IMG/VR virus record: IMGVR_UViG_2537561978_000005
Length of the DNA: 64,000 nt
Direction: 5' to 3' (one strand)
From: a virus
Taxonomy: Duplodnaviria; Heunggongvirae; Uroviricota; Caudoviricetes
Shown: positions 1 to 64,000 of the stretch, one piece after another
Layout: the number at the start of each line of letters is the position of its first letter
Position numbering within the stretch: the stretch's first letter is position 1
Notes under the pieces: generated by a model
Seen by the model: the letters and a program-made list of their open reading frames with translations, nothing else
Told to the model about the DNA's origin: nothing
The model's database searches: none
Program-made: the position numbers and the translations under genes

Positions 1-75
1 CGCGGACAGTGGATCGCAAAAGTGAAACATGTTGTTCGTTTGTCTCGCTGGTAGCATTAGATATTTAGTATTAAT

Positions 76-87
76 TTTCTAATACAT
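76..87. promoter_or_regulatory. operator-like motif TTTTCTAATACA upstream of the lpa-position ORF
   Basis: member of a TTTCTAAYA-core motif family recurring in >=8 intergenic regions; core resembles recalled P1 C1 operator consensus ATTGCTCTAATAAATTT. Confidence 0.3.
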
Positions 88-162
88 TCATCTTTTTACC
101 AGTCTATACAGTTTTAACATTCTCATTATCATCCCCTCGGTCATTTCCTGCCCGGGGGATTA

Positions 163-555
163 ATGGAACAAATCAGCAGCGCAGAAATTGCGGATATCAT
201 GATCAGGGCTGACTGCTATCTGACAGTCACTGAAATTACCACTCTCGCCAAAGAAAAATACCCTCATCTCCATGTTTCACGAGTAAGTGTAACTAACATC
301 ATTCGTCATTTTGTTCGTTCAAGCAGGGCAATCTGTGAGCTTGATGATCGTGTTTACCCACGAAAATACTGGTTGCATGGCCTGAACGGATATCAGTTCA
401 AGGTGCGTGGGCGAACCCCTGAATATGGCAGTTTACTGGTTAAAAACTGTAGCAGGAAATCAGTCGAACAGGCGCGAAAAGAGCAACGAGAGCTGGTGGA
501 CATGGCGAATAAGCTGTGGAATGCCGCCGTTAAAAAGCGTGGTGTTGCTTTATGA
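163..555 (+). CDS. small protein at the position of P1 lpa (late promoter activator); function unverified
   Basis: 130-aa ORF; stop overlaps pacA-like start (ATGA at 552-555); synteny lpa-pacA-pacB. Confidence 0.35.
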   Translation: MEQISSAEIADIMIRADCYLTVTEITTLAKEKYPHLHVSRVSVTNIIRHFVRSSRAICELDDRVYPRKYWLHGLNGYQFKVRGRTPEYGSLLVKNCSRKSVEQARKEQRELVDMANKLWNAAVKKRGVAL

Positions 556-1916
556 GTCTGGTTAATTGGGAGGAGCACCGCGCCCGCTTTATAGCGTTGC
601 GTGAAGAAAAAGGGATCACTGTAAAGGAATACTGTGAGGAGCATGGCCTTAGCTTCAATACAGCCAGAAAGCATCTCAATATGAAAAAAAATGAGGTGCG
701 GTCGCAGGTAAAGACAACAAAAAAAAGCACCAAATCACCTGAAAAAAAACGGGCGGGAAGAGCAACAAAAAAGCTGGAAGAGGGTGCAGAAAAAACAAAA
801 TTTACAGAAATTGACAATTCGCAGGGCGCAGGTTCTTTCCGAAGTATGCCGAGAAAGAAAACTTCGGATCATGAAAATAATTCAAATAATAACAATGAGA
901 TAAAAGAATCTGTCAGGAGATCATTGCGCGAAAAAATGGCGAAAATGATCCCCGAAGAAGATAAAAACGCCCCAAAAATTGAGGGATCTTCTGCAATGAT
1001 CCCTGACGGTGCTGTGCAGCGTGCCACATTGCCAACTACGAATGTGGCTCGCGATATGATGAAGAACGGCGCAGAAGAACACCTGCGGTTAGCAATTCAA
1101 ATGGCGCAAGAGCGCGCACTTCAGTATCAAAGCATTGTTGATCAGGAGGCCGAACGTCTACAGGCGGAAATAGACGCCTTGGGCGATAAAGAGCCAGAAG
1201 GAATGCACCCTGGGCAGCGCCTTCTCGGTCTAATCAGTGACGCGGCCTACTACATGAATGATTTTATCAGTAGGTTGGCAGCTATATATCAGTCCGAACA
1301 AAAGCTGCGACAGGGGGATGAAAAGCTTCGTCAGAGCGCTCGCCAGCAAGCATTCAAAGAGGCTGAGGCCAGAGAAAAACTCGAATTAGCACGCCTACAG
1401 GCCGAACAGCGTGGCAAAGAGATTGAATATCGCATTGGCGCTGACGCACGCGCAGCCAGAGTTATCGCCGCCGCTATACGTATGCGTGAGCGCGAGGAAC
1501 TGGATGATATCGGTGTTGCTGAATACATCGAGCGCCAGGGTGTCAGCGTCCCGGCTATCCTCGCGGCGCGCGCGGCGAAAGCTATCACTCTTCTCGAACC
1601 ACCTGTTTCTGACGTCAATGATGTTGATGATGAACAGCTGGACAAAGAGGCAAGGGAGTTTGCAACGCTTCAGGCTAACCATCCGCAATGGCTGGCAGAG
1701 CGCCGGGCGGATGTGGCAACCATTGTTGAAGAATTGGGGTGCGGAGATTACGACCGCAATGGCGAGCGTAAAGCTGGAGAATTCGAGGCCAACGACGAAG
1801 AGCTGGATATTGACCCTTCGGCAACGGCTGAAATTTACGGTGATTATGATGCATCTGATGCAGGGTATGACGCCGGAGATGATGATATCGCGATAGAACC
1901 GCCGGAGGATGATTAA
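552..1916 (+). CDS. pacA: terminase small subunit-like protein (PacA-like)
   Basis: 454-aa ORF translationally coupled (TAATG at 1914-1918) to large terminase; contains GATC-rich pac-like cluster. Confidence 0.55.
   Translation: MSLVNWEEHRARFIALREEKGITVKEYCEEHGLSFNTARKHLNMKKNEVRSQVKTTKKSTKSPEKKRAGRATKKLEEGAEKTKFTEIDNSQGAGSFRSMPRKKTSDHENNSNNNNEIKESVRRSLREKMAKMIPEEDKNAPKIEGSSAMIPDGAVQRATLPTTNVARDMMKNGAEEHLRLAIQMAQERALQYQSIVDQEAERLQAEIDALGDKEPEGMHPGQRLLGLISDAAYYMNDFISRLAAIYQSEQKLRQGDEKLRQSARQQAFKEAEAREKLELARLQAEQRGKEIEYRIGADARAARVIAAAIRMREREELDDIGVAEYIERQGVSVPAILAARAAKAITLLEPPVSDVNDVDDEQLDKEAREFATLQANHPQWLAERRADVATIVEELGCGDYDRNGERKAGEFEANDEELDIDPSATAEIYGDYDASDAGYDAGDDDIAIEPPEDD
867..1001. other. 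candidate pac site: five GATC hexamers (GGATCA, AGATCA, TGATCC, GGATCT, TGATCC) in 135 bp
   Basis: GATC at 867, 918, 947, 985, 998 inside pacA; P1 pac is a cluster of Dam-methylatable TGATCA/G hexamers within pacA. Confidence 0.4.
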
Positions 1917-3424
1917 TGGCTGGCGGGCGCAAGATTAAATGCGTCACCAGCGATCCACGCTGGCGCGATATGGTAATCAAATACCGCTACAACTTTACCC
2001 AGGCTGTAGTCGATATTTTTGGGATGTTCCCCTCCCACCAGCAGCAGCAGATCATTCAGTCAGTGCAGGAAACGGGGAGTAGGACGACCGTCACGTCCGG
2101 ACACGGAACGGGGAAGTCGTCCCTTACCGCGATGTTGCTGTTGATTTTTATGATCCTGTTCCCCGATGCCCGTGTCATCATTGTTGCTAACAAGATAGGC
2201 CAGGTAAAAACAGGCGTATTCAAATACGTTAAACAGTATTGGGCGAATGCAGTTAAGCGTCATGGGTGGTTGCAGACCTATTTTGTCCTCTCTGACACCA
2301 TGTTTTATGAGCGCTCCCGTAAGGGGATTTGGGAAGTTCTCTGCAAAGGTTATCGACTCGGCAACGAAGAAGCGCTGGCGGGGGAACACGCGGCACATTT
2401 GCTTCTAATTCTGGATGAAGCATCTGGTATATCTGATAAGGCGATCGGCGTAATGACCGGTGCTCTTACTGAAGAAGATAACCGGATGTTGATGCTATCC
2501 CAGCCAACAAGGCCAAGTGGTTATTTCTACGATTCGCACCATTCTCGAGCAAAAACCCCAGACAACCCGAAAGGGATCTGGACAGCAATTGTTCTTAACT
2601 CGGAAGAATCACCGTTCGTCACACCACAATTCATCAAGGAGAAGCTTCTGGAATATGGTGGGCGCGATTCTATTGAGTACATGGTCAAGGTGCTTGGTCA
2701 GTTCCCACGAGAAATTAACGGCTATTTGCTTGGTCGTGATGAATGCGATCGCTCTGCTCGCCGCAAGGTGTTGTTGGAGAAAAACTGGGGATGGGTGGCA
2801 ACGGCTGACGTTGGTAATGGGCGAGATAAGTCGGTCCTCAACATCTGCAAGGTATCAGGTCACAGGGATAAGCGGCGCGTTGTTAACTTTAAGGTAATGG
2901 AGATGCCTGGCACTATGGACCCATTGGCCTTTGCTGACTTCATATATAACGAATGTACGCCGGAAAAATACCCGAATATAACAATCGCGGTTGATGCTGA
3001 TGGTTTTGGTTCTGATACGTGTGCGCAGTTGGTGCGTCGTGGTGCGAACCCGGTACGTATTCGGTGGGGAAAACCCATGTTTGCGAACAAAGACAGGGAG
3101 CGATTTGTTAATCAGCGTGCCTACGCAAATATTATGGCGCGAGATGCCATAAAGTCAGGGCGTATGCGGATAGACAGTGACCCTAAAACGGCAGAGCAAG
3201 CGTCAAAAATCCCCTTTTTACTGAATGAAGAAGGGAAAATGGCGATGATGCGCAAAGAGCACATGCGGCAAAAGCTAAACATCAAATCGCCTGACCGATG
3301 GGATACCTACTGCTTCACTATGCTGGTGGACTATGTGCCTGCTAATGAAGATATTGGTGCCGAAATGGCAACTTTCCGAGATCAGGTTCTGGCGGATATC
3401 GAAATGCCGGATCTGGATATATAA
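1916..3424 (+). CDS. pacB: terminase large subunit (PacB-like)
   Basis: 502 aa; Walker A SGHGTGKS, Walker B LLLILDEAS, C-terminal acidic nuclease-type motifs ATADVGNG and IAVDADGFG. Confidence 0.8.
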   Translation: MAGGRKIKCVTSDPRWRDMVIKYRYNFTQAVVDIFGMFPSHQQQQIIQSVQETGSRTTVTSGHGTGKSSLTAMLLLIFMILFPDARVIIVANKIGQVKTGVFKYVKQYWANAVKRHGWLQTYFVLSDTMFYERSRKGIWEVLCKGYRLGNEEALAGEHAAHLLLILDEASGISDKAIGVMTGALTEEDNRMLMLSQPTRPSGYFYDSHHSRAKTPDNPKGIWTAIVLNSEESPFVTPQFIKEKLLEYGGRDSIEYMVKVLGQFPREINGYLLGRDECDRSARRKVLLEKNWGWVATADVGNGRDKSVLNICKVSGHRDKRRVVNFKVMEMPGTMDPLAFADFIYNECTPEKYPNITIAVDADGFGSDTCAQLVRRGANPVRIRWGKPMFANKDRERFVNQRAYANIMARDAIKSGRMRIDSDPKTAEQASKIPFLLNEEGKMAMMRKEHMRQKLNIKSPDRWDTYCFTMLVDYVPANEDIGAEMATFRDQVLADIEMPDLDI

Positions 3425-3425
3425 A

Positions 3426-3442
3426 GCCCCGCGATGCGGGGC
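3426..3442. terminator. GC hairpin GCCCCGC-GAT-GCGGGGC between convergent genes
   Basis: perfect 7-bp stem between pacB stop and end of minus-strand gene; A/T-rich flank on minus side. Confidence 0.4.
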
Positions 3443-3451
3443 CGGTTGTGA

Positions 3452-4489
3452 TTACCAGAGCTTCGCGGCGTACTGCGTTTGGGGGAATGTGTATCCGTAA
3501 CGTTCTTCGATTGCTTTGCCGTATTTTTTACGAGCTTCATTCAGTTTTATGCCGGTCAGGTCGTCTCCAGAGGCCATCATTACGTCTAACAATTCCAGAT
3601 CCATTTTATCCAGCCTTGCCATTGCTTCACGTGATGTACGTATCTTACGCTCAATGATATGGCGAATAGCCGGATCGGCATCCTCCAGCATCTTAGCGGA
3701 TTTCTGCTTAAGGCTTTCATTGCGAATATCGATGTTCCTTAAGATGTACGACTTCGCAACGTAGCTTGGCTGGTGTTTTTCCAGGTCACGAACACGATAT
3801 AAGTTAAAATCGCCGAGAAGGCTGCAAGGTACCGATTCGACGCCAGAATAAATTGTAATGCTCCGGCGCTCACCAACATTATTGACAACGGGGATCGTTG
3901 TCTTCGGTAGTCTTGCGAAAACCAATGCGCCATGTGCGCCAACTCTAAAGCGAGAAAGGGCATTGCTGCCTTCGATGTTTGTTGTCAGCACAACATCTGT
4001 ATATGCCTCTTTACGCGCCCGGTAGATCTCGCCTTCAGGCTCAGCTTCAAAGAAGCGCTGTTCTTCTTCAAGAGCACCTACGATTTGAGAAAAAACCCTA
4101 TTTTTCAGGCTTTTCTTTATGATTTTGTCGTATTTTTTGAGCAATTGTTCACGTGTAAATGTACGTGTTGTTGTAGCGCTTTGCACAACAACATGCGTGC
4201 TTTGATTGGTGTCCTCAATGATGAATGGGATCGGAGAATATACAGACTCAACAATGTTCGACGCTTTGCCGTCGGCATCGCGGCACATGTCAACGAAGGC
4301 TTTCCATTCAGCAAGACATTTTTCAGCTTCTTCTAATATGTTTTGGTCATGCGTTAATGCAACATGGCGGAATTCCTCGCCAGCATAACTGGTATCATGG
4401 AAAACAGAGTTTGCGACCACCAGCTCTTTCCACCGTTCAGCGGTTTGCAGGAACCGTTTGTACTCTTTCTCGATCGACTTCTTACTCAT
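3452..4489 (-). CDS. hypothetical protein at the position of the P1 c1/immC repressor gene; identity unverified
   Basis: 345-aa ORF convergent with pacB; operator-like motif immediately upstream; no motif I can assign. Confidence 0.55.
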   Translation of the reverse strand: MSKKSIEKEYKRFLQTAERWKELVVANSVFHDTSYAGEEFRHVALTHDQNILEEAEKCLAEWKAFVDMCRDADGKASNIVESVYSPIPFIIEDTNQSTHVVVQSATTTRTFTREQLLKKYDKIIKKSLKNRVFSQIVGALEEEQRFFEAEPEGEIYRARKEAYTDVVLTTNIEGSNALSRFRVGAHGALVFARLPKTTIPVVNNVGERRSITIYSGVESVPCSLLGDFNLYRVRDLEKHQPSYVAKSYILRNIDIRNESLKQKSAKMLEDADPAIRHIIERKIRTSREAMARLDKMDLELLDVMMASGDDLTGIKLNEARKKYGKAIEERYGYTFPQTQYAAKLW

Positions 4490-4507
4490 TATTCCTACTC
4501 GATTTAG

Positions 4508-4524
4508 TTTTCTAACATAAAATT
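4508..4524. promoter_or_regulatory. operator-like motif TTTTCTAACATAAAATT upstream of 3452..4489
   Basis: TTTAGTTTTCTAACATA shared almost exactly with the site at 18701-18719 (reverse orientation). Confidence 0.35.
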
Positions 4525-4698
4525 ACTATGACAAATTTATGTCGAATAACAGAGTGAGTAAAGGATCGAACTGTGATTTTTTGTCATCAAATTTAGAAAA
4601 CCAACTGTATAAACCACGCTTCGCAAATTAAAGACCATGAAGGCAACGTGTTACTGGTCAGAATCAATCTGTGATGGATTAAAAAAAATCGCCATTTT

Positions 4699-4732
4699 AT
4701 AACTTTAAATAATTGGCATTATTTAAAGTTAG
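4699..4732. other. lox-like site: 13-bp inverted arms ATAACTTTAAATA / TATTTAAAGTTAG around 8-bp asymmetric spacer ATTGGCAT
   Basis: 34-bp architecture and arms resemble loxP (ATAACTTCGTATA-8bp-TATACGAAGTTAT); 150 bp upstream of cre-like gene. Confidence 0.7.
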
Positions 4733-4883
4733 GCTATAATTATGGGTAGATGATCAGTATTGACATCACTGAAAATACGCGCCTCGAATCAAAGGCTTGA
4801 ATCTTGAAAATTAACTTATAGCTACCCTGTCATTTTTATATTTTTCGCGTAGCGTTATCTGTATATAGAGGTTAAATAGTTTC

Positions 4884-5912
4884 ATGAGTGAATTAATTAT
4901 CTCTGGCAGCTCCGGTGGTTTTCTGCGCAACATTGGCAAAGAGTACCAGGAGGCCGCAGAAAACTTTATGCGGTTCATGAATGACCAGGGGGCTTATGCG
5001 CCGAATACTCTGCGCGACCTCCGGTTGGTGTTTCATTCATGGGCGCGCTGGTGTCACGCTCGCCAGCTTGCCTGGTTTCCGATCTCACCAGAAATGGCCC
5101 GCGAGTATTTTCTTCAGCTGCATGATGCCGATCTGGCTTCGACCACCATTGATAAGCACTACGCCATGCTGAATATGCTGCTTTCGCATTGTGGCCTTCC
5201 GCCACTTTCGGATGATAAAAGTGTTTCTCTGGCTATGCGGCGCATCCGGCGCGAAGCGGCAACTGAAAAAGGCGAACGAACAGGCCAGGCTATACCGCTT
5301 CGGTGGGACGATCTGAAACTGCTCGACGTCCTGTTGTCCAGGTCAGAACGGCTGGTGGACCTGCGCAACCGGGCTTTTCTCTTTGTTGCATACAATACGC
5401 TGATGCGTATGTCGGAAATCTCGCGTATTCGTGTAGGAGATCTGGATCAAACAGGTGACACTGTCACGCTACATATTTCACACACGAAGACAATAACGAC
5501 CGCCGCCGGGCTTGATAAGGTGCTTTCCCGTCGCACTACCGCTGTGCTGAATGACTGGCTGGATGTTTCCGGGCTTCGCGAACATCCTGACGCAGTGCTG
5601 TTCCCGCCGATACACCGTAGCAATAAGGCCAGGATCACGACAACGCCCCTTACTGCACCTGCAATGGAGAAAATATTCAGCGACGCCTGGGTGTTGCTGA
5701 ATAAAAGAGATGCTACGCCAAACAAAGGAAGATACCGGACGTGGACCGGGCATAGTGCACGCGTCGGGGCCGCTATTGATATGGCTGAAAAGCAGGTGTC
5801 TATGGTGGAGATCATGCAGGAAGGAACCTGGAAGAAACCGGAAACACTTATGCGGTATCTTCGCCGTGGCGGCGTGTCTGTGGGGGCTAATAGCCGCCTG
5901 ATGGATTCGTAA
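4884..5912 (+). CDS. cre: Cre-like tyrosine site-specific recombinase
   Basis: 342 aa; aligns along its length with recalled P1 Cre incl. NRAFLFVAYNTLMRMSEISRIRVGDL, HSARVGAA, catalytic Y in LMRYLRRG. Confidence 0.9.
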   Translation: MSELIISGSSGGFLRNIGKEYQEAAENFMRFMNDQGAYAPNTLRDLRLVFHSWARWCHARQLAWFPISPEMAREYFLQLHDADLASTTIDKHYAMLNMLLSHCGLPPLSDDKSVSLAMRRIRREAATEKGERTGQAIPLRWDDLKLLDVLLSRSERLVDLRNRAFLFVAYNTLMRMSEISRIRVGDLDQTGDTVTLHISHTKTITTAAGLDKVLSRRTTAVLNDWLDVSGLREHPDAVLFPPIHRSNKARITTTPLTAPAMEKIFSDAWVLLNKRDATPNKGRYRTWTGHSARVGAAIDMAEKQVSMVEIMQEGTWKKPETLMRYLRRGGVSVGANSRLMDS

Positions 5913-5915
5913 ATT

Positions 5916-5930
5916 AAATTTCTAACACAT
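5916..5930. promoter_or_regulatory. operator-like motif AAATTTCTAACACAT downstream of cre
   Basis: TTTCTAACA core. Confidence 0.3.
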
Positions 5931-5985
5931 CTTTTTAGATTAACGCCTTTGCTGTAAAGTACCCTCGCCTATTTAGGAGGGTGCT

Positions 5986-6330
5986 TTGCAGAGTCAAATC
6001 ACGGAATCAAGACGCTTCAAGGTGGATGGTTACACCGTAACCTTCGCCGCTGGTGTTAAGAACAGTCATGCTGTCGTTGTGTTCGGCATCATGACCGGGC
6101 TTGAGGCCGTCCCTGTGTTTACCCTCGAAAAAAACTGGCGAAATCTGGAGGAAGCAGAAAGCTACGTCCGGAAAGTAACCATCATTGCCGCCGAAAAACT
6201 CCTGGCCCACTATCAGGAAAATTATCGCACTATGGTCGAGAAGATTAATCTCGCTTTCACTCGCCCCACTACCGGCTTTATTGCACCGGATACTAATGCC
6301 GGTCGATATCCTGCAAGGGGGTGTCGGTGA
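5986..6330 (+). CDS. hypothetical protein
   Basis: 114-aa ORF, TTG start with AGGAGGG RBS 5 nt upstream. Confidence 0.5.
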   Translation: MQSQITESRRFKVDGYTVTFAAGVKNSHAVVVFGIMTGLEAVPVFTLEKNWRNLEEAESYVRKVTIIAAEKLLAHYQENYRTMVEKINLAFTRPTTGFIAPDTNAGRYPARGCR

Positions 6331-6803
6331 AAACTTATTACCCATCTCTGAATTGTTACCCGTCTTCCTATCCAGAATTATCCGGGAAGCTGTTAGCTCT
6401 ATTAGCTAAAGCACCTACGGAATGGTTTAAGCCAGTCGTTATCAATCCACACTTCCTGGGTTACGGATCTGTTCGCACTCGTAACGAACTCAAAAACCTA
6501 CTGGCGCATGGATTCATTCGACACCGTGCCGGGAAAGGCTATCAGTTAGCGATTGCGCCAGAAGAGGCCGTGCGGCTATTCGCATATCGTGACAGCCAGA
6601 CAAAAACTCGGGTAATAGCTCAAATACTTCATAACGGCAGCACCTATGCCCGCCAGTTTGGCGGCGACACGTCGCAGTTCTTGCGGGCGGTGCGATCGCT
6701 GGATGAGCAAGGAGTTATTGAAAGTTCCTGTCTTCCTGTTCCTACCGTTCCACATATCAAACGTCGGGTTTACACCTTCACGCAGAGAGCTAAAAAACAA
6801 TGA
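6321..6803 (+). CDS. hypothetical protein
   Basis: 160-aa ORF; stop overlaps dut start (ATGA). Confidence 0.5.
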   Translation: MSVKTYYPSLNCYPSSYPELSGKLLALLAKAPTEWFKPVVINPHFLGYGSVRTRNELKNLLAHGFIRHRAGKGYQLAIAPEEAVRLFAYRDSQTKTRVIAQILHNGSTYARQFGGDTSQFLRAVRSLDEQGVIESSCLPVPTVPHIKRRVYTFTQRAKKQ

Positions 6804-7294
6804 TTTACGTAAAAGTGAAACGCCTACATCCGGCAGCAAAACTTCCAGCTTATGCCACCTCCGGATCGGCGGCGATGGATTTTGAGGCTGTTGAAATAAA
6901 ACCATGCGTCGATAGCAATGGTGCAATTTCCTCAAGCTGGTGGGTGTATACCGGACTGGCTATGGAGATCCCGCCCGGCTGGTGTCTGAAACTCTATCCG
7001 CGATCAGGATTGGGCTGCAAAAAACATACTCGCCTGGCTAACTGCGTAGGAATTATCGACTCCGATTATCGCGGCGAAATCATGGCAAAACTGATTACTG
7101 ATCCCGGCGGGGAAGGCGTTTGTCTCAAGCCTGGAATGGCTGTCATGCAAGGAATTTTTGAGCGTGTTGAACAAGTCTCACTAGTCGAGGTTGAGGAACT
7201 CAACGAAACGGAGCGTGGTGCTGGTGGCTTTGGTAGCACATCGGAAGGCCACTTTGAAATTAAGCGTTCACCGCTTCAGTACGAAAAGTTATAA
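6800..7294 (+). CDS. dut: dUTP diphosphatase (dUTPase)
   Basis: 164 aa; motifs RSGLG and GIIDSDYRGEI typical of trimeric dUTPases. Confidence 0.8.
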   Translation: MIYVKVKRLHPAAKLPAYATSGSAAMDFEAVEIKPCVDSNGAISSSWWVYTGLAMEIPPGWCLKLYPRSGLGCKKHTRLANCVGIIDSDYRGEIMAKLITDPGGEGVCLKPGMAVMQGIFERVEQVSLVEVEELNETERGAGGFGSTSEGHFEIKRSPLQYEKL

Positions 7295-7308
7295 GCAGAG
7301 AAAAGACT

Positions 7309-7749
7309 ATGAATAACATGGCAACGAAAGAGCTTTTTAAGTTCCGTCCCAAATACAAAGCTCACAAAAAAAATGGAACCACGGTCATCATTACGGATGA
7401 CAACGGCGTGATGATTAATCTTACCGGGAGCGTAACTATTTCTGCTGGTGGCATCACCACCCAGCAAGAAGAAATCGACCTTGAAGCAGCCGACTTTTCA
7501 GACGCGCTGATGTGGCTGAAGGAAGGCAAGAAAGTTGCTCGACGCGGGTGGAACGGCGAAAACCAATTCTGCTGGCTGGTTCCTGAAGGACAGTACCCGG
7601 CACGAATGGAAGCCATTAAGGGATATTTCCCCGGCGACCTCGTTCCGTATGGTGCTTATTTCGCCTTAAAAAATGCACAAGGTGTAGTTGTTCCGTGGGT
7701 GCCTTCAGTTGGCGACCTGCTGGCCTGTGACTGGTTTGTTGTGGAGTGA
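7309..7749 (+). CDS. small protein with a DUF2829-like module (family recalled to include Thoeris anti-defence Tad2); unverified
   Basis: 146 aa; ALMWLKEGKKVARRGW ... VPSVGDLLACDWFVVE; same module at C-terminus of 23238..24179 product. Confidence 0.45.
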   Translation: MNNMATKELFKFRPKYKAHKKNGTTVIITDDNGVMINLTGSVTISAGGITTQQEEIDLEAADFSDALMWLKEGKKVARRGWNGENQFCWLVPEGQYPARMEAIKGYFPGDLVPYGAYFALKNAQGVVVPWVPSVGDLLACDWFVVE

Positions 7750-7755
7750 TTTGAC

Positions 7756-8523
7756 ATGGAAAGCACTAAAACAATTCAATACCGCTTGCGTAATGGCCTG
7801 CTGGTGGCTGTTAACGCCGACATGTCACTGCCGTTTGACACGATTGAACGCACTATCATGACGTATCTCGGCTTTAATGAAGAGCTGAATGAAGAGCATG
7901 GCGTAGCTATATGGAGTGATGCAGACAGCGGCGTTCGTCGTTACATCACCGCCAGGGGCAAAGACTACTCTCTGGAAGAACTGTTTGCCCTTGCGCAGTC
8001 TTTCGAATGTGTAGCATTAGACCTGTTTAATGATCCTGCTATAGCGCAACGACTTATACGCGAGCTTGGGCTATCCGTTACACCAATTATATTTAAAAAT
8101 GGCAGCCTGACTGGCACATGGCGCGTAGAACGCATCTCAAACTACCTTCCATATAACCGACAGTTAAATGGAGTAATCTCCGGCGTTAACCAGCCCGTAG
8201 CGTGTGAAAATGTAAACCTAGTTGTCGCTGTTTTGGCAACCGCATGTCGTGTTATCGGTTTGGCTAAACAGGCATTTATTCATTTCCCAAATGGTGCAGA
8301 AGGTAGCGCAGAGATTATCGCGTGTGATTTCGAATTTACCTGGATGCTACGCGAATATCTGGACCAAACAGTATTCCGTGCCGAAGAACTGGATATGTAT
8401 ATCACGTCAACGATTCCAGACGATGTGCGAGCTGAAGCAATCGCTACAGCCAGGGCGAAATGCCGTGCGGCGATTGCAGAACAGGCCAAAGAAGAAGTTA
8501 AGGAAGTGGCAGATGGCGACTAA
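7756..8523 (+). CDS. hypothetical protein
   Basis: 255-aa ORF; 3' end overlaps next gene by 11 bp. Confidence 0.5.
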   Translation: MESTKTIQYRLRNGLLVAVNADMSLPFDTIERTIMTYLGFNEELNEEHGVAIWSDADSGVRRYITARGKDYSLEELFALAQSFECVALDLFNDPAIAQRLIRELGLSVTPIIFKNGSLTGTWRVERISNYLPYNRQLNGVISGVNQPVACENVNLVVAVLATACRVIGLAKQAFIHFPNGAEGSAEIIACDFEFTWMLREYLDQTVFRAEELDMYITSTIPDDVRAEAIATARAKCRAAIAEQAKEEVKEVADGD

Positions 8524-9607
8524 GAGCAATATTTATAAAGATCCGCGCTGGCTGTCGCTGGTGGAGAAATATAAAGACAATTGGGTACTGGCAGCAAAAG
8601 AATTGTTTGATATTGATTTAAGCCACCAGCAACAACAAATTGTTGAAGCTATACAGCCCAATAATGCAAAAGCTACTGTCACCACTCCGTATGGGATCGG
8701 ACGACCGCAAGTGCTTGCTGTTATTAGTACCCTTTATACGATTATGTATCCTGATTCCCGGACAGTAATTGTTTATCCAAAATCAAATGTTTGCAAAAGA
8801 GGAATTGTTGCATATGTGTGGCAATGTTGGGAGGCATTGCTGAAAAAACAACCTTTTATCATTGAGTATTTTAAGGTCGGTGATAGCGGTCTGATGTTCA
8901 ATGAATTTTGGGGAATGTGCTTTTGTAACTTCCGCCTTAACTATGAAGATAGCATTGCAGGTCACTACGCCGACCATCTTTTATTCATTATTGTGGATTC
9001 CGCACATATCAGCGATCGGGCATACAGCATTGTGTGGGCAAGCATGACTAGTGGTGATTCACGCATATTGCTCACTTCAATTCCGTCACCAGAGGAAATA
9101 GGCTTTTTTTATGATTCACATCATGGACGTGCTTTAGCTGAAGATAATCCGAGTGGTGTATATAAAGCCATTAAGCTGAGTGCGGAGGATTCACCATTTA
9201 TTACCCAAGAATATCTTGATCATTTTGCCGAAAGGTATGGCGGGCGAAATAGTGATGACTATCGTCGTATGATTCTTGGTGAGTTCCCTGGTATTAGGGA
9301 GGCTGTTCTTGAATCAGATATGCCGAAGACAATGCGCTTTTCGATGCCTGATGGTAGTGAATGGACAATACCATTACGAGTGATAGCCCGGCATCATGCG
9401 CAGCACCACGCCAAAAAACATGGCGTCACGACATTAGAATGGTTGAAATCGCACACCATTCCACTCTTCACTGCAGATCACAATGCTATCGTTGAGTGGG
9501 CAAAAACAATTCCGTGGGAGAATGTCGCTGAATACGCCCACATGCTAAAACCGCCGAAAGACAGGCAAGAAATTAGCTGGCTGACAGCAGAAAAAATCAT
9601 TGAGTGA
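8513..9607 (+). CDS. terminase large-subunit paralogue, ATPase-domain only, with degenerate Walker motifs
   Basis: 364 aa from ATG 8513 (AGGAAG RBS); clear homology to PacB N-terminal domain (DPRW, SHQQQQI, YFYDSHH, YGGR) but Walker A TPYGIGRP and Walker B FIIVDSA; no nuclease domain. Confidence 0.6.
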   Translation: MATKSNIYKDPRWLSLVEKYKDNWVLAAKELFDIDLSHQQQQIVEAIQPNNAKATVTTPYGIGRPQVLAVISTLYTIMYPDSRTVIVYPKSNVCKRGIVAYVWQCWEALLKKQPFIIEYFKVGDSGLMFNEFWGMCFCNFRLNYEDSIAGHYADHLLFIIVDSAHISDRAYSIVWASMTSGDSRILLTSIPSPEEIGFFYDSHHGRALAEDNPSGVYKAIKLSAEDSPFITQEYLDHFAERYGGRNSDDYRRMILGEFPGIREAVLESDMPKTMRFSMPDGSEWTIPLRVIARHHAQHHAKKHGVTTLEWLKSHTIPLFTADHNAIVEWAKTIPWENVAEYAHMLKPPKDRQEISWLTAEKIIE

Positions 9608-9612
9608 TAGTA

Positions 9613-9642
9613 AGAAGCCCGCCTGGTTGAGCGGGCTTCTTT
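9613..9642. terminator. bidirectional intrinsic terminator GAAGCCCGC-loop-GCGGGCTTC + TTTT
   Basis: 9-bp stem between convergent genes (8513..9607 and doc). Confidence 0.6.
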
Positions 9643-10023
9643 TCAAATATTGGAACCATATAGTTCACGTAGTTTTTTCGCTACTGAAGATACGGGGATT
9701 TCACCAGTTGCAGCCCCCACTGCAAGCTCCACCAGCACGGGATCATCATATACCTGTATACCGTTACGGCGTAGAAATAGCAGCGCACTGTTTAGCGCGG
9801 TACGCTTATTGGCATCATTGAATATATGCCCTCTCGCCGTAGCCACCAGGTAGGTGGCGGAGACTTCGAAAAGGTCGGTGATCTCTTCGTAGGCAACTCT
9901 GGCCTGAACTCTCCCGATAATGGCCTCTGCCCTACCCGGATCTGACATTCCCGGCAGGCCGCCGTAGCGGCTTATATTCGCATCATGAAGCGCAATAAGT
10001 TCTTCCGGTGATATATGCCTCAT
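9643..10023 (-). CDS. doc: Doc toxin (death on curing; Fic-family kinase)
   Basis: 126 aa nearly identical to recalled P1 Doc ([40 protein letters not shown]...). Confidence 0.95.
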
Positions 10024-10250
10024 TATCGGTTAACCAGTTCCTTGTTGGTGGAGTCCAGGGTGTCAAACAGGGATGCAAATTCGGCATCCAGCGCCGCTTT
10101 TTTGTAGGCTTCAAAAGTAGCCTTGCTGACAATTACTGCTGGCTCACGGCCTCTGCGGGTGATTTCAACCTCTTCCCCGGCTTCAACATTGTTGAGCACT
10201 TCAGAAAGGTTGCCGCGCGCGGTACGGAAGTTAATGGATTGCATAAACAC
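10023..10250 (-). CDS. phd: Phd antitoxin (prevent host death)
   Basis: matches recalled P1 Phd ([32 protein letters not shown]...); stop overlaps doc start (TAATG); start may be the 2nd Met (10244). Confidence 0.95.
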
Positions 10251-10352
10251 CTCGTGTGCTCGTTATGTGTACGCAATTATAGGTTTTAATGATGCTGAAT
10301 ACCACTTCTTGGTGCCTTAAATCCTCGAGATGCAGTCTTGCAATTGCTGGGA

Positions 10353-10775
10353 TTAAGCAGAATAAGTGGTTGGAATTCTGAGCAGTAATCCAATCTTGGC
10401 TATGTGCTCATATGGCAGCTCTCCGGTTTTACCATCATGTATCGAGGCTATCAGATTCAATTCTTGCGCCGCTTTACGAATTTCAGTTTCTGATGGAACA
10501 AGGCGAAAACCGATGTGTAACATTTTGATATAGAAAGGTAATAGTTCGTACTTCACCCGTAACTGTGCTGCCGCATCTTTCAAATCATGGATGATTTCTT
10601 GTTTTAAGTCAGAGCGGGGATTCGATAGCTTTGCTTGGTTAGACAATAACAGATGCGATATTTCCCCCAACTGTTCCTTGAATGAAATGTAAGACTCAAC
10701 CCCCTTGATGATGAGTCGACCTAGGACAAAAACGCTTACTCCAGTGACAACAGTGACAAAAGCAGACGAACTCAT
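10353..10775 (-). CDS. hypothetical membrane-anchored protein (AT-rich cargo gene between humD and phd)
   Basis: 140 aa with N-terminal hydrophobic helix (FVTVVTGVSVFVLGRLII); locally AT-rich. Confidence 0.5.
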   Translation of the reverse strand: MSSSAFVTVVTGVSVFVLGRLIIKGVESYISFKEQLGEISHLLLSNQAKLSNPRSDLKQEIIHDLKDAAAQLRVKYELLPFYIKMLHIGFRLVPSETEIRKAAQELNLIASIHDGKTGELPYEHIAKIGLLLRIPTTYSA

Positions 10776-10909
10776 TCGCGTACCTAAAAAGAGAATTATA
10801 ACCTCATCTTATCTTCAAGTGAGTAACCGCGTCTAATGGGAGGAATCATTTAAATGGCCAGGGCGATATAGATCCAGTCATGCCTCTCTATGGTTTCTCT
10901 GAAAACAAA

Positions 10910-11299
10910 TCATATAGCAGGACTATCATCAAATTCACCGCCCCTGGCGTCATTGATAATGTGGGTGATCACACCAAAAACAGCATTACTACCCGTGTAA
11001 CCATCGTCATCTACTGGTAACGCCTCTTTCTTCCCGGTGCTTAAATCCTCCAGGTGCTGGCGCGGATACTTCCGGTATCTTTTTACGCGATATTCTCCCT
11101 CCATAGCGCACACAAGCAGCGAACCATCAACTGGAGTAAGCGAAGAATCAACCACCAGCAAAGCACCCTGCAATATTCCCTCACGGTGATGGCTGTCTGC
11201 CGCCCGCATGAAGTATGTCGCTGATGGATGCCTGATTAGTTGCTGATCAAGAGAAATTCGGCTTTCAACATAGTCCGCCGCAGGAGAAGGGAAGCCCAT
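10910..11299 (-). CDS. humD: UmuD'-like protein (HumD), S24 peptidase fold
   Basis: 129 aa; LLVVDSSLTPVDGSLLVCAMEGEYRVKRY resembles UmuD/LexA C-terminal domain. Confidence 0.7.
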   Translation of the reverse strand: MGFPSPAADYVESRISLDQQLIRHPSATYFMRAADSHHREGILQGALLVVDSSLTPVDGSLLVCAMEGEYRVKRYRKYPRQHLEDLSTGKKEALPVDDDGYTGSNAVFGVITHIINDARGGEFDDSPAI

Positions 11300-11546
11300 A
11301 GCGTTTTCACCTCAATAATACTGTTCATTTATACAGTATACATTAAAGAGACACATTTGGTGCAAACGCGTTACGTACATCAACCACCGCAGATGATTTT
11401 GTGCGCTTTGCTACTATTCATCACCAACGAATCAGCGTAACCTCGTTGCCCGGATTAGAGAAATGCAAAACGATAATAAAGGCTAAATCGAGGTAGAAAA
11501 CACATTGTTTAAGGCCACTAATTGTGACCTCAAAGGGGAGAGATGC

Positions 11547-12098
11547 TTATTGGCTATGGCTAAAAATCAAATGAGACACTTCATGTGGTTGTAGCTCGTC
11601 AAGATCCGGGGCCACAAAACCTTTTCCGAAAGACTTCACAAGTGATTCACCAGCCGCATCATTGTCACCTATTACGCGAAAGTCATACGGCAGCATCGCA
11701 AGTTGACGGCGTAATCCTGCGGAGAAAGTTGAACCTAACAGCGCCCACGAATTGCCGCCCGCGTTGTGTACAGCTGCGCTCTTAAAAATAGACTCAGTTA
11801 TCCATATTGGGCCATCTTTTAAAGGAAGATAGGTTCCCCAAAGTAACTGTCTGCCGTGTGATCGCGTGAAATACCGGGCCATCTTCGGATTGCTATGCTG
11901 CTTAGGTGCACCTGGTCTATATGTCTGATACCCAGCCAACATCCCATCAAACCTGTAGAGAGGGAATGTAACTACTCCTTCGCTTTCATCGATCCACTGT
12001 CTATATGGGTGTATATCATGGCGGTAGTTGCGAGTTAGCAAATGAGCTTCCAGCTTTCCAAATTTTGTCATATTCCGTTCTTCCTGCATACTGGGCAT
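11547..12098 (-). CDS. hypothetical protein with TOPRIM-like motifs
   Basis: 183 aa; IWITESIFKSAAV (conserved E) and RVIGDNDAAGE (DxD-AG) resemble TOPRIM signature; unverified. Confidence 0.4.
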   Translation of the reverse strand: MPSMQEERNMTKFGKLEAHLLTRNYRHDIHPYRQWIDESEGVVTFPLYRFDGMLAGYQTYRPGAPKQHSNPKMARYFTRSHGRQLLWGTYLPLKDGPIWITESIFKSAAVHNAGGNSWALLGSTFSAGLRRQLAMLPYDFRVIGDNDAAGESLVKSFGKGFVAPDLDELQPHEVSHLIFSHSQ

Positions 12099-12373
12099 GT
12101 GTTCTCTGTGAAATATGGGAAACTATTATCCAGCTCATCTACCCACTGTTTATGGTCGAAGCAGAAAAATATCTCCCACGGCATTCCATATTCTTCCATC
12201 CATAGGCGGATCTGCATTTCTATTGGAATCGGCGGTATTGCAGACACCATATCAACAGGATAACAGTTCAGACGACGTTCCAGTTCTTCTACTCTCTTCT
12301 GGAGATGAAATATCCGATCCAGATGCACACGCCGCTCCCGTGCCATTTTAAAATAAAGCTCGCCGGTCATCAT
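12068..12373 (-). CDS. small coiled-coil protein with C-terminal FPYF...CPxCR module
   Basis: 101 aa; paralogue of adjacent ORF. Confidence 0.45.
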   Translation of the reverse strand: MMTGELYFKMARERRVHLDRIFHLQKRVEELERRLNCYPVDMVSAIPPIPIEMQIRLWMEEYGMPWEIFFCFDHKQWVDELDNSFPYFTENTCPVCRKNGI

Positions 12374-12657
12374 TAACGCCTACATTCAGGGCAAGAGTTC
12401 CCTTCTGCAAAATAGGGGAAACTGCTATCAAGCTCATCACACCATCTGCGATGGTCGTAGCACCAAAACGCCTCCCACGGTGCACGGAAATACTTCATCC
12501 ACCAGGACACTCGATCAGGTATATCTGCTGGTGGCAGTTCTTCTGGCAATAATTTGCCTGATAATTCCCTTTCCGCCCGCGACAGCATTTTTTTGAGGCT
12601 CGCGTTCTCTTTTTCAAGCTCATCTACGCGCACCTGTAATTCAGCTTTCGTTGGCAT
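12373..12657 (-). CDS. small coiled-coil protein with C-terminal FPYF...CPxCR module (tandem paralogue)
   Basis: start set to internal Met (MPTKAELQ) to avoid overlap with upstream gene; WCDELDSSFPYFAEGNSCPECRR. Confidence 0.45.
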   Translation of the reverse strand: MPTKAELQVRVDELEKENASLKKMLSRAERELSGKLLPEELPPADIPDRVSWWMKYFRAPWEAFWCYDHRRWCDELDSSFPYFAEGNSCPECRR

Positions 12658-14161
12658 GGTCCACCTCATGCTTTTCAGCCACCAGCGGCAATAAAGCCCT
12701 GGCCATCTTATGAACCAATAGTGCATCAATAATGCCAAGCGTATGCCCCGGCTTAATGTTTAATGCCGCCTCAAGGCGACACCTTTCCAGGCCACTTTTC
12801 TCGGCTTGTTTATGATGATCTGGTGTAATAACGTCGCCCAAAACACGGCTAATTCTTTCTCGTAATTGCTGGGTGCCAGCACACTTGATCGCTGTATCGT
12901 GGAGACGGTTAACCAGTTCGCGATAAACATGCGGCTTAATGCGGATACGTTCACCGGTGACGCCCTTTCCTGGCGCTGGCACCGAACTATCCGGAATATC
13001 CGGATAGTTGCCTGCCAGTCTACGCAACACAGCCTTAACGGCCTCAATACGGTCATCATCGCAACTTTCCGCCGTATCTATGCGGTCGAGCATGATGATG
13101 GCGTTATCAATATCAGGATTGCCGGTCCACTCATTACCGCGATTGGATTCGGCAGACTGGTTACCAGATGCGGGTTGATTGTCGGCCTTACCCAGCCTGT
13201 CGTCGCTGCATGAATGCCCTTCCAGCCAGGCCAATGCTTGTCGCATGAAATACGCAATATGCTTGCCGTGGTAATCGTCTTCATCGATGTGAAAAGCGAT
13301 ACTGCGGATATATTCAATTGCGTTTTCAATGGCCTCCGGCGTTACCGGTGCTGACATATTTTGATTTTGGAGTGCCAAGACGCGGCTGGCATCCTCTACG
13401 CCTTTAACTGCATCTGCGCAGTAGTTATAGCGATTGCATTCCACTAACTTCTGCTTGAGATTTTCAATTGCTTGCGCGACATCAGCCTGTATTGGCGGAA
13501 CGGCTGTTTGCTCTCGAACGTCATTAGTCGCTATCGGTTCTGCTGCCAACTGACTGGCATATTTGTTAATGGTAACGATAAGCTCTTGCTCGGCCTCATC
13601 CAGACAATCACCGATACCTCGCCTGTCACCGTCAAAATCATCGAAATCGGCACGAACTCTGGCAAACTTCAGGATTGCTGACAACACCTCACTAGGAATT
13701 ACCGGATAGTTGGTTGACGTTTCCGCGATTTCCCGAAAATTATTGGTTGACGAATTCTTGCTTTCCCGAAAGTTTCCGGACTGAAGCATGGCGGTGCGGC
13801 AGGCGTTCCATATTTCGGCAGCAATATCGCGCTCGCTATCGGTTAATTTGTACGTGGAAACATAGCCAGAGAGCATTTCTACGTTTTCCGGAGTTGCTTC
13901 TTCCGGCACTACCGGCGCTGGCGGGGCGATGCGTCCAAGCAACTTATTTACCTCTTTCGCCATCGCGTCATATTTATCTAAATGGCGATTAGCTTCTAAG
14001 CAGACTCGGCGCATCTGATCTGAGTTAACTCGTTTAACTGGATCTGCTTCCAGCGATGCCAGCGCAATCCGTGCCAGTTCCATTTGTTCACCACGGGTAA
14101 GCCCGTTTTCAAGCGGATTTTTAATGAACAATTCAATACGTTCTTTGGTAATAGTGGTCAT
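12641..14161 (-). CDS. hypothetical modular protein
   Basis: 506 aa; segment HVYRELVNRLHDTAIKCAGTQQLRERI shared with 20749..21387 product. Confidence 0.6.
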   Translation of the reverse strand: MTTITKERIELFIKNPLENGLTRGEQMELARIALASLEADPVKRVNSDQMRRVCLEANRHLDKYDAMAKEVNKLLGRIAPPAPVVPEEATPENVEMLSGYVSTYKLTDSERDIAAEIWNACRTAMLQSGNFRESKNSSTNNFREIAETSTNYPVIPSEVLSAILKFARVRADFDDFDGDRRGIGDCLDEAEQELIVTINKYASQLAAEPIATNDVREQTAVPPIQADVAQAIENLKQKLVECNRYNYCADAVKGVEDASRVLALQNQNMSAPVTPEAIENAIEYIRSIAFHIDEDDYHGKHIAYFMRQALAWLEGHSCSDDRLGKADNQPASGNQSAESNRGNEWTGNPDIDNAIIMLDRIDTAESCDDDRIEAVKAVLRRLAGNYPDIPDSSVPAPGKGVTGERIRIKPHVYRELVNRLHDTAIKCAGTQQLRERISRVLGDVITPDHHKQAEKSGLERCRLEAALNIKPGHTLGIIDALLVHKMARALLPLVAEKHEVDHANES

Positions 14162-14171
14162 GTGTTACTCC

Positions 14172-14435
14172 TTAACCCGCAGTGCTTTCAACTGATGAGG
14201 GGAACAAAATCTTTTCATCAAACCCTGCATTCATATCATGAACAGCAACACACCAATCCATCGACGAACGATTATCAAGAGTCTCCATGATTTCATCCAT
14301 GCGGCGCAGGTCATACAGGTAAATGCTTTTATCGCCAATGGTGTAAAAACCAATTTTTTTCGGTGATGGACAGCGATCAAGAACGTCCTGTAATTCGCTC
14401 AACCATGCTTGTTCTTTTTTTGTCAAAGTTGCCAT
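14172..14435 (-). CDS. hypothetical protein
   Basis: 87-aa ORF in tightly packed operon. Confidence 0.4.
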   Translation of the reverse strand: MATLTKKEQAWLSELQDVLDRCPSPKKIGFYTIGDKSIYLYDLRRMDEIMETLDNRSSMDWCVAVHDMNAGFDEKILFPSSVESTAG

Positions 14436-14436
14436 A

Positions 14437-15075
14437 TCACTCTCCTTTGATGCGAATGCCAGCGACGCGGATTGCAGCGATGACTTCAGAAACTTTGTAT
14501 GCCATTACCGTTTGGTAATCCTCGTGAAAATCTGTTCGATGAAGCATGCTGCTACGTTCTGGGAGCGATATTTCCCGTGCTTCCAGTTCTGCAATGCGCT
14601 TCTCTGCGGATTCCAACGCCGCAACCAATTCGTCTACAGTTCCGGCAGCTTGCAGTGCGTAATCGGTAATAGCCATCTCATGATCAATTTCAGTACCGTT
14701 CTCATTCGTTGAGGTGATAGCAAAATAATCAGAGTCGATTTCGTTATCAGCTAAGTGGCGTAGCGTATCGGCAACAAGCCGGCCGTTTTCGATTAGCAGC
14801 TTCCCTACCGTAAGCGCAATATCCTCGTTCTCCTGGTCGCGAGATTTGATGTATTGCTGGTTTCTTTCCAGTTCATCCAGTAATGCCAAAGCAACCTTTG
14901 GATTAAAGGCAGCAATAAATTCAGCGTTGTTTTTCAGAACGTGTTGCGCAATGGCCTGACCACTTAGTCGGACCTTATAACCACGTGCGCCACGGTGTGG
15001 TTTATATGAGTCCCAGTCTCCCCACGTTGCTTTCTCTGCCGCCTCACGCAGTGCCTGGTAATTAATTTTGCTCAC
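14437..15075 (-). CDS. ead/Ea22-like family protein
   Basis: N-terminus MSKINYQALREAAEKAT and FIAAFNPKVALALLDELE motif typical of enterobacterial prophage ead/Ea22-like proteins. Confidence 0.65.
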   Translation of the reverse strand: MSKINYQALREAAEKATWGDWDSYKPHRGARGYKVRLSGQAIAQHVLKNNAEFIAAFNPKVALALLDELERNQQYIKSRDQENEDIALTVGKLLIENGRLVADTLRHLADNEIDSDYFAITSTNENGTEIDHEMAITDYALQAAGTVDELVAALESAEKRIAELEAREISLPERSSMLHRTDFHEDYQTVMAYKVSEVIAAIRVAGIRIKGE

Positions 15076-15607
15076 TGACTGCCTCCTTCTTAATCAGTTT
15101 ACACAGGTGCTCCACAGCCACAGAGAGTGCATCCACCGCTCGTTTATCCAGACGCGGGGCCAGAGCAAGCAGTTCATTTATTGCAATCTGAATACCATGC
15201 TCCGCCGCCAGCGCCGCGCGATTGCTCTCCAGCTCTGCAATGCGCTGTTTTGCGGTATCAAGTTCAATCGATAATTTTTCCAACTGCTCTTTATGCTTCT
15301 TGTATTCCTGATATGCGTGCCAGGACTGACCTTTGCGCACACTATCAGTAATATCAGTAATCTGTTCTGGTGTTAGAGTGGTCAGTGGCTGTGCTGGGAA
15401 AATCAGCACTTTCCCGGAATCCCAATCAAAACCAGCGTGAATTGACTGAACCTCAACTGAGGGTGTTGAACCAATGCTGCCAGGCGAATGAACAACGATC
15501 GTTACATCCATATCGCGACGATGGCTGTGGTTGTTGGACAAAATACGATTCAACAAAATACGATTCACCAACTCAGAAAATTTGGAGAATTTCATGCGGA
15601 GCCTCAA
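15062..15607 (-). CDS. hypothetical coiled-coil protein
   Basis: 181 aa; C-terminal coiled-coil AELESNRAALAAE. Confidence 0.45.
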   Translation of the reverse strand: MRLRMKFSKFSELVNRILLNRILSNNHSHRRDMDVTIVVHSPGSIGSTPSVEVQSIHAGFDWDSGKVLIFPAQPLTTLTPEQITDITDSVRKGQSWHAYQEYKKHKEQLEKLSIELDTAKQRIAELESNRAALAAEHGIQIAINELLALAPRLDKRAVDALSVAVEHLCKLIKKEAVSEQN

Positions 15608-16014
15608 TATGCAAAATAGACCGTTGCCACGCCGTTATAGTGATCAAACGATACGGCGTTTACTTCATAACTGGCCGGGAGCTTCGAGCCAAGAACGTAT
15701 CCGGGCCACGTTTTCCATGGAATTTCTCTATTCTCACTACCCCCATATACCGTACATCCAAGTGAACCTACAGCTTCATTAGAACGCGTGCCGCACGTTA
15801 TGAATCCCAGATTTTGCTTACTGCTCTTAATGGTGATTGAGTGAACGCTGGCTGATGCATTAGCAGCACGCTGTGCCTGTTGGTTTGCGATATTCGCAGA
15901 GTTCGCAGCAGCTACAGCAGCCGTAGTCGCGGCGGTAGAGGCTACAATAGCTGCTGAAGCATGCACTTGTTGGATATTCACCAACAATGCCGCGATAAAA
16001 ATCATCTTCTTCAC
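15604..16014 (-). CDS. exported small protein (signal peptide)
   Basis: 136 aa; MKKMIFIAALLVNIQQVHA signal-like N-terminus; Ala/Asn-rich. Confidence 0.5.
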   Translation of the reverse strand: MKKMIFIAALLVNIQQVHASAAIVASTAATTAAVAAANSANIANQQAQRAANASASVHSITIKSSKQNLGFITCGTRSNEAVGSLGCTVYGGSENREIPWKTWPGYVLGSKLPASYEVNAVSFDHYNGVATVYFAY

Positions 16015-16733
16015 TTGTCAGCTCCTTTGCGAATCTGTTCCGCCCATTCTTCAAGGGATTTCTCCGCATATTCACCAGACAGGCCATCAATCGGATGCGC
16101 TTCATTAGCCAACTCTTCTTTCGCTGACAAAATCATGCGTGTAACGTCGAAAACTTCACGCAAAGACTTATTGATAAATCCGTGATTGAACGCAGCAGCA
16201 AGACGGCTGGCGGTATAGTTAACTCCCTCGTTGCGTGCTTCCGCACGAATTTCAGCCAGAAAAGCATCGGTGGCTGGCATATTTCCTGTTGCCTTCATGG
16301 CCTCCAAAATAACCAGAACGCCATCTCGCCCAACCTCCTCAGCGATAACCTCGGTGTTGTCGCCAACAACATCGCAGAATGCCTGAACTGCCTTACGAGC
16401 CAGTTCATTCTCCGCCGCCAGCGCCGCGAGATTAGTCTCAAGCTCTGCAATTCGACACATAGCATCAATATTTGTGTCCTCCAGGCGCTTAATTTCACCA
16501 AGAAGCTCCAGTGCAACCTTTGGGTTGAACGCGGCAACATAACGAGCGTTGTTCTCTGCATTTTTCTGTCCATCAAAGCCGGTCCATTTGATAACGTCTT
16601 CACATCGTTCATCACCGGGCGTGTGCACCGCATAAGTACCAGTATCCGTCGAAATAAATGCGACCCATTCGTCTGGTGTTGCCTTTTCTGCCGCCTCACG
16701 CAGTACCTGATAGTCAATTGTCATTCTCGCCAT
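16011..16733 (-). CDS. ead/Ea22-like family protein
   Basis: DYQVLREAAEKATPDEW and YVAAFNPKVALELLGEIK motifs; C-terminal module shared with 19942..20445. Confidence 0.65.
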   Translation of the reverse strand: MARMTIDYQVLREAAEKATPDEWVAFISTDTGTYAVHTPGDERCEDVIKWTGFDGQKNAENNARYVAAFNPKVALELLGEIKRLEDTNIDAMCRIAELETNLAALAAENELARKAVQAFCDVVGDNTEVIAEEVGRDGVLVILEAMKATGNMPATDAFLAEIRAEARNEGVNYTASRLAAAFNHGFINKSLREVFDVTRMILSAKEELANEAHPIDGLSGEYAEKSLEEWAEQIRKGADK

Positions 16734-17365
16734 CCTTCACAGTTGTAATCACGACAGCCTTCAAAATCATATGGGCTGTACTGCCAGGTTATTTTTCCGC
16801 AATGCGGACAATTCCAACGCACCTTCCCGCTTCGCGACTTCTTTCTTCTGTTCTGCTCTTTCAACCAGTCAGGCATGACCAAACCTGCGCCCTGAACCAT
16901 TGTTCTGCGGTTAAAGTTATTGATATTGAACGTCCGGCGCTTTGCTGCATCAGCAATGGAAAATGGCAACCAAACTATTCCTGGTTCGTTTTTGTTGGCG
17001 AAGCTAAAGATGGTCGCTTTACTGAAGTCATCTGTTGGCAATCCACCGTGTTGAAGCCAGTAAACATCGTTGCCGTTCCAGCTACCTTTTTTGTAGGCCA
17101 CATACTCAGTGCAATCTGACTCAATCAGGCTTTCTGTAGGGATGTACTGGCAATCAACGTGCCACACAGCCATTGCATCCACACTATCGGCACAAACAGG
17201 CTGATCGATATCTCGCCCACAATTCCAGGCTTTTTGGGCTTCTTCCAGCGTGTAAATATGAGCGCGATCGATATCAGAACTGTAACCATTGCCGTTATGG
17301 CAATGGAATGAGGCGTTATTACCCACAGTTTCACGCAAGCACATCATGTAAAAGCGGTTATTCAC
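16721..17365 (-). CDS. hypothetical Cys-rich protein with C-terminal zinc-ribbon-like CPHCG...C..C
   Basis: 214-aa ORF. Confidence 0.5.
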   Translation of the reverse strand: MNNRFYMMCLRETVGNNASFHCHNGNGYSSDIDRAHIYTLEEAQKAWNCGRDIDQPVCADSVDAMAVWHVDCQYIPTESLIESDCTEYVAYKKGSWNGNDVYWLQHGGLPTDDFSKATIFSFANKNEPGIVWLPFSIADAAKRRTFNINNFNRRTMVQGAGLVMPDWLKEQNRRKKSRSGKVRWNCPHCGKITWQYSPYDFEGCRDYNCEGWRE

Positions 17366-17651
17366 TGGTTGCCTCCGCTTCCCACGTTTTCAGACTTTCA
17401 CCACAGAATGGGCAAAATGAAACTCGAATAGGCGATTTAGAAAATTCACCAGACCGCAGCATGATCAGGTCTTGTGAATGAATTAATTCATGGTTATAGA
17501 TTTTGTATTTCAGCAGACCTTTCCGCGTCGTGTATTCAGCATCCTGCTCCAGAGATTGTGCCAACGCCGCGCACGGTTCTATTTTTTTGTCATTAATCAA
17601 ACAAGTGGAGATTCTGCACTTTGCAGCTCCGTCACCATTACCTTGACTCAT
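17358..17651 (-). CDS. hypothetical protein
   Basis: 97-aa ORF overlapping neighbours. Confidence 0.4.
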   Translation of the reverse strand: MSQGNGDGAAKCRISTCLINDKKIEPCAALAQSLEQDAEYTTRKGLLKYKIYNHELIHSQDLIMLRSGEFSKSPIRVSFCPFCGESLKTWEAEATSE

Positions 17652-17664
17652 TGCATTGCTCCCA

Positions 17665-18660
17665 TCAGTTATTGAACGTGATCACTCCGCGCTCAATGGC
17701 GAAGTCGAAAAGCTGGTTAGCGGCTACGTAAAGGCGTATGCCATGTGCTTTTTCCCATGCCCGGACATCGTTTTCTGCGCTTCTGGCGCAGTCATCGCAA
17801 AGAGGAACAGTCCAGCGGTCGTGTTCGTTTAACGAGCGGGCGCGGTACATGAATGGGTGATTAACCTTGCCGCCGCAGCCTACACACGGGCGAGACACCA
17901 CAAACCGGAGATAAGCCGGGCTTTTTCCGAGTAAGGTTTTTGGACGGCGCATATATAGGAGGCCAGAATCTTCATCGACGGACAGATTGACGATCTGCTC
18001 TGCGGAAATATCCACCAGCTCGCGGGTACTATGCTCCCAAGTAATATCCGACTCTTTCAGAGTGCCGGTAGGGATTTCAGTTTTTGGCTGACAAAATGCA
18101 ATGCGACCAGCTTCATCAGGCAGTTCGTCTTTAAGATTCCGGCGAATGGCCCAAAAGGTGAGTTCAACCATGCTCAGATCGCGATCTGGCGGAAGTTTTA
18201 ACTCGCTGGCAGCCCAGTTCATAATCCAGTTGGCGCGATTCAGTGACAGTTGGTCTTCCAGCTTGCCGTATCCCTTCATCATGTATTCCGCATCATGCTT
18301 CCAGCACAGGCGAACGGCAGAACCGTTATAGAAATGGGTGGTTAGCTGGTGGCTGCAATCGCGCTTATCATGCACCTGGCAATCGTGAATGTTGGTGCTA
18401 ACCCAGTGAACGAGAGAATCCTCACCACCTAACGCGTTAAATACGCGCTCACTTTGAAAAAAGGGTGCCAGTGACTGGTTGGCAACCAGTGAATAATTCA
18501 GGTCAACGACACCATCAGGGGTGTTTTCAGCCTGTTCACGCGGCAATGGGGATATAAGAAAACGGCGTCCTGCGCCGATGTAATTGCTGGTGGGCTTATC
18601 TACAGGAAAGACAGCCACACCAGTTTCATTTACGACATATGGGGTGATTATTGCACTCAT
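17665..18660 (-). CDS. hypothetical protein with CxxC...CxxC zinc-binding motif
   Basis: 331 aa; CVGCGG ... CDDC. Confidence 0.55.
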   Translation of the reverse strand: MSAIITPYVVNETGVAVFPVDKPTSNYIGAGRRFLISPLPREQAENTPDGVVDLNYSLVANQSLAPFFQSERVFNALGGEDSLVHWVSTNIHDCQVHDKRDCSHQLTTHFYNGSAVRLCWKHDAEYMMKGYGKLEDQLSLNRANWIMNWAASELKLPPDRDLSMVELTFWAIRRNLKDELPDEAGRIAFCQPKTEIPTGTLKESDITWEHSTRELVDISAEQIVNLSVDEDSGLLYMRRPKTLLGKSPAYLRFVVSRPCVGCGGKVNHPFMYRARSLNEHDRWTVPLCDDCARSAENDVRAWEKAHGIRLYVAANQLFDFAIERGVITFNN

Positions 18661-18700
18661 AATGCATACCGACTCTGTTTTGTTCCGATCGGTAAAATAA

Positions 18701-18732
18701 TATGTTAGAAAACTAAAATCAATGTTCTAACG
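18701..18732. promoter_or_regulatory. pair of operator-like motifs (TGTTAGAAAACTAAAAT and TGTTCTAACG)
   Basis: internal to leftward operon, between 18889..19200 and 17665..18660. Confidence 0.3.
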
Positions 18733-18888
18733 TGATTTTGAGTGCGTAAATGATTTGATCAGACTTTAAGCTGCCCTCCCTTCACCTGCATTAGCGTCAG
18801 ATTTCCGCTAAAAACCGCGCCCGTGTCTAGTTTCTATAGCCAGAACCATCAATACGGCTATATAAATTCACTTCATGCAGAGCCTGGG

Positions 18889-19200
18889 TCATGCGGCAAC
18901 CTTCTCACGCAGCCAGATACAAACCGGACCATCTTCAGTGTCATGAATAGAGCCAACAAACCAGCCTTCACCCTCTGGTCGCTCCGGTTCCCAGGCGGCA
19001 ATATCGGGACCAGCTGCGTCCAGATCAAAATCATCTTCATCCATACTGCGAATAGTCCACTGAAGATTATTTTCCTTCATCCAGGCGTCAAATTCCTCAG
19101 TGGAAATATATTCACGACCTGCGCAAAACTTCTCATACTCCGGATGTGTCCAGCAGCCATATTCATCACGTTCTACCGGCATTTCTTTAATTGTGTTCAC
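18889..19200 (-). CDS. hypothetical acidic protein
   Basis: 103-aa ORF. Confidence 0.45.
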   Translation of the reverse strand: MNTIKEMPVERDEYGCWTHPEYEKFCAGREYISTEEFDAWMKENNLQWTIRSMDEDDFDLDAAGPDIAAWEPERPEGEGWFVGSIHDTEDGPVCIWLREKVAA

Positions 19201-19421
19201 TCTTCATCCTCCAAATCAGCAACCGCGTCCATCACATCAGAACCGCGAATAACTTCAAAAGCGCGGCAGGCCATTTGAAATACCCGTTGCTCTTGCGGGT
19301 GCGGAGACTCCCAATATTTGAAGCCTGGGCGATGCGTGTACCCCATCATGGAATAAAAATCGCCAGCAAGTTCAATCGCGGCATCAACAAGTTCGCGATT
19401 TGTCATCGTCTGTTCTGTCAT
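19197..19421 (-). CDS. hypothetical protein
   Basis: 74-aa ORF, overlapping stop/start with neighbours. Confidence 0.4.
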   Translation of the reverse strand: MTEQTMTNRELVDAAIELAGDFYSMMGYTHRPGFKYWESPHPQEQRVFQMACRAFEVIRGSDVMDAVADLEDEE

Positions 19422-19693
19422 TTGGTTTTCTCCTGTCTGAACATCACTATCATCAGGTCGCCTTTTGTCGCTATTCTGGCTGTTGTGCCTGGTTCAATGC
19501 GGCTAAGTTCAAATGCGTCATAGAACGCTTCTAATGCCTTCTGGCGTAGTTCCTGTTTGCGCCGTTTTTTCCACTCTTTTAGGAAAATGGAACCCAGCCA
19601 TCGCCAGGTACGGGACATGATGTAAAGCCAACCAAGAAGTGCCAGACCGGTATTTAGGGCCGTATCGAGCGTTATCGTGGTGTCGATATTCAC
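19418..19693 (-). CDS. hypothetical small protein (hydrophobic N-terminus)
   Basis: 91-aa ORF. Confidence 0.4.
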   Translation of the reverse strand: MNIDTTITLDTALNTGLALLGWLYIMSRTWRWLGSIFLKEWKKRRKQELRQKALEAFYDAFELSRIEPGTTARIATKGDLMIVMFRQEKTK

Positions 19694-19938
19694 TGTGGTG
19701 GTTCCTGCTTTTCTGCCTTCAATACCATGCGAGAACCATCATCCAGCTCCCAATTAATTTCACCGCCTTCTGCCATGACCAGATGCCAGACGAGTTGAGC
19801 GGCCTCGTTGGTTACATCACGACCGCGATCATTGCCAACACGACGTTTTGTTCCATCCCCTAAGTCACGCATTTTTGCCAACACGATGGTTTTTGATAGC
19901 GGTGAAAAACCAAGCTGTAGTCGTGCGGTATTACTCAC
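19690..19938 (-). CDS. hypothetical protein
   Basis: 82-aa ORF. Confidence 0.4.
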   Translation of the reverse strand: MSNTARLQLGFSPLSKTIVLAKMRDLGDGTKRRVGNDRGRDVTNEAAQLVWHLVMAEGGEINWELDDGSRMVLKAEKQEPPQ

Positions 19939-19941
19939 TGT

Positions 19942-20445
19942 TTACCTTCCTTTTCTAAGCTGTTCGGCGATATCTTCGAGAACGCCATCAGAGAATGAGC
20001 GGTCAAAATCGCCTTCCCGCGCATTAGCCATAAACTCAGTAGAGGTAAGAATCATCCGGGCAATATCCGCGGCGTTCTTCGCAGTATCATCAATAAAACC
20101 AGCTTCCCAAGCAGCCAGCATCCTGTTCGCCACAAAGTAAGCGCCCTCCTTGCGTGCTTCAGTCTTCACTTCATCCAGGAAAGTGTCGGTCGCAGGAGTG
20201 GTTTTTTGTGGTGATAGGGCGAGACGAATTGTTTCGAGAGCTGGATCTATTTCCACTGTTGGCACCTTGATAAAGCCAAGCTGCACGCCATTCATAATGA
20301 ACGTGCGGCGATCCTCACATATCGCATTCAGTCTCGCATTCTCCGCCGCCAGCGCAGCACACGCTTTCTCAAGTCGGGAAATTTCCGTTACATACTCAGC
20401 GTTACGCTCTGCCAGTTGTGCTGGCGTTAAACCTTCAGACTTCAT
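19942..20445 (-). CDS. ead/Ea22-related modular protein
   Basis: 167 aa; coiled-coil LAAENARL plus C-terminal module homologous to the C-terminus of 16011..16733. Confidence 0.5.
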   Translation of the reverse strand: MKSEGLTPAQLAERNAEYVTEISRLEKACAALAAENARLNAICEDRRTFIMNGVQLGFIKVPTVEIDPALETIRLALSPQKTTPATDTFLDEVKTEARKEGAYFVANRMLAAWEAGFIDDTAKNAADIARMILTSTEFMANAREGDFDRSFSDGVLEDIAEQLRKGR

Positions 20446-20752
20446 GTACTCTCCTTTCGAAATAAACGTACTGATTAATCATGCCCAGGGGCATTTCGAG
20501 TTTTTCCGCGATCTCACGGCGGGGAACACCACACTGATGAAGCTGCCGCGCCAGTTCTATATCGCTCTGCCGGAATTTGGCTGACGGATGAAAGTCTCCT
20601 TTCAGAATCATGCTGATCCCCAACTCCCGCGCTTTAGTCCTGACGGCATCACCGGTACGACCGATCAGCTTCCCAATACTCTCGACCGTCATAGTTCCGG
20701 CGCACTGGCGGAGTATCATGATTTCTGCCCTTCCCCATCCCCGCCAGCTCAC
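20435..20752 (-). CDS. putative HTH DNA-binding protein
   Basis: 105 aa; TVESIGKLIGRTGDAVRTKARELGI helix-turn-helix-like. Confidence 0.45.
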   Translation of the reverse strand: MSWRGWGRAEIMILRQCAGTMTVESIGKLIGRTGDAVRTKARELGISMILKGDFHPSAKFRQSDIELARQLHQCGVPRREIAEKLEMPLGMINQYVYFERRVHEV

Positions 20753-21387
20753 GCAGAACTCCTTCTAACCAAAAGAACGCCATCTTCAGAAACAACGTTG
20801 CAGGACTTCAGGTAATTCATTGCCTCTTTCGGTAATGGATTCTTTGGATCGGCGTTTGCCAGGGATTTCGATAACCTCATGATAAATTTGATCATTACCT
20901 TCTGGCGGAGCTTGTGCTCATGAGATAAAGACAGGTAATAGGAAATGGTATGGGCTAAACGCTCACGAAGCTGTTCTGTGCCGTGATATACAGCAGCGAT
21001 ATCACGCAGTGCATTGACCAGTTCCCGGTAAATATGCGGAGCAACCTGGCATTCAATGTTGGTTGGTGACTCATAAATTACAGTCAGCCCCAGCTTTTCA
21101 GCCAGCGCGTGCTCTGCGCGAGCACCAACCGATTCTTCCCATCGATTGAGCAAGTAGATCGCATCAGCAGAACGCACCATTGCCAGGCAAATATCCATGT
21201 ATTCACTCTGACAAAGGCCACCAGGTAACATAGCTGGATTCAGAACGATATGCCCTTCAGCCATCAACTCGCTCGCTTTCGCATTAAACGCCGCACGGTT
21301 GTAATCTGGATAACCAGTCATCGGCCCCGCGATGTAAATTTTCAAAACACGTTTCACCATCAAAATTTCCCCAGAATCGTGACGCAA
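20749..21387 (-). CDS. DUF4406-like (nucleoside 2-deoxyribosyltransferase-like) domain protein
   Basis: IYIAGPMTGYPDYNRAAF ... HIVLNPA motif; likely start is internal Met at 21360 (TGATG coupling to upstream small ORF). Confidence 0.55.
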   Translation of the reverse strand: MRHDSGEILMVKRVLKIYIAGPMTGYPDYNRAAFNAKASELMAEGHIVLNPAMLPGGLCQSEYMDICLAMVRSADAIYLLNRWEESVGARAEHALAEKLGLTVIYESPTNIECQVAPHIYRELVNALRDIAAVYHGTEQLRERLAHTISYYLSLSHEHKLRQKVMIKFIMRLSKSLANADPKNPLPKEAMNYLKSCNVVSEDGVLLVRRSSA

Positions 21388-21512
21388 AACATAAGCACTG
21401 CGAAAAGCTCAATACCAAGCTCAAGTAGCGCCAACGCCCCGAAAAACAACACATAGAACAGGCCAATCTCATTCACAGATGGCTGGTGGATCGCACTTAA
21501 AGCTATAAGCAT
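21360..21512 (-). CDS. small hydrophobic protein (50 aa), first gene of leftward operon
   Basis: GGAGGA 4 nt upstream of ATG; stop TGA overlaps next ATG; below the 60-aa cut-off of the ORF track. Confidence 0.3.
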   Translation of the reverse strand: MLIALSAIHQPSVNEIGLFYVLFFGALALLELGIELFAVLMFCVTILGKF

Positions 21513-21550
21513 CATGTCCTCCAAACAGTTATCAGGAATGATATTAATGT

Positions 21551-21570
21551 TTTGTGTTAGAAAATCAATT
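21551..21570. promoter_or_regulatory. operator-like motif TTTGTGTTAGAAAATCAATT in divergent promoter region
   Basis: between leftward operon start and ref-like gene. Confidence 0.35.
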
Positions 21571-21632
21571 TTGAATATCTAACCATTTTGATCAATCATA
21601 GAAAAATCGTTGAAAAGTAAGAGACTGCCATC

Positions 21633-22211
21633 ATGCAGAAACAGAGTTATTGGGAGAAACAGAGACAAAAAGCCATGCAAAAATTGGCTGACCCGGCCTG
21701 GCGAGAGGAACAAAGGGCAAAGCGCCTTCAACAAGCTCAACGCCAGCAGCAGCGAGCGAGAGAAAAAGCCGCATCGCCTGAATATCGGCAAAAGAAAATT
21801 GAAAAAGCAAAGCAATATGAACAGCGGAGAAAAGATAAAGCTGTATCCGCTCCGTCCAAAAAAACACGCACGTCACGCGGCCTGAAAGGCAGATCACTCA
21901 CAGCCGATGAACGCCGGATACAGACCGCTATCGGTGCTCTCCCCTGCATTGCCTGCCATATTCACGGGCAACATAGCCCAGTGGTATCCCTGCACCATAT
22001 CTTCGGGAGAACGGCAGAGAACGCGCATAAATATGTCCTCCCTTTGTGTAAATGGCACCACCAGTACGCAGCGCCAGCCGAGGTCAGAGAACAATATCCC
22101 TGGCTGGTCCCTGTTCATGCTGACGGAAAAATAGGCGGAAAAGCAGATTTCATGCGGCACAATGCCGATGAAATGACGTTGTATCAGATGGCGATTGAGT
22201 TGATAAATTAG
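21633..22211 (+). CDS. ref: Ref-like HNH-family nuclease
   Basis: 192 aa; highly basic low-complexity N-terminal ~95 aa then His/Cys-rich core (LPCIACHIHGQH ... LCKWHH), as recalled for P1 Ref. Confidence 0.5.
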   Translation: MQKQSYWEKQRQKAMQKLADPAWREEQRAKRLQQAQRQQQRAREKAASPEYRQKKIEKAKQYEQRRKDKAVSAPSKKTRTSRGLKGRSLTADERRIQTAIGALPCIACHIHGQHSPVVSLHHIFGRTAENAHKYVLPLCKWHHQYAAPAEVREQYPWLVPVHADGKIGGKADFMRHNADEMTLYQMAIELIN

Positions 22212-22226
22212 TTTTCTAACATTTTA
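22212..22226. promoter_or_regulatory. operator-like motif GTTTTCTAACATTTT
   Basis: immediately after ref-like stop, upstream of immI-like region. Confidence 0.3.
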
Positions 22227-22542
22227 AGTTGAATTGAAAAACTCTCCGATGTACATTCACTACCGATTGGCACACCGGTCAACTTTTTGAGACAAACTGT
22301 TTAGTTTTTCGTATTATTGCCTCCGCCATACCTATGGCGGTGCAATATAGGTGGCTGAAAAGCCCCCGTTGACTCACGGTGTTCCAGCCTTTATTGCGCC
22401 GCCACCAGACCGTGGAACAGTCGATGGCGGCTCCGAAAGCAAGGAGTCACAACACTATGAACAACTACAGTCTTTTCCCATCACTCGTCTTCCACCACTC
22501 ACGCGATAATCTGCATTCTTTACTCGCGCTGGAGGTGTCAAA

Positions 22543-22710
22543 ATGACGGTTCGCTACCTCAACTTTCAAATCAAGAACATTACTGGCGGTTGCTATGACT
22601 GGTTTGTCACTCTCGGAAAAGAAGTGATCACCGGGAAGCTGGATGAAGTGAAAGCTAAAGCAATGGCCTACGCCTGCAAGCAAGCCCGGAAGAAATCCGC
22701 CAAAGCATAA
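22543..22710 (+). CDS. small protein (55 aa), hypothetical
   Basis: GGAGG 7 nt upstream of ATG; preceded by coupled 29-codon ORF (22457..22546, AAGGAG RBS, ATGA overlap). Confidence 0.35.
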   Translation: MTVRYLNFQIKNITGGCYDWFVTLGKEVITGKLDEVKAKAMAYACKQARKKSAKA

Positions 22711-22759
22711 AATACTGACTGTTGCGCCCTGGCATTATCGTGGGGTATATTTCTACGGC

Positions 22760-22838
22760 ACCTTAGAAAAACGGGTGCCGGGATTGAGACCCCGGATAAT
22801 GCAAAAGGCGACACAGACGCCGAAAGCGTCTTTTTTTG
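22760..22838 (+). ncRNA. candidate small structured RNA (c4-like antisense regulator?)
   Basis: three consecutive hairpins ending in intrinsic terminator; contains GATTGAGACC repeated at 22971-22980 near icd-position RBS, and complementary GTCTCAA at 22940-22946. Confidence 0.3.
22815..22838 (+). terminator. intrinsic terminator AGACGC-CGAAA-GCGTCT + T7
   Basis: 6-bp GC-rich stem followed by TTTTTTT. Confidence 0.65.
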
Positions 22839-23022
22839 TGTCATGCCATCGCACAGCCATACGTAGCGTATAGCTCCAAGATCAATGGTAGTGCTGGCTG
22901 GGCTGCCGAAAGGCAGGCCGGTTCCCTTTTGCGCCGGTAGTCTCAACCCAGCCAGTGCTACCGCCATTGAGATTGAGACCTCACGCGGTAGCTCCTTAAA
23001 TTAGCAAAAGGAGGCTGCCAAT

Positions 23023-23238
23023 ATGGCTACTATCCCTACCCCAACTCATTCTGAATTTATCTGGCGTTTCTATTCCTGCCAAAAGCACCTGTATATCTGC
23101 GTCATGGCTGCTACCGAATCAGAGGCGCGCTCATACCTTCCCGAAGAACCCTGCATTTTTGCTGCTCGCTTCACTCTTGATGCGATGGAGATCCTCAATT
23201 ACTGGAATCTGCCGATGAACTGCGTGGAGGTGCGCTGA
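23023..23238 (+). CDS. small protein at the position of P1 icd; unverified
   Basis: 71 aa; AAAGGAGG RBS; stop overlaps ant-like start (TGATG). Confidence 0.4.
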   Translation: MATIPTPTHSEFIWRFYSCQKHLYICVMAATESEARSYLPEEPCIFAARFTLDAMEILNYWNLPMNCVEVR

Positions 23239-24179
23239 TGAATCTGTCCATCTCTCAAAAAGCGACAATGACCAGCATTGAGATCGCGGAGCTGGTAGGA
23301 AGTCGCCCAGATAGTGTGAAGAGAACTATCGAAACACTGGCTAAAAAGAGTGTGATCCAATTTCCACAATCTGTGGAAATTGAAAATAAACAATCAGTTG
23401 GCCCTCGTCGATTTTCCAAGGCTTACATCTTTGAAGGCGAACAAGGAAAACGAGACAGCATCATTGTCGTCGCGCAGCTCTCTCCGGAATTCACCGCCCG
23501 GCTGGTGGACCGCTGGCGCGAACTGGAGAATGCCCGGGTACAGTTAAAATCAAAAGCCGAAATCCTGGCTGAAATGGCGCAAATGCATCTTGAGCATGAA
23601 CGCCGGATCAACGCCGTAAATGCCCAGGTAGCCGAGGTATCAGCACAAGTATCGATGGTCGCTGAAACCGTCGAGCAAATAAAGAAAGGCAATATTCCGG
23701 AAGGCTACATTGGCTACCGCCAGTTGGCGGCGAAATGTGGCCTGACTGAAGCCAAATGTCGCAACCTGGTTAACGCTTACCGGATTCCCACCGATACGCA
23801 TGAGTTTTTAACTCCAGATGGTTTGCTTGCGCGACGCTCCATTGTGGCCCTGGCCCCCTTCCGGAAAGCCTTTAAGCAGGTGATGTCAGAGGCAGAACCA
23901 CGCAATAAACGCTGGTATCATCCAAAGATGGGGATGTTTCAGGCAATCCACCATCCTGTGCCTGAAAGTCCAAAGGCAAACCTGTCGTTGCATACCGCCA
24001 GAGAGAGGATTAAAACAGGCTATGCAATCGTATGCCGTCGAGCATCCTGGCCTGAAGGTGTATGGGTGTGGCCCGAAGGTGGATCACGAAAGCACTGGCG
24101 CACTATCCGGGATGGGAAAATCCATGCGATTGATTTAGCTCCAGAGGATGTTGTTGCTACGGACTGGATTGTTAGTTAA
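23238..24179 (+). CDS. antirepressor-like protein, Rha-family N-terminal domain with DUF2829-like C-terminal module
   Basis: MTSIEIAELVGSRPDSVKRTIE (Rha-like); in-frame internal Met; C-terminus ARERIKTGYAIVCRRASW ... DVVATDWIVS. Confidence 0.65.
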   Translation: MNLSISQKATMTSIEIAELVGSRPDSVKRTIETLAKKSVIQFPQSVEIENKQSVGPRRFSKAYIFEGEQGKRDSIIVVAQLSPEFTARLVDRWRELENARVQLKSKAEILAEMAQMHLEHERRINAVNAQVAEVSAQVSMVAETVEQIKKGNIPEGYIGYRQLAAKCGLTEAKCRNLVNAYRIPTDTHEFLTPDGLLARRSIVALAPFRKAFKQVMSEAEPRNKRWYHPKMGMFQAIHHPVPESPKANLSLHTARERIKTGYAIVCRRASWPEGVWVWPEGGSRKHWRTIRDGKIHAIDLAPEDVVATDWIVS

Positions 24180-24187
24180 TTACTGTT

Positions 24188-24209
24188 GCCCCGGCCTGTC
24201 CGGGGCTTT
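24188..24209 (+). terminator. hairpin GCCCCGG-CCTGT-CCGGGGC + TTTA
   Basis: 7-bp GC stem after ant-like stop; short T-run. Confidence 0.4.
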
Positions 24210-24238
24210 AACTACTAAATAACCGGATTCTCCGCACG

Positions 24239-24526
24239 ATGAAGAAAATAGATTTCACTTACTCTGCTGCCACAATCCAGCGACGTTTCAGTCTCATAAG
24301 GGAAGTGGAACTATCAAAAAACTGCTATCAAATTCTACTGGATGAAGAGTTTTCACTGATGGTTATAGCAGAAAAATTGGCTATGCCGAATGACCGACAC
24401 AAGGTCATAGCCAGCCTCGATCTGGTGACAAACAGATACTGGGAGACAGAGGAACTACATGAAGCGGGAGTAATTCGTGGCCTGATGGAGAATTCCGTTC
24501 CCCGTCGTTATAGTGTGATGAGCTAA
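24239..24526 (+). CDS. hypothetical protein
   Basis: 95-aa ORF. Confidence 0.45.
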   Translation: MKKIDFTYSAATIQRRFSLIREVELSKNCYQILLDEEFSLMVIAEKLAMPNDRHKVIASLDLVTNRYWETEELHEAGVIRGLMENSVPRRYSVMS

Positions 24527-24670
24527 AACTCACCTGCACACCGTCAGGCCCAACGCAAATAAATGAAACATCCCGCTCTTGGTGTTTCAGTGAAATAGCT
24601 CATTTTTAGCTTGGAAGCAACTTGATTATGAGCTAAGCCTGACATACACTTCAGCGAGAAAATGATCAAG

Positions 24671-24716
24671 TTAAAGACACAAAAGCTCTGTTTTAACAGA
24701 GCTTTTGTGTCTTTAA
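24671..24716. repeat. perfect 46-bp palindrome (22-bp arms) TTAAAGACACAAAAGCTCTGTT|TTAACAGAGCTTTTGTGTCTTTAA
   Basis: read directly; lies in AT-rich intergenic region before the AT-rich cassette; no flanking T-run. Confidence 0.85.
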
Positions 24717-24850
24717 AACATAGATATCATGCCATATATAGTGCCAAAATTAGTTTTAGACACTATATATATTATAAAGGTAAAAACCGCTTCTACTTTT
24801 AACATCCACAGAAAAAGAAAGCGGTTATAGATAAGGGAAAAGGAGGGGTT

Positions 24851-25156
24851 ATGCTCTATGCGGTTCCTCAGCAAGCTTCTGATTCTTTGAAGTTAATCAA
24901 GACTGTACTTCAGCTTATAGCATCTCAACAAGAAGTGTCACAGCAGTTAAAGTTACGGGTTTATGAGGTGATCAGAGAAGCCTCAAACTTAAGTGTAGAT
25001 AAAGGTGATCAATTACAGATTCCTTCTCACAGAGAGTCCATCTCGCTCGCGGTAGAGATACGCCACACTAAGGCGCTCGCCCAGGTGCTAACCAAAGTAA
25101 CTAGCGAAGATATGTTAGAACCCGTAATGGCCCGGAATGTATTAGAGTACATTTAA
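24851..25156 (+). CDS. hypothetical small helical protein (first gene of AT-rich cassette)
   Basis: 101 aa; GGAGGGG RBS; stop overlaps next start (TAATG). Confidence 0.5.
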   Translation: MLYAVPQQASDSLKLIKTVLQLIASQQEVSQQLKLRVYEVIREASNLSVDKGDQLQIPSHRESISLAVEIRHTKALAQVLTKVTSEDMLEPVMARNVLEYI

Positions 25157-26229
25157 TGCTTGCATTTACACAACTTACATTAGTTCGAAATAAGCTAAGG
25201 GAGATATCAGAATCTCCCTATTTTTCTAAAGACATGCATGAATATCTTGCTGTTCTACAAGAAGCGGTAGATAAGCTCTATGAAAACCATGTGAATGTTG
25301 CTGATAAAATAATTGCGGATTGTACTTTTTTTATCACCGATGCAGTTAATTTTTTCACTGGCAGTACTACAAAGAAAATTCCCTACGAGATTGTTTATTG
25401 CTTAAATGATGCCTGTAAAAAATGGATAAGTGAAAAAACACTTATAACCACAGCCCTATCTCCAGATATGCATGGGTTTTATTTTAAGTCTGTAAACAAG
25501 AATTTGTATTCTTTATTTGATGAAGTTTTAAATGTCAAATTCGAGGTCGAATTAATTCAGATTTCATTACCTGAAATGTACAGAAGACGACCATTATGCT
25601 CTATACCTTTATATCACGAATTGGGACATTTCGTTGATATTAGCAAAGGTATTTCTGAGCTTGCCTGTCTTAACTATCGTTCCAAGGACAAAGGCACACT
25701 TCCAGGACCAGAATGGAGTAATCTACCTGATGTTATTTGGATAAATCATTGCAGAGAATATTTTGCAGATCTATTTAGTGCCCAATTTATTGGAAAAAGT
25801 GGGGTAGATTTCTTATACAAATTAGCTGGCTCTCATCCTGCAAGCTATACTCACCCATCCACAGAAGATAGAGTTAAAATTGTAAGCGACTTTTTGAACA
25901 AAGTGGAAAATCCAGTTGTTGGCATGTTCAATGCTGTGATATCAGCCTTACATAAGGGTGGGCAGATTATTTCTCCTTGTTTGACATTGCCGACACCTTT
26001 GCTTGATGTGAAATCAGCTTTTGATAATGTGCGTCCTTTTGTTATTCGCGACCACAATGAAATGCATGCTTTTATTAACAGCAGCTGGCAGTACTTATGC
26101 TCTGAATGGGAAAAACCTACGGGTATATGGTCTGGGTTGTCAAAAGAAGCCATAGAAAAAACTATAAATGATTTGGTTGAAAAATCGATTCGAAACGTAA
26201 TGATTCTTGAAAAATGGAGTGCACAATGA
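25156..26229 (+). CDS. ImmA/IrrE-type (COG2856-like) HExxH zinc metallopeptidase domain protein
   Basis: 357 aa; LYHELGHFVD followed ~35 aa later by REYFADLFSAQFIG (E-x-FA signature). Confidence 0.55.
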   Translation: MLAFTQLTLVRNKLREISESPYFSKDMHEYLAVLQEAVDKLYENHVNVADKIIADCTFFITDAVNFFTGSTTKKIPYEIVYCLNDACKKWISEKTLITTALSPDMHGFYFKSVNKNLYSLFDEVLNVKFEVELIQISLPEMYRRRPLCSIPLYHELGHFVDISKGISELACLNYRSKDKGTLPGPEWSNLPDVIWINHCREYFADLFSAQFIGKSGVDFLYKLAGSHPASYTHPSTEDRVKIVSDFLNKVENPVVGMFNAVISALHKGGQIISPCLTLPTPLLDVKSAFDNVRPFVIRDHNEMHAFINSSWQYLCSEWEKPTGIWSGLSKEAIEKTINDLVEKSIRNVMILEKWSAQ

Positions 26230-26843
26230 ATCTCCTAAGCAAAGCTGAATTGCTGCAATATTATGAATCAGAAGAACCTGAGTCGTTGTTCATTGAACCT
26301 CTTCTAAATAAAAACCAAATTGGAAACTTCACCATAGACCTTAGACTTGGTTACGATTTTTTAGTGTCTATTATGACAAGGAAGCCGTCAATAGAGTTAA
26401 TTCCCTCAAAAAACAATGATACTCATCAACCAATCAGAACATTTTTCCAGGAAACAAGGAGAGATCTTGGGGATAGGTTCATTGTTTACCCGAATCAAGT
26501 GGTACTGGCAACAACATTAGAATATGTTTGTTTGCCACCAGATTGCTACGCTGATGTATTGTCCAGAAGCAGCTATACAAGGCTTGGTCTTTCATTAAAT
26601 ACCATGATACAACCAGGGTACAGAGGCTGTATATCTTTAGAGTTATTTAATCATGGGAATAGCCCTGTAGAACTTATTGTTGGATCTCGCATATGTCAAA
26701 TTCGTATATTCAAGAATGAAACTGTCGGTGAATACATAAGTCATGAGTCTCACAGGAAATATTTCGGAAATGTGAGGCCAACCGTCTCAGCAGCAGAAAG
26801 TGATAATGAATTAAATATGCTGGAAAAGATCCGACAAAAATGA
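26226..26843 (+). CDS. dCTP deaminase / dUTPase-superfamily protein
   Basis: IDLRLG, SRSSYTRLGL and IQPGYRGCISLELFN match recalled Dcd motifs VDVRLG, GRSSLARLGL, IDPGWSGCIVLEFYN; start coupled (ATGA). Confidence 0.65.
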   Translation: MNLLSKAELLQYYESEEPESLFIEPLLNKNQIGNFTIDLRLGYDFLVSIMTRKPSIELIPSKNNDTHQPIRTFFQETRRDLGDRFIVYPNQVVLATTLEYVCLPPDCYADVLSRSSYTRLGLSLNTMIQPGYRGCISLELFNHGNSPVELIVGSRICQIRIFKNETVGEYISHESHRKYFGNVRPTVSAAESDNELNMLEKIRQK

Positions 26844-26931
26844 AGACTTTAATGCTTTATATTATAAAAACATACAGCGACAACGCAGCCACCAAGATGT
26901 GTTGTCGCCATGTTCAAAGTGCTAACACAGT

Positions 26932-27324
26932 TTAAAAATCACCTGCGCGCTGTTTTTCAAGCACAGATTTAACATTTGGCACTTTCCCTTTAAAAGAATG
27001 GAAAGTGCCACATTTTTCTGTTTTAACTTCGCGCAGAGCTTCGCCATCGGCGTTCTGCCATTGATGGGATAATGTCATATCACCGCGAGAAGGAACATCC
27101 AGCGAGTACAGCGTGTAAGTTCCCCCCATCTCCGCATACTCCTGGAACACATAGCTCATTACGTCAGATTCAGTTTTTCGGTGTACGTTATCAACCTTAT
27201 TCCCATTCAGAAATATGGCATCTGGATAGATTTTTATATCAAACCGACCGCACTTAACTTGTAAATTTCCGGCGCTCGCGATCAAAGGGAAAGACGCCAG
27301 TAAAGCAATTGTCAATCTTTTCAA
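26932..27324 (-). CDS. exported protein (signal peptide), hypothetical
   Basis: 130 aa; MKRLTIALLASFPLIASA signal-like N-terminus. Confidence 0.5.
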   Translation of the reverse strand: MKRLTIALLASFPLIASAGNLQVKCGRFDIKIYPDAIFLNGNKVDNVHRKTESDVMSYVFQEYAEMGGTYTLYSLDVPSRGDMTLSHQWQNADGEALREVKTEKCGTFHSFKGKVPNVKSVLEKQRAGDF

Positions 27325-27344
27325 TTCTGCCTCCGCTGCGTAAC

Positions 27345-27968
27345 TTATTGCCCGTATTTTTTACACCATTGCTCTGCCATTTGTTTGGCTAAAGGCCCGG
27401 CTACTGCACTGTATTCTGCTGTTTTACTTTGCACACATGAAGCAGATGGTTTTTTATTTCGCTGCTCGGTTAGTTTGCGCTCATAAGCCATCATGCTATC
27501 GAACCCGGCAATATCACTTTGGCGAAGCATTCCCTTTTTAACCAAAAATTGCTGCCCCTCGGGCACCAACGCAAGCATAAAAAGTGGTTGCAATAACTCA
27601 CCTAATCCTTGCTGGCGATACACTTCGAATTGCTGCCATCCCTGACTTAATCTGGAAAGAGTATCTTTGGTTGAATAACCTGTTTTTGTTATAGCTTTGT
27701 CCGTCAGATATGCTGTATATGCAAAAACGCAAAAGTCAGTTTTACCAATAAACTGAGTTCCAACAGGCCGTAATGGAATGCCCTCCCTCTTGCAAAAGTC
27801 CATAATGGCCGCTTGTGAATGATCCCCACCAGCATTATTCATAACCTGCTGCCCTGCCCTGAATTGTGCAGGTAACGCAGTTGCATTGGCAGTATTAGCA
27901 GATACGCATCCCAACATAGCCGCGAGCGCGGCCCCTAAAACCCTTAACTTCACTACACCATCCTTCAT
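27345..27968 (-). CDS. exported protein / possible lipoprotein, hypothetical
   Basis: 207 aa; N-terminal signal with AMLGC and ANA cleavage-like motifs. Confidence 0.5.
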   Translation of the reverse strand: MKDGVVKLRVLGAALAAMLGCVSANTANATALPAQFRAGQQVMNNAGGDHSQAAIMDFCKREGIPLRPVGTQFIGKTDFCVFAYTAYLTDKAITKTGYSTKDTLSRLSQGWQQFEVYRQQGLGELLQPLFMLALVPEGQQFLVKKGMLRQSDIAGFDSMMAYERKLTEQRNKKPSASCVQSKTAEYSAVAGPLAKQMAEQWCKKYGQ

Positions 27969-28185
27969 GTAAACAAAATGAAGTTTTATGTTATAAAAAC
28001 AATTAACTACATCAACATGATTTAGGCCAAATTTCGGTCAAAAAATAAAATCCACAAAAAGTGGTTGACACTATTTTGGAAATCACAAACTGCACATAAT
28101 CCATCGCGCTAACGGCTCCCGTTGAAGGTTCTTTTGACGATTAACTTTCAGCCGAAGCGCGGTAGGGAGTCATAACGCCAAAGCA

Positions 28186-28209
28186 GGCCGCCATGTGCGG
28201 CCTTTTTTT
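28186..28209 (+). terminator. intrinsic terminator GGCCGC-CATGT-GCGGCC + T7 without an upstream plus-strand ORF
   Basis: strong canonical terminator; possible 3' end of a small RNA. Confidence 0.6.
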
Positions 28210-28236
28210 GTATCCGTCATCCGTGGAGGAAGGAAA

Positions 28237-28890
28237 ATGGAAAAGATCGCAATATTCAGCCTGACCACCAGCAAGCCTCAAATGCTCACTGCAATACTGA
28301 AAGACGGTGCTCTCATTATTAACGAAGTAAAACCCCTTCCCGCGTCAGCATTGGAGCAAAAGCAAAAAATTCCTCCAGCTATAGCAGCCCTGCGGAAAAG
28401 CAAATTTAAGGTTCTAGTAGACGAAATTACGCCAACGATCTCCGCTGGCACCGGAGCAAGCCAGGTGACTCTCAAGACCCGTCATGCCGATGGTAGAGCA
28501 GCAATCATCGTTGGGATGGAAAGATACAGAGAGTTAAAACTCCAGAAACTATTATCCCTGCCGCAAAATAACAAAGGTGCTTTCGAAATCCCCGACTCTA
28601 TCGTTGATACCGAATACAACGGTAACGGAGAAGAAGTCTACAGGGTGAACTGGCAGGATATCAGGCCGGAGCATATTTTGATGATCCTGTGTTGCTACGC
28701 GACCGTATACCACAACGTTGCCAGTGCAGATTATGTAGAGCAGATGACCGGTACAGTCGAGAAAGAGCAAAAAACAGGCATACTCGCTTCGTTCCTGTCC
28801 ATTATTGGGCATGAAAAAGTTAAAGCAGGCACCTCCCAGCCAAAGTCACTGGCTGGGAAAGAAGTTGATGAAGATACCGTGATACTTTGA
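28237..28890 (+). CDS. hypothetical protein
   Basis: 217 aa from ATG 28237 with GGAGGAAGG RBS. Confidence 0.5.
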   Translation: MEKIAIFSLTTSKPQMLTAILKDGALIINEVKPLPASALEQKQKIPPAIAALRKSKFKVLVDEITPTISAGTGASQVTLKTRHADGRAAIIVGMERYRELKLQKLLSLPQNNKGAFEIPDSIVDTEYNGNGEEVYRVNWQDIRPEHILMILCCYATVYHNVASADYVEQMTGTVEKEQKTGILASFLSIIGHEKVKAGTSQPKSLAGKEVDEDTVIL

Positions 28891-29218
28891 TCACATTAGT
28901 AGCTTTGTTAACTCCCTCAATACCAGGTAGAAGAGTAACAAAAATATTGACGCGAGTATTTGAGTGGTCAATGAAGCGTTCATAAACAGATCAATTAGCA
29001 TTAATAATTCGAATATAACATCCATGTCATTCACTCCGTTTAATTTTTAATCTAATGCCAGCAAATGAAGCTGGCCCCCGCACAAAGATTAATGAAAGTC
29101 ACTTGTCACCAGTGAGGGGATTTATGAACCACATCCCCCTGAACTGGTGGCCTGTCTGTTTCTCACATTTCACACCCTGCATACAGTTTCCCCCAGGTTA
29201 TGACTGAGAGGCTTTGTT

Positions 29219-29548
29219 ATGGGCTATAGCAGACTCGACGACAGGTACATTGAAGACGATATTTTTCGTGCGCTGTTTCACCAGGAAATGATTAAGCGGG
29301 TATCGGAGTATCACTCTGATAATTTCCAGTACACGATAAAGATTGATGAAGTATATCGTTCAGACCTTGCAGCCTACCGGGCGTATGGCAATGCAGATTT
29401 GCGCTGGGTATTCCGGGTGCTGGTGGGCCATGAGTCAGAAATGGAAGAAATGCCCGCCGGGACCACGTTAACTCTTCCTGATGTGGCATGGCTGAGGAAC
29501 AAGATCCGTGATTACGCGAGCGCGGAACCGGAGATAGAAAATGCCTGA
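29219..29548 (+). CDS. hypothetical protein
   Basis: 109-aa ORF; overlaps next gene start. Confidence 0.45.
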   Translation: MGYSRLDDRYIEDDIFRALFHQEMIKRVSEYHSDNFQYTIKIDEVYRSDLAAYRAYGNADLRWVFRVLVGHESEMEEMPAGTTLTLPDVAWLRNKIRDYASAEPEIENA

Positions 29549-30734
29549 TTTCCTGAAAAACCAGGACGGGCGCTATATCACTGACGGCCTGTCCTCTAAG
29601 GACTTCACGCGTTTATTCGACCTTATCAGGAAAGAACAAACCCGTAAGCGCCGACAAGCTCACCGGACGCTGACGCCAGGTAGACTGAGGAACAAATCCG
29701 CCGAAGATATTCTCAAGTTAGGGAAGAAAAAAGGCGGCACGTTCTTCACGCGAGACGACCTGAAAGGTTTCGAAAAGCTACGGAGTAAAACACGCGAAAA
29801 ATATGACAGCAAGACGGCTGGCATCACATACGCCCAGCTGGTGGCATCCAGCCAGGCAATCGATATTAAGCGTGCAAATAACGCCGTGGATGACGGATCT
29901 GGTATCAAAAGAGCTACACCCGTATCTCTTCGCCACAACGTGATTAATATCCGCGTAGAAGCATCGGATATATCCGTCCACCAGCACCATATCGTCCGGA
30001 TACGCTTTGAAGAATGGGATCAGATGGTTGATGACATCGCAGAAGACGATAAATCAGCTCTGAAAATCACTAAATCACTGTGCGCCGGGCGAGTGTCTTT
30101 CGATTGTGACTGTGGTCGTCATCAATACTGGTATCGTTACATCGCTACTGCGGGTAACTTTGCCCTGGCCCCGCCAAAAGAATACGCCTATCCAAAAGTT
30201 CGTAACCCTAAGCTACAAGGCGTCGCCTGTAAACACGTGATCCACTCAATGACGCGGTTACAGTCCGCAAGTTGGCAAATGAGTATTGCTCGTGCACTAC
30301 AAAAGGCTGCAACGCAAATTGCATTTGGTGACGATCGCCGACGTACAACCAAACACTTCTCAAAAGAAGACGAGAAGGAGTTTAATCGCAATCGTAGCAG
30401 TAAAACGAACGTTGAAGCCGCCAAACGCGAATGGAGACTCTATCAGAAGCGCCAGGCAGCTTTAAGTACAAAACTGGCAAAGGACAACGGCAAGATCGAC
30501 AAACTACGTGACCAATTGACCAAGGCCAGAAAGTTGTCAGATGCACAGAAAAAACGGGCGGCAGCAAAAGAAGCGGCCTTGCAACGTGAGAAACAGAAAA
30601 ACAAGGAGCTTCAGCAACGCCTTGCCGATCAGTTCGCACTGAAGAAGCAGGCGTTCATTGATGCGCTTGTCATGGCTGGAACACCACCAGCACAAGCTGA
30701 AAAAATGTTCATGGAGTATGTAAAAAAAGCATAA
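29541..30734 (+). CDS. hypothetical protein with SWIM-like CxC...CxH zinc motif and basic coiled-coil C-terminus
   Basis: 397 aa; FDCDCGRHQYW ... GVACKHV. Confidence 0.5.
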   Translation: MPDFLKNQDGRYITDGLSSKDFTRLFDLIRKEQTRKRRQAHRTLTPGRLRNKSAEDILKLGKKKGGTFFTRDDLKGFEKLRSKTREKYDSKTAGITYAQLVASSQAIDIKRANNAVDDGSGIKRATPVSLRHNVINIRVEASDISVHQHHIVRIRFEEWDQMVDDIAEDDKSALKITKSLCAGRVSFDCDCGRHQYWYRYIATAGNFALAPPKEYAYPKVRNPKLQGVACKHVIHSMTRLQSASWQMSIARALQKAATQIAFGDDRRRTTKHFSKEDEKEFNRNRSSKTNVEAAKREWRLYQKRQAALSTKLAKDNGKIDKLRDQLTKARKLSDAQKKRAAAKEAALQREKQKNKELQQRLADQFALKKQAFIDALVMAGTPPAQAEKMFMEYVKKA

Positions 30735-30767
30735 ACCACACATAGCCTAGCTGCCTAGGCTAGGCTT

Positions 30768-31496
30768 TCATCTTTTTGAAAAATCAATTTCCGTTTTATC
30801 AAATAAATTTGAAATATCAGCAACCAATTTATTAAAATCATGATCGCCATTATAAAGCGAAGTCTTCTTTATTGCCATTACAAAATCATATAACTTTTCT
30901 GGGGAGTCAATACCAACCCCTCTACTTTTAAAAAGCTCAATGATAACTCCAACATCATCATATAATAATTTTATTGCCGCCATAATCTCTTTTTGCTGCC
31001 TAAGCAATCTCTCAAGTTCATTTTTATTTTCATCCATAATTCTTTTGTTGAATTGTGTATCATTAATACTTTTTATTATTTCAGTCTCTTTTATTTGCAA
31101 CGCCTTTCTTTTATTTTGATCCATGTCGGCATCCAAATACCTTATCTCTGTATATATTTTACTTGTTAGCTTTGATACGCAAAGAGTGACAATCGGAGCT
31201 GCAATTGATGCAATAATTCCAAAAATAAATGGCAAGCAAAAATGATAAAACCAAGGAGACAAAACGCCTTCATAAACTAGAGGAATCTTACCTCCAACAA
31301 ATGTTACAGATAAAGTATATAGGATATCATCCTTTGACTTCATCAATATTAGTATATCTTTCCAATTAATAATTAGAAAAGAAATGAATATATATGCAAA
31401 CACTTTATTAAAAAGCTTGTCTTTTATGGCATCTCCAAAAGATACTTTGATTAGATCATTTTCAGTCAATTTTTCTGTTGATGAATCTGTATTCAT
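30768..31496 (-). CDS. AT-rich membrane protein (two predicted TM helices + coiled coil), hypothetical
   Basis: 242 aa; very low GC; hydrophobic segments VFAYIFISFLIINW and FCLPFIFGIIASIAAPIVTLCV. Confidence 0.55.
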   Translation of the reverse strand: MNTDSSTEKLTENDLIKVSFGDAIKDKLFNKVFAYIFISFLIINWKDILILMKSKDDILYTLSVTFVGGKIPLVYEGVLSPWFYHFCLPFIFGIIASIAAPIVTLCVSKLTSKIYTEIRYLDADMDQNKRKALQIKETEIIKSINDTQFNKRIMDENKNELERLLRQQKEIMAAIKLLYDDVGVIIELFKSRGVGIDSPEKLYDFVMAIKKTSLYNGDHDFNKLVADISNLFDKTEIDFSKR

Positions 31497-31500
31497 ATAA

Positions 31501-31623
31501 ACTACCGTGATTTCTAATATCTATTTTATGAAAATTCATTTCCGGTTCGTTATCGAACATCGGTTCGACCGCACGCAGTGCGGCCTCATAATCTTGTTCT
31601 GTACGGATAGATTTAATGTTCAT
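31501..31623 (-). pseudogene. possible N-terminal remnant of a HigA-type antitoxin
   Basis: MNIKSIRTEQDYEAALRAVEPMFDNEPE resembles N-termini of HigA-family antitoxins, then runs out of frame into AT-rich gene; no clear RBS. Confidence 0.25.
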
Positions 31624-31636
31624 TAATTACAAAGGA

Positions 31637-31662
31637 AAGCCCACTTGCTAAGTGGGCTTTTT
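31637..31662 (+). terminator. intrinsic terminator AAGCCCACTT-loop-AAGTGGGCTT + T5
   Basis: 10-bp stem; partial U-run on minus strand too. Confidence 0.55.
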
Positions 31663-31679
31663 GTATGTGTTTTACTATA

Positions 31680-32018
31680 TCAGGCTGCTTTTTTATTCAG
31701 GTTCCGCTGAGAAATAAATTTTTCAGCAGTATTGATACGACTTAACTCTTCCTGAACGCGCATATCATTTTCGACTTCCCACAGGTCTACTGCGGTCTGA
31801 AGATTAATCCAAAAATCTACAGAAGTATCGAATGCTTTTGCCAGGCGATATGCCATATCCATCGTTAGCTTACGATTATTATTAACAAGAGCACTTACGG
31901 TGTTACGATGAACATGAAGTATTTCTGCTAACTCGTTGATCTTCAGCTCTAACGGCTCCAGGTATTCGTACAGCAGGATATCACCTACGGTCGTCGGTTT
32001 TCTGGTTGCCTGTTTCAT
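31680..32018 (-). CDS. higA: HigA-family antitoxin (XRE helix-turn-helix)
   Basis: 112 aa; TVGDILLYEYLEPLELKINELAEILHVHRNTVSALVNNNRKLTMDMAYRLAKAFDTSVDFWINLQ. Confidence 0.8.
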   Translation of the reverse strand: MKQATRKPTTVGDILLYEYLEPLELKINELAEILHVHRNTVSALVNNNRKLTMDMAYRLAKAFDTSVDFWINLQTAVDLWEVENDMRVQEELSRINTAEKFISQRNLNKKAA

Positions 32019-32088
32019 TTTTTGCCCTTACTAGCGTGCGTATTAAGTGGACTCTGGTCAGAACCCGGTCCGTAACCGGGTATCTGTT

Positions 32089-32391
32089 TTAGTATTTGTG
32101 AGGGTCGAGATACAAGTCCTCGGCCTTTCCGTTAACCCACCTAAAAATTAACCTATATTGCTTATTCACCCTTACTGATGAATAGCCATTTAGCTTCCCT
32201 GACAGTTCCTCATACCGATTACCTGGTGGTGATCTTAAATCCTTACAGGTAGTTGCGGCATTGATAATGTCCAACTTCCGTGACAATGTCATATGAATAT
32301 CAGGAGGTATCTTTCTATGTGGTGTTGAAAATTCAAAAAAATCATCAAGCCACGCATCCCTGAAATCCTTTATGTTAATTTTTTTGGTCAT
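32089..32391 (-). CDS. higB: HigB-family toxin (RelE/ParE superfamily)
   Basis: 100 aa; PPGNRYEELSGKLNGYSSVRVNKQYRLIFRW pattern; toxin-first gene order. Confidence 0.8.
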   Translation of the reverse strand: MTKKINIKDFRDAWLDDFFEFSTPHRKIPPDIHMTLSRKLDIINAATTCKDLRSPPGNRYEELSGKLNGYSSVRVNKQYRLIFRWVNGKAEDLYLDPHKY

Positions 32392-32553
32392 TAGTCATTT
32401 GATCCTCCGTGATGATTACCGAATGCCATAACTATAGCGCACCGTTGCACTGTGCGCAAGTGCATTTTATGAATTCCCCCTCCTTCATCCAAAATCACAA
32501 TCTCCAGAAAATCTTCCTTTCGATACCTGACAGATCGACCTTTGAGGATGCTT

Positions 32554-33345
32554 ATGGGCCGTTTTGACGAATGGTTTGCTGACGATGCAAACCTGGCAAG
32601 TAAGGAGTCAGAACATGACAGCACGCAGAGAGAAACGCCAGCGCCGATTGAAGCGAATGCAGGAGGCGCGCCGGAACATGGCAATACCGGTTCGGATTCA
32701 TTCAGCATTCTGGAAGAGCAACCCGCCGCCAAAGCTGATAGCCATGATAATTTTGCTGATAGCAACGGTGGCCTTACTCCGGATGCTGGCGAATCAGATA
32801 TAGCCATACTTCCATCTTCCCTGGCTGGCAGAGAACCGACTCCACAGTTAAAAGCACGCTATAACGGGCATAAAGCCTTTAACGACCAAATCCGCGCAGA
32901 CTGGATGCTGATTATTGAATCCAGCCCAGACGCGTTTCAGGCTCTCTTATATCGACCAGATGTTGGCACATATGGGGTAGTCAGCGACGAAACAGGAGAA
33001 GAGTCATTCACCGAACTGGATAACAACCAACGCGAACTGACTTACCAGGAACCTGAAATCGTTTATGTGCTGGATAACCCTGACGGGCGTGACTCTTTCC
33101 ATGCGATTGACGCAGACGGTGAGCAGGATGGCTTAACCGATGATGTTCTGATTCTGCGTATTGCAGCAAATAACGTCCCCGTCGGCTCAATTCTTGAATG
33201 GAATGAAGAGATGGTAAACGGCGTAGCGCGCCGCTGGTGGTACGTGCACCGTATTTTTAGCTACGGCACACAGCATGTTGGTTCGCTTTACTACTGCATA
33301 CCTGCCAGGAATTTTGATACGACTCAAAACGGAGTGATCGAATGA
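32554..33345 (+). CDS. hypothetical acidic protein (first gene of a plus-strand operon)
   Basis: ORF 32542..33345; ATG at 32554 has GAGG 6 nt upstream; stop overlaps next start. Confidence 0.5.
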   Translation: MGRFDEWFADDANLASKESEHDSTQRETPAPIEANAGGAPEHGNTGSDSFSILEEQPAAKADSHDNFADSNGGLTPDAGESDIAILPSSLAGREPTPQLKARYNGHKAFNDQIRADWMLIIESSPDAFQALLYRPDVGTYGVVSDETGEESFTELDNNQRELTYQEPEIVYVLDNPDGRDSFHAIDADGEQDGLTDDVLILRIAANNVPVGSILEWNEEMVNGVARRWWYVHRIFSYGTQHVGSLYYCIPARNFDTTQNGVIE

Positions 33346-34109
33346 CTTCAAATAAAACCCTCCTGGCGCGAACAGGTGAATGGCAAACCTCACGCACAGG
33401 AAAATTCCAGACCACGGGCTTTGAAAACGTGGATAACGCGTTTGCGACGCTAATCAGCAACATTTTTTCTGATATCTTACTGGTGGCCCCCGCGCCGGAA
33501 GAAAAACGCTTTGCGTCATTCCTGAATCGTCCACCAGCAGAGCGTGTCTATGTGGCCCGTTTCGACAATGCGATCGAGTTTCTTAAAGCAGTTCGTCGCG
33601 CAAATGCCGGGCAAGGGAGAAAACCTGAAAACCAGAACATTAACCGGGATGCTCTCCCCCTGGTCAATATCTCACGCAATATGGATATCAATTATATCAA
33701 CGATGATCAGCAGATTGACCGCAAAAAAGTAGCCAGTTTTTGCGAACCGGATACCGGAATGCCTTTAGCAGAACTGGAATACACCCAGGCCATTCTGACG
33801 TATGACGTTACGTTAATGGCAACTGATAAAGCGACCATGAGTCTGATGTGTAATTCGCTGGGCGCACGGCTTCGCCTGATGACAGGTACACAATTTGAAG
33901 CAACCACTCACCTTGTTCGTGTCCCGGTCCCGCTGATTTGCTCGATACAGGATGCCAAAGAAGTCGGCTTTACGGATGTTTCAGCACCAATTGGAGAAGA
34001 GCGTATTTATGCCACACAAGCGCCGATAAGTGTGATTGCAGACGTGATCACAGCATGGGAGTTGGACGCAAAACGTATTATTACCGAAACCTCGATATCT
34101 ATGGGGTGA
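33342..34109 (+). CDS. hypothetical protein (probable virion/baseplate-associated)
   Basis: 255 aa, coupled in operon with gpV-like spike. Confidence 0.45.
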   Translation: MTSNKTLLARTGEWQTSRTGKFQTTGFENVDNAFATLISNIFSDILLVAPAPEEKRFASFLNRPPAERVYVARFDNAIEFLKAVRRANAGQGRKPENQNINRDALPLVNISRNMDINYINDDQQIDRKKVASFCEPDTGMPLAELEYTQAILTYDVTLMATDKATMSLMCNSLGARLRLMTGTQFEATTHLVRVPVPLICSIQDAKEVGFTDVSAPIGEERIYATQAPISVIADVITAWELDAKRIITETSISMG

Positions 34110-34112
34110 TAA

Positions 34113-35093
34113 GTGGCCCAGGAGTTACAACAATATTTTCTACAGTCAGTGCTCATTAACGATAACAAAGTGCCACGAGACTGGATTTTTACCGCAGTAT
34201 ATGTAGAAAAAACCAGCCTCAAAGCCCCTTTGCTAAAACTGGAAATTCATGACGCTACCGGCACCGTAATTGATGACTGGAAAGCCAAATACGGTGCATC
34301 GCTGGTGGCTGAAATGGGCGATCCAAACGGTAATGCCGGCACTTTTAAAACAGATTTCTTTGTTACGTCTGCAATGCTGGCTGGTGATGTTGTTACCGTT
34401 ATTGCTGTCAGTGAAGACGTGCGCAGGTTTAAGATCCCCTCCCCGCGCACAAATTTACATACCAACAAAACACCAGACGCTATATTCAAGGCATATTCCG
34501 GCAAGCTTAAAATTACCAGCAGCGTGCTAAAACGCGCAGTTACATATCATCTGAATGCCGGTGACAAACCGTCAAAAATGCTTTCGGAGATAGCGCGAGA
34601 CAAAGGTGCATTATGTTGGGTATGCCGGGGGGAATTTAACTTTTACACCCTGGCTGATCTGATGAAGCAAACGCCATCATTTACCTACGAGGGGAATAAC
34701 CCTAAAGCAGAATACACTTTGTCCAAAATGCGCCTACTCCAACAGGAACATGCGACAACAGCAAAGAATCAATATCGTTTTGTTGGGTATTCCATGACCG
34801 ATGGCTACGTCGAATATGGCGATAGCTCACTCCCAGTGCGTTATATATCCGACTCTGATATGGAAACTCTTCGTAATATGCAGCTGTCTCTCGTCCCCAA
34901 AATGGATATAGAAGTCGCAGGCAATCCTGATATAAAACCGGGGATGGTGATAGAGATTATCGTATACCGCTATGACCAGGAAAACCGCATTGATGAATCA
35001 ATGCCCCGTAAGCTGATAGTAAAAAATGTTGCGCACTTTGAAGACCGCGTAGGCTACACAACACGAATGATATTGGGAGTGCCGAACAAATGA
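34113..35093 (+). CDS. hypothetical protein, possible baseplate hub
   Basis: 326 aa; directly upstream of and overlapping gpV-like spike gene; assignment by position only. Confidence 0.35.
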   Translation: MAQELQQYFLQSVLINDNKVPRDWIFTAVYVEKTSLKAPLLKLEIHDATGTVIDDWKAKYGASLVAEMGDPNGNAGTFKTDFFVTSAMLAGDVVTVIAVSEDVRRFKIPSPRTNLHTNKTPDAIFKAYSGKLKITSSVLKRAVTYHLNAGDKPSKMLSEIARDKGALCWVCRGEFNFYTLADLMKQTPSFTYEGNNPKAEYTLSKMRLLQQEHATTAKNQYRFVGYSMTDGYVEYGDSSLPVRYISDSDMETLRNMQLSLVPKMDIEVAGNPDIKPGMVIEIIVYRYDQENRIDESMPRKLIVKNVAHFEDRVGYTTRMILGVPNK

Positions 35094-35743
35094 AGCGTAG
35101 AGCGCAAATTGTTGGAACTGTGCACCCGGCAGGGCTTATGCGTGCTCAAGTCCGTGTTTTACCTGACTGGAATGGCGTTCCTGATGACGATCTACCCTGG
35201 GCGGAATACCTGTTACCCATCGGAAACGCTTTTGTACCCACAGTCAAAGGTGACCTGGTCTGGGTAGAGTTTCCTTATTTAGATGTTAACGGTCGAATAG
35301 ACACCAGACGCCCAATGATAGTTGGTGCCGCTCAGGATGCACCGGGAGGAATTCCAAACGTTGCACCAGAAGCATCTGGCAAAGGCAACGGCTGGACGCC
35401 GCCGGAAGTAGATGGAGCACCTCCCCGCCCCCAAATCTCAGCAACGAAAGACTTCGTTATTCACCGCAACAATATTCTTGAAGTACGAACTGCTGGTGGC
35501 GGCTATGAAATTGCCAATACGGCAGCAGGCTCAAGGATTGGCATGAATGAGTCCGGGCAGATATATATCATTGGTCCGGCTGATGTAATCGTGAATGCAG
35601 GAGGGAGTGTTAACGTCAAATCAACCAACAACATCAATGTTAAAGGGGAAAATATTGCTGTCACCGCTAACGGAGACATAGCTTTCAAGGCAGGAGGAAC
35701 CTTTCAGGCCACTGCTGGCAACTTCGATTTCAAGAAAGGATAG
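35090..35743 (+). CDS. baseplate central spike (gpV/gp45-like)
   Basis: 217 aa; N-terminal OB-fold-like LMRAQVRVLPDW ... GDLVWVEF ... MIVGA and Gly-rich beta-helical C-terminus. Confidence 0.5.
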   Translation: MKRRAQIVGTVHPAGLMRAQVRVLPDWNGVPDDDLPWAEYLLPIGNAFVPTVKGDLVWVEFPYLDVNGRIDTRRPMIVGAAQDAPGGIPNVAPEASGKGNGWTPPEVDGAPPRPQISATKDFVIHRNNILEVRTAGGGYEIANTAAGSRIGMNESGQIYIIGPADVIVNAGGSVNVKSTNNINVKGENIAVTANGDIAFKAGGTFQATAGNFDFKKG

Positions 35744-35754
35744 AAAATGCACCC

Positions 35755-35795
35755 ATTTGTGTTAGATAATTAATATGTATTTTCTAACACAAATG
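35755..35795. promoter_or_regulatory. inverted-repeat operator-like element CATTTGTGTTAGA(N15)TCTAACACAAATG upstream of hrdC
   Basis: 13-bp inverted arms containing the TCTAACA core. Confidence 0.45.
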
Positions 35796-35802
35796 GTGAG
35801 AC

Positions 35803-36708
35803 ATGAGATCAGTCGCTTTCAAAAATATCTTCATCTATCGTCTTTCACGCGAAGTTAGCTGGGATACTGCAGAAGTAAATGCAGCCCTTAGCAAGTTTGT
35901 GTTTACCCCATGCGGTTCTCAGGATATGGCTAAAGCTGGTTGGACCTCCGTTCTTGGTGACAACCTCACCCATGAATACCAGGGTTTTCTTCTGATACAG
36001 CATAAACGAGAGGAAAAAATCCTACCTTCTCAAGTGCTCAAAGAAGAGTTACAGAAAAAAATCCTGACACTTGAAGAAGAGCAAGACAGAAAGCTGAAGA
36101 AGACCGAAAAAGATTCGCTGAAGGATGAAGTGCTTCACTCTCTTCTTCCTCGTGCTTTCACGAGAAAATCACTCGCCAAAATCCTGATCGACCGCAGCAA
36201 CCATCTGGTATTCGTTGAGGCAAGCAGCGCCAAAAAGGCAGAGGACCAGCTGGCTTTATTGCGAAAATCGCTCGGCAGCCTGCCTGTCATTCCATTCACA
36301 CCACGCGAACCGCTGGAAATTACAATGACCGAGTGGTTTAAAAACGGCTTCCCTGCCGGATTTACAGCAGGTGAAGACGCCACATTAAAGGGTCTGCTCG
36401 ATAATGGTGGTGCCGTTCGCTGCAACAAAGTTGATCTACAGTCCGACGAGATTATGTCTCACATTGAGGCGGGGAAAGTAGCTACGACCGTTGCAATTAA
36501 CTGGATGGACCGCGCGTCGTTCAGAGTCAACGATGATATGAGTATCAAAGCCCTGACATTCTGTGATGATCTCTATGACCAGAACGACGATATCGACCGG
36601 GAGGATGTAGCACAACGATTTGATGCTGATTTCGTGCTCTTTACGGGCGAATTATCTGCACTGTTTAACGCGCTGGTGGAGGCCATTGGCGGTGAAGCAG
36701 AACGTTAA
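35803..36708 (+). CDS. hrdC: RdgC-like recombination-associated protein
   Basis: 301 aa; long colinear matches to recalled E. coli RdgC ([66 protein letters not shown]); hrdC-dmt order as in P1. Confidence 0.85.
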
Positions 36709-38980
36709 CCTTAGATATGGTTCAGTTTGCAGTGGAATTGAAGCAGCGAGCATTGCCTGGGAACCGTTGGGTATGCGTCCGGCGTGGTTTGCTGAAATCG
36801 AGCCTTTTCCATCTGCCGTTCTTGCGCACCGCTGGCCCCATGTCGCCAACCTTGGCGATATGACAAAACTTGCCAAAAAAGTCCTGGCTGGGGAAATCGA
36901 ATCCCCTGATGTGCTCGTCGGGGGAACACCTTGTCAGGCATTCAGTATCGCTGGATTACGTGGTGGGCTTGATGATGAGCGTGGCGCGCTAACTTTAAAG
37001 TATGTGGAGCTTGCAAATGCAATTGACGACAAACGGGCTGAGTCATTTCTCAAACCAGCCGTTATCGTCTGGGAAAATGTCCCAGGAGTCTTGTCATCGG
37101 CAGATAACGCCTTCGGATGTTTCCTTGCCGGATTGGCTGGAGAAGATGCGCCATTCGAACCAGGTGCTCGACCTGAATCACGAAAAAGTAACGCGTTCTG
37201 GCGGTGGGATGTCAAAACCAGTTGCCATGCTCCAAAGTGGCCGCAGTGTGGTTGTATTTATGGACCGCAGCGAAAAGTGGCCTGGAGAATCCTTGATGCC
37301 CAATACTTCGGAGTGGCACAACGACGCCGACGCGTGTTTGTTGTCGCAAGTGCTCGAACAGACCTCGATCCCGCAACGATACTTTTTGAGTTCGAAGGCG
37401 TGCGCCGGGATATTGCGCCGAGCCGAAAAAAGAAGGAAATCGCTTCCGCCATTATTGCAAATGGCGCTGCAATCAGTGGCGAAAGCCTAAATCCATGCCT
37501 ACACGCTGACATTCCACCCGGTATGAAATCGACGAAAGCCGTAAACGCTTTCAGGATGGCAGCATTTGGGGAATATATTGACGATGAAACCGCATCGACA
37601 GTAAAGGCAAGAGATTTTAAAGATGCCACTGACCTTACCGTTTTTAGCAGCACAGGAGCAGGTTTTTGGTCAGAAGGGCATGGTACATTGCGGGCACGTG
37701 AGCAAGAAAGCCATGAGCATCTTGTTACATTAGCTTTTCCTGAGCGTATGAGCGGTACACAACATGCTGCAACTAAGAATACTTCACCATCTCTAATGGC
37801 TCAAAATCCAACAGCCGTTTGCTATGAAGTAAGAAACGCAGAAGTAGCTGTCCGCCGTCTTACCCCTGTCGAATGTGAAAGGCTGCAAGGTTTTCCTGAT
37901 GGGCATACGTTGATCCCTACGGAAAAGCGTAAAACAATTTCCTCAGATGAACTGGCATACCTTCGCAATCACTATCCAGATTTAAGCGAAGAAGAAGCCG
38001 CGATGCTCGCTGCTGACGGGCCGCGTTACAAAGCGATTGGCAACAGCATGGCAGTTCCTGTTATGCAATGGATTGGGTGTCGCATTCTTGCGACTGTGGA
38101 AGCTAAACAGCCAAAAACAATAAATACCATTACCTACACAAGAAAACTCCGGACTCCGGATGAATATGAGCGTCCGATCTTCAAATGGGTAGGCGGTAAA
38201 TTCTCAGAGTTGCCTACAGTGCTTGAGCATCTACCACACGGCAAGCGGTTAATAGAACCGTTCGTTGGTGGCGGTTCTGTATTTACGAATGCAGGATTTC
38301 GCCACAACCTGCTTAATGATATTAACGGTGACCTGATTAACTTCTATCAGACATTGCAGCGAGAAGGACATTCGCTCGTCACGCTGTCATATAGTTTTTT
38401 CCAAAATTACAACAACGCTGACGCTTACCTCGAAGTGCGTGAGGCATTTAACAGAGGAAAGTATGACCAGCTACATCATGCTGCCGCCTTTTTGTACCTT
38501 AATCGGCACTGTTTTAATGGCGTAACGCGGTACAACCAAAATGGCGAGTTCAACGTGGGGTATGGCAAATACAAAGCGCCCTACTTCCCACATGCAGAGA
38601 TGGAGGCATTTTTGGCTGATGACGTACTCAAAAACACGTCCTTTGTATCAGGTGACTTTGCTGGCGTCATCGAGGCGGCTGGTGAAGGCGATGTGATTTT
38701 TTGCGATCCGCCGTATGAACCGCTGCCGGATACAGAAGGGTTTACCAGTTATTCAGGAAATAGCTTCCGTTTCGACGAACAGAAACGGCTGGTATCTCTA
38801 TTGGTGGAAGCCCACCAGCGCGGCGCTAAGGTAGTGATAACAAATAGTGGTGCGCCAAACATCCGTGAACTATATGAAGGAAACGGGTTTAAAGTACATC
38901 ATATGGCAGCCAGACGGTCGGTTTCCTGCAAGGCGTCAACACGTGTAGTTGCTAACGATATAATTGCAATAATGAAGTAA
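36692..38980 (+). CDS. dmt: bifunctional DNA methyltransferase: N-terminal C5-cytosine MTase fused to C-terminal Dam-like N6-adenine MTase
   Basis: [12 protein letters not shown] (PCQ) and ENVPGV motifs N-terminally; DPPY motif C-terminally; likely GTG start 36692 (GGAGG 9 nt upstream) rather than track start 36620. Confidence 0.85.
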
Positions 38981-38982
38981 AA

Positions 38983-39011
38983 AACGCCGCAGTAGCGGCG
39001 TTTACTTTTTT
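38983..39011. terminator. bidirectional intrinsic terminator AACGCCGC-AGTA-GCGGCGTT
   Basis: 8-bp stem between convergent dmt and glnS, T-runs on both sides. Confidence 0.6.
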
Positions 39012-39028
39012 ATGTGGCGAAATACCTA

Positions 39029-40690
39029 TTAACCTAACTTCGCCCAGGTATCACGCAGCCCAACGGTGCGGTTAAATACCGGTTTTTCCGCCGTAGAATG
39101 GCGGCTATCGAGGCAGAAGTAACCTTCACGCTCAAACTGGAATGCTTTACCCGCAACCGCATCTTTCAGCGACGGTTCAGCAAAGCCCTGTTTGATCACC
39201 AGCGATTCCGGGTTAATCACCGACAGGAAATCATCCGCAGCACCAGGGTTCGGCACGCTGAACAGACGGTCGTACAGACGGATTTCAACCGGCAGCGCAT
39301 GTGCCGCGCTCACCCAGTGAATAACACCTTTGACTTTACGACCATCTGCCGGATCTTTGCTTAAGGTGTCGGCGTCATAAGTACAGAAGATGGTGGTGAT
39401 ATTGCCTTCGGCATCTTTCTCCACGCGTTCTGCCTTAATGACGTAAGCATTACGCAGACGCACTTCTTTACCCAGCACCAGACGTTTGTACTGCTTGTTA
39501 GCTTCTTCGCGGAAATCGGCGCGATCGATCCAAATCTCACCGCTAAACGGCACCTGGCGGCTACCCATTTCCGGTTTGTTTGGATGGTTCGGCATGGTGA
39601 CCATTTCGCCTTCGCCCTGGTAGTTTTCGATAACCAGTTTCACCGGATCGATAACCGCCATTGCGCGCGGGGCATTTTCGTTGAGATCTTCACGGATGCA
39701 GGATTCCAGCGACGCCATCTCAATGGTGTTGTCCTGCTTGGTCACGCCGATGCGTTTGCAGAACTCACGAATAGAAGCCGCAGTGTAACCACGACGACGC
39801 AGACCGGAAATGGTCGGCATACGCGGGTCATCCCAGCCTTCAACGTGCTTGTCGGTTACCAGCTGGTTCAGCTTACGCTTGGACATCACGGTGTATTCCA
39901 GATTCAGGCGCGAGAATTCGTACTGGCGCGGATGAACAGGAATGGTGATGTTGTCCAGTACCCAGTCGTACAGACGACGGTTGTCCTGGAACTCCAGCGT
40001 GCACAGAGAGTGCGTAATGCCTTCCAGCGCATCGCTGATGCAGTGGGTGAAGTCGTACATCGGGTAGATGCACCACTTGTTGCCAGTCTGGTGGTGTTCA
40101 GCAAACTTAATACGGTACAGCACCGGATCGCGCATGACGATAAACGGCGACGCCATGTCGATTTTCGCACGCAGGCAGGCTTTACCTTCTTCAAAACCAC
40201 CAGTACGCATTTTCTCGAACAGCGCCAGGTTCTCTTCAACGCTGCGGGCGCGGTACGGGCTGTTTTTACCCGGCTGAGTCAGGGTGCCACGATATTCACG
40301 GATCTGTTCCGGCGTCAGTTCATCGACATACGCCAAACCTTTGTTGATTAGTTCAACAGCATAGGCATGGAGTTTGTCAAAATAATCGGAGGAGTAACGG
40401 ATGTTTCCAGACCAGTGAAAACCTAACCATTCAACGTCGTTTTTAATCGACTCGACGTACTCGATATCTTCTTTTACCGGGTTAGTGTCGTCGAAACGCA
40501 GGTTGCACTGGCCTTTATAGTCCTGGGCGATCCCGAAGTTCAGGCAGATAGATTTCGCATGACCAATATGCAGATAGCCATTCGGTTCCGGCGGAAAACG
40601 GGTATGTACTGTGGTGTGCTTACCACTGGCCAGATCTTCATCGATGATCTGACGAATAAAGTTAGTCGGGCGGGCTTCTGCCTCACTCAT
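39029..40690 (-). CDS. glnS: glutaminyl-tRNA synthetase (GlnRS), full length
   Basis: 553 aa essentially colinear with recalled E. coli GlnS incl. HIGH motif PNGYLHIGH and VMSKR motif; flanked by phage/plasmid genes, not chromosomal neighbours. Confidence 0.95.
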
Positions 40691-40839
40691 TGTGGATTCC
40701 TCAAAGCGTAAACAACGTATAACGGCGTATGATCTTATAAGCAGAATAGGCTGACAACCACTAGTTGGTTAGAAATTACTTTCTATAGTTGTTTCAATAA
40801 TGAGCTTTTTCATCAAGCCCACTTCTGCTCATAAGTAAA

Positions 40840-40920
40840 CCAGTGCTAAATGGTACACAATTGGCACCAAAAAGGATGTAAAGGTGCACCAAATCGGTGC
40901 TACATTGGTACACCTTTGGT
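40840..40920. repeat. cluster of short GGTACAC/GGTGCACC/GGCACC repeats (centromere- or operator-like)
   Basis: read directly between glnS and parG-like gene; similar motifs recur upstream of parA. Confidence 0.3.
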
Positions 40921-40958
40921 TCAATAATTTTTAAGTTCTAAAACCAACCTGAAAGACA

Positions 40959-41243
40959 TTATTTTGCTTCCTCAGACTCCGCTAACATGAGGATTGCATG
41001 CCGAATCAAGTTCAATTTGCTGCGGTTCAGTTTTTTGCTTAAATCATCGAGTACGCCGTACTCATATTCATTAAAGCTCACGCGTATGGATTTAAAGTCA
41101 CGCGGCGCATCTTTATCTGGAGTTTGAGTTGCAGCCTCAACGCCCGGCACCAAATCGGCTTTAATGGCGAACTCTTCAATGCGGCGCTCTAGTTCAGGGT
41201 CTTTTACAGCTTGTGCATTCACTGGCTCACGGCGCTTAATCAC
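40959..41243 (-). CDS. ribbon-helix-helix centromere-binding protein (ParG-like)
   Basis: 94 aa; C-terminal RSKLNLIRHAILML; directly downstream of and overlapping small ParA. Confidence 0.55.
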   Translation of the reverse strand: MIKRREPVNAQAVKDPELERRIEEFAIKADLVPGVEAATQTPDKDAPRDFKSIRVSFNEYEYGVLDDLSKKLNRSKLNLIRHAILMLAESEEAK

Positions 41244-41872
41244 GATAACAACTCCTTAATCAACATCTGAATCTCGCCCTTTGCTTTCCCGTTGTCCATT
41301 TCAACAACCCCCTTCCCTTCTGCCATGCAGTCACGATAAATCTTACGGTCACGGACGACGGTTTTCAGGAGTTCAAGTTGCGGGTATTCAGCAAGATATT
41401 CCCTTGCCTCATTGGCTTCGTTAACGACCGGGTTGGATGGTGCCATAGTCAGCATGGCATACGCCTTAAGTTTAGGGTTGAAATCCATCGCCTCAGCTAT
41501 AACCTCAACAAGGTGCGGTAGAGTATCCAGATCCGGCTGGGAAGGACGGAACGGCACCAGAAGCACATCTGCCGCTGTCATGCCTGTACGCATCTCACGA
41601 CTGTCGCGACCAGCAGTATCGACGACAACGTACTCGTAACGTTTATCCAGATCGAGCAGCGTCTCACGAATATTATCGAACTTCTGCACGCAGTGAATGA
41701 CAGGGGCAACCTCACCTGCATTACGGTCTGACGCCCATCGAGCTGCCGTTCCCTGCTTATCAGCATCAATCAAGACGACATCTTTGTTTTTTCGGGCCAG
41801 CTCGGCACAAATATTGACGCTGGTGGTTGACTTGCCACAGCCTCCCTTTTGACTTGCTACCAAGATAATCAT
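41240..41872 (-). CDS. parA: ParA-family partition ATPase (small type Ib, ParF-like)
   Basis: 210 aa; deviant Walker A SQKGGCGKST. Confidence 0.85.
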   Translation of the reverse strand: MIILVASQKGGCGKSTTSVNICAELARKNKDVVLIDADKQGTAARWASDRNAGEVAPVIHCVQKFDNIRETLLDLDKRYEYVVVDTAGRDSREMRTGMTAADVLLVPFRPSQPDLDTLPHLVEVIAEAMDFNPKLKAYAMLTMAPSNPVVNEANEAREYLAEYPQLELLKTVVRDRKIYRDCMAEGKGVVEMDNGKAKGEIQMLIKELLS

Positions 41873-41879
41873 GTCCGCA

Positions 41880-42110
41880 CCTCGGCTTTATTACGGCTCT
41901 ATTTTCACACTAAAACGGTACCGATTTAACACATCAACGGTACAGCAATAGCACCATTCTTAATGCCGGGAGTATAACATCAAATCAGATGGATGCTGGT
42001 ACACGTTTTGCGCCTGAATAGCACTAAATTAGTACCAAATATGTACCAGTACATTAACAACACCAATTCGGCGTTGTTTTGGTGGCACTTCAACACCATT
42101 TTGACACCAA
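41880..42110. repeat. GTAC/GCAC-rich repeat array upstream of parA (candidate centromere/promoter)
   Basis: cggtaccg, cggtacag, tggtacac, agtaccaa, tgtaccag, gtggcac read directly. Confidence 0.3.
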
Positions 42111-42114
42111 ATTT

Positions 42115-42142
42115 GAACAAAAAAGGCTGCAATTTGCAGCCT
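42115..42142 (-). terminator. intrinsic terminator AGGCTGCAA-TT-TGCAGCCT + T6 on minus strand
   Basis: immediately after parR-like stop. Confidence 0.6.
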
Positions 42143-42161
42143 TAAGATAGAGTATGAACCG

Positions 42162-42506
42162 TCAATCAGGTAGAGAGTCAGCCAGATTGCGCGCCGACGC
42201 GCTTTTGGCAACAACTTGCTCCTTCACTGGCTCAATGGAGGCAGGTCGCTCTTCAACCGCAGCAGGTAGTTCCAGGAAGGATGCCAGCATTTTTCGGATC
42301 AGCTCCGGGTTATTGTCTTCGGTCAGCAGGGAAGCCAGTAATCCTGGAAGCCTGCTATCGACTTCTCCCAGCGCAAGCCCTGCCAACAATGCAGTTCTTG
42401 CCATATCGCTATGTTTTTTTATCTTCTCGCTCGCCGCCTTTTCATTGGCATAAGCCTCTGGGCGAAGATAAATCATCACTTTCTTACGTTCCTGAGACAT
42501 GGACAT
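42162..42506 (-). CDS. parR: ParR-like centromere-binding adaptor
   Basis: 114-aa ORF immediately downstream of parM; assignment by position and size. Confidence 0.55.
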   Translation of the reverse strand: MSMSQERKKVMIYLRPEAYANEKAASEKIKKHSDMARTALLAGLALGEVDSRLPGLLASLLTEDNNPELIRKMLASFLELPAAVEERPASIEPVKEQVVAKSASARNLADSLPD

Positions 42507-42512
42507 ACCTCG

Positions 42513-43493
42513 TTAACCGATTGCTTTCAGGCCATGAACAAGAGCAAGTTGCGGGTCATCCGCCACGAAGAAACGGTCATCACGAATATTAACTTGCTCG
42601 CGAATTGCATCTGCCACCAGCGGTGCGCCACCACCGATCACCATGACATGCGTATATCCTTTAAAGTCGCCAATCACATCAAGAACGCGGGTACGCAGAC
42701 GGTCAATGCTTGCGGCAATGGCCTTTTTCACATCACCAATCGCTGATGGGTCATTGATATTGTCGTTCAGATAATCTTCATCGTGGCGGTTAATAATGAG
42801 CTGATCAACATTGTAATTGGACGTTTCGGTATTGGCTCTGGCAAGTGCTTGCCTTACTTCCCTGGTAACCAGAGAGACGCCAAGATTCGAATCGCCAAAA
42901 ACACGGGAAACTGCCGTCATTTGCCCGGCGACCATTGAAACATCAAGGGTAGTTCCACCCAAATCGACGATAAGAACAGAATGGGCAGGGTTCAGATTGT
43001 CGCACAGGCCAATTCCTGCCGGAATAGACTCCGGTCGTACCGTAACTTTCTTAATCGTGAACACATTGCCTTTATTCAACGTGACGGGGCGCATAAGACT
43101 GGATTTCTTGCGCTCGATGTTATCGAGATTGTATTGCGCGTCGTCGTCGTAAAACTCCGCCAGAGGCAGCGTGACCACAATTTCTACTTCCTGCGGCTCA
43201 ATGCCACTTGTCAGCAGGGCATGGTGAACAGCCAGGACGTTAAGCGGGCTGTATTGCCATTCCACGTTATTCGTCGGCAGAACATCTGGCGAGATCAAAT
43301 CATACGAATACTTTTCGTCGTCAATGACATAGTTAAACGGCTTGCCAGCACAAAATGTTGCTGACCATCCGCGCTTAAAGCTGTTAGGGCTGATGTGAGT
43401 GCGAGTTTCCCCGTCGTGCTCCCACAGCATTTTGATATTGGTTGAACCATCATCGATAAAAATGCGCATCTTCTTGCTCCACTTCTGAGACAC
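42513..43493 (-). CDS. parM: ParM/StbA actin-like partition ATPase
   Basis: 326 aa; MRIFIDDGSTNIK, HISPNSFKR, IVDLGGTTLDVS, YGDSNLGVSLVT, GYTHVMVIGGGA match recalled R1 ParM. Confidence 0.85.
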   Translation of the reverse strand: MSQKWSKKMRIFIDDGSTNIKMLWEHDGETRTHISPNSFKRGWSATFCAGKPFNYVIDDEKYSYDLISPDVLPTNNVEWQYSPLNVLAVHHALLTSGIEPQEVEIVVTLPLAEFYDDDAQYNLDNIERKKSSLMRPVTLNKGNVFTIKKVTVRPESIPAGIGLCDNLNPAHSVLIVDLGGTTLDVSMVAGQMTAVSRVFGDSNLGVSLVTREVRQALARANTETSNYNVDQLIINRHDEDYLNDNINDPSAIGDVKKAIAASIDRLRTRVLDVIGDFKGYTHVMVIGGGAPLVADAIREQVNIRDDRFFVADDPQLALVHGLKAIG

Positions 43494-43700
43494 ATTTGAG
43501 AATCAAAATGCAATTTTAAAAGAGAAGCACCCAAAAATCCACACCAAAAGAGATAATAAAGAGTGATTATTGAGTTCATTTTGAGAATATCTTAATCACC
43601 CAATGAATGATGGTCTGACAGTGAGATTTATTTGAGGATGAATTGAGAATACAAAAATATTCCGAAATTTTACTCTCAGTTTGAATGACGAAATAACAAA
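43494..43700. repeat. parC-like centromere/promoter: iterated TTGAGAAT-type repeats
   Basis: tttgagaatc, ttgagttc, ttttgagaatatc, tttgaggatgaattgagaatac, tttgaatgac upstream of parM. Confidence 0.4.
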
Positions 43701-43735
43701 GTGATGACAATAGGAGGATAACCAGGAGGTGAAGA

Positions 43736-44020
43736 ATGAGCGCAATAGCCACCAGCGACACCCTTTGTTCTGGTCACGGAGGATTTCCGCCGCGACTGGT
43801 AGCTGAAACTGTTCCCTGGTTCACCGTTAACGGTAAGCCAATTGTTGTAGATGGTGCCATGTTTCCCAGTCACACTGACGGTAACAGTGCACATCCAGGG
43901 GCAGCTGTATCGACGCGAGTATGGTTTTCGATAGGTGGAAAGGGAGTTGTCTGTGTAGGCGATCCGCTTTCTTGTGGTTCTGTTATCGCCAACGGCGAGG
44001 ATATTTTTCAGGTTGCATAA
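43736..44020 (+). CDS. PAAR-like spike-tip protein
   Basis: 94 aa; TVNGKPIVVDGA, HPGAA, SIGGKGVVCVGDPLSCGSVIANG. Confidence 0.55.
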   Translation: MSAIATSDTLCSGHGGFPPRLVAETVPWFTVNGKPIVVDGAMFPSHTDGNSAHPGAAVSTRVWFSIGGKGVVCVGDPLSCGSVIANGEDIFQVA

Positions 44021-44826
44021 TGCTTGATTCAATAGGTGAAGTTAAAGCCTTCAAAATTCTGTCAGATGCCGGTATCTCTACACCAGAATCTATAACCATA
44101 AGCCGGGCAGCGTCTGTAAAAGCCTCATCACTCGCCAGCGCCATACAGGGAATAGTTCACGCCGATAAAACCTATCCTGATTCTGTTTCGGCCTGGACTA
44201 CTCAATTGCTTGGCTTTTCTGAACAGCTAAATGAGGCCAGCAAAGCGTCTTCATTACTGGCTGATTCTCTTTCCCCATACACCAAGCCATCAGAGCTGTT
44301 ACAGATGAAGATTGGCTGGGAATGCTACGTAAAAGGTAACGAGCTGACCCCCATACCTGCTTTCGCCCTTGTTGAGGGGATGGGGAATGTTTCCATTCCG
44401 CAATCTCTAACGGACGCATTGACGGCGCTAAAACTTGATGCTCTGAAAACCGCCATGAACGCCATTAACGCAAAAATAGAAGCTGCCGGAAGTGCTGGTG
44501 GTGGTGATAGCAATGGTGGACAGGGTGGTACTGGGGGCGCTCAGGCTCCAGTCATTACTCAGGATGAAATTGATGCTTTACGGGAAGCAGTGACAGCCGC
44601 CGAAGTTTTACTCTCCGAAATTAACTCAGCAAGTGAGAGTGTCGTAGCCCTTACAGGTCGCATTAAAACGTCAACCACTCAGGCAACCAAAGGTTTAGAA
44701 AACGCTGTCGCCATCACGTTAACTGGTTCTCTACTGGATGATGCAGTAATGAGTCCGGCAATCAGTTTAATCATGCCACAAGGCGTTATCGATGCGCTCC
44801 AAAAGAACACCAAAAAGGAACAATAG
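44020..44826 (+). CDS. hypothetical protein (probable virion-associated)
   Basis: 268 aa from ATG 44020 overlapping PAAR stop (TAATG). Confidence 0.45.
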   Translation: MLDSIGEVKAFKILSDAGISTPESITISRAASVKASSLASAIQGIVHADKTYPDSVSAWTTQLLGFSEQLNEASKASSLLADSLSPYTKPSELLQMKIGWECYVKGNELTPIPAFALVEGMGNVSIPQSLTDALTALKLDALKTAMNAINAKIEAAGSAGGGDSNGGQGGTGGAQAPVITQDEIDALREAVTAAEVLLSEINSASESVVALTGRIKTSTTQATKGLENAVAITLTGSLLDDAVMSPAISLIMPQGVIDALQKNTKKEQ

Positions 44827-44881
44827 CAACACCACTTAGGAACACAAAAGGATGTGAATTGGTACATGTTTAACACCAAAA

Positions 44882-45355
44882 ATGAACCTGAAGAGGATGG
44901 TTTTGAAAAAGATAATTTTGATTGTAATTGCGCTTTTAGCCATTTCTGGAATTTACCGAACAACGACGGCAGTTATCGAACACATCAGGTATGTCCGATC
45001 GCTTGAAGACTCAAAATCACAACTGGAAAGCACGAACAACACGCTTTCTACCGCATTACAGTTAAGTGAGAACGCTCGCTCAGCCATGCTGACCGAAAAC
45101 GAAAGAATTAAAGCACTGGAAAAGGAGTACCAGCGCAAAACAGCAGAACTGAATGCCAACCTAATCAAACAACGAGAGGAAAGCCAGAATGAAATCACTC
45201 GCCTTGAAAATGCGTTACGCCGTGCTGGGATTAACGATGTGCGTGTGCCTGATGACGTTATCAGGATGCAGCGGGAACGGGCAAAAGCCATCAACCAGCG
45301 TGCCAGTGAAAATTACCGTAGAAGCCACCAGCAAGCCGCAGGCAAATCTGATTGA
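44882..45355 (+). CDS. i-spanin-like protein (N-terminal TM helix + coiled coil)
   Basis: 157 aa; KKIILIVIALLAISGIY then coiled coil. Confidence 0.5.
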   Translation: MNLKRMVLKKIILIVIALLAISGIYRTTTAVIEHIRYVRSLEDSKSQLESTNNTLSTALQLSENARSAMLTENERIKALEKEYQRKTAELNANLIKQREESQNEITRLENALRRAGINDVRVPDDVIRMQRERAKAINQRASENYRRSHQQAAGKSD

Positions 45356-45521
45356 TTACTCCCCTTGTTTAGTGCCAGAGGACACGCCAGTGCTGTTAAA
45401 CAAGTATCCGACATACGCTGAACAGTTATTCAGCACGATCGACGAATGCAACCAACGAAACGCACTGAATAACCAAAAAAACAGGGAGATTTGGGAAGGG
45501 AAGGGGGATCAAGGCTCCTGA
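45189..45521 (+). CDS. o-spanin-like outer-membrane lipoprotein, overlapping i-spanin in another frame
   Basis: lipobox LSGC after signal peptide; start may be Met at 45210. Confidence 0.5.
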   Translation: MKSLALKMRYAVLGLTMCVCLMTLSGCSGNGQKPSTSVPVKITVEATSKPQANLIDYSPCLVPEDTPVLLNKYPTYAEQLFSTIDECNQRNALNNQKNREIWEGKGDQGS

Positions 45522-45967
45522 AGCCAGATGTCCTGGCTGTCAGCTTCTTCGAAACCGTGACAGACGTTAAAGTCACTCAAGCGATACTGACGCTGACGGC
45601 CTCTATTTCGCTCATGCCAATGCATGTATCCACCAGCAAATGCCAGCGGACAATCACTATAGCCTATGTAACCAATACCATTCCCCAAACGTGCTTCGCG
45701 CGCACCGGCTTTCCAGGACAGTAGAAAAGAGTCACGATCCGCCAGCATAACAACAAAATCGTCCGGATCTCCGATACAGTGAAGAATACCTGCCTTACAT
45801 AACTGCTTGAGCGCTTTGGGCTGGCTCAGGATGTCTTCTCCGTAATACTGAAAACAATCATCAACAACAGCGGGATAGCCTGCCGGGGGATTCAGGCTGG
45901 TTGGTATAGCTGACGCGATCGCCAGCATTAAGCGATATTGTGTTTTTGATGGGTTAACGTGACTCAT
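45509..45967 (-). CDS. hypothetical protein
   Basis: 152-aa ORF. Confidence 0.45.
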   Translation of the reverse strand: MSHVNPSKTQYRLMLAIASAIPTSLNPPAGYPAVVDDCFQYYGEDILSQPKALKQLCKAGILHCIGDPDDFVVMLADRDSFLLSWKAGAREARLGNGIGYIGYSDCPLAFAGGYMHWHERNRGRQRQYRLSDFNVCHGFEEADSQDIWLQEP

Positions 45968-45983
45968 TTTGTCCCTTGTTTAC

Positions 45984-46418
45984 TCATTGTCGCCATGCAT
46001 TTTTTAACTCAGGAATATCTGCCATTTCAATTAACTTGCGAAGTCCAGCACTGACTTTCCCATTGCCAACCATAGCAAGCCAATCTCTTACAGCTTTCGG
46101 CATGTAGAGCGTTGCAGTTACCGGCTCTTCAACCCTGGCAGGACATCCGCATACAGGCCATTTAATTGACTCCATAACTTCGGATGCCGGGGTGAGGGCG
46201 GGGACATTGAGTATATCTCTACCAGAAAACTGGATAACGATCCGTTCAGCGAGCGAGAGTATCTCACTTTCGGCAAGAATTGATGCCAACTGCGCCTCAA
46301 CAAGAAAGCGACTTGTTGTGTTCAGAGAGTGGCTCTTAGCGCCATTTTTATACGAAACAAAGATTCGATACGCCATAACTCTAATGATTTGTGTTAGAAT
46401 ACTAAAATTAAACCACAT
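45984..46418 (-). CDS. hypothetical protein
   Basis: 144-aa ORF; operator-like motif upstream. Confidence 0.45.
   Translation of the reverse strand: MWFNFSILTQIIRVMAYRIFVSYKNGAKSHSLNTTSRFLVEAQLASILAESEILSLAERIVIQFSGRDILNVPALTPASEVMESIKWPVCGCPARVEEPVTATLYMPKAVRDWLAMVGNGKVSAGLRKLIEMADIPELKNAWRQ
46388..46408. promoter_or_regulatory. operator-like motif TTTGTGTTAGAATACTAAAAT
   Basis: divergent region between 45984..46418 and capsid-like gene. Confidence 0.3.
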
Positions 46419-46534
46419 AACAACATGTGTGTTAATAGATTTTATTTTACTAAACCTATTGACTAAATCACAAAGTAGGTATTGTTAGTCCGTCAAAAGA
46501 ACCTTCACGCCGCGCCCGAATTTAGGGCTTAACC

Positions 46535-48232
46535 GTGAATAAAAACATTCAGCCAGCTCGTGATCGCGAGCGCGAGATTATGAATCGGGCGGCAAGCGTC
46601 ATGGCTATGACCGTCGATCCGACCACCGATGCAGCAGGCAACATGATTGCTGACCAGGCAGTAATGATGGAAAACCTGGATAAAGCAATCCAGAAAGTGC
46701 CTATGTTTGAAGGCGTAAATCCAGAGGTCGCTCGTCAGATCACTGGTGGGTGGGCTATGTCTCTGCATGAGTATAAACGTCAACATGGTCATTACCCGGC
46801 AAGTGACATCCTGGCGAACGCACACATGGCTCTTGAACGCCTAATGACTGAATGTGCCAGTGATACCCACGAAGGCACGGGTAAGGCAATGTTTGAGTCT
46901 GTCGCGCAATCAATGCGTAGCTCTGACGGCGTAATGAAAGTTGCTCAATATGCTGCTCTAATTCTGCCTGCCTCTCTGGGCGCTGCTACCAGTGATGCCT
47001 GTACTTTTGTTCCTTGTGATCGTGACGAGTCAAATATTTATGAACTGGTCAACGTAGCAGGCACAAAATTCGGCACCTTCAAACAAGGTGACGAACTGAA
47101 TATGCAGTCAGCTGGTGTTTATTCTCAAATGAAGCGCCTGTATACCCTTTCCACTAAAGGGGATGGCAGCACCAAAACCTTCCAGTTCGACATCCAAAAT
47201 TTTGAGGGACAATCCTGCCCGCTTCGCGCTGGTTATAGCAAACTGCTGATCAACCGCAAACCGTCCAAAGTTGACGACGGCGATGGCAACCTTTATTTCA
47301 ATGCTAAAGACAGCAAAGGTAAAGCTTTCTCAGCGACTGCCAAAGTCGCCTATGACACTGGTGTCATTGACATTACATTTACCCAGGCTCCGCCAGAAGG
47401 TACTGAAATTGCTGTTCAGGTCGAAATTAACATCGAGCGCAATCCAAGCCTGATTCCTGTGATCAACCAGGCTATGCGTAAGTACGAAGTTCGTCCGTCC
47501 CAGTACGTAATTGCTTCCGAACACACGGTAATGTCCGCATCCGATTTAAGCCGTGAGCACGGCCTTGAATTAGCGGCACTTCAGTTCTCCGCGATGCGTA
47601 ACTGGATCTCCCATGAAACCGACATCATGCGTCTGCGCACCCTGGTATTCCATACCGTTTATGGTCGTGAATTTGATGTGGCTCTGCCGGAAGCTCAAAA
47701 CTATGAGTCCTGGGTCGGCCTCCTGCGTCACGTAGTAAACGCTCTGTCTCAAGAAATGGCAAATCGTACCCTGACAACGGGTATTCGTGGCGGCTTTGCT
47801 GGTGGTGACGCCGCGAACTTCCTGCGCTCTCTGCCTCCACAGCACTTCCAGATCGCACCAGGTTACGTTCAGTCGCCGTATGTACAGTACATCGGCACCC
47901 TGTTTGGCACGATTCGTATTTACGAAGTGCCGCAACCTGTCTGTGAGCAATTCCAGGCACAGGGATATGACTTCGGGCTGGATGACATCTTCTTCTATGG
48001 GCGTGGCGAAGGCATCGGTAAAGCCGGTCTGATTGCTGGTGATGCAGTCCCAGCAATCCCTTACGTGCACGAAACCAATCCGTCTCTCGTTAACCGTACC
48101 ACTCTCTGGGGCAGTGCCATCAACGAAGTACATCCTCGCAACGGTGAAAACTACTTCACCCGCCTGCGTCTGACTCGCGCCAAAGAAGGTGCTATCGACA
48201 TGCTGACAGGCAAGGTTAACGAAAAAAAGTGA
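46535..48232 (+). CDS. putative major head protein (gp23-like); assignment by size and position
   Basis: 565-aa ORF heading late-gene cluster, followed by Ig-like protein and tail sheath. Confidence 0.4.
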   Translation: MNKNIQPARDREREIMNRAASVMAMTVDPTTDAAGNMIADQAVMMENLDKAIQKVPMFEGVNPEVARQITGGWAMSLHEYKRQHGHYPASDILANAHMALERLMTECASDTHEGTGKAMFESVAQSMRSSDGVMKVAQYAALILPASLGAATSDACTFVPCDRDESNIYELVNVAGTKFGTFKQGDELNMQSAGVYSQMKRLYTLSTKGDGSTKTFQFDIQNFEGQSCPLRAGYSKLLINRKPSKVDDGDGNLYFNAKDSKGKAFSATAKVAYDTGVIDITFTQAPPEGTEIAVQVEINIERNPSLIPVINQAMRKYEVRPSQYVIASEHTVMSASDLSREHGLELAALQFSAMRNWISHETDIMRLRTLVFHTVYGREFDVALPEAQNYESWVGLLRHVVNALSQEMANRTLTTGIRGGFAGGDAANFLRSLPPQHFQIAPGYVQSPYVQYIGTLFGTIRIYEVPQPVCEQFQAQGYDFGLDDIFFYGRGEGIGKAGLIAGDAVPAIPYVHETNPSLVNRTTLWGSAINEVHPRNGENYFTRLRLTRAKEGAIDMLTGKVNEKK

Positions 48233-48378
48233 TGGTGGCGAACGTGTCGGTATCACCAACGTCACTTGACGTAGATGAAGGTGAAACTATCGCCGCGAAC
48301 ACTTCAAAGGCACAGAAAAAACAAAGCAGAAGTAAGGCAAAAACACGCCCCTGATTAAGGGGCGTTCAGGAGAAAAGA

Positions 48379-48657
48379 ATGGCAAACATTCAAGTAACTA
48401 TCACGCCATCTGACGCAACAGACAAATCTTTCACTGTTGAGTCAGATCACCCTGAAATTGTCCGGGTTGATGGCACTACATGTACCGCTCTTAAGGCCGG
48501 GCAGGCAGTGCTGACAATCAAAACAAATGACGGCAATAAAACCGCACAGTGCACAGTCACTGTTAGGGAGGCACATAAAAGCGTAAGCACCGTCAGTGTT
48601 GAACCAACTACGAAAGAAGTAACCGTAGGCGATAACTTCACGGTAAGCCAATCCTGA
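48379..48657 (+). CDS. Ig-like (Big_2-like) domain protein
   Basis: 92 aa; beta-rich TVESDHPEIVRVDGTTCTALKAGQAVLTIKT ... CTVTV. Confidence 0.5.
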   Translation: MANIQVTITPSDATDKSFTVESDHPEIVRVDGTTCTALKAGQAVLTIKTNDGNKTAQCTVTVREAHKSVSTVSVEPTTKEVTVGDNFTVSQS

Positions 48658-48724
48658 TCAGAGGCTGCCCATTAACCGTGGGTAGCCTTGCCTCGTTCTC
48701 TCGCTTTAGAGGATAAGAACCAGC

Positions 48725-50383
48725 ATGAATAAGATTAGTTTTTCGGTAGGGCAGGCAGCTGGCGTTGCTGTAATGTCAGTAAATGCTGACGCTACCCTCA
48801 CCAATACCAGCGGTGGCGCATCCGTCTTTGCTGGGCTTGTAATATCGCGTCGTGGCGCACCGGGTAAGGTACTGAAAGTTGACGATACGACTTATCAAAG
48901 CGTATTAGGTTCACCGATTCACCCTCGCCAGGGCGCGGCATTTGAACCATATCGCCACGTGGAGCGTGCAGTAAAAGGCGGCTCTGGATATGTCGTTCGA
49001 GTTTGCGCTAAAGACATGAAGGTGCCGGGTATTTCTGTTTCCGTTGTGGGCAAAGCAAAAGCGGCAAAGGCGAGCAAAGAACTTTCCGTTGAACCTACTG
49101 AAACCACAGTAAATCCAGGTGACACATTAAGCGTTGGTGTTGCTTCAACTGCAACGACTCAATCAGTGACCTTCACACCCAAAGAGACGCCCCAGATTAA
49201 AGGTGAAGAGAAGGCATTATTCTTCATCAAAGATGGTGATGCATCTCAAAATCGCACGTTATCACTAACTCGCGATGATGAAGAAAGCGAACTCTTTACG
49301 CTGACGCTGAAAGAAAAACAAACCGATGGGTCCATTGAGGTGCTGGAAAGCCACCAAGTGTCTTTCAATCCAGAAGGCACCAACGACATGGGCCAACCAG
49401 CATGGATTCCGACACTGCTTGAAAGCCAGTCCACTCGCATTGGTGCCGTACTGGCAGATAATGCAGAAGCATCCGCTGCTCAACTCATTTTTGAGGATGT
49501 AGCTTTTGAAGGTGGTACTGATGGAAATCTGTCCGAAATTAACGCTGCAGACTATCTGGAAGCATTAAAGGTTCTCGAAGCTTCAGAGGTTAATTACACC
49601 GCATTGCTGTCACTGGGTTGTTATGACGCATCCGCCTTAGCCGCAATCAAAAAGCTGGCTGAAGATGTTCGCGTAGACATGTTCTATGACCTGAAGGGCA
49701 ACCAGACACCTGAAAACGCTATTTCAGAAGCGAAAAGCCATAGTTTTGGCGGCTCACATCAACCAAGCCGTTACTACTTCCCGCTCTCCTGCCGAGATAC
49801 CTTCACTGGGATGAATGTCGTCTATGGCATTAGTTGCGACGCATTCGTAGCAAAAGCAAAAGGGGTAGCGCTGGTACCGGATGTTGGTGGTTGGCATTAC
49901 GCACCGGCAGGTATATCACGCGCGATTATTGATCGACAGAACATTGCCCGAATTCCAAATATCGGTGCAGTTGATCGTGAAGCGTTCGTTCTTGCGCGCA
50001 TTAATCCGGTTTCAGTTGCTGCTGATGGGTCCGTTTACATTGACGACTCTTTAACAACTTACAGCAAAAACAACTATCTGCGATTCCAGCATGTGTCTTC
50101 CTTGATGAACGCCATCGCCAGAGATTTCTATGAAGTAGCTCAGGCGATTAAGCACGAACCGGATGGCATTACCAAAGAAACGCTAATGAAAGCAATGACT
50201 GAATTGCTTGACCGTTACGTTGCAGCCGGTGCGCTGGTTACTCCACGTGACAAGTCCCAGGGTGAAGATCCATACGTTGTTCAGGTTGTCCAAAAGGACA
50301 TCGATCTGTGGGAAGTGTCCTGGTCTGTTTGTCCGACCGGTACAGCTCGCCGAATCGTCGGTAAGCCAATTCTGATGCGCTGA
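48725..50383 (+). CDS. contractile tail sheath protein
   Basis: 552 aa; C-terminal region (GISRAIIDRQNIARIP ... ARINPV ... YVVQV ... WSVCPTGTARRIV) typical of sheath C-terminal domain. Confidence 0.7.
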   Translation: MNKISFSVGQAAGVAVMSVNADATLTNTSGGASVFAGLVISRRGAPGKVLKVDDTTYQSVLGSPIHPRQGAAFEPYRHVERAVKGGSGYVVRVCAKDMKVPGISVSVVGKAKAAKASKELSVEPTETTVNPGDTLSVGVASTATTQSVTFTPKETPQIKGEEKALFFIKDGDASQNRTLSLTRDDEESELFTLTLKEKQTDGSIEVLESHQVSFNPEGTNDMGQPAWIPTLLESQSTRIGAVLADNAEASAAQLIFEDVAFEGGTDGNLSEINAADYLEALKVLEASEVNYTALLSLGCYDASALAAIKKLAEDVRVDMFYDLKGNQTPENAISEAKSHSFGGSHQPSRYYFPLSCRDTFTGMNVVYGISCDAFVAKAKGVALVPDVGGWHYAPAGISRAIIDRQNIARIPNIGAVDREAFVLARINPVSVAADGSVYIDDSLTTYSKNNYLRFQHVSSLMNAIARDFYEVAQAIKHEPDGITKETLMKAMTELLDRYVAAGALVTPRDKSQGEDPYVVQVVQKDIDLWEVSWSVCPTGTARRIVGKPILMR

Positions 50384-50426
50384 TTTATAACCCCCGCTAA
50401 ATGATGCGGGGGAGAGAGGTTTGAAT

Positions 50427-51161
50427 ATGAAAAATTATACTGCTGATCCTTTTATGCGTGCGATTTTCGGTTCTGGCTGCTTTGAAAGCGGTGATAAATC
50501 CACGCAGGACAATAATGATAACGCCATGCTGGAAAGCGCAGGACAGAAAGGAAAGGACACTCAACCAAAGCCCAAAGACGACATTGAAACCGCGATGATG
50601 GAAGCGGTTGAATCCCGTGCACAAGGTGATATGCGCAGCCTGGCAGCTTCCATGCTTGCTGGTTGGGTTGAAGATGGTGATCCGGAGGCTGACTCATTTG
50701 ATGCATTAGCAATCACTATGGCTGGCCTGGCTGATATCGATGAAGACACCGATTTCACCGATGAGCAAATCGATGCTTATAACGATGCACTCGCAGCTCT
50801 TGCTGATGCAGCTGTTGCGCTTGGCGCTGATCAGGATGATGTAACCGAAATGATCGACGATGAAGATGACTCAGCTGCCGAACGTGTTTATGACGCTCTT
50901 TCCGAAAGCGACACCGACATGATGGAAACAGCTATTGCCATTTACACCGTTGCTGGTGGTGATAGCGCAATGCTGGAAGCGGTACGTAAAAAAGTGGTTC
51001 GTGATGGCAAGGTAACCATCATCCGTAAACGCCCGCGTCCTCGCCGCATGACGTCATTGCAAAAACAGGCGCTGAAAAAAGCACGCCGCAAAGCACATAC
51101 ATCCGTAGCGAATATCAACCGCAAAAAATCAATGCGCATTCGCAAAAAACGCGGTTTGTAA
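50427..51161 (+). CDS. hypothetical protein with acidic core and strongly basic C-terminal tail
   Basis: ORF 50421..51161; ATG at 50427. Confidence 0.5.
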   Translation: MKNYTADPFMRAIFGSGCFESGDKSTQDNNDNAMLESAGQKGKDTQPKPKDDIETAMMEAVESRAQGDMRSLAASMLAGWVEDGDPEADSFDALAITMAGLADIDEDTDFTDEQIDAYNDALAALADAAVALGADQDDVTEMIDDEDDSAAERVYDALSESDTDMMETAIAIYTVAGGDSAMLEAVRKKVVRDGKVTIIRKRPRPRRMTSLQKQALKKARRKAHTSVANINRKKSMRIRKKRGL

Positions 51162-51210
51162 GTGACATAGGCCGTCTGCAAAGGTGGCCTCTACCTGGGA
51201 GAAATAGCGT

Positions 51211-51801
51211 TTGATTTGCGGCGCGATAATGCCTGACGGAATAAGTCCGTTAATGAAGGTTTATATCCTCTCTTCAGAGGATATGGTCGTCGGTTATATC
51301 GGTGAAGGATCTACCGCAGAACTGTCATCAATGTGGCAATCACCATTTGAAAACCAGTCAGTAGGAGGTTTGCTTGGTGGTATTAGCGCTGCGGCTGGCT
51401 CTCTTGCAGATACGCTTCAGACCGCAACCGGCGTAACAACAAAAACCCTCTTCAACTCAATGCTTGTTTGGGAAGGTCAGCAACCGCCTGAATTTAATCT
51501 GGTAATTGATTTCATGGCGACAACGAACGCGCAACTTGAAGTAAACGCAGCCATTACAGCATTGCTGAAGATGGAATCGCCGGAACTGAACAATGTAGCG
51601 CCATTCGGTCGTCGCCCGGAGACAGTAACGTTAAACATAGGTAGGAACATAGCCCTTACCGACGTTGTTATCAAAAGCGTGAGTTACCAACTGGACGCCC
51701 CACGCACACCGGAAGGCTATTTCACTCATAACACGGTAACCCTGCAATGCAGCGGAAACACCTCGATTAACCGTAGCAACATATCATCTGTTTTTGTGTA
51801 G
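51211..51801 (+). CDS. hypothetical tail-associated protein
   Basis: 196-aa ORF between sheath and tube genes. Confidence 0.4.
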   Translation: MICGAIMPDGISPLMKVYILSSEDMVVGYIGEGSTAELSSMWQSPFENQSVGGLLGGISAAAGSLADTLQTATGVTTKTLFNSMLVWEGQQPPEFNLVIDFMATTNAQLEVNAAITALLKMESPELNNVAPFGRRPETVTLNIGRNIALTDVVIKSVSYQLDAPRTPEGYFTHNTVTLQCSGNTSINRSNISSVFV

Positions 51802-51809
51802 GAGTATTT

Positions 51810-52301
51810 ATGTCCGGTTTTGCAAATACAAAAGCCGATATCGCTTTTCTGAAATCCCGGTTGAACAAAAACCTGGCAGCGGGCGAAAAACTTATTGGTT
51901 CAGAATTCTGGATGACTATTAAAGGTTACGAAAAACTATCTGTACTTGTTCGTACCACTCAGTTGCCGGAAATGACTCGCGAAGACGTGGAAGACTATGG
52001 TCCTGGCGGCATGAAGATCAACCAGCACGGGCCATTGCGTAACTCAGGTGAATTCCAGGTTACCTGCTCTGAAACCATCGAAGGGGATGTTCTGGCCGCC
52101 GTAAAACAAATGGTATATGGCAAAGAATATCTGGAAATTACCTTACAGGCAGCGGCTGAATCCAATAGCGGTAACCATAAAGGTCTGATCCGCACATATT
52201 ATCACTGCAAAGTGTATTCCGACGCAGTGGACTTCTCCACCGAAGACGTAACAGCAGTCGTTAAGCCTTCCCTGCGTATTGTTTACAACTGGGTAGAGTG
52301 A
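51810..52301 (+). CDS. tail tube protein
   Basis: 163 aa; size, position after sheath, beta-rich composition. Confidence 0.5.
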   Translation: MSGFANTKADIAFLKSRLNKNLAAGEKLIGSEFWMTIKGYEKLSVLVRTTQLPEMTREDVEDYGPGGMKINQHGPLRNSGEFQVTCSETIEGDVLAAVKQMVYGKEYLEITLQAAAESNSGNHKGLIRTYYHCKVYSDAVDFSTEDVTAVVKPSLRIVYNWVE

Positions 52302-52353
52302 TCTCTTTCCCGCCCTTGTGGCGGGAACTCCTTGTATTTGAGTTGTAGGTACG

Positions 52354-52905
52354 ATGACACCAACCGAATTATTAGAAAGCGTTAAAGTACGATTTAATCC
52401 ACTGCTTGTGCGTGAAGAAGAAACGCTGAAAGCCTTCCTGATCAAAGCTCTGACCACGTATCAGGACAGGGCAGGGGTAGTGAAAACGTTAAAACTTGAA
52501 AAAGCTGGTGGTACTGCAATCCCATTACCAGAAGATTATCTCTCTCTGGTTCATGTTACCGACAACAATGGCCTGTTGGTCTATTCGGATGAATTATCCG
52601 GATTTATTGAATTAGAGCTAACAGGTTCAGAACGCTGGCCTTTTCGAATGCTGTATCTGGTTAATCTACGCGACAGAAAGCTGGATGAATGGCAAGTGCC
52701 TCCTGCAATCATTGGAATGCTGGAGGAATATCTGGAGGCGCTTATCAATGTAAGAAATGTCGCCCGGCAGCGTAGAGCGTCCATCGACGGGAAATTTGAC
52801 TACTCCGATCTGCCCGATGAAGCCACGCTATATGCCCGCGTGCAGGAGATTGAGGAAAAAATGTCCTCAAACCGGGCCATTATTCCGGGGGCTACCATTT
52901 TTTAA
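52354..52905 (+). CDS. hypothetical protein
   Basis: 183-aa ORF. Confidence 0.45.
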   Translation: MTPTELLESVKVRFNPLLVREEETLKAFLIKALTTYQDRAGVVKTLKLEKAGGTAIPLPEDYLSLVHVTDNNGLLVYSDELSGFIELELTGSERWPFRMLYLVNLRDRKLDEWQVPPAIIGMLEEYLEALINVRNVARQRRASIDGKFDYSDLPDEATLYARVQEIEEKMSSNRAIIPGATIF

Positions 52906-52920
52906 CGCTGGAGGCGCAGA

Positions 52921-53628
52921 GTGAGTATTTTCAGCAGCGTTGGTAGAACGTTGACCACCGCATTGTCATTTAACACGAAATCATTCACCAGCAACCTCAT
53001 TAGCGACATTCTTGATAAAGCCATATCAGGCGGCGGGGTAAGCGGGAATTACAGTAGCGATATTGCCTACGGGAAAAATATTGTTGCTGCCGCTATGCGT
53101 ATCCGTTACGCCCAGGGGTGGCAGTGGACCGTTGAAGTGGATGGCCTGAACGGCTTCGATATGTTCGTGAAGGATATCACCTACAGCAGTGGAAACATTG
53201 AGACAGAAAGCAAGGTGATCGGCAGCGTAGAATTCAGCAAGCCAACCTATGTTAGCGCTGGACCGGTCACTATGACCGTGAGGGATACCGAAGATGGCAA
53301 GATCATGGACTGGTTCAAAGAGCGTCGTTCTCGTGTAACAAATCCTGATGGAACAATAAACCTTCCTCCGGAATATCTGATGAAAATCCGTGTCTACCGG
53401 GTAACTCAGGACGGCGGAAAAGAACTGGAAGAAGAAATGCGCGTATTTCCTACACAACTTGGGGAAATCACTCGCTCACGTGATCAGGTGTCAGAGTTCT
53501 TGTCATACCCAATCACTTTCCAGAAATACACATCTGCAGGCTCAGGTGTTTCTGCCTTGGTCAACGGTGCCGCTGGCATGGCTACAAGTGCGTTAAAGGG
53601 GGCTATCAGTGGAGTGATCAAATTCTGA
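52921..53628 (+). CDS. hypothetical protein
   Basis: 235-aa ORF. Confidence 0.45.
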   Translation: MSIFSSVGRTLTTALSFNTKSFTSNLISDILDKAISGGGVSGNYSSDIAYGKNIVAAAMRIRYAQGWQWTVEVDGLNGFDMFVKDITYSSGNIETESKVIGSVEFSKPTYVSAGPVTMTVRDTEDGKIMDWFKERRSRVTNPDGTINLPPEYLMKIRVYRVTQDGGKELEEEMRVFPTQLGEITRSRDQVSEFLSYPITFQKYTSAGSGVSALVNGAAGMATSALKGAISGVIKF

Positions 53629-53640
53629 AATGCTTTAATT

Positions 53641-53863
53641 ATGTGTGCTGTAGGGAAAGGTTTACGTTAAATGTGTGCTGCCGGGAAACCCCATTGCTCA
53701 AGATGTGTTGTAGAGGGAATGGTAATGGCAACATGTGTGCTGGAGGGGAATTTCGCATGTAAAGAGCGTCATTTATCCCTCCAGCACACATCTGAAATAA
53801 GCAATCCTCTGAAATTCCCTCCACCACACATCCAGACATGAAACTATCCCTTCAGCACACATT
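53641..53863. repeat. incA-like iteron array: >=7 copies of ~19-bp ATGTGTGCTGGAGGGAAA-type repeat, two orientations
   Basis: ATGTGTGCTGTAGGGAAA, ATGTGTGCTGCCGGGAAA, ATGTGTTGTAGAGGGAA, ATGTGTGCTGGAGGGGAA, then CCCTCCAGCACACATCT, CCCTCCACCACACATCC, CCCTTCAGCACACATTT. Confidence 0.75.
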
Positions 53864-54723
53864 TAATCTGTTGGTTTAAGTTTCGGATTCCGAGAGTGAA
53901 CGATAATGAAGTTTTCACGACCTTGCTTTTCAATGGTGCAATCGAGATAACCTATTGTTTTTAACTGGTCTATAGCTTTTTTTATCGTTCTGTTTTGCTC
54001 ACTTACCGATGACATCAAGGCTAATCTTTCACGTATTCTGGCAAATGAAATAGGTATTGGACGTGCCGGGAGGCTTTCTATAAAGGTATATATGGCCTGG
54101 GCTGCTTCTTTTTTAGGTAAAGCGCGAAGTGCGTGTTGCTGTAGAAGCACCCGATAGTCTAGCTGGAAGATTTCCCATAACTTGGAATCAGCCTCCAGTT
54201 CAACGACATCTGTTTCAAAGTCAAAATATCCCGTTTTAAGCAGGCCAGTATTGTAGCTTCCACGAGCACTTTTCCCTCTTTTGAATGAGATGCCTTTGTT
54301 GCGTAACCGACCTAAAGAATCGTGGATCGTGTTTCTTAATTTCCCATCAAGTCGCTTAGATGGAAATCCGCACGCCTTTGCAAATTCTTGAAAAGAAAGG
54401 CGAATTGTATTCGATGATAAGCCATACTTGCTAAATGAGTAGATTACCCCAATCCAGACTTTGAAATCAGTATCCATGTCCAAGCGAGGGCCAGTGATCT
54501 TGATGTTGTCGTAGCCTTCTGCTTGAGCTATTTCCAATTTGGAAAAAACAGATGATGCATCTATCTCGTTGTTTTCACCCTGTTTTTTAGTTGGTTTAGG
54601 GACGAAAACACCAAGCCGCATAAGTGCGACAGGTTGAACAGTATTGTTCGAATTAACTGTTAATTCTTTAGCCTTGCTTTCAATGTCAGCATAAAGAATA
54701 TCAGAGATAAATGACTTATCCAT
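53863..54723 (-). CDS. repA: plasmid replication initiator RepA (P1 RepA type)
   Basis: colinear with recalled P1 RepA (SFISDILYADIESKAKELTVNSNNTVQPVALMRLGVFVPKP ... DYRVLLQ ... ALRALPKKEAAQAIYTFIES); ATG 54723, alternative TTG 54726. Confidence 0.9.
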   Translation of the reverse strand: MDKSFISDILYADIESKAKELTVNSNNTVQPVALMRLGVFVPKPTKKQGENNEIDASSVFSKLEIAQAEGYDNIKITGPRLDMDTDFKVWIGVIYSFSKYGLSSNTIRLSFQEFAKACGFPSKRLDGKLRNTIHDSLGRLRNKGISFKRGKSARGSYNTGLLKTGYFDFETDVVELEADSKLWEIFQLDYRVLLQQHALRALPKKEAAQAIYTFIESLPARPIPISFARIRERLALMSSVSEQNRTIKKAIDQLKTIGYLDCTIEKQGRENFIIVHSRNPKLKPTD

Positions 54724-54726
54724 CAA

Positions 54727-54995
54727 TAAGTTACCGTCATGTTGTGAATAAAGTTTACGACAGTGGATATCCGGCTTTTTTTCCCGTCAGCACACATCCT
54801 ACATCCCGTCAGCACACATGTAAAACCCTCCAGCACACATATTTTTCCCGTCAGCACACATCGTTCTCCCTCCAGCACACATCTGAATAGTGGTTAAAGC
54901 CTTATGTGGCGCGGCCTGAAGAGCTACGGGATCTATTTGGTACTATATGGATCTAATCAGGATCTATATATTGGATCTATCCTGTGGATAAAAAA
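54727..54995. other. oriR-like origin: five 19-bp iterons, GATC cluster, DnaA box
   Basis: CCCGTCAGCACACAT / CCCTCCAGCACACAT x5 (54786-54890); four GATC in 54930-54980; TGTGGATAA at 54984-54992. Confidence 0.7.
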
Positions 54996-55077
54996 GAAGA
55001 ATTACAAAGCTCCACCCAATTTCACACACTACCTATCCTCCAACGAATAAACAGACATCTGCTTATCGGAGGAATAC

Positions 55078-55899
55078 TTGAACATTCCAAAATTCCCATT
55101 GCCTTCCCGTCCTGAGACAGAAATTCAGTTCCACGCCCCTACCGTGAAGGATGCGCTGAAATATTCTGACCTGAACCCGGCAGAAGATGAGGCAACTACT
55201 ACAGAGTACCTTAACTCTATGCAGGATGGTGAAATTAACGACAGTGCTTACTGGACAGTCCAGGATCGCAGAACTGCCCTTTGGTGGATATTTGTTAATT
55301 CGCGCCCCGATGCAGTAATGACCTACTCCTATGAGTGCAGTCACTGCGGTAATACGCATCATGCAGATATTAACCTGAGCGACCTGGCCCAAACAGTAGA
55401 AATACTCACTGTACCTCCTTACGTGAAAACCAACGTACCAGTAAATGGAGTACCAACTGACTGGATACTTAAACCATTAACCGGGAAAGGTGCGGAACTC
55501 CTTGAACGAATGCGAGCGTCACTTCCTGATATGAAAAGTCCCGAATACAGTGCTGGCGTAGCACGGATGCGAATTGCTGAACTCGCTTTATGCACGGCGC
55601 TTGAAGACGATCCGGAGGACTTCACGCAGGCCGCTAACCGACGCTTTGACATCATTGAAAGCATGGCGCTTGAAACCGAATTTACTCCGCTTGTGGCTCG
55701 CATACAGCTTATGCAAAAAGACCTACGTCACGGCCTGAAAATGTCTATTGAGAGAGGCTCAAGCCGACTGATCCTGCCTCCGCAACATTGCAAAAACGCT
55801 AAGGAGGGTGCAGATGTGACAACCACACTGTACGTCCCCTTTCTCAATAGAGAGTTTATCCCATCAATTAGATCTGAATGGATGGCTAACCATTATTAA
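55078..55899 (+). CDS. hypothetical protein
   Basis: 273 aa; TTG start with GGAGG 5 nt upstream. Confidence 0.45.
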   Translation: MNIPKFPLPSRPETEIQFHAPTVKDALKYSDLNPAEDEATTTEYLNSMQDGEINDSAYWTVQDRRTALWWIFVNSRPDAVMTYSYECSHCGNTHHADINLSDLAQTVEILTVPPYVKTNVPVNGVPTDWILKPLTGKGAELLERMRASLPDMKSPEYSAGVARMRIAELALCTALEDDPEDFTQAANRRFDIIESMALETEFTPLVARIQLMQKDLRHGLKMSIERGSSRLILPPQHCKNAKEGADVTTTLYVPFLNREFIPSIRSEWMANHY

Positions 55900-55913
55900 C
55901 AACCTGACTCTGT

Positions 55914-56594
55914 ATGGATATCAGCCCATTAGTGACGTTGAACAATTACCGCAATGGCGAGCACTCCATATGTCAAAAGCCCTGGAAGAAAAATACAAAG
56001 CTCAAGCCGGGAAACGTTGATCGCGCTGGTAAAAGAGAGGTTATTTTGAAAGAGAATAAAGACCGTATCGCAATAATTGACGCTATTCAGGAAGCGAGCA
56101 CAAACGAACTTAAAGCTCTTGCTGAGGTAAAAGACGCCATTCTTTCTGGGGCAAGCACCATAACTCAACAGGACGAAAGGCAAGGCAGAGTTAGCAACAG
56201 ACTATCACGCAGGCGTAAAGAGTACGAGCAAAGTACATCTGATAGCGTTAGAGATGTCCAAACTAACCCATATAAAAAACGTCTCCCTGCTAAAAAGGAG
56301 AGGGCACCGATAAACCAAACCGTGGACCGCTCTATCGTTGCAACGAACACACCAGAAAGTGTTCGCTCCGTGCAATCACGTCAGACCATCCGAAAATCGG
56401 ACGGTTTTATACCGGTAGCTGCTAATTCAGCCCCTCTTGAACCACAATCCCCCCAAAGTCTAAAAGGCCCGCTGCGGGATAGTAATGGACGTTTTGTATC
56501 CCAAAAAAGCAATGAGGATGTAGCCAGAAAAAAGAATTGCAGAACGCACGTAAAGCCGACGCAAAATTACAAGCTGGCTTTCTCAGAAAGCTAG
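55914..56594 (+). CDS. hypothetical basic protein upstream of tape measure (tail assembly chaperone-like position)
   Basis: 226 aa; 3' end overlaps tape-measure ORF; contains in-phase A_AAA_AAG heptamer at 56528-56534. Confidence 0.45.
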   Translation: MDISPLVTLNNYRNGEHSICQKPWKKNTKLKPGNVDRAGKREVILKENKDRIAIIDAIQEASTNELKALAEVKDAILSGASTITQQDERQGRVSNRLSRRRKEYEQSTSDSVRDVQTNPYKKRLPAKKERAPINQTVDRSIVATNTPESVRSVQSRQTIRKSDGFIPVAANSAPLEPQSPQSLKGPLRDSNGRFVSQKSNEDVARKKNCRTHVKPTQNYKLAFSES

Positions 56595-59500
56595 GTTCCA
56601 TTATGGGGGTAGATGGCAATCGGTCTTCCAGTGAAGAGTCTTTAACAAATGCAGCTGGTGTCGGTGCTGGTGGGCCGTTCTGGATGGCGGCTCGTGGCAT
56701 GTACGACATAACTAAAGAGATCACAGGTAAAGCAGAATCTCTTAAAGAATGGGTAGAAAAGGGGAAAAAAGAAACATCAACCTCGAAAGCAATATCACCA
56801 GTAATTACTTATCCGGCGGCGGTGAATTCTCAAAAAGCAACATCTGCAAAAGCGTTCAATAACGCTGTTGAGACAAAATCCGCACAAGCAGTAGAAGAGC
56901 AAACCAAAATCCTTCAGACCAATGACAACAAAATAATTGATGGTCTGGAAAATGTTTCTGACGAGATAGTTAAGCTTCGGAAATCAGTGTCTTCTGGAAA
57001 TAAGTTCGGCTTAAGTGATCTCTGGAAAAATCGAGCAAGCAGAAGAAATAAAATCAATATTGGTGATCAGACGGGAAAAAATAAACGGAACAAATCGAAA
57101 AGGAAAGGACGCAATCTTGGGAAAAAAGCACTCTCCGCTGGCGAAAAAGTTGCTGCCGGTAGCGCTGCGGCTGGCACTGGTGTCGGAGCAGCAAAAGTAG
57201 TTAAAAATAAGATCAGCAAACCCAAAGATGTAAGCACTATCAGCGATACATCAAAGGGGATTGCAAAGGAAACAAAAAATACTGCTAAGGCCGTGAAGTC
57301 AGCTGGTGTTGTGGCTGAAGATGCCACCATTAAAACCGGCGAAGCCATTGCAAAGAAAAAAACTGAATCTGTAGCCCTCAAAAGTGCTGCAAAAATAGGT
57401 GTTAAATCAGCAGCATCCACAGCGGCAAGAGCGGTCCCTATCATCGGTTCGCTGGCAATGGCTGGATATGACGCCATAGATGGTTACACAGATACAGAGG
57501 CGCAAAAGGCAGCCTTTGGATTAAGTGACGATAATGCTGTATCCGAACAGCAAAAAACGGCTTACGCAACAGCTAATGTGCTCGATATGGGGGGCTTGGT
57601 GTCGGGCGCAACGAACTTGATAGGGAAAGGAATTTCTGCGCTAGGATTTGAAAGAGCAGGTGAAAAACTTCAGAATTTTGATACCGGAGATATTGCTCGT
57701 GGTGTTAACGGCGCGGTAGATATCACCAAATCTGTTTTTGGTAGCCTTAAGGATACATTTTTATCCACTGATGAAAACACGAAACAAGTAAAAAAAGCTG
57801 TTGAAGACGGCACCAAAAAAACTGTCGATGCGATTCATTCTCTAGGTGAACAATTACAAGGTGGGCGTAATGGCGAGGATGGAGTTGGTGAGCACGGGTA
57901 TACTTCTCCAACTGAATTTAGTGCACCTGCCAACAACACCATTGCAGCGGATCTGAATATTGGCGGCAGCAACGCTAAAAACCGCAATTACCGAAATAAT
58001 AATCTCGGCAATCTTGTTTTTGCCAACCAGGAAGGGGCGACGCTGGAATCGCCAAATGCAAAAGGTGAACAACGTTTTGCGCGATTTAACACACCTGAAG
58101 AAGGGATCAGGGCACTGGCAAACCAGGTTTCCAGCTATTACAACGGCACCAGTGCCGCAGCGGGATATCAGAAGTTACAGACGGTATCCAGCATCATTTC
58201 AAAATGGGCACCGCCAAATGAGAACAATACTAACCAATATATTGATAACGTCAGTAAATATCTTGGTGTATCGCCTAATGAAAAAATAGATGTCAGCAAA
58301 CCAGAGGTTATGACGCAATTAGTTCGTGCAATTGCGACGAAAGAAGGCGGAAATCCGGCAGTTAATAATGAGTTCATTAAGAACGCACTTGGAGCATTTA
58401 ACACAAACACTGGTCGATGGGAGGGACAATTCTCTGACGAAACATTGGCGCGGATTAATAAAATTCAGAAAGAAAATGGTGGTCAGCTAATTGCCCGCGA
58501 TTCGCAATATAGTGTTGGTCGCAAGGTAAAATATGCTAATGGAAAATCTCCAGCTCAACCAGTTTTGAATGCCGTTCCGACAGCAACACAACAGCCAATT
58601 GAGGTTGCACAACATGCCCAGGCAGTCAAAAAGCCACAAAAAACAGGTAACCAACCACAACCGATTAATCCAGAGAACGCTGATGTTAATACCGGCTCTC
58701 CATCGAGTTTGCTTGAGCGGTTAATCACAATAAATGAAAGCGGAATCAGTGGTGCAAGTAATTTATTTGGCGGCGCGGCTACCAGCCTTGCTGGAACAAG
58801 TCTGGACCTGGTAAAGGATTTTGCGTTGGCTACTTCGTTTGGTTCTATATCTTCGCTTTCCGAAAAAGCGAAAGGAATGGATCAGGCTCTTACTGAAAAG
58901 ATATCCGGCTTAACCGGTAAATCTTTTGGATTTAAAATAGCTTCTCAAGTGGCTGATATCGCAACAGCCATACAACAAAAACGCACTGTTAATCACGATA
59001 CAGAAATCATTGATCTACTTCCGGGAGATCAAGTATCCCCTTCTACTCCGAAAACCCCACAGCAGGAGCAGGCTCTAGCAATCAGCCAGGCTATGGAGGG
59101 CTTTTCATCTGCAGCGCCAGCACCGAAAACCCCACAGCAGGAGCAGGCTCTAGCAATCAACCAGGCTATGGCGGGAGCTGCGCCAGTAGTTACCTCTGGA
59201 AAACGAACTATCACGGCACCAAGTGATGTGCAGATTTATGACAACGGCTACAAGGTGGTTACAGGTGAGGATAAGAGCTTCTTTGGTTCGCTATTTGATT
59301 CCACGGTGTCAGGGCTTAAACAGACAGGAACCGCAGTAATTCCTGCCGTTGGCGATAACCTTTCACGACTTGTTGGGGGGATTGATAGTACAGGGATATT
59401 GAACGATCTTGTAATGCAGTCTACTGGGCAGAATAGTGCGATTGCGCGAGCTATTAGCCCATTAACAAGAAATGTTGGAGACTGGCTGAATGGGGGGATT

Positions 59501-59857
59501 CAACAAACCGCTAATAGCATTAGGGGAATAGCAACTGGTGCCAATAACGCCATATTTGGCTCTGCTTCAGCTGTGCAAGAACCTTTTCTTGCTATGCCGC
59601 CACAACTCCCTACTGTAACCGATCTCGCACGAAGCGGAATAAGACAACCATTAACTACTGACACTATAAATAACGATCCTGCTATGTTGAAGGCGCTGGA
59701 TAACATCTGCTCTATCCTGAACGATCTGCTGAATGTGAACAAGAACAATACAAAAGGCGATCCGGATAATGTTGTCAAAACATCGCAGCCGCAGCCGCGA
59801 CCACGTGCGAGCACAACTATTAATGACCAGTCGCTGGATGCTCTGCTTGAGGATTAA
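56537..59857 (+). CDS. tail tape measure-like protein (Sit-like), start uncertain
   Basis: 1106-aa ORF, Ala/Gly/Lys-rich helical N-half, internal tandem repeat; start TTG 56537, ATG 56603, or via frameshift. Confidence 0.6.
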   Translation: MQNARKADAKLQAGFLRKLGSIMGVDGNRSSSEESLTNAAGVGAGGPFWMAARGMYDITKEITGKAESLKEWVEKGKKETSTSKAISPVITYPAAVNSQKATSAKAFNNAVETKSAQAVEEQTKILQTNDNKIIDGLENVSDEIVKLRKSVSSGNKFGLSDLWKNRASRRNKINIGDQTGKNKRNKSKRKGRNLGKKALSAGEKVAAGSAAAGTGVGAAKVVKNKISKPKDVSTISDTSKGIAKETKNTAKAVKSAGVVAEDATIKTGEAIAKKKTESVALKSAAKIGVKSAASTAARAVPIIGSLAMAGYDAIDGYTDTEAQKAAFGLSDDNAVSEQQKTAYATANVLDMGGLVSGATNLIGKGISALGFERAGEKLQNFDTGDIARGVNGAVDITKSVFGSLKDTFLSTDENTKQVKKAVEDGTKKTVDAIHSLGEQLQGGRNGEDGVGEHGYTSPTEFSAPANNTIAADLNIGGSNAKNRNYRNNNLGNLVFANQEGATLESPNAKGEQRFARFNTPEEGIRALANQVSSYYNGTSAAAGYQKLQTVSSIISKWAPPNENNTNQYIDNVSKYLGVSPNEKIDVSKPEVMTQLVRAIATKEGGNPAVNNEFIKNALGAFNTNTGRWEGQFSDETLARINKIQKENGGQLIARDSQYSVGRKVKYANGKSPAQPVLNAVPTATQQPIEVAQHAQAVKKPQKTGNQPQPINPENADVNTGSPSSLLERLITINESGISGASNLFGGAATSLAGTSLDLVKDFALATSFGSISSLSEKAKGMDQALTEKISGLTGKSFGFKIASQVADIATAIQQKRTVNHDTEIIDLLPGDQVSPSTPKTPQQEQALAISQAMEGFSSAAPAPKTPQQEQALAINQAMAGAAPVVTSGKRTITAPSDVQIYDNGYKVVTGEDKSFFGSLFDSTVSGLKQTGTAVIPAVGDNLSRLVGGIDSTGILNDLVMQSTGQNSAIARAISPLTRNVGDWLNGGIQQTANSIRGIATGANNAIFGSASAVQEPFLAMPPQLPTVTDLARSGIRQPLTTDTINNDPAMLKALDNICSILNDLLNVNKNNTKGDPDNVVKTSQPQPRPRASTTINDQSLDALLED
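59048..59197 (+). repeat. two tandem 75-bp repeats inside tape-measure gene (PKTPQQEQALAI[S/N]QAM...)
   Basis: CCGAAAACCCCACAGCAGGAGCAGGCTCTAGCAATCA[G/A]CCAGGCTATGG at 59048 and 59123. Confidence 0.85.
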
Positions 59858-59862
59858 TACTG

Positions 59863-60237
59863 ATGCTTTACGAAATAGACGCAAGACTTCAAACGAATGA
59901 GAGCGGTGTCATTATTGCAGAAGGAAGTACCGCAGCATGGATGGCCCGACTTGACGAGTGGCTACGAACCCCTGAAGGGAGTGTTTATGGTTTACCCTCT
60001 TGGGGGAGTCCAATGGAAGAATTTAAGCATGAACCATTCGGCTCTGAAACTTCGCACATAGTTGAAGTGGCTATTGAAGGGAGAATGATGAAAAAACTAC
60101 GACAAGACTTGCCAGGTTTGGATGTGCAGGGGATTCGTTGCACATCAATTTCTGAAGATTCTTTATTAATTAGTTTTTATGCGAAAGGTGGGAGCATGGA
60201 TATTGTTATGCAGAAATCAAGTGGGGTGGGCGCGTGA
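59863..60237 (+). CDS. baseplate wedge protein (gpW/gp25-like)
   Basis: 124 aa; WLRTPEGSVYGLPSWGSPMEEFKHEPFG resembles gp25-like motif. Confidence 0.5.
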   Translation: MLYEIDARLQTNESGVIIAEGSTAAWMARLDEWLRTPEGSVYGLPSWGSPMEEFKHEPFGSETSHIVEVAIEGRMMKKLRQDLPGLDVQGIRCTSISEDSLLISFYAKGGSMDIVMQKSSGVGA

Positions 60238-61664
60238 CGATTACAGAATTACTGGACAAATTTAACGCCAAGTTAAACGAAAACACATGGTGGTCACGAT
60301 TTGTAAATAGTCAGTTTGTGCAGATGCACGCTATATTCGGAGCGCAGCTTATTTATATTGCCCGTACATTTGCAAGCCGCGGCCTCACTGAGGGACTTAT
60401 TTCAACGGCAACGCGTCGCTCAAGTATTTTAGCGGTTGCTGAAGACCGTAGCTACGTAGGGCGATTTGTTAGTGCTTCATACGGAACAACGTCTATAACC
60501 AATAAAACTGATCGGGATATTACGTTACCAGCCGGGGCTGAATTGCTTGCCAATGACCAAACACCTTTGGCAATTATTAACAGTGTTGTAATTCCTGCTG
60601 GAGGAACTGTTTCTGGCGTAGAAACTAAACAGCATGAAGCTGTTAGCATTACATTTGATATTGAGAAGGAAACTTTATTTCTGACATTGTTGCTTTCCAG
60701 AGAGTTAACAAAAGAAGTCTCTAGCCTGGATGTTTATGTTATTACAGATGGAGTAGAAGAAAAATGGACATATAACCCATTATTTAGAATGTCCAGAGAC
60801 AAGAGTAAGCACTATTCATTGGCATATAAACCTACAGAACAACTTGGAGTCAAGTTTGGTGATGGTTCTATGGGTATGATGCCTCCAGCAGGCTGTCAGG
60901 TTCGAATCGATGTTATGGCTAGCCTTGGCGACTATACTTTGGCTGAAGGACAAAAGTTAGAACCGGCTGGAAATATCGCTCAATATGCGGAGTCACTAGA
61001 GTTTAAAACTGATTCGATCATTACCGGTGGTAGTGGTATGGAAACTACAGAAGAAACTCGAAATCGTGCTCAGTATTATGTTGCATACGATGAACAAGTG
61101 GTATGGGGCGGTGATTATCGCCAATTCATTCAGAATGTTGTTCATGGAACTTCATGGTTGAACGTTTGGGGCGAAGCGTTACAAGAGAAAATAACTGGGT
61201 TTGACGTTCGAAACATCAACAAAATTTTCTTTTGCGGACATAAGCCGGGTGTAAGCCAGGCTCAGCTAAAATCAGAAATACTGAAAGCCCTGGAGAATGT
61301 TCCAAATGAGTTGAACAAGCGGTTCGAGTATGTAGATACAAATGAACAGCCATTTACTATAAAATTTATAGGTATTGCACGTAAAAATGTTCTGATAGAC
61401 GATGCTCAAAATGCTATTAAAGCAGCGTTGGAAGATAATTTTGGCCGTGATTCGTCATCATTCAGTTTATTACTACAGAGTGATGATGATTCCCAGCAAT
61501 GTTATGCACAGGTAAAAGTTAAAGATATTTGGCGAGTAATAGAGTCTCTGGATATGTTTCTGTCTTACGACATAACAATACAAAATATGAAAGATGCTGT
61601 TTACTTTAATGACTTCATTTATCTTAACGTAAAATCTTCAACGTTCAGCATTTCTTACCCGTAA
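60234..61664 (+). CDS. baseplate J-like protein
   Basis: 476 aa; immediately after gpW-like gene with overlapping start. Confidence 0.5.
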   Translation: MTITELLDKFNAKLNENTWWSRFVNSQFVQMHAIFGAQLIYIARTFASRGLTEGLISTATRRSSILAVAEDRSYVGRFVSASYGTTSITNKTDRDITLPAGAELLANDQTPLAIINSVVIPAGGTVSGVETKQHEAVSITFDIEKETLFLTLLLSRELTKEVSSLDVYVITDGVEEKWTYNPLFRMSRDKSKHYSLAYKPTEQLGVKFGDGSMGMMPPAGCQVRIDVMASLGDYTLAEGQKLEPAGNIAQYAESLEFKTDSIITGGSGMETTEETRNRAQYYVAYDEQVVWGGDYRQFIQNVVHGTSWLNVWGEALQEKITGFDVRNINKIFFCGHKPGVSQAQLKSEILKALENVPNELNKRFEYVDTNEQPFTIKFIGIARKNVLIDDAQNAIKAALEDNFGRDSSSFSLLLQSDDDSQQCYAQVKVKDIWRVIESLDMFLSYDITIQNMKDAVYFNDFIYLNVKSSTFSISYP

Positions 61665-61674
61665 TGAGGTTAGC

Positions 61675-62520
61675 ATGAAAGATAATTGGCTTAAGGAACG
61701 ATTAACTAAAGTAAAACAGGATTCACATCTCTGGAGTGCATTTATAGACGCTTTACAGGATGTCTGGAATGAGGCAGTAGAACCAATATTAACAAGAATA
61801 AGTAACAGAAAATCCTTCTTCACTATGGACAGTGAGGATATGGATGCCCGCATTGCTGAATACGGGCGTTTTTTCGTTATCACTGAAAAAGATAATGCCC
61901 GTAGGCCAATGCTTCTGGCGCAGCGTTTAGATGAAGTGCACTTTAAAGGTACTATCTTGCCTATTGAGCAGACATTCTGGCGTGAATTCGGTTGTATTCC
62001 TGTTAGTTGGGAACCGCTGTATGCACCTGTAAATATAGAAAAACACCCCTATGGTTCATATTTTGCGACCGAAATAGAAATACCTACGGCACAGGCTCAA
62101 TTCGGTGAGCTCTTCCTGACATCAAGGGGGCTGGTCGTTGTTGATCAGAACAAGCTATATCGCTCATATGGAGAGCAGGATAAAGAAGCCGCTGTGCAGA
62201 AATTGTTATCTGACTTCGAAACAGTAATAGCCCCTTTGTTGCCATTGCATATTGTTTTTGATGGCGTCTCGTTTCGGCTTAGTGCTGTATTCCCTGAAGT
62301 GGCAGAAATATTAAATTACCTGTCTACGGATGTTTCGGTAATTGAAGGTGTTTATGTTACTGAGAGTATGGCTGATATGCTATCCCGTAGTGATACCTCC
62401 TGCCAGGCAGACAATATTTCTCTTAATGCCATACCGAACCGAACGGCAGAAAAGCAATTACATCTTGATGTAACCCCACTCGATGCGTGGCCTTTGGATT
62501 ACCACCTTCAACCTGTTTAA
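61675..62520 (+). CDS. baseplate/tail protein (gpI-like position), hypothetical
   Basis: 281-aa ORF following J-like gene. Confidence 0.4.
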   Translation: MKDNWLKERLTKVKQDSHLWSAFIDALQDVWNEAVEPILTRISNRKSFFTMDSEDMDARIAEYGRFFVITEKDNARRPMLLAQRLDEVHFKGTILPIEQTFWREFGCIPVSWEPLYAPVNIEKHPYGSYFATEIEIPTAQAQFGELFLTSRGLVVVDQNKLYRSYGEQDKEAAVQKLLSDFETVIAPLLPLHIVFDGVSFRLSAVFPEVAEILNYLSTDVSVIEGVYVTESMADMLSRSDTSCQADNISLNAIPNRTAEKQLHLDVTPLDAWPLDYHLQPV

Positions 62521-62614
62521 TAATTCTTCCCCCGCATTTGGGGGAAGAACAACGGAAATCACAAACTGAGCATACTCTCCTTTGGTTCATTGCTTATGAA
62601 GGGGCTATGTTCGT

Positions 62615-63061
62615 ATGGCTGAAAATTTAAAGGTAAGAGATGGTAACCGCCTGTATAAGGCGCAATTACTTTCCTACTATTATTCACGCCGCGCAGAGTC
62701 GGCGATCGGCAAAGGTGCGCGTTTTGTTATCTCTAAGGCGTATTGGTGCAAATCTAGTCTGGTAACTGCTAATGGTGCAGGAGGCTGGAATATAGCGGAC
62801 ATTCCGCTCGATTTTAAATTGAGTGGCGCTCAACAGTTTGCTGTGTCCGATCTGATATTGTCCAGCGTGGATGGGATTATCACGATCAATGCAGCCTTCC
62901 CTCAAGAAAGAATGCCGGATAACACGCCTTACGACTTTAACACGCTTGTGCTTGTTGATGCTGAGGAACAGGCTTTTGGTGTGCTTTGCACCCAGCAAGA
63001 TACCCTCTATAAAGGTAAACGTTACAGTATTCTCATGACAATCGAGCAAGTTGAGGGTTGA
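62615..63061 (+). CDS. hypothetical tail protein
   Basis: 148-aa ORF immediately upstream of tail-fibre gene. Confidence 0.4.
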   Translation: MAENLKVRDGNRLYKAQLLSYYYSRRAESAIGKGARFVISKAYWCKSSLVTANGAGGWNIADIPLDFKLSGAQQFAVSDLILSSVDGIITINAAFPQERMPDNTPYDFNTLVLVDAEEQAFGVLCTQQDTLYKGKRYSILMTIEQVEG

Positions 63062-63063
63062 TT

Positions 63064-64000
63064 ATGGGGGCTGATAAAACGAACAACATAATGACACTAT
63101 CCTCTGGTGTCTCACAGTCGTTGCTTGCTGATGTTCAATATTTCGAACTCTATAGTAGTCTGGCTCTTAACAGAAAACTAAAAAATATTGTTTTGCCTGG
63201 CTTTTACTGTGGATTTGAACCGGTTCCCGGCACAGGGTTGAGTGTCCGCATAACTTCTGAAAACTCCGAAGGTAAAGGGGCTGCTTCAGTAGATGTAAAT
63301 AATGTTCAGATATCCGTTCAGCAAATAGAAGATGTGACTGTCTCGGTAAAGGCAGGGGCTACCAACATTATTGTGCTGGAAGCCAATTTTGAACATGGTG
63401 TAAAAACGACACAGGTAGATAGCGCATCTTCTGTCAGTGCTGCAAGAATTTACGCGCGTACGGACAATACTATTGGGCAGAATCAAATTGAATTATGTCG
63501 AGTTATCGTGCCTAGCGGCGCAACGGCTGTGACTAAAGAAATGATTGTGCTTAAATACCGGGTTAACCGTGCTGTTGGTGTCGAATTCTCTAATGAAATA
63601 AGCAGTACAGAAGAAAGAAAAGCGGCTACACCGAAAGCTGTCAAGGCTGCATATGACCTGGCTAACGGGAAGTATACAGCCCAGGATGCAACCACGACAC
63701 AAAAAGGGATAGTTCAGCTCAGTAGCGACACCAACAGCACTTCTGAAACATTAGCTGCAACTCCAAAAGCGGTTAAAGCTGCATACGATCTAGCAGCCGG
63801 AAAGGCACCATCCAGTCATACACATCCCTGGAATCAGATCACTGGTGTGCCAACAGCTTCATTGACAGCGAAAGGCATCACTCAGCTCAGTAGTGCCACT
63901 AACAGCACGTCTGAAGTGCTGGCCGCTACACCGAAAGCTGTCAAGGCTGCATATGACCTGGCTAACGGGAAGTACACAGCCCAGGATGCAACCACGACAC
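63064..64000 (+). CDS. tail fibre protein, 5' partial (runs off window end)
   Basis: no stop before window end; repeated T..K.GIVQLSS.TNSTSE.LAATPKAVKAAYDLA tail-fibre repeat motif. Confidence 0.7.
   Translation, partial: MGADKTNNIMTLSSGVSQSLLADVQYFELYSSLALNRKLKNIVLPGFYCGFEPVPGTGLSVRITSENSEGKGAASVDVNNVQISVQQIEDVTVSVKAGATNIIVLEANFEHGVKTTQVDSASSVSAARIYARTDNTIGQNQIELCRVIVPSGATAVTKEMIVLKYRVNRAVGVEFSNEISSTEERKAATPKAVKAAYDLANGKYTAQDATTTQKGIVQLSSDTNSTSETLAATPKAVKAAYDLAAGKAPSSHTHPWNQITGVPTASLTAKGITQLSSATNSTSEVLAATPKAVKAAYDLANGKYTAQDATTT
63625..64000 (+). repeat. 76-bp direct repeats 300 bp apart inside tail-fibre gene (63625-63700 and 63925-64000)
   Basis: identical except one T/C difference; second copy truncated by window end. 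Confidence 0.85.

Follow-up and report, generated by a model that had tools for sequence, protein, structure and literature searches.

A three-gene cassette encoding an M48-like peptidase and a Dcd-fold protein on a D6-like phage-plasmid is a candidate nucleotide-depletion immune module

Results

The window, a 64,000-nucleotide stretch of the IMG/VR virus record IMGVR_UViG_2537561978_000005, carries a cassette of three coupled open reading frames on its plus strand (24851-26843). Gene A (24851-25156), preceded by AGGAGG at 24841-24846, encodes a helical protein of 101 aa; gene B (25156-26229) encodes a predicted soluble zinc metallopeptidase of 357 aa; and gene C (26226-26843) encodes a Dcd/dUTPase-fold protein of 205 aa assigned as a dCTP deaminase. 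An earlier note on this DNA had proposed that the three genes are translationally coupled, and both junctions, TAATG at 25154-25158 and ATGA at 26226-26229, can be read directly from the sequence. Open reading frames for gene C open at 26214 and 26226; the ATG at 26226, which yields the 205-aa protein, agrees with RefSeq and with the homologues. The motifs quoted in the note (LYHELGHFVD, REYFADLFSAQFIG, IDLRLG, SRSSYTRLGL and IQPGYRGCISLELFN) are all present. The triad is also as AT-rich as had been claimed, with a GC content of 0.374 compared with 0.465 for the whole window, placing it in approximately the lowest 1% of 2-kb windows. Another AT-rich patch lies at ~30.4-32.5 kb. On the right, a terminator-like hairpin (26875-26894, minus strand) separates gene C from a converging minus-strand gene of 130 aa, and the cassette ends near 26930, since D6-like plasmids that lack it match the query only from 26930 onward. 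A HigB/HigA pair adjoins the cassette on its phage-plasmid.

On the left, homology to a chromosomal copy in Proteus starts at ~24620, and the interval 24620-24850 (plus strand) constitutes the cassette's own regulatory region. Aligning the upstream sequences of the window, IMG/VR and Proteus revealed conserved blocks, namely CTTGATTA..TGACATACACT, the position of a palindrome, ATATATAGT / ACTATATAT, and the ribosome-binding site. The palindrome (24671-24716) has arms of 22 nt each (24671-24692 and 24695-24716) which are 100% complementary around a non-symmetric 2-nt centre, and its right end overlaps a -35-like TTAAAA. At the equivalent place, the chromosomal Proteus copy has a palindrome of 24+2+24 whose sequence differs. 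The earlier note had described a perfect 46-bp palindrome bounding the cassette; the perfect arms are indeed there, but the palindrome is part of the cassette's regulatory region and not its border. Palindromes with 22-nt arms also lie 5′ of gene A in two other loci (L040 and L045), but they are not universal, only ~6 of 50 loci exceeding shuffled controls. A promoter-like site (24713-24742, plus strand) consists of the -35 TTAAAA, an 18-nt spacer and a -10 TATAGT that falls inside a block identical in Proteus; it has 9 of 12 matches, and sites of this kind are no more frequent than in shuffled sequence. A second inverted repeat, ATATATAGTGCCAAAA / TTTAGACACTATATAT (24734-24770, 88%), spans the -10 region and is likewise a candidate operator; its outer 9-nt arms, ATATATAGT / ACTATATAT, are kept in Proteus, whereas its centre differs. 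The palindromes flanking the promoter are conserved or co-vary when the plasmid copy of E. coli is compared with the chromosomal copy of Proteus. We consider the 24671-24716 palindrome a candidate operator, a hairpin being less likely. A plain intrinsic terminator is unlikely, given the 2-nt loop, the lack of a U-run and the overlap with the conserved promoter.

Gene C matched PF22769 with an E value of 1.3e-30 (107 bits against a cutoff of 27) and TIGR02274 with 113.3 bits, above the curated cutoff of 92.8. When aligned to solved Dcd enzymes, its residues S115, R119 and E139 correspond to S111, R115 and E138 of E. coli Dcd and are found throughout the family (51 of 51 members), as is R114; the Cys is also invariant. 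These matches bear out the suggestion that gene C encodes a Dcd-fold protein whose catalytic residues are intact. With housekeeping Dcd (TIGR02274; E. coli 1xs1; 4xjc), it shares fold, family and the motifs RSSxxRLG and GC(I/L)xLE. In contrast to E. coli Dcd, to which it is ~30% identical over the aligned region, gene C belongs to a separate subfamily with invariants of its own (RR78-79, Q31, Q91 and R184-P185) and a conserved C-terminal extension, and unlike housekeeping Dcd it invariably follows A and B, on mobile DNA. In 98% of the subfamily, Gln129 takes the place of E. coli Asp128, and three residues are deleted from the loop at E. coli 121-126 (the region was confirmed by HMMER alignment to solved Dcd enzymes). 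Because of this substitution and deletion, substrate or regulation could differ from those of Dcd. RefSeq labels gene C “dcd: dCTP deaminase” and it matches a PHROGs dCTP deaminase family; dCTP is its predicted substrate, and the protein may be toxic. As stated in the earlier note, the element also encodes a canonical dUTPase (6800-7294; E = 2e-25 to solved dUTPases), and gene C is separate from it and is not the element's housekeeping nucleotide enzyme.

Gene B contains the motifs H154-E-L-G-H158, E201-Y-F-A-D205 and T-H233-P-S-T-E-D-R239, together with a C-terminal N-D-L-V-E-K-S-I-R-N. The combination of HExxH, downstream Glu and HPxxxxR was kept in 58 of 59 gene B sequences, and H154, E155, H158, E201, H233, P234 and R239 were each invariant in 58-59 of 59; gene B would be an active protease. 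The earlier identification of gene B as an HExxH zinc peptidase is consistent with this invariant active site, but its placement with ImmA/IrrE is not; the protein resembles M48 rather than M78. None of 77 family members matched M78 at E ≤ 0.1, while the same search detected real M78 proteins encoded by neighbouring genes with E values down to 1.8e-21. The predicted structure is confident and appears to match M48 cores, making gene B a putative M48-like gluzincin. Foldseek returned no significant match to this structure in PDB or BFVD, and the gene B profile matched no PDB sequence. Unlike the M48/M56 gluzincins (HtpX, BepA and Ste24, and the BlaR1-type sensors), gene B is predicted to be soluble, and its N-terminal three-helix bundle and C-terminal helical domain are absent from solved structures. 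The family is small, with 287 clusters among 1.84 billion representatives.

An A-type gene of ~100 aa lies directly 5′ of B in all 53 loci with upstream sequence (30 proteobacterial and 23 Bacteroidota). The proteobacterial and Bacteroidota A families are linked by a profile-profile E value of 3.8e-4, and the N-terminus M-L-Y-A (M-[LY]-[YLA]-[AS]) is kept across phyla. Gene A matched no family in Pfam, NCBIfam or PADLOC, and no helix-turn-helix family above noise; weak matches to Csx1 and Crn1 (E = 0.015 and 0.03) were treated as noise. Its AlphaFold2 model, built from a shallow alignment, is poor (pLDDT 55). Its position, and analogy with antitoxins, lead us to propose that gene A is an inhibitor or adaptor, and possibly a substrate of the peptidase.

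Among 50 genomic loci found with B, a gene C homologue overlapped or abutted B in 48; of the two exceptions, one is a contig that ends too early and the other a distant locus with other genes downstream. Starting instead from gene C homologues, the survey proposed in the earlier note, we found the same trio in four of four loci. The trio is seen again in over 50 unrelated genomes, which argues that the association is beyond chance, and ranges over Alpha-, Beta-, Gamma- and Deltaproteobacteria and Bacteroidota. Across phyla, identity is 40-60% for C, 25-40% for B, and 19-30% or undetectable for A, a gradient (C > B > A) which is typical of immune modules. We also found one natural B-C fusion, of 631 aa and with an A-type gene before it; such a protein may equally well be a regulatory domain plus enzyme or include a protease that cleaves something. 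A distant A-B pair without C is followed by STAND NTPase and TIR genes.

The host element is a D6-like (P1-related) phage-plasmid of E. coli. Phage D6 itself lacks the cassette; the slot is variable and in D6 holds a simB-like superimmunity gene. The cassette occurs in 8 of 5426 complete E. coli genomes, each time on a D6-like plasmid. A search of 50,697 phage records gave no DNA or protein match, and among 2.9 million viral contigs of IMG/VR there were only three. Elsewhere the trio is located in defence islands, as seen in a descriptive survey of neighbours rather than against a genome-wide background. One locus contains QatABCD and an integrase, and another a type I restriction-modification system and an integrase; further neighbours include AbiE, AbiV, mad2, methyltransferases, CBASS/TIR, CapH/CapP, RmrA, toxin-antitoxin clusters and a type II restriction-modification system. 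Genuine CapH/CapP pairs adjoin the trio in many loci. Of 58 loci, 24 have genes of ubiquitination-like Bub operons (E1, DUF6527/BubE and multi-ubiquitin) no more than 10 kb away, frequently accompanied by CapH/CapP; this association is seen in both phyla, with at least six different gene orders. In nine alphaproteobacterial genera, the order bubAB-bubCD-bubE-A-B-C is found on a single strand; Devosia and Rhizobium have copies of the six-gene array. The window itself contains none of the Bub (6E/DUF6527) operon genes (E1, E2, Ubl and DUF6527).

The trio is not described in PADLOC-DB v2, NCBIfam or the literature searched. PADLOC-DB v2 gave no real match for A, B or C, and we found no account of the trio under the topics of dCTP deaminase, defence, M48 or DUF6527. 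An M48 protease and a dCTP deaminase are mentioned together in one paper, as separate genes of an island, the deaminase being of the known anti-phage type. That type (DcdV/AvcD; Tal et al., “Antiviral defense via nucleotide depletion in bacteria”) is a single 576-aa protein that combines a kinase-like domain at its N-terminus with a zinc-dependent domain of the cytidine-deaminase fold. The precedent cited in the earlier note, a defensive dCTP deaminase fused to a kinase-like domain, is real, but it belongs to another family; since the known enzyme has the cytidine-deaminase fold, gene C would share its chemistry only. Both are found in defence islands, both join a deaminase to a regulatory part, and in both the proposed deamination of dCTP would starve phage DNA synthesis. 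In contrast, gene C is a 205-aa protein of the metal-free Dcd/dUTPase fold, with a predicted M48-like peptidase and a third protein as partners, and it has the Dcd fold only, in place of the cytidine-deaminase fold and kinase-like domain by which DcdV/AvcD is recognized. By this comparison, the trio would work like DcdV/AvcD but is not a member.

Regulatory proteases offer further comparisons. ImmA/IrrE (M78, COG2856) and CapP resemble the trio, in which cleavage of a small partner by a zinc peptidase is likewise proposed to control a response; they differ in that B has no M78 signal, A has no helix-turn-helix, and the CapP-like genes are separate neighbours and not gene B. Lit, CalpL-CalpT-CalpS, the gasdermin proteases and Craspase belong to protease families, and act with effectors, unrelated to B and C. 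In these systems proteolysis turns a latent module active upon infection, a concept they have in common with the proposed mechanism of the trio; none of them is known to control a nucleotide-pool enzyme. With type II and tripartite toxin-antitoxin systems, only the layout is consistent, that is, a small coupled upstream gene and palindromes at the promoter.

Discussion

These data lead us to lean, by a modest degree, towards the view that the trio is an undescribed anti-phage or abortive-infection module which would act by dCTP depletion under the control of B and A, and that ~24620-26930 as a whole would be an autonomous, horizontally mobile three-gene unit of this kind. In this model, C is the effector: as a trimer with the Dcd fold, it would convert dCTP to dUTP, and the resulting loss of dCTP and rise in dUTP would leave an infecting phage, and the cell, unable to replicate DNA. 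B would be the controller, a soluble M48-like zinc peptidase forming a physical unit with C and, as the earlier note proposed, perhaps “licensing” the deaminase, while A would be the restraint, a small, fast-evolving helical protein which holds the B-C unit inactive. AvcD is restrained by a labile antitoxin, which parallels this proposed role of A. Release would come about by removal of A by B: infection might trigger B, or B might constantly render A short-lived, with A disappearing once a phage shuts off host gene expression. Transcription would probably be repressed via the two palindromic operators over the promoter. Counting against this model are the lack of a PADLOC-DB v2 model for any of the three proteins, the Gln substitution and loop deletion of C, the poor structural model of A and the two possible readings of the B-C fusion.

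It is unlikely that the trio is instead a tripartite toxin-antitoxin module stabilizing a plasmid or island, with C as toxin, A as antitoxin and B as the protease that makes A labile, defence being absent or incidental. The translational coupling of the small upstream gene, operator-like palindromes over the promoter resembling those of autoregulated type II loci, the residence on a low-copy phage-plasmid beside HigB/HigA and elsewhere among toxin-antitoxin clusters, and an A protein that is poorly structured on its own would all fit. However, many loci are chromosomal and lie beside bona fide defence systems and CapH/CapP-regulated operons, and the two roles are not exclusive, as most toxin-antitoxin-like systems in such islands defend. 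We think it rather unlikely that the trio is an effector, target or regulator arm of Bub pathways, with stand-alone copies being remnants or dependent on host factors. The recurrent proximity to Bub genes in both phyla would accord with such a role, and the targets and output of Bub are not yet established, but 34 of 58 loci have no Bub genes nearby, including all gammaproteobacterial loci and this window. Moreover, defence systems often co-localize without interacting, and the Bub paper makes no reference to a deaminase.

Other alternatives concern the activity of C itself. If the Asp-to-Gln change and the loop deletion retarget C, to another cytosine nucleotide or to nucleotide binding or signalling, it would not deplete dCTP and B would be the real effector protease. 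The near-uniform presence of Gln129 and the shortened loop speak for this reading, as do the active site of B, which is as strictly conserved as that of C, and the A-B pair that precedes the STAND NTPase and TIR genes without any C. Nonetheless, we regard it as quite unlikely, considering that the deaminase catalytic Ser, Arg, Glu and Cys are invariant and that the whole protein passes a curated equivalog cutoff (TIGR02274). Very improbable is ordinary phage or plasmid nucleotide metabolism, in which C supplies dUMP/dTTP for replication and A and B are unrelated neighbours. The RefSeq name, the PHROGs match and the element's own dUTPase are compatible with it; against it stand the absence from D6 and from the phage records and the scarcity in IMG/VR. 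In addition, C invariably comes together with B and A, for the most part on bacterial chromosomes, and the host already has Dcd.

A broader reading, doubtful but worth stating, combines the immune role with the Bub association. The trio may be an unrecognized immune module, with the Dcd fold used as a weapon and a new peptidase family, and at the same time a functional partner of Bub operons, as their output, their target or a co-regulated arm. The arrangement bubAB-bubCD-bubE-A-B-C would then represent one pathway running from ubiquitin-like conjugation to control of the nucleotide pool.

Depleting nucleotides is a well-established way of countering viruses in organisms from bacteria to humans, exemplified by SAMHD1, the defensive dCTP deaminase and dGTPase. 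If the dCTP-depletion model is correct, dCTP depletion would have a second origin, in the unrelated Dcd/dUTPase fold, and would be controlled by proteolysis as opposed to RNA or a kinase-like domain. Two unnamed protein families, that of B and that of A, which has no curated model in the libraries searched, would be given a job, and the adjacency of trio and Bub genes provides an experimental lead on the function of a ubiquitination-like pathway. The carrier of the cassette is a phage-plasmid of the D6/P1 type found in E. coli and Salmonella, and superinfection and the outcomes of phage therapy in those strains may therefore also be affected.

Results

Genes A (24851-25156, 101 aa), B (25156-26229, 357 aa) and C (26226-26843, 205 aa, with a further in-frame ATG upstream at 26214) follow one another on the plus strand. 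Stop and start codons overlap as TAATG at the A/B junction (25154-25158) and as ATGA at the B/C junction (26226-26229), bearing out the earlier note's description of three translationally coupled ORFs. The AT-richness it described is also real: GC runs from 0.33 to 0.39 along the cassette and, at 0.374 versus 0.465 for the window, the triad lies at about the lowest percentile among the window's 2-kb windows. A further AT-rich patch at ~30400-32500 (GC down to 0.29) is probably an accessory insertion too; in the identical plasmid this stretch encodes a hypothetical protein, a toxin of the HigB family and a helix-turn-helix antitoxin.

By sequence, C falls within the Dcd family, in a distinct subfamily. 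It matches Pfam DCD (E 1.3e-30), scores above the cutoff of the curated equivalog TIGR02274 (113.3 versus 92.8 bits), and aligns to solved dCTP deaminases (4xjc, 1.8e-16; E. coli 1xs1, 7.9e-15). Residues corresponding to E. coli R110, S111, R115, C134 and E138 do not vary among 51 subfamily members; the catalytic site is intact, and the earlier assignment of C as a dCTP deaminase stands. The same members share additional invariant residues, a conserved C-terminal extension of ~12 residues and a loop three residues shorter than E. coli 121-126, and 98% of them have Gln where E. coli has Asp (D128). The substitution and the shortened loop may change how C responds to dTTP feedback, or which substrate it takes.

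Gene B resembles M48 peptidases, yet forms a separate family of its own. When members were scanned individually, 29 of 77 matched Peptidase_M48 and 21 matched the anthrax lethal factor family. The earlier note had placed B in the ImmA/IrrE family; we rejected this assignment because the M78 model matched none of the 77. No curated family among the PADLOC-DB v2 and NCBIfam models matched B. The peptide motifs originally quoted from the cassette were all found, and LYHELGHF, EYFADLF, (T/S)HPxTxxR and NxLxEKSIxN are invariant in 58 of 59 B homologues, the remaining one being frameshifted. In a very confident AlphaFold2 model (pLDDT 95.5), a three-helix bundle at the N-terminus precedes a mixed catalytic core and a helical domain at the C-terminus; Foldseek found no significant match to it in the PDB or viral models. 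When 1.84 billion cluster representatives were searched exhaustively with HMMER, only 287 relatives emerged, nearly all 330-400 aa long.

Gene A matched only PHROGs among the profile libraries searched, few of its relatives are detectable by sequence, and its AlphaFold2 model, with five helices, is poor (pLDDT 55). Iterated profiles grouped the A-type genes of 30 proteobacterial loci into one family and those of 23 Bacteroidota loci into another, and a full-length profile-profile match (E 3.8e-4) links the two. The first four residues (window 24851-24865) read M-L-A/Y-A in one family and M-L/Y-Y/L-S/A in the other. Conservation of the N-terminus across phyla in an otherwise fast-evolving protein suggests that it serves as a signal for recognition or degradation.

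Scanned genome-wide, the B alignment picked out 50 loci spread over the Alpha-, Beta-, Gamma- and Deltaproteobacteria and the Bacteroidota. A C homologue overlapped or abutted the end of B in 48; of the other two, one contig ends first and a distant Prevotellaceae locus (L057) has other downstream genes. At almost every locus a gene of ~100 aa lies directly against the start of B, and look-ups from C recovered the same trio in 4 of 4 cases, with B disrupted in one. In one lineage, represented by two metagenomic contigs, B and C are fused into a single 631-aa protein (P0306, L067:1745-3945) preceded by an A-type gene. Identity between phyla is highest for C (40-60%), lower for B (25-40%) and lowest for A. 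The Prevotellaceae locus (L057:9417-15974) has a distant A-type gene and a B-type peptidase whose HELGH is intact, but what comes next is a 1271-aa STAND/NACHT NTPase and a TIR-domain protein in place of a deaminase; this could be an effector swap or just a neighbouring system. In another trio copy (L064:3652-6413), B is apparently broken into fragments, and a short ThiF-like E1 gene converges directly on C.

The window itself is, from its sequence, a phage-plasmid of the D6 type, related to P1: over 86% of their length, positions 27000-45000 match Escherichia phage D6 at 97% identity. Twelve plasmids of ~90-170 kb from E. coli and Salmonella carry the entire 2.5-kb region (89-100% identity), and the cassette occurs in 8 of 5426 complete E. 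coli genomes, each time on a D6-like plasmid. DNA and protein searches did not find it in D6 or in any of 50,697 phage records. Because D6 carries a pmgF-like gene, orf80 and a simB-like superimmunity gene between its icd-ant operon and mat, and other D6-like plasmids lack both the ant region and the cassette, we place the cassette in a variable accessory slot. On the minus strand at 26932-27968, the simB-like gene of D6 gives way to two converging genes of 130 and 207 aa, whose products start with hydrophobic N-termini that by eye resemble signal peptides; both genes occur in D6-like plasmids with and without the cassette.

The 230 bp upstream of A move with the cassette. In a chromosomal copy from Proteus, whose A is 67% identical, the alignment starts at ~24620. 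The perfect palindrome reported upstream (24671-24716; 22-nt arms, 2-nt centre) is present but does not mark the border it was taken for. A second inverted repeat lies at 24734-24770, and a promoter-like site (24713-24742) lies between and over the two. The Proteus copy retains the -10 TATAGT and the outer arms of the second repeat, ATATATAGT / ACTATATAT; at the position of the large palindrome it has a 24+2+24 palindrome of different sequence. Two Flavobacteriia loci (L040, L045) also have perfect 22-nt-arm palindromes ahead of A. Long perfect palindromes (22-24-nt arms, 0-2-nt centre), each of different sequence, stand ahead of A in several copies that are unrelated to one another, including one at L003:5480-5600. 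With so short a spacer, and overlapping the -35 and -10 elements, the repeats are better read as candidate operators bound by a dimeric repressor than as a terminator, and A is one candidate for the repeat-binding protein.

Genes found beside the trio include QatABCD with an integrase, an integrase with a type I restriction-modification system, AbiE, AbiV, mad2, methyltransferases, CBASS cyclases, TIR effectors, RmrA, toxin-antitoxin clusters and a type II restriction-modification system. Unexpectedly, the commonest neighbour was the ubiquitination-like Bub (6E/DUF6527) operon, found within 10 kb in 24 of 58 non-redundant loci and usually directly adjoining (L021, L022, L025-L030, L043 (~6900-11650); also L008, L012, L015, L032, L033, L038, L039, L045-L048, L050, L056, L064). 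These operons encode an E1, which is often fused to JAB, together with a DUF6527/BubE protein and a multi-ubiquitin protein, and the regulator pair CapH/CapP often accompanies them. Adjacency spans two phyla and at least six gene orders. Among these, bubAB-bubCD-bubE-A-B-C lies on a single strand in nine genera of Alphaproteobacteria; in Chitinophagaceae, A-B-C converges on capP-capH, with Bub beyond; and in a third order Bub diverges from capH-capP-A-B-C. The paper defining Bub described 544 operons, 31% with CapH and CapP, and stated their targets and role to be unknown; a deaminase goes unmentioned.

Discussion

The trio is obligate, its deaminase and zinc-peptidase sites are intact, B and C are fused in one lineage, and the genes lie in mobile and defence-island contexts and are absent from phage genomes. 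On this basis we favour, at somewhat better than even odds, a mechanism in which C depletes dCTP under the control of B and A, against infecting phage. As effector, C would convert dCTP to dUTP, collapsing the dCTP pool and blocking phage DNA replication. B and C would form a unit in which B controls C by proteolysis; A, the most variable part with its conserved N-terminus, would keep the unit inactive until B removed it. A phage cue might switch B on; alternatively, B might keep A constitutively short-lived, and shut-off of host expression would release C, much as the effector of AvcI-AvcD is reportedly released. The dUTPase noted earlier at 6800-7294 is genuine, a canonical trimeric enzyme (E 2e-25 to solved dUTPases), and could shield the element against dUTP made by C.

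Among the other explanations, a plasmid or island addiction module is unlikely, although it would be compatible with defence. Frequent adjacency might make the trio an arm of Bub pathways, which we consider a little less likely still; no Bub or CapP gene occurs in the window or at the Proteus, Dickeya and Aeromonas copies, and the trio is therefore autonomous in most places. We give roughly one chance in ten to C having been retargeted, with B the real effector; the Prevotellaceae locus, where genes for a STAND NTPase and a TIR protein come after a distant A-B pair, hints that A and B can serve other partners. Routine nucleotide metabolism seems very improbable for these obligately linked genes.

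Proposed from the outset as a protease-gated nucleotide-depletion module, the cassette keeps its module and its deaminase under the present analysis and loses its peptidase family; the function is one we infer. It would work like the defensive dCTP deaminases (Tal et al., Hsueh et al.) but is no member of that group, whose enzymes join a kinase-like domain to a cytidine-deaminase fold that is zinc-dependent. Among defence catalogues up to 2023, PADLOC-DB v2 holds no model for it, and neither does NCBIfam; RefSeq labels A and B hypothetical, and the trio was not found in the literature searched. Nucleotide depletion is already known as a kind of immunity; new here would be that it is achieved with an enzyme of unrelated fold and under a new kind of control architecture.

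Follow-up and report, generated by a model that had tools for sequence, protein, structure and literature searches.

Probable decay of an orphaned HigA-type antitoxin gene beside an intact AT-rich membrane gene in the cargo site of a D6-like plasmid prophage

Introduction

How did the first codons of a second antitoxin gene come to stand, without the rest of that gene, directly before a very AT-rich membrane gene in a prophage that also carries a complete higBA pair? The stretch of DNA analysed here (the window, 64,000 nucleotides) raises this question between positions 30,768 and 32,391. A preliminary description of the region had listed higB, higA, a terminator, a 53-codon reading frame and a 242-aa AT-rich gene, all of which we find where it had placed them, and had proposed that the AT-rich gene was inserted into, or replaced, the second antitoxin gene. 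Comparison with relatives leads us to another account, which we consider probable: higBA is intact, an orphan higA was largely removed by a deletion, and the AT-rich gene was its intact neighbour before that deletion took place.

Results

Judged by its sequence, the window appears to be a D6-like (P1-family) plasmid prophage. Across the region it is 99.6% identical at the DNA level to Escherichia phage D6, aligning in two pieces, and every flanking gene is intact and 99-100% identical to that of D6. The region corresponds to the cargo cassette that D6-like (P1-family) plasmid prophages carry on the opposite strand, bounded on one edge by the homologue of P1 tail gene 25 (29541..30734, plus strand) and on the other by the homologue of P1 tail gene 7 (32554..33345, plus strand). 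Both edges follow the D6 annotation and tblastn anchors, the gene 25 anchor matching at 100% and being found in all P1-like loci compared. A hairpin at 30743..30766, recovered by the hairpin scan on both strands and likely a bidirectional terminator, separates the convergent ends of tail gene 25 and the membrane gene. The element type, the gene 25/gene 7 site and the order of the four genes are those of D6 orf70-orf73 (MF356679 / NC_050154); D6 has a full 119-aa orf72 with a hairpin behind it, and it is from this part that the window lacks 295 bp. The cassette consists of three units, namely the higBA operon, a dead stub of a K-12-type higA, and the AT-rich gene orf73.

The first unit needs little discussion. 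The intact higB gene (32089..32391, minus strand, 100 aa; D6 orf70) matches PF05015 over profile positions 1-91 of 91 (E 9.2e-35; 119.4 bits, above the cutoff of 27) and PHROG 3066, 'toxin of TA system' (E 5e-37); the D6 annotation calls orf70 a RelE family toxin, and the product is best read from these matches as a RelE-fold toxin of the Rts1/plasmid-killer HigB type. Following it in toxin-first order with 70-nt spacing is the cognate antitoxin gene higA (31680..32018, minus strand, 112 aa, intact; D6 orf71), which scores 102.5 bits against TIGR02607 antidote_HigA (E 7.9e-30; cutoff 47.7, exceeded) and has an Xre-type helix-turn-helix (HTH) recognised by PF01381 HTH_3 (E 7e-11). The sequence upstream of higB (32392..32480, minus strand) reads as a likely promoter/operator region. 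Within it the hairpin scan found an inverted repeat, TGCACTGTGCGCAAGTGCA, at 32446-32464, with a TATAGT -10-like hexamer immediately downstream; this repeat is a putative and likely higBA operator. The operon ends in a terminator-like hairpin, AAAGCCCACTTAGCAAGTGGGCTTT, at 31636..31660 (minus strand), with an 11-bp stem containing 5 G-C pairs and an identical copy in D6. Together higB and higA form a type II toxin-antitoxin pair (PF05015/TIGR02607), equipped with a terminator and a likely promoter region of its own. Set beside the plasmid Rts1-type HigB-HigA, the pair at 31680-32391 is an ordinary member, passing both curated family thresholds in toxin-first order with no notable difference. 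The HigBA pair has been cited as an addiction system of D6 (PMC6799933).

The short reading frame behind this operon had been taken for an antitoxin-like fragment of 28 residues. The remnant is real, and alignment to D6 orf72 identifies it as the N-terminus of a second HigA-family antitoxin gene, but 30 native residues are kept rather than 28. tblastn with orf72 recovers from the window residues 1-30 of 119 only, at 31534..31623 (minus strand), 30/30 of them collinear with D6 orf72 with one substitution (P5S); apart from P5S, the 53-codon frame in its 5' part, and likewise the DNA upstream, matches the orf72 region of D6 without a difference. The remnant ATG lies 12 nt past the stem of the higA terminator hairpin. 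The 53-codon frame as a whole (31462..31623, minus strand; starting MNIKSIRTEQDYEAALRAVEPMFDNEPE) is a chimera, in which the 30 native HigA codons (ending in EPEMN) are followed by 23 codons that run through what was once intergenic DNA into the first 35 nt of the following gene, so that it overlaps the start of the 242-aa frame by 35 nt.

Which HigA this was can be told from the D6 copy, which matches the E. coli K-12 HigA structures (PDB 5IFG/5YCL) over residues 6-112 with E 8e-8 and is a homologue of K-12 HigA. The HigA type of the K-12 HigB-HigA pair (YgjN-YgjM; PDB 5IFG, 5YCL, 6KML) is common to D6 orf72 and the window stub. Its N-terminal part is helical and its C-terminal part an Xre-type HTH. 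In K-12, likewise in sister plasmids, the antitoxin comes after a PF09907 HigB toxin, whereas the window lacks the toxin partner and keeps only 30 N-terminal residues. Because the HTH domain (residues 63-115) is wholly absent from the remnant, residues 31-119 being deleted, and because a Pfam scan of the 53-aa frame gave no match, we regard the remnant as a pseudogene rather than a functional K-12-type HigA; such a stub should be able neither to bind DNA nor to work as a regulator.

One profile did match the short frame: its first 32 residues align with positions 1-33 of the PADLOC PD-Lambda-2_B profile (E 0.002). PD-lambda-2 consists of a HigB-like gene, a gene with a HigA-like N-terminal region, and a third, P4-antitoxin-like gene (Vassallo et al. 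2022; PMC9519451). We rejected membership in this system, since only positions 1-33 of the 402 match and both the peptidase and the third gene are absent: PD-lambda-2B is a 402-position HTH-peptidase fusion, whereas full-length orf72 has 119 aa and no peptidase, and the third component has no counterpart in the window, orf73 having no PADLOC match. The likeness of the stub to PD-lambda-2 reflects only the shared HigA N-terminus.

The alignment of the window to D6 contains a single 295-bp gap with identical flanks (D6 segment about MF356679 68370-68666), placing the deletion junction at 31534..31536 with a 2-bp microhomology, AT, at 31534-31535. The lost 295 bp comprise orf72 codons 31-119, the stop codon and the hairpin GGCGGTC-tggat-GACCGC, and relative to D6 the window carries no extra sequence. 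An intact 119-aa orf72 precedes a 99%-identical AT-rich gene in D6, in five PLSDB plasmids and in four E. coli RefSeq plasmids. An uninterrupted locus, with which the preliminary description had proposed a comparison, exists in D6, and there the AT-rich gene is already the neighbour of the antitoxin gene. Because D6 already has an intact orf72 followed by the same orf73, orf73 was not inserted into the antitoxin gene in the window lineage. Insertion or replacement by the AT-rich gene would account for a stub abutting that gene at a sharp drop in GC content; for the window we nevertheless consider it very improbable, as the ten near-identical records have the full orf72, the same orf73 allele and the same 5' leader, and the removal of 295 bp from the D6 arrangement explains what is seen.

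The replacement idea is better suited to a sister lineage with another orf73 allele, 58% identical. There the D6 homology ends inside the antitoxin gene (higA2) near codon 61, and the other membrane-gene allele starts 22 nt past the stop codon of a 66-aa stub; in the sister lineage, therefore, a true replacement did take place, with its breakpoint inside the antitoxin gene.

Could the 295-bp gap itself be a sequencing or assembly artefact? The junction between GGAAATGA and ATTTTCAT is otherwise found in only two records, Salmonella sp. Sa1423 plasmids pSa1423-160k and pSa1423-90k, which are error-rich and about 92% identical. Yet the junction is base-identical across the three records, the genes flanking it in the window are intact and 99-100% identical to D6, and the breakpoints lack long repeats of the kind that could mislead an assembler. 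We find an artefact hardly credible.

What was the state of orf72 before the deletion? D6 orf72 is 97% identical to an antitoxin whose gene lies 3 nt after a PF09907 HigB toxin gene in CP066033, and pTB423 has a PF09907 toxin and antitoxin in a CP066033-like arrangement. By tblastn, this toxin, HigB2 (PF09907), is present in three of the loci compared (L005, L008 and L046) and was not found between tail genes 25 and 7 in either the window or D6. The sister-plasmid operator before higB2, GTCCCA-N3-TGGGAC in two copies, has zero matches at up to two mismatches in the whole 64-kb window. These comparisons suggest that orf72 is an orphan antitoxin in the D6 lineage, with the PF05015 higBA pair occupying the place of its cognate PF09907 toxin.

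The window is not the only place where such a gene is broken. The 66-aa stub, which has a different breakpoint, occurs in 9/16 IMG/VR loci and 70/112 PLSDB plasmids, and points to a second, independent loss of the orf72-type HTH. All seven toxin-paired antitoxin copies examined are full length. Both independent losses also take out the hairpin between the antitoxin and membrane genes. The orphan copies of orf72 that are intact show dN/dS of 0.05-0.10 between them, that is, strong purifying selection, for which reason an orphan orf72 may still act in other plasmids, for example by neutralising the HigB of a competing plasmid; its loss in the window therefore need not have been strictly neutral. 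Orphan or 'anti-addiction' antitoxins, such as chromosomal ccdA-like genes, are antitoxins kept without their toxin on a replicon that meets toxin-bearing relatives. Orphan orf72 resembles them in this, and its intact copies are under purifying selection, but the window copy is destroyed and any such role is gone.

The third unit, orf73 (30768..31496, minus strand; PHROG 8191, E 7.5e-115), is an intact gene of 242 aa with a product 99.2% identical to the D6 protein and a GC content of 29.2%, against 46.5% for the whole window. Between the stub and orf73, the minus strand showed no convincing sigma-70 promoter. The two hydrophobic helices noticed earlier are borne out by hydropathy, as residues 32-52 (31341..31403, minus strand) and 85-108 (31173..31244, minus strand). 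The first contains a family-invariant N44 and a near-invariant W45 (alignments A3, A4 and A5). The second, supported also by alignments and the AlphaFold2 (AF2) model, has conserved H85, P89, G93 and P101 and continues into a long helix, taken as cytoplasmic. The AF2 model built with 57 sequences (pLDDT 86.7; an earlier one with 13 sequences was poor, pLDDT 65) predicts a membrane hairpin, a continuous helix of about 110 residues and a small helical C-terminal part; the protein is presumed to be located in the inner membrane. Between alleles, residues 25-122 are 64% identical, compared with 25% for residues 123-192, so the family combines a conserved, polar-studded membrane hairpin with a fast-evolving cytoplasmic stalk.

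Searches with orf73 returned little that bears on its function. The Pfam, NCBIfam and PADLOC profiles gave no credible match, and the 57 relatives searched against Pfam and PADLOC gave only low-complexity coiled-coil artefacts (LmuB/JetC-type models in PADLOC). A Foldseek search of the PDB with the 13-sequence model gave no match below E = 2, and fold searches returned only generic long helices. No homology to characterised exclusion or defence proteins was found in PADLOC-DB v2, Pfam or the PDB. The family is very small, with only 70 clusters at 50% identity among 1.84 billion representatives, and a search of the GTDB species-representative genomes with alignment A3 found no relative.

The contexts of orf73 relatives are more informative. 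Those examined are only phage-plasmids, a P2-like prophage and genomic islands, and the GC content of the gene is below that of the surrounding DNA in 12/12 contexts measured. In the P2-like prophage, whose holin is a separate gene (PF04550), a distant homologue stands by itself amid the tail genes, on the opposite strand; further homologues stand alone in genomic islands without an adjacent HTH gene, and one adjoins a PDC-S06 candidate defence gene. Conversely, pTB423 carries higB2-higA2 and the same hairpin without orf73. From these distributions, orf73 would be a separately acquired unit, independent of orf72. We rejected orf73 as a type II TA toxin, since homologues stand alone and the window keeps orf73 without orf72, and as a holin or lysis-cassette protein, since it sits between tail genes on the opposite strand.

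Independence of the two genes has to be weighed against their frequent adjacency. Genes of the orf72 type and the orf73 family are neighbours in all P1-like family carriers and the Klebsiella plasmid inspected, and the intergenic hairpin is gone in both independent HTH losses, as might be expected if the membrane protein were a toxic effector held in check by the HigA-like protein, through repression or neutralisation, and then unleashed or up-regulated by the deletion. We consider such a functional pair improbable. The membrane gene is intact in the deletion carriers as well as in the 70 plasmids that have the 66-aa stub, a terminator hairpin lies between the two genes in every full-length version examined, and an operator of the sister-plasmid type, being absent from the window, is absent near orf73; moreover, as described above, each of the two genes occurs without the other, orf73 homologues having no HTH neighbour and pTB423 no membrane gene.

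A related possibility is that HigB (PF09907), HigA and the membrane protein formed an ancestral three-component system resembling PD-lambda-2 or TAC, in which the TA pair senses infection and the membrane protein is an accessory or effector, and of which the window would be a broken relic. The three genes are syntenic in E. coli and Enterobacter P1-like plasmids and in Klebsiella IncFIB/HI1B plasmids, a second TA family appears as a TacAT operon directly upstream of orf73 homologues in Citrobacter phage-plasmids, and three-gene defence systems derived from TA modules have a precedent (PMC9519451). Members of the orf73 family thus directly follow a TA operon in two phage-plasmid families that are unrelated, HigBA in the P1-like group and TacAT in the Citrobacter plasmids, and the reason could be a functional link instead of shared use of a cargo site. 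We rejected the Klebsiella copies as an independent association of HigBA with orf73, since they carry the 5' end of a P1-like tail gene 7; the Klebsiella copy appears to be a captured P1-like fragment. A hairpin terminator separates the second and third genes in every three-gene version examined, and the TA pair also occurs without the third gene, as does the third gene without a TA pair. We regard a three-component origin as quite unlikely.

Discussion

Our consideration of how the locus came about starts from an ancestral arrangement in which the K-12-type antitoxin gene would have lain directly behind its own PF09907 HigB toxin gene. In the D6 lineage, the PF05015 higBA pair with its terminator would then have taken the place of the toxin, right up to the orf72 ATG, leaving orf72 orphaned without a promoter or operator of its own. 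In the window, an illegitimate 295-bp deletion between sites sharing the 2-bp microhomology would finally have taken residues 31-119 together with the terminator hairpin of the ancestral operon. With the toxin gone, loss of the antitoxin would be tolerated; in agreement with this, none of the toxin-paired loci inspected has a truncated copy. We infer that the 295-bp deletion was neutral decay, and we see only one possible regulatory effect, the removal of a terminator between upstream transcription and orf73.

That one effect could be given more weight. The orf73 family might be a new single-gene exclusion or abortive-infection effector placed behind a TA terminator, with the losses of HTH and terminator selected for raising its expression; an infection that brings about loss of the labile antitoxin-repressor would then increase read-through into orf73. 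We consider this elaboration unlikely.

What orf73 does is a separate matter from how its neighbour was lost. From its context and architecture (cargo site, AT-rich composition, opposite strand, variable cytoplasmic part) we infer that orf73 is cargo of the prophage and works at the membrane, superinfection exclusion or abortive defence being its most likely task; such a role, which the preliminary description also had in mind, is one we hold only tentatively, at somewhat less than even confidence. Membrane exclusion and abortive-infection proteins of prophages include T4 Imm, P22 SieA, HK97 gp15 and lambda RexB. Like orf73, these are small to mid-size membrane cargo of temperate elements, encoded outside the structural operons; the likeness does not go beyond genomic lifestyle. 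Alternatively, orf73 might be unrelated to defence or exclusion, perhaps a membrane-anchored coiled coil that serves the element itself (for example in plasmid tethering or partition, the timing of lysis or the remodelling of the envelope) or a factor interacting with the host, in keeping with the lack of a match to any defence model. To this alternative we give a minor share of our belief. Plasmids that are otherwise collinear may have or lack the gene, it is AT-rich and lies on the strand opposite the structural genes, the cytoplasmic part of its product differs strongly from allele to allele, and the family occupies known accessory or defence sites such as the P2 tail-gene region; an optional, opposite-strand and variable gene follows the pattern of cargo under diversifying pressure, not of a core element function.

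The locus is, in the end, a case of ordinary gene decay beside an intact uncharacterised membrane gene, and the remnant carries little weight by itself, being an antitoxin gene decaying once its toxin was displaced. The larger interest is that the gene 25/gene 7 cargo site of P1/D6-like phage-plasmids has a readable history, in which the type of HigBA would have been swapped, the DNA-binding half of the leftover antitoxin lost twice, and membrane-gene alleles exchanged. For annotation, the 66-aa protein (PHROG 10398) and the 53-aa frame are best entered as antitoxin stubs. As for orf73, this very small, uncharacterised mobile-element family is, because of its conserved membrane hairpin and fast-evolving cytoplasmic stalk, a cheap candidate for phage-exclusion assays.

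Organization of the cargo and the intact higBA operon

Between the plus-strand homologues of P1 tail genes 25 (29541-30734) and 7 (32554-33345), which border the cargo on its two sides, the minus strand carries, in order, higB (32089-32391; PF05015, 119 bits against a threshold of 27), higA (31680-32018; TIGR02607, 102.5 bits against 47.7), a terminator-like hairpin with an 11-bp stem (31636-31660), a 53-codon reading frame (31462-31623) and a 242-codon frame (30768-31496) of 29% GC, compared to 46.5% for the whole window, with hydrophobic segments at residues 32-52 and 85-108. The preliminary description of this arrangement was thus accurate in every detail, coordinates, base composition and hydrophobic segments included. 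Together, higB and higA form a complete toxin-antitoxin (TA) operon of ordinary type, and we infer that it serves plasmid-prophage maintenance, in line with the role of higBA in D6-like plasmids (PMC6799933). In front of higB, just upstream of a TATAGT hexamer, lies the inverted repeat TGCACTGTGCGCAAGTGCA (32446-32464), which, judged from sequence, is the probable operator for the intact HigA; the repeat sits, too, in the 5' region of the sequence upstream of the divergent tail gene. A 138-aa reading frame directly upstream of higB (32391-32807, minus strand) overlaps the 5' end of opposite-strand tail gene 7 and is probably spurious, because D6 has no annotation there. A few kb away, near the homologues of D6 pmgF and orf80, a second AT-rich stretch (33-39% GC, 26000-26900) may be another cargo insertion.

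A 295-bp deletion in the second antitoxin gene

Annotation of this locus already exists for Escherichia phage D6, a plasmid prophage of the P1 family, with which the 2.1-kb region aligns in two pieces at 99.6% identity. Four genes are annotated in D6 between the gene 25 and gene 7 homologues: orf70 (RelE-family toxin), orf71 (HigA antitoxin), orf72 (119 aa, ‘HigA family’ protein or transcriptional regulator) and orf73 (242 aa, hypothetical protein). The two pieces of the alignment are separated by a single 295-bp gap with near-identical flanks on both sides, which is very unlikely to be an assembly artefact; the junction, at 31534-31536 with 2 bp (AT) of microhomology, is common only to two error-rich Salmonella sp. 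Sa1423 plasmids, where it recurs base for base. Codons 31-119 of orf72, its stop codon and a hairpin, GGCGGTC-tggat-GACCGC, were removed. What is left is the 53-codon frame, composed of 30 native orf72 residues (with P5S) and 23 codons read from former intergenic DNA and the first 35 nt of orf73, so the earlier suspicion that this frame is the remnant of a second antitoxin-like gene proved correct. The deletion turned the second antitoxin gene into a pseudogene.

It had also been proposed that the AT-rich gene inserted into, or replaced, the antitoxin gene in this lineage. This is contradicted by the D6 alignment, in which the 295-bp gap is the only interruption and orf73 has the leader and start that it has in the window. 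Comparison with uninterrupted relatives leads to the same conclusion: in D6 and in five PLSDB plasmids and four E. coli RefSeq plasmids bearing the same orf73 allele, orf72 stands intact before orf73, and therefore orf73 was not inserted into the antitoxin gene. The membrane-protein gene, itself intact, is older than the deletion and was already the neighbour of orf72, which was gutted later, a loss that we infer to have been neutral or nearly so. After the deletion, the hairpin at 31636-31660 is the sole terminator between the higBA promoter and orf73.

Orphan status and recurrent truncation of higA2

Full-length orf72 matches the solved structures of E. coli K-12 HigA (5IFG, 5YCL; E 8e-8, residues 6-112), with an HTH_3 domain at residues 63-115. 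In profile searches of the two minus-strand frames, the stub weakly matched the first 33 positions of PADLOC PD-Lambda-2_B, and the 242-aa protein had no credible match in Pfam, NCBIfam or PADLOC. PD-Lambda-2_B joins a peptidase to an N-terminal domain resembling HigA (PMC9519451), and its likeness to the stub is the shared HigA N-terminus and nothing beyond.

In the sister plasmids E. coli CP066033 and pTB423 a 97%-identical homologue (higA2) starts 3 nt after the gene for a PF09907 HigB toxin (higB2), with two GTCCCA-N3-TGGGAC palindromes around the promoter ahead of higB2. Homology between the D6 lineage and these plasmids ends approximately at the orf72 start codon; the PF05015 higB-higA pair and its terminator take the place of the sister-plasmid sequence, the orf72 ATG lies 12 nt past the terminator stem, and the operator has no match with up to two mismatches in the whole 64-kb window. 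D6-type orf72 is therefore an orphan antitoxin without toxin, promoter or operator. A repressor-effector or antitoxin-toxin pairing of orf72 with orf73 is unlikely, considering the missing sister-plasmid-type operator, the intact state of orf73 in stub-bearing plasmids and the existence of lone orf73 homologues.

Loss of the DNA-binding half of this antitoxin has also happened independently, and much more commonly, through a separate 66-aa stub (PHROG 10398). In the 16 IMG/VR loci that carry a member of the orf73 family, higA2 is this 66-aa frame in nine (loci L033-L040 and L047; e.g. L036:2725-2925), an intact orphan in six and toxin-paired in one; a 401-bp probe across the junction detected it in 70 of the 112 PLSDB plasmids carrying any higA2 DNA. 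These stubs are identical to D6 until about codon 61 and then differ, and the membrane gene, present as a 58%-identical allele, begins 22 nt past the stop codon; their origin is allele replacement with a breakpoint inside higA2. The inner hairpin removed by the 295-bp deletion is gone from this lineage as well. Toxin-paired copies were full length in all seven inspected, a pattern in line with standard TA logic, in which the antitoxin is dispensable only once the toxin is gone. Because dN/dS among intact orphan copies is 0.05-0.10, some plasmids may keep them for a role such as neutralizing HigB2 of a competing plasmid.

The orf73 family and its genomic contexts

The membrane gene occurs independently of both TA genes. 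E. coli CP066033 carries higB2-higA2 with a 243-aa coiled-coil protein; pTB423 carries higB2-higA2 only, and their hairpin has become a convergent terminator with gene 25. For a system of three components, HigB2, HigA2 and the membrane protein, the TacAT parallel described below offers slight support; the existence of forms with two genes or with one, and the terminator in between, weaken the idea, which strikes us as quite improbable. In all three-gene versions examined a hairpin of lineage-specific sequence separates higA2 from the membrane gene. Another hairpin, AGCCTAGC-TGCC-TAGGCTAGGCT (30743-30766), lies where orf73 and tail gene 25 converge; sister plasmids have unlike hairpins there, and the alleles of the membrane gene each seem to come with a terminator of their own.

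The family (PHROG 8191, function unassigned in PHROG) is small, with only 70 clusters found when 1.84 billion representatives were searched exhaustively by profile, and a scan of 57 relatives returned coiled-coil noise only. Alleles at the P1-like site are on average 64% identical in the membrane part (residues 25-122) and only 25% in the stalk (123-192); across the wider family N44 is fully conserved and W45, P89 and P101 almost fully. GC content was below that of the surroundings in 12 of 12 contexts measured.

A distant relative (24% identical; L013-L016:4001-4651) stands alone on the opposite strand in a P2-like prophage, where it lies between baseplate gene V and the gpS side of the tail genes and adjoins a 247-aa gene without Pfam match; in P2-like phages this region has been described as an accessory and defence site (PMC13586616). 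Other relatives lie in an island with DUF1173, DUF4942 and H-NS genes, beside a WYL regulator, and in small chromosomal islets, one of which adjoins a candidate defence gene, PDC-S06; this neighbour of relative P0041 (L028:5980-8322) encodes a 780-aa AAA_13 protein (PADLOC, E 2.6e-255). Two are directly behind a TacA-TacT pair (DUF1778 and GNAT toxin), beside a baseplate gene, on Citrobacter plasmids of ~98 kb. Such Citrobacter freundii plasmids (L025:2781-4714, L021:3068-4726, L031) are a phage-plasmid family distinct from the P1-like one, placing a second TA family immediately upstream of the orf73 family.

The copies inspected on large Klebsiella IncFIB/HI1B plasmids were rejected as an independent association: IS elements flank both, the membrane gene is truncated, and the copy read at sequence level holds the beginning (5' end) of tail gene 7 of the P1-like type. 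What these plasmids carry is a piece of a P1-like phage-plasmid bordered by IS elements. In K. pneumoniae pNH25.1 (L009, 4171-5381) that 5' end is accompanied by higB2-higA2, a truncated 137-aa orf73 homologue and IS903B; the other copy (L011) has the same higB2-higA2 and a still shorter remnant adjoining ISKpn26.

As cargo, orf73 might work at the membrane to counter phages or DNA entering the cell, and its variable stalk perhaps sets specificity. No promoter for it was found on the minus strand between the stub and the gene. The idea of a novel membrane effector, acting by exclusion or abortively and with expression coupled to TA read-through, we regard as a long shot, and a role unrelated to defence is a real possibility. 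The finding itself is genuine but ordinary: an orphan antitoxin that has decayed, within a phage-plasmid family already known. What interest remains lies in an uncharacterised membrane-protein family and its repeated place behind TA operons on phage-plasmids.

Follow-up and report, generated by a model that had tools for sequence, protein, structure and literature searches.

Why would a phage-plasmid carry a full-length gene for glutaminyl-tRNA synthetase (GlnRS) beside two different partition systems? The question is raised by an island at positions 38983-43735 of a viral DNA stretch of 64,000 nucleotides, the whole of which is called the window here. An earlier note on this DNA had placed five genes in the island, and ORF calls put them at the same places, all on the minus strand: glnS, a 94-aa ORF, ParA, ParR/StbB and ParM/StbA. 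The reading that we favour, as probable though with some reserve, is that the island serves maintenance and cargo in a D6-like phage-plasmid related to P1 and consists of three modules on one strand. The features are as follows.

38982..39003, no strand: bidirectional intrinsic terminator common to glnS and dmt, with the stops of dmt (38980) and glnS (39029) on either side of it
39029..40690, minus: glnS, intact 553-aa glutaminyl-tRNA synthetase (ORF, motifs, Pfam/NCBIfam, structure alignment)
39033..40777, minus: captured cassette homologous to the E. coli chromosome (alignment with K-12)
40729..40757, minus: sigma-70 promoter-like site TTGTCA-17-GATCAT (same site in K-12)
40851..40930, no strand: candidate second centromere-like site downstream of the 94-aa gene (GGTAC/GGTGC/GCACC cluster)
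40959..41243, minus: 94-aa ParA partner, putative ribbon-helix-helix centromere-binding protein (ORF, weak model)
41240..41872, minus: ParA/ParF-type Walker ATPase, type Ib, 210 aa (motif, Pfam, PDB)
41877..42115, no strand: candidate operator and centromere site upstream of parA (TGGYRY/GGTAC-type motifs)
42123..42143, minus: intrinsic terminator after parR (terminator search)
42162..42506, minus: ParR/StbB adaptor (Pfam Plasmid_stab_B, structure 2jd3)
42513..43469, minus: ParM/StbA actin-like segregation ATPase (Pfam, R1 ParM structures)
43484..43650, minus: candidate parC-like region of TCTCA-core repeats flanking a promoter-like site at 43595-43566
53641..54887, minus: P1-type minimal replicon, repA with incA-like and incC-like iterons (P1 comparison)

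A trivial answer would be that an assembly artefact joined the chromosomal glnS locus to prophage DNA, and the 96% identity of this gene to chromosomal glnS could be taken in that sense. However, the entire glnS segment is matched by phage D6 and by over 100 independent records of circular plasmids (the full 1749-nt query finds a match in 103 plasmids), the upstream junction of glnS is common to D6 and pTB423, and the chromosomal homology stops 86 bp upstream of the gene and inside codon 553, without the nagE or chiP flanks. The island is 93% identical to phage D6 and is covered to at least 80% by 98 circular plasmids; identical block junctions occur in D6 and in about 100 circular plasmids of 90–97 kb from E. 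coli, Salmonella and Shigella. Because the window is colinear over its whole 64 kb with the circular plasmid NZ_CP148392.1, and also with phage D6, the chromosomal misassembly that the earlier note had named as fatal to its reading fails, and we regard its probability as practically negligible. Judged by this colinearity the element is episomal, a point that had been set beforehand for checking. The element is placed among the D6-like ones by its synteny with, and high identity to, phage D6 and circular plasmid prophages, and by its P1-type phage and immunity genes; a C4 antisense RNA known from the immunity region of P1 is also present in the window. The gene content of D6-type elements was described in 2018–2019 (Gilcrease and Casjens, 2018; PMC6799933), and the island is therefore a rediscovery of a real feature. 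The D6 annotation already names orf62 GlnS, gives orf60 as a possible ParA and has StbA/StbB for orf58/59. Added here are the limits of the capture, the seven-residue difference of the enzyme, the integrity and mosaicism of the alleles, the retention of the chromosomal gene and the relatives without glnS.

The enzyme itself is complete, as had been claimed. Its signature motifs LHIGHAKS (HIGH) and VMSKR are aligned with, and identical to, those of the E. coli GlnRS structure 1o0b; three Pfam GlnRS/GluRS domains score above cut-off (PF00749, PF03950 and PF20974, the catalytic and two anticodon-binding domains), the NCBIfam glnS profile TIGR00440 gives 1065.7 bits (cut-off 425.8), and E. coli GlnRS structures align with it from end to end. 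K-12 GlnRS differs by seven substitutions and by a C-terminal Glu554 that the island protein has lost, and identity to the host enzyme is approximately 98.7–99.3%. From the identity of about 98.7% to the E. coli enzyme we infer that the island GlnRS charges tRNA-Gln.

Plasmid-borne aminoacyl-tRNA synthetase (aaRS) genes are known as resistance determinants, and with this classic precedent glnS could protect the host against a toxin, an inhibitor or a host defence that hits GlnRS or tRNA-Gln charging, either as an insensitive variant or by extra dosage. Four substitutions, V97I, Q106K, I112V and V552L, are found throughout the lineage, and the first three, being common to most plasmid glnS alleles, would suit a variant of this kind. 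Yet I97 and V112 are present also in an Enterobacter GlnRS, V552L and the loss of Glu554 lie past the final residue of two truncated solved GlnRS chains, and the protein as a whole is nearly that of the host. Resistance or immunity paralogues are typically far more divergent from the host enzyme; with only seven substitutions and one lost C-terminal residue, the island protein is thus not a divergent enzyme of the resistance type, and the proposal of resistance through an altered GlnRS finds no support. We know of no toxin aimed at GlnRS, nor was one found in the literature consulted, and protection in either form appears very unlikely to us.

Where the gene came from can be read from its borders. 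Homology to the K-12 chromosome begins 86 bp before the glnS ATG and reaches into codon 553, with 1668 identities over 1745 positions, a comparison of the kind that the earlier note had asked for; the stop codon is supplied by DNA without homology to the chromosome. The captured segment includes a promoter-like site that is identical in the K-12 chromosome, 39 nt upstream of the glnS start, and the 9-bp stem of the terminator shared with dmt (AAACGCCGC/GCGGCGTTT) is also that of the native terminator of chromosomal glnS. The alignment with K-12, the 103 plasmids that match in full and the upstream junction common to D6 and pTB423 argue for a single capture from an Escherichia chromosome, promoter-like site included. 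The earlier suggestion of a relic of chromosomal capture stands as to the capture and finds no support as to the relic, since the plasmid alleles were intact in all ten cases checked and dN/dS is low (0.021 among plasmid copies vs 0.019 among chromosomal copies). So low a value may be due in part to selection in the donor chromosome before capture, or to recurrent copying from a chromosomal gene that is itself under selection, and need not mean that the plasmid copy is selected.

The alleles are mosaics (PHI p<0.0005), for which gene conversion with chromosomal glnS is the best explanation. The D6 allele diverges from the chromosomal consensus by 5.1% before nt 586 and by 0.9% over the last 1.07 kb (p=0.001). 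As plasmid and host glnS have this DNA in common, the plasmid gene would be a regular gene-conversion partner of the chromosomal one. Strong mosaicism, together with relatives that lack glnS, is what one would expect of a neutral hitch-hiker that brings no benefit and is kept intact only through repair from the selected chromosomal copy. Against this, a plasmid-specific patch at nt ~230–420, divergent by 9–14% in most alleles, has not been overwritten and nevertheless contains only three amino-acid changes. In no bin is the pTB423 allele the same as the chromosomal alleles nearest to it (84 differences over 1656 nt in sum, about 5%), and it is still intact, as are the Salmonella-borne copies Sal_pMFDS and Sal_pYU07, for which the Salmonella chromosomal gene is presumably a poorer conversion template. 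A mere hitch-hiker is therefore rather unlikely in our view.

The presence of glnS in D6-like genomes was noted in 2019, when ideas of fitness and of plasmid maintenance by addiction were raised for it (PMC6799933). In a dependency of this kind the host would come to rely on plasmid GlnRS, for example because its chromosomal copy is down-regulated, so that plasmid loss becomes costly. There is a precedent in Salmonella, where chromosomal cysS is dispensable and the copy on plasmid pBT1 is required (PMC6785131), and the position of glnS inside the maintenance island, together with its wide conservation, would fit. Nevertheless the chromosomal glnS-chiP locus is kept in 5424 of 5426 complete E. 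coli genomes, essentially all carriers included, against 81 plasmid-borne copies, which gives no sign that carriers have lost the host copy. Moreover, the plasmid GlnRS is near-identical to the host enzyme, the element already has phd-doc and higBA, and D6-like relatives without glnS exist. The junction from dmt to the partition genes occurs without glnS in 13 plasmid records, and both of the two that were inspected are D6-like; on the strength of such relatives glnS is dispensable for the element. We consider host dependency unlikely. The best reading of glnS is a working, expressed extra copy: it would encode an essentially wild-type GlnRS, probably transcribed in the lysogen from the sigma-70 promoter-like site as a second source of the enzyme. 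Such a gene would be cargo (a ‘moron’) rather than a resistance variant.

The other two modules concern segregation. The ParM/ParR pair named in the earlier note is confirmed. ParM, whose ORF extends to a GTG at 43493 in the ORF list, scores 230 bits with Pfam StbA_N and 187 bits with ParM_N, and R1 ParM structures align over its full length (E=5e-110) with about half of the residues identical. Directly downstream of parM, as in type II partition, lies parR, whose product matches PF10784 (43 bits, cut-off 25) and the pB171 ParR/StbB structure 2jd3 (E=1e-6). Upstream of parM, eight TCTCA-core motifs flank the promoter-like site at 43595-43566, several of them spaced by 11 bp or multiples thereof.

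The second pair, described as ParA with a ribbon-helix-helix (RHH) protein, is secure in its first member and plausible in its second. ParA has the deviant Walker A motif KGGCGKS at residues 9–15, exceeds the cut-offs of Pfam AAA_31, CbiA and MipZ and matches the TP228 ParF structure (E=7e-19), although with the NCBIfam ParA_partition equivalog it reaches 165 bits, below the 180-bit cut-off. As a small Walker-type ParA without an N-terminal DNA-binding domain it belongs to type Ib. Its 94-aa partner has no sequence match in Pfam, NCBIfam or PDB, and its family is confined to D6-like elements; it has a variable N-terminal tail, and its C-terminal 47 residues show almost no change. The AlphaFold (AF2) model is weak (pLDDT 62), with predicted helices at 59–72 and 76–93 after an extended segment, and Foldseek returns mostly RHH proteins (ParG first, then PutA, TacA and CopG), every match at E>0.8. 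An RHH DNA-binding protein is thus plausible from this model.

It had also been stated that each pair has its own repeats and terminators. Motif clusters do accompany both cassettes and a terminator follows parR; the ParA cassette is without one of its own. TGGYRY density reaches the peak of the entire 64 kb in the region upstream of parA, and GGTAC occurs eight times across both flanks of the cassette against 0.45 expected. In D6 and pTB423 the cluster at 40851..40930 is conserved as well, and relatives without glnS have related motifs. Enrichment marks these flanking motifs as candidate centromeres, and from it we infer which of them may be bound. For parM, parA, parR and the 94-aa gene dN/dS ranges from 0.03 to 0.26 among pairs differing enough to estimate.

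The replicon lies elsewhere, between tub and pmgB, where repA (53863-54726) encodes a protein with 84% amino-acid identity to P1 RepA and is flanked by P1-type iterons on both sides (incA-like 53641-53867, incC-like 54779-54887). As the earlier note had it, this repA is without adjacent parAB, and P1 ParA and ParB have no tblastn match anywhere in the window. That the island systems stand in place of P1 parAB holds for function and not for position, since P1 parAB adjoins repA and the island cassettes lie away from it. In the mechanism that we propose, the P1-type replicon would have arrived without parABS, and both partition cassettes would segregate the low-copy prophage, doing the job of P1 parABS. 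The type II module would have its phased repeats around the promoter and its terminator after parR, and the type Ib module would combine a small ParA, a probably RHH partner and the GGTAC/GCACC-type clusters on both flanks. The glnS module would be a one-time acquisition from an Escherichia chromosome, with its promoter-like site.

The closest known relatives are D6 and D6-like prophages, including pYU39_89 of Salmonella ST213 (Gilcrease and Casjens, 2018; PMC6799933). D6 has the same gene order (dmt, glnS, small ORF, ParA-like, StbB, StbA, upfC), matches the glnS segment in full and shares its upstream junction. ParM and ParR are 99% identical at the amino-acid level, whereas ParA is 86% and the 94-aa partner 77% identical. 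D6 also has an unrelated Rep protein where the window has the P1-type RepA replicon, a region found in full in only five PLSDB records, and the dmt of the window is fused and P1-like, unlike that of D6.

Among plasmids, pB171 resembles the island in carrying adjacent type II and type Ib partition systems on one replicon, and the island ParR matches the pB171 structure. In pB171 the two par cassettes are divergent and have parC1 in common; those of the island are in tandem on one strand, with a terminator between them. The double locus of pB171 comprises par1 (ParM/ParR) and par2 (ParA/ParB) with parC1 and parC2 (Ebersbach and Gerdes, 2001, cited in PMC4270457), and the candidate clusters of the island, one ahead of parA and one beyond the gene of the small partner, are reminiscent of the latter two. 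R1 ParMRC is similar in its ParM, which aligns over the full length, in the ParR next to it and in phased repeats of about 11 bp that flank the promoter upstream of parM, but the island repeats have a TCTCA core in a less regular array and its ParR is closer to the pB171 type. With TP228 the island shares a small ParA without an N-terminal DNA-binding domain, ParF being its best PDB match, and a partner that resembles ParG in having a variable, disordered tail at its N-terminus and a conserved, strand-helix-helix-like domain at its C-terminus. Foldseek ranks ParG first for the 94-aa model, though not significantly; in sequence no similarity between partner and ParG is detectable, and the island differs further by having clusters of motifs on either side of the operon. 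Finally, cysS on pBT1 of Salmonella Typhimurium D23580 is likewise an essential aaRS gene duplicated on a large low-copy plasmid with the chromosomal copy kept; pBT1 CysRS is less active and less stable and was shown to be the required copy, whereas the island GlnRS is near-identical to that of its host.

The island between dmt and upfC (38983–43735) carries glnS, a ParA gene with a small partner and a ParM/ParR pair. The coordinates and gene calls given for it in an earlier note, made from the sequence alone, were found to be correct by the ORF list, by the domains, score and alignment of GlnRS, and by the matches of ParM, ParR and ParA; the observation as a whole was confirmed with small corrections.

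Genes (from the ORF list) and terminators of the island and its flanks
36620–38980, plus strand: dmt, flanking the island
38982–39003, bidirectional: terminator separating dmt and glnS
39029–40690, minus strand: glnS, 553 aa
40959–41243, minus strand: ORF of 94 aa
41240–41872, minus strand: ParA, 210 aa
42143–42123: terminator after parR
42162–42506, minus strand: ParR/StbB
42513–43469, minus strand: ParM/StbA
43736–44020, plus strand: upfC, a PAAR-domain gene on the other flank of the island

Phage D6 is 93% identical to the island and annotates the same genes (orf62 as glutaminyl-tRNA synthetase, orf60 as possible ParA, orf59/58 as StbB/StbA), and at least 80% of the island is covered in 98 plasmid records, mostly circular and 90–97 kb in length, from E. 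coli, Salmonella and Shigella. The circular plasmid NZ_CP148392.1 is colinear with the whole window (51.3 of 64 kb at 94–99.7% identity) and possesses tail, capsid, portal and terminase genes and a lytic replication protein, as well as a Cre-like (tyrosine-type) recombinase, phd-doc and higBA. Judged from its sequence, the window is a D6-like phage-plasmid and neither chromosome nor misassembly, and the episomal location of the element is supported by this colinearity and by the recurrence in circular plasmids. Misassembly was ruled out by the recurrence of the entire glnS segment in D6 and in over 100 circular plasmids, and also by an upstream junction common to the window, D6 and pTB423, a plasmid carrying its own glnS allele. 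The flanking dmt is one fused cytosine-plus-adenine methyltransferase ORF (36620–38980), 84% identical to P1 Dmt, whereas two separate genes are annotated at this position in phage D6.

All three Pfam GlnRS/GluRS domains are present in the window GlnRS, which reaches 1065.7 bits with the NCBIfam model of glnS (cut-off 425.8) and aligns end to end with the sequences of E. coli GlnRS crystal structures, with the HIGH and VMSKR motifs intact. It differs from K-12 GlnRS by V97I, Q106K, I112V, D148A, A163T, L276Q and V552L and lacks Glu554; the C-terminal changes fall past the end of two chains that were solved in truncated form, 1euq (548 residues) and 1nyl (aligned to query residues 9–547). Most plasmid alleles have V97I, Q106K, I112V and V552L in common and likewise lack Glu554. 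A163T is polymorphic among chromosomal alleles too, an Enterobacter GlnRS also has I97 and V112, and Q106K has probably arisen on the plasmid lineage. Resistance-type synthetases are far more divergent from the host enzyme than the window GlnRS is, and thus the suggestion that the gene confers resistance is unlikely; a resistance variant is not supported by only seven substitutions and the loss of one residue, and the predicted enzyme is near wild type, not special.

Homology to the K-12 chromosome extends over window positions 40777 to 39033, where 1668 of 1745 nucleotides match. The captured segment starts 86 bp upstream of the glnS ATG, just past the nagE terminator, and includes a promoter-like site (TTGTCA-17-GATCAT) that was also detected, by the same scan, upstream of the chromosomal gene, and this supports chromosomal capture, which had been proposed as one origin of the gene. 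Since the homology stops within codon 553, the protein ends in KLG, not KVGE; its stop codon is provided by DNA without homology to the chromosome. The terminator at 38982–39003 shares its 9-bp stem (AAACGCCGC/GCGGCGTTT) and its T-run with the native terminator of chromosomal glnS (3655–3679 of L003, the K-12 chromosomal glnS region), which is located approximately 200 bp further downstream on the chromosome, beyond REP elements; in relatives without glnS the hairpin that follows dmt is a different one. We infer that the native terminator may have been captured along with glnS and the REP-containing spacer deleted later. Chromosomal glnS is 95.5–96.4% identical to the window gene in all 5,425 matching E. 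coli genomes, none being closer, and the full 1749-nt glnS query is matched at 95–99% by 103 plasmids of the plasmid collection, including some of Salmonella and Shigella. Plasmid and chromosomal alleles are at least 60 nucleotides and up to 7 residues apart. Together with the upstream junction shared by D6 and pTB423, this indicates that glnS would descend from one ancestral capture from an Escherichia-like donor. The donor was not found by a scan for one plasmid-specific protein motif of 10 residues in one genome per species (100,044 species), which matched only a Pseudoalteromonas genome and an Enterobacteriaceae genome, the glnS of the latter being 87% identical.

Each of the ten plasmid glnS alleles extracted is intact, with a length of 553 aa. 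The dN/dS ratio is 0.021 between plasmid alleles (dS 0.116), 0.019 between chromosomal alleles (dS 0.067), and 0.029 between plasmid and chromosome (dS 0.173). The view of the gene as a relic finds no support in these intact alleles and low ratios. All alleles carry a plasmid-specific signature at nt ~230–420, which in most of them is 9–14% divergent from every E. coli allele, and outside this region they carry blocks matching particular chromosomal allele types; the PHI test on the glnS alleles gave p<0.0005. Relative to the chromosomal consensus, divergence of the D6 allele drops from 5.1% before nt 586 to 0.9% beyond it (p=0.001), and in all bins pTB423 shows differences from the chromosomal alleles nearest to it, 84 when summed over 1656 nt (~5%), with an increase toward the 3′ end. 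The simplest account of such mosaic alleles would be that the plasmid copy and the resident chromosomal glnS have repeatedly undergone gene conversion with each other. Dating by synonymous divergence, suggested in the earlier note, would mislead because the alleles are mosaics, and given gene conversion the low dN/dS may in part be due to selection that acted on the donor or the chromosomal template, not on the plasmid copy. The chromosomal glnS-chiP locus is found in 5424 of 5426 complete E. coli genomes (a count of locus presence), and therefore carriers keep their own glnS; plasmid-borne copies in that collection number 81.

When glnS was deleted from the query, 13 plasmid records matched across the junction. 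In the two of these that were inspected, CP042620.1 and the E. marmotae plasmid NZ_CP099353.1, dmt, a terminator, the motif cluster and the 94-aa gene directly adjoin, and the order dmt, partner, ParA, ParR, ParM is kept; the natural D6-like “empty sites” are at 5085–5232 (CP042620.1, L022) and 5030–5152 (NZ_CP099353.1, L023). glnS has been stated to be present in all D6-like genomes (PMC6799933), which is not strictly true since glnS-less D6-like phage-plasmids exist, and the gene is thus dispensable for the element. Among deposited phage genomes this glnS is found only in D6, and GlnRS genes of ~50–57% identity are carried by two megaphage genomes, by two Acinetobacter phage records and by several contigs from metagenomes labelled “Bacteriophage sp.”. 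The uncultured megaphages LR745206.1 and LR756502.1 (630–640 kb) carry GlnRS homologues ~50–54% identical to the window GlnRS. A full-length glnS (86% nucleotide identity, 555 aa) is also present on the Enterobacter ludwigii plasmid NZ_CP116349.1 (L005, 6053–7720), where its neighbours are dinQ, an SNF2-related gene and a pair of genes for site-specific integrases; this plasmid appears to have acquired the essential gene separately. On the 169-kb Salmonella sp. plasmid pSa1423-160k (NZ_MK356558.1, L006, 6082–7729), a sparsely annotated record, glnS is only 90% identical, with numerous indels and an ORF interrupted after 56 aa, as expected of either a pseudogene or a low-quality assembly.

The best reading of the island is that GlnRS would be a working, expressed extra copy, carried as cargo beside two partition systems. 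No tRNA genes were found within the 64-kb window, and therefore glnS has no tRNA-Gln partner there. As for its use, we regard the following proposals as unlikely: the near-wild-type glnS could be a host-dependency device that takes over the supply of an essential enzyme, as with cysS of the Salmonella plasmid pBT1 (PMC6785131), or a protection device that, in lysogeny or in lytic growth, buffers Gln-tRNA charging against a host defence or competitor toxin; and, as a separate proposal, the 1.7 kb of DNA in common with the host could be a bridge for prophage-chromosome recombination. The finding is already known, since the gene content was annotated in D6 and fitness and maintenance hypotheses for D6-like glnS have been published (PMC6799933), as has the analogous pBT1 case (PMC6785131), and the remaining question, why phage-plasmids of E. 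coli, Salmonella and Shigella retain a copy of an essential host synthetase, is a modest one. The details added here are an apparently single capture with a chromosomal promoter-like site, a near-wild-type enzyme, apparent gene conversion between plasmid and host, the natural glnS-less relatives and the retained host copy, which taken together argue against a resistance variant and are ready-made controls for experiments.

The repA gene (53863–54726, between tub and pmgB) is 84% identical to P1 RepA and is flanked by P1-type iterons at 53641–53867 (incA-like) and 54779–54887 (incC-like). In P1, parAB-parS lies directly beside repA, whereas the window repA has no parAB alongside, and P1 ParA and ParB gave no tblastn match in the window, which bears out the claim of a P1-type repA without adjacent parAB. 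The further claim that two partition systems stand in place of P1 parAB holds in function but not in position, as P1 parAB adjoins repA. At this position phage D6 has its own initiator, unrelated to the window repA, and the P1-type module is found in full in only five PLSDB plasmid records, so that the element appears to have swapped in a minimal P1 replicon without parABS; the module boundaries are at ~53655 and 55022. NZ_CP035876.1 is 100% identical over the replicon region and only 94% over the par island, and the element is therefore a recombinant of modules. Elsewhere Rfam detects a P1-type C4 antisense RNA (P1/P7 immunity region) at 22881–22968, with the isrK Hfq-binding sRNA directly upstream (both within 22758–22968); no Rfam family was found within the island.

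Both partition cassettes look functional, and dN/dS is 0.03–0.26 for parM, parA, parR and the 94-aa gene in pairs divergent enough for an estimate. ParA and its partner (40959–41872, against 6460–7381 of L001, the D6 sequence) are 86% and 77% identical to the D6 proteins, with synonymous sites saturated, unlike the adjoining ParM and ParR, which are 99% identical; this looks like allelic replacement of a single cassette. The window ParA is matched by TP228 ParF (E=7e-19). Its 94-aa partner has no sequence match in Pfam (E up to 10), NCBIfam or PDB, and its homologues (70–99% identity) are confined to D6-like elements, with a variable N-terminal half or tail and 47 nearly invariant C-terminal residues. 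AlphaFold models are weak (pLDDT 62), with helices at 59–72 and 76–93 preceded by an extended segment, and the homologues, all from D6-like elements and no less than 70% identical, give an alignment too shallow to better them. The Foldseek list contains no significant match (all E>0.8) and is mostly ribbon-helix-helix proteins, ParG first, followed by PutA, TacA, ORF56, CdbA, CopG, AmrZ and Arc, and the partner is likely a putative ribbon-helix-helix (RHH) protein.

The second cassette resembles that of R1, whose ParM matches the window ParM (E=5e-110, about half of the residues identical), and its ParR is matched by the pB171 ParR structure 2jd3 (E=1e-6). Upstream of parM, eight TCTCA-core motifs lie on both sides of a promoter-like site (43595–43566), several at spacings of 11 bp or multiples of it, a layout that recalls R1 parC. 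GGTAC, GGTGC and GCACC motifs are found on both sides of the ParA cassette (GGTAC 8 observed versus 0.45 expected), and no 250-nt stretch of the window is denser in TGGYRY than the region upstream of parA. Downstream of the 94-aa gene the terminator scan of the island found no terminator, and the motif cluster there is conserved in D6 and pTB423; in relatives without glnS the same spot is filled by related RCACCA-type motifs. In pB171 par2 the motif sites parC1 and parC2 are located on both sides of the operon, and the clusters on either side of the window ParA operon resemble them. Type II and type Ib systems are likewise combined on pB171 (PMC4270457).
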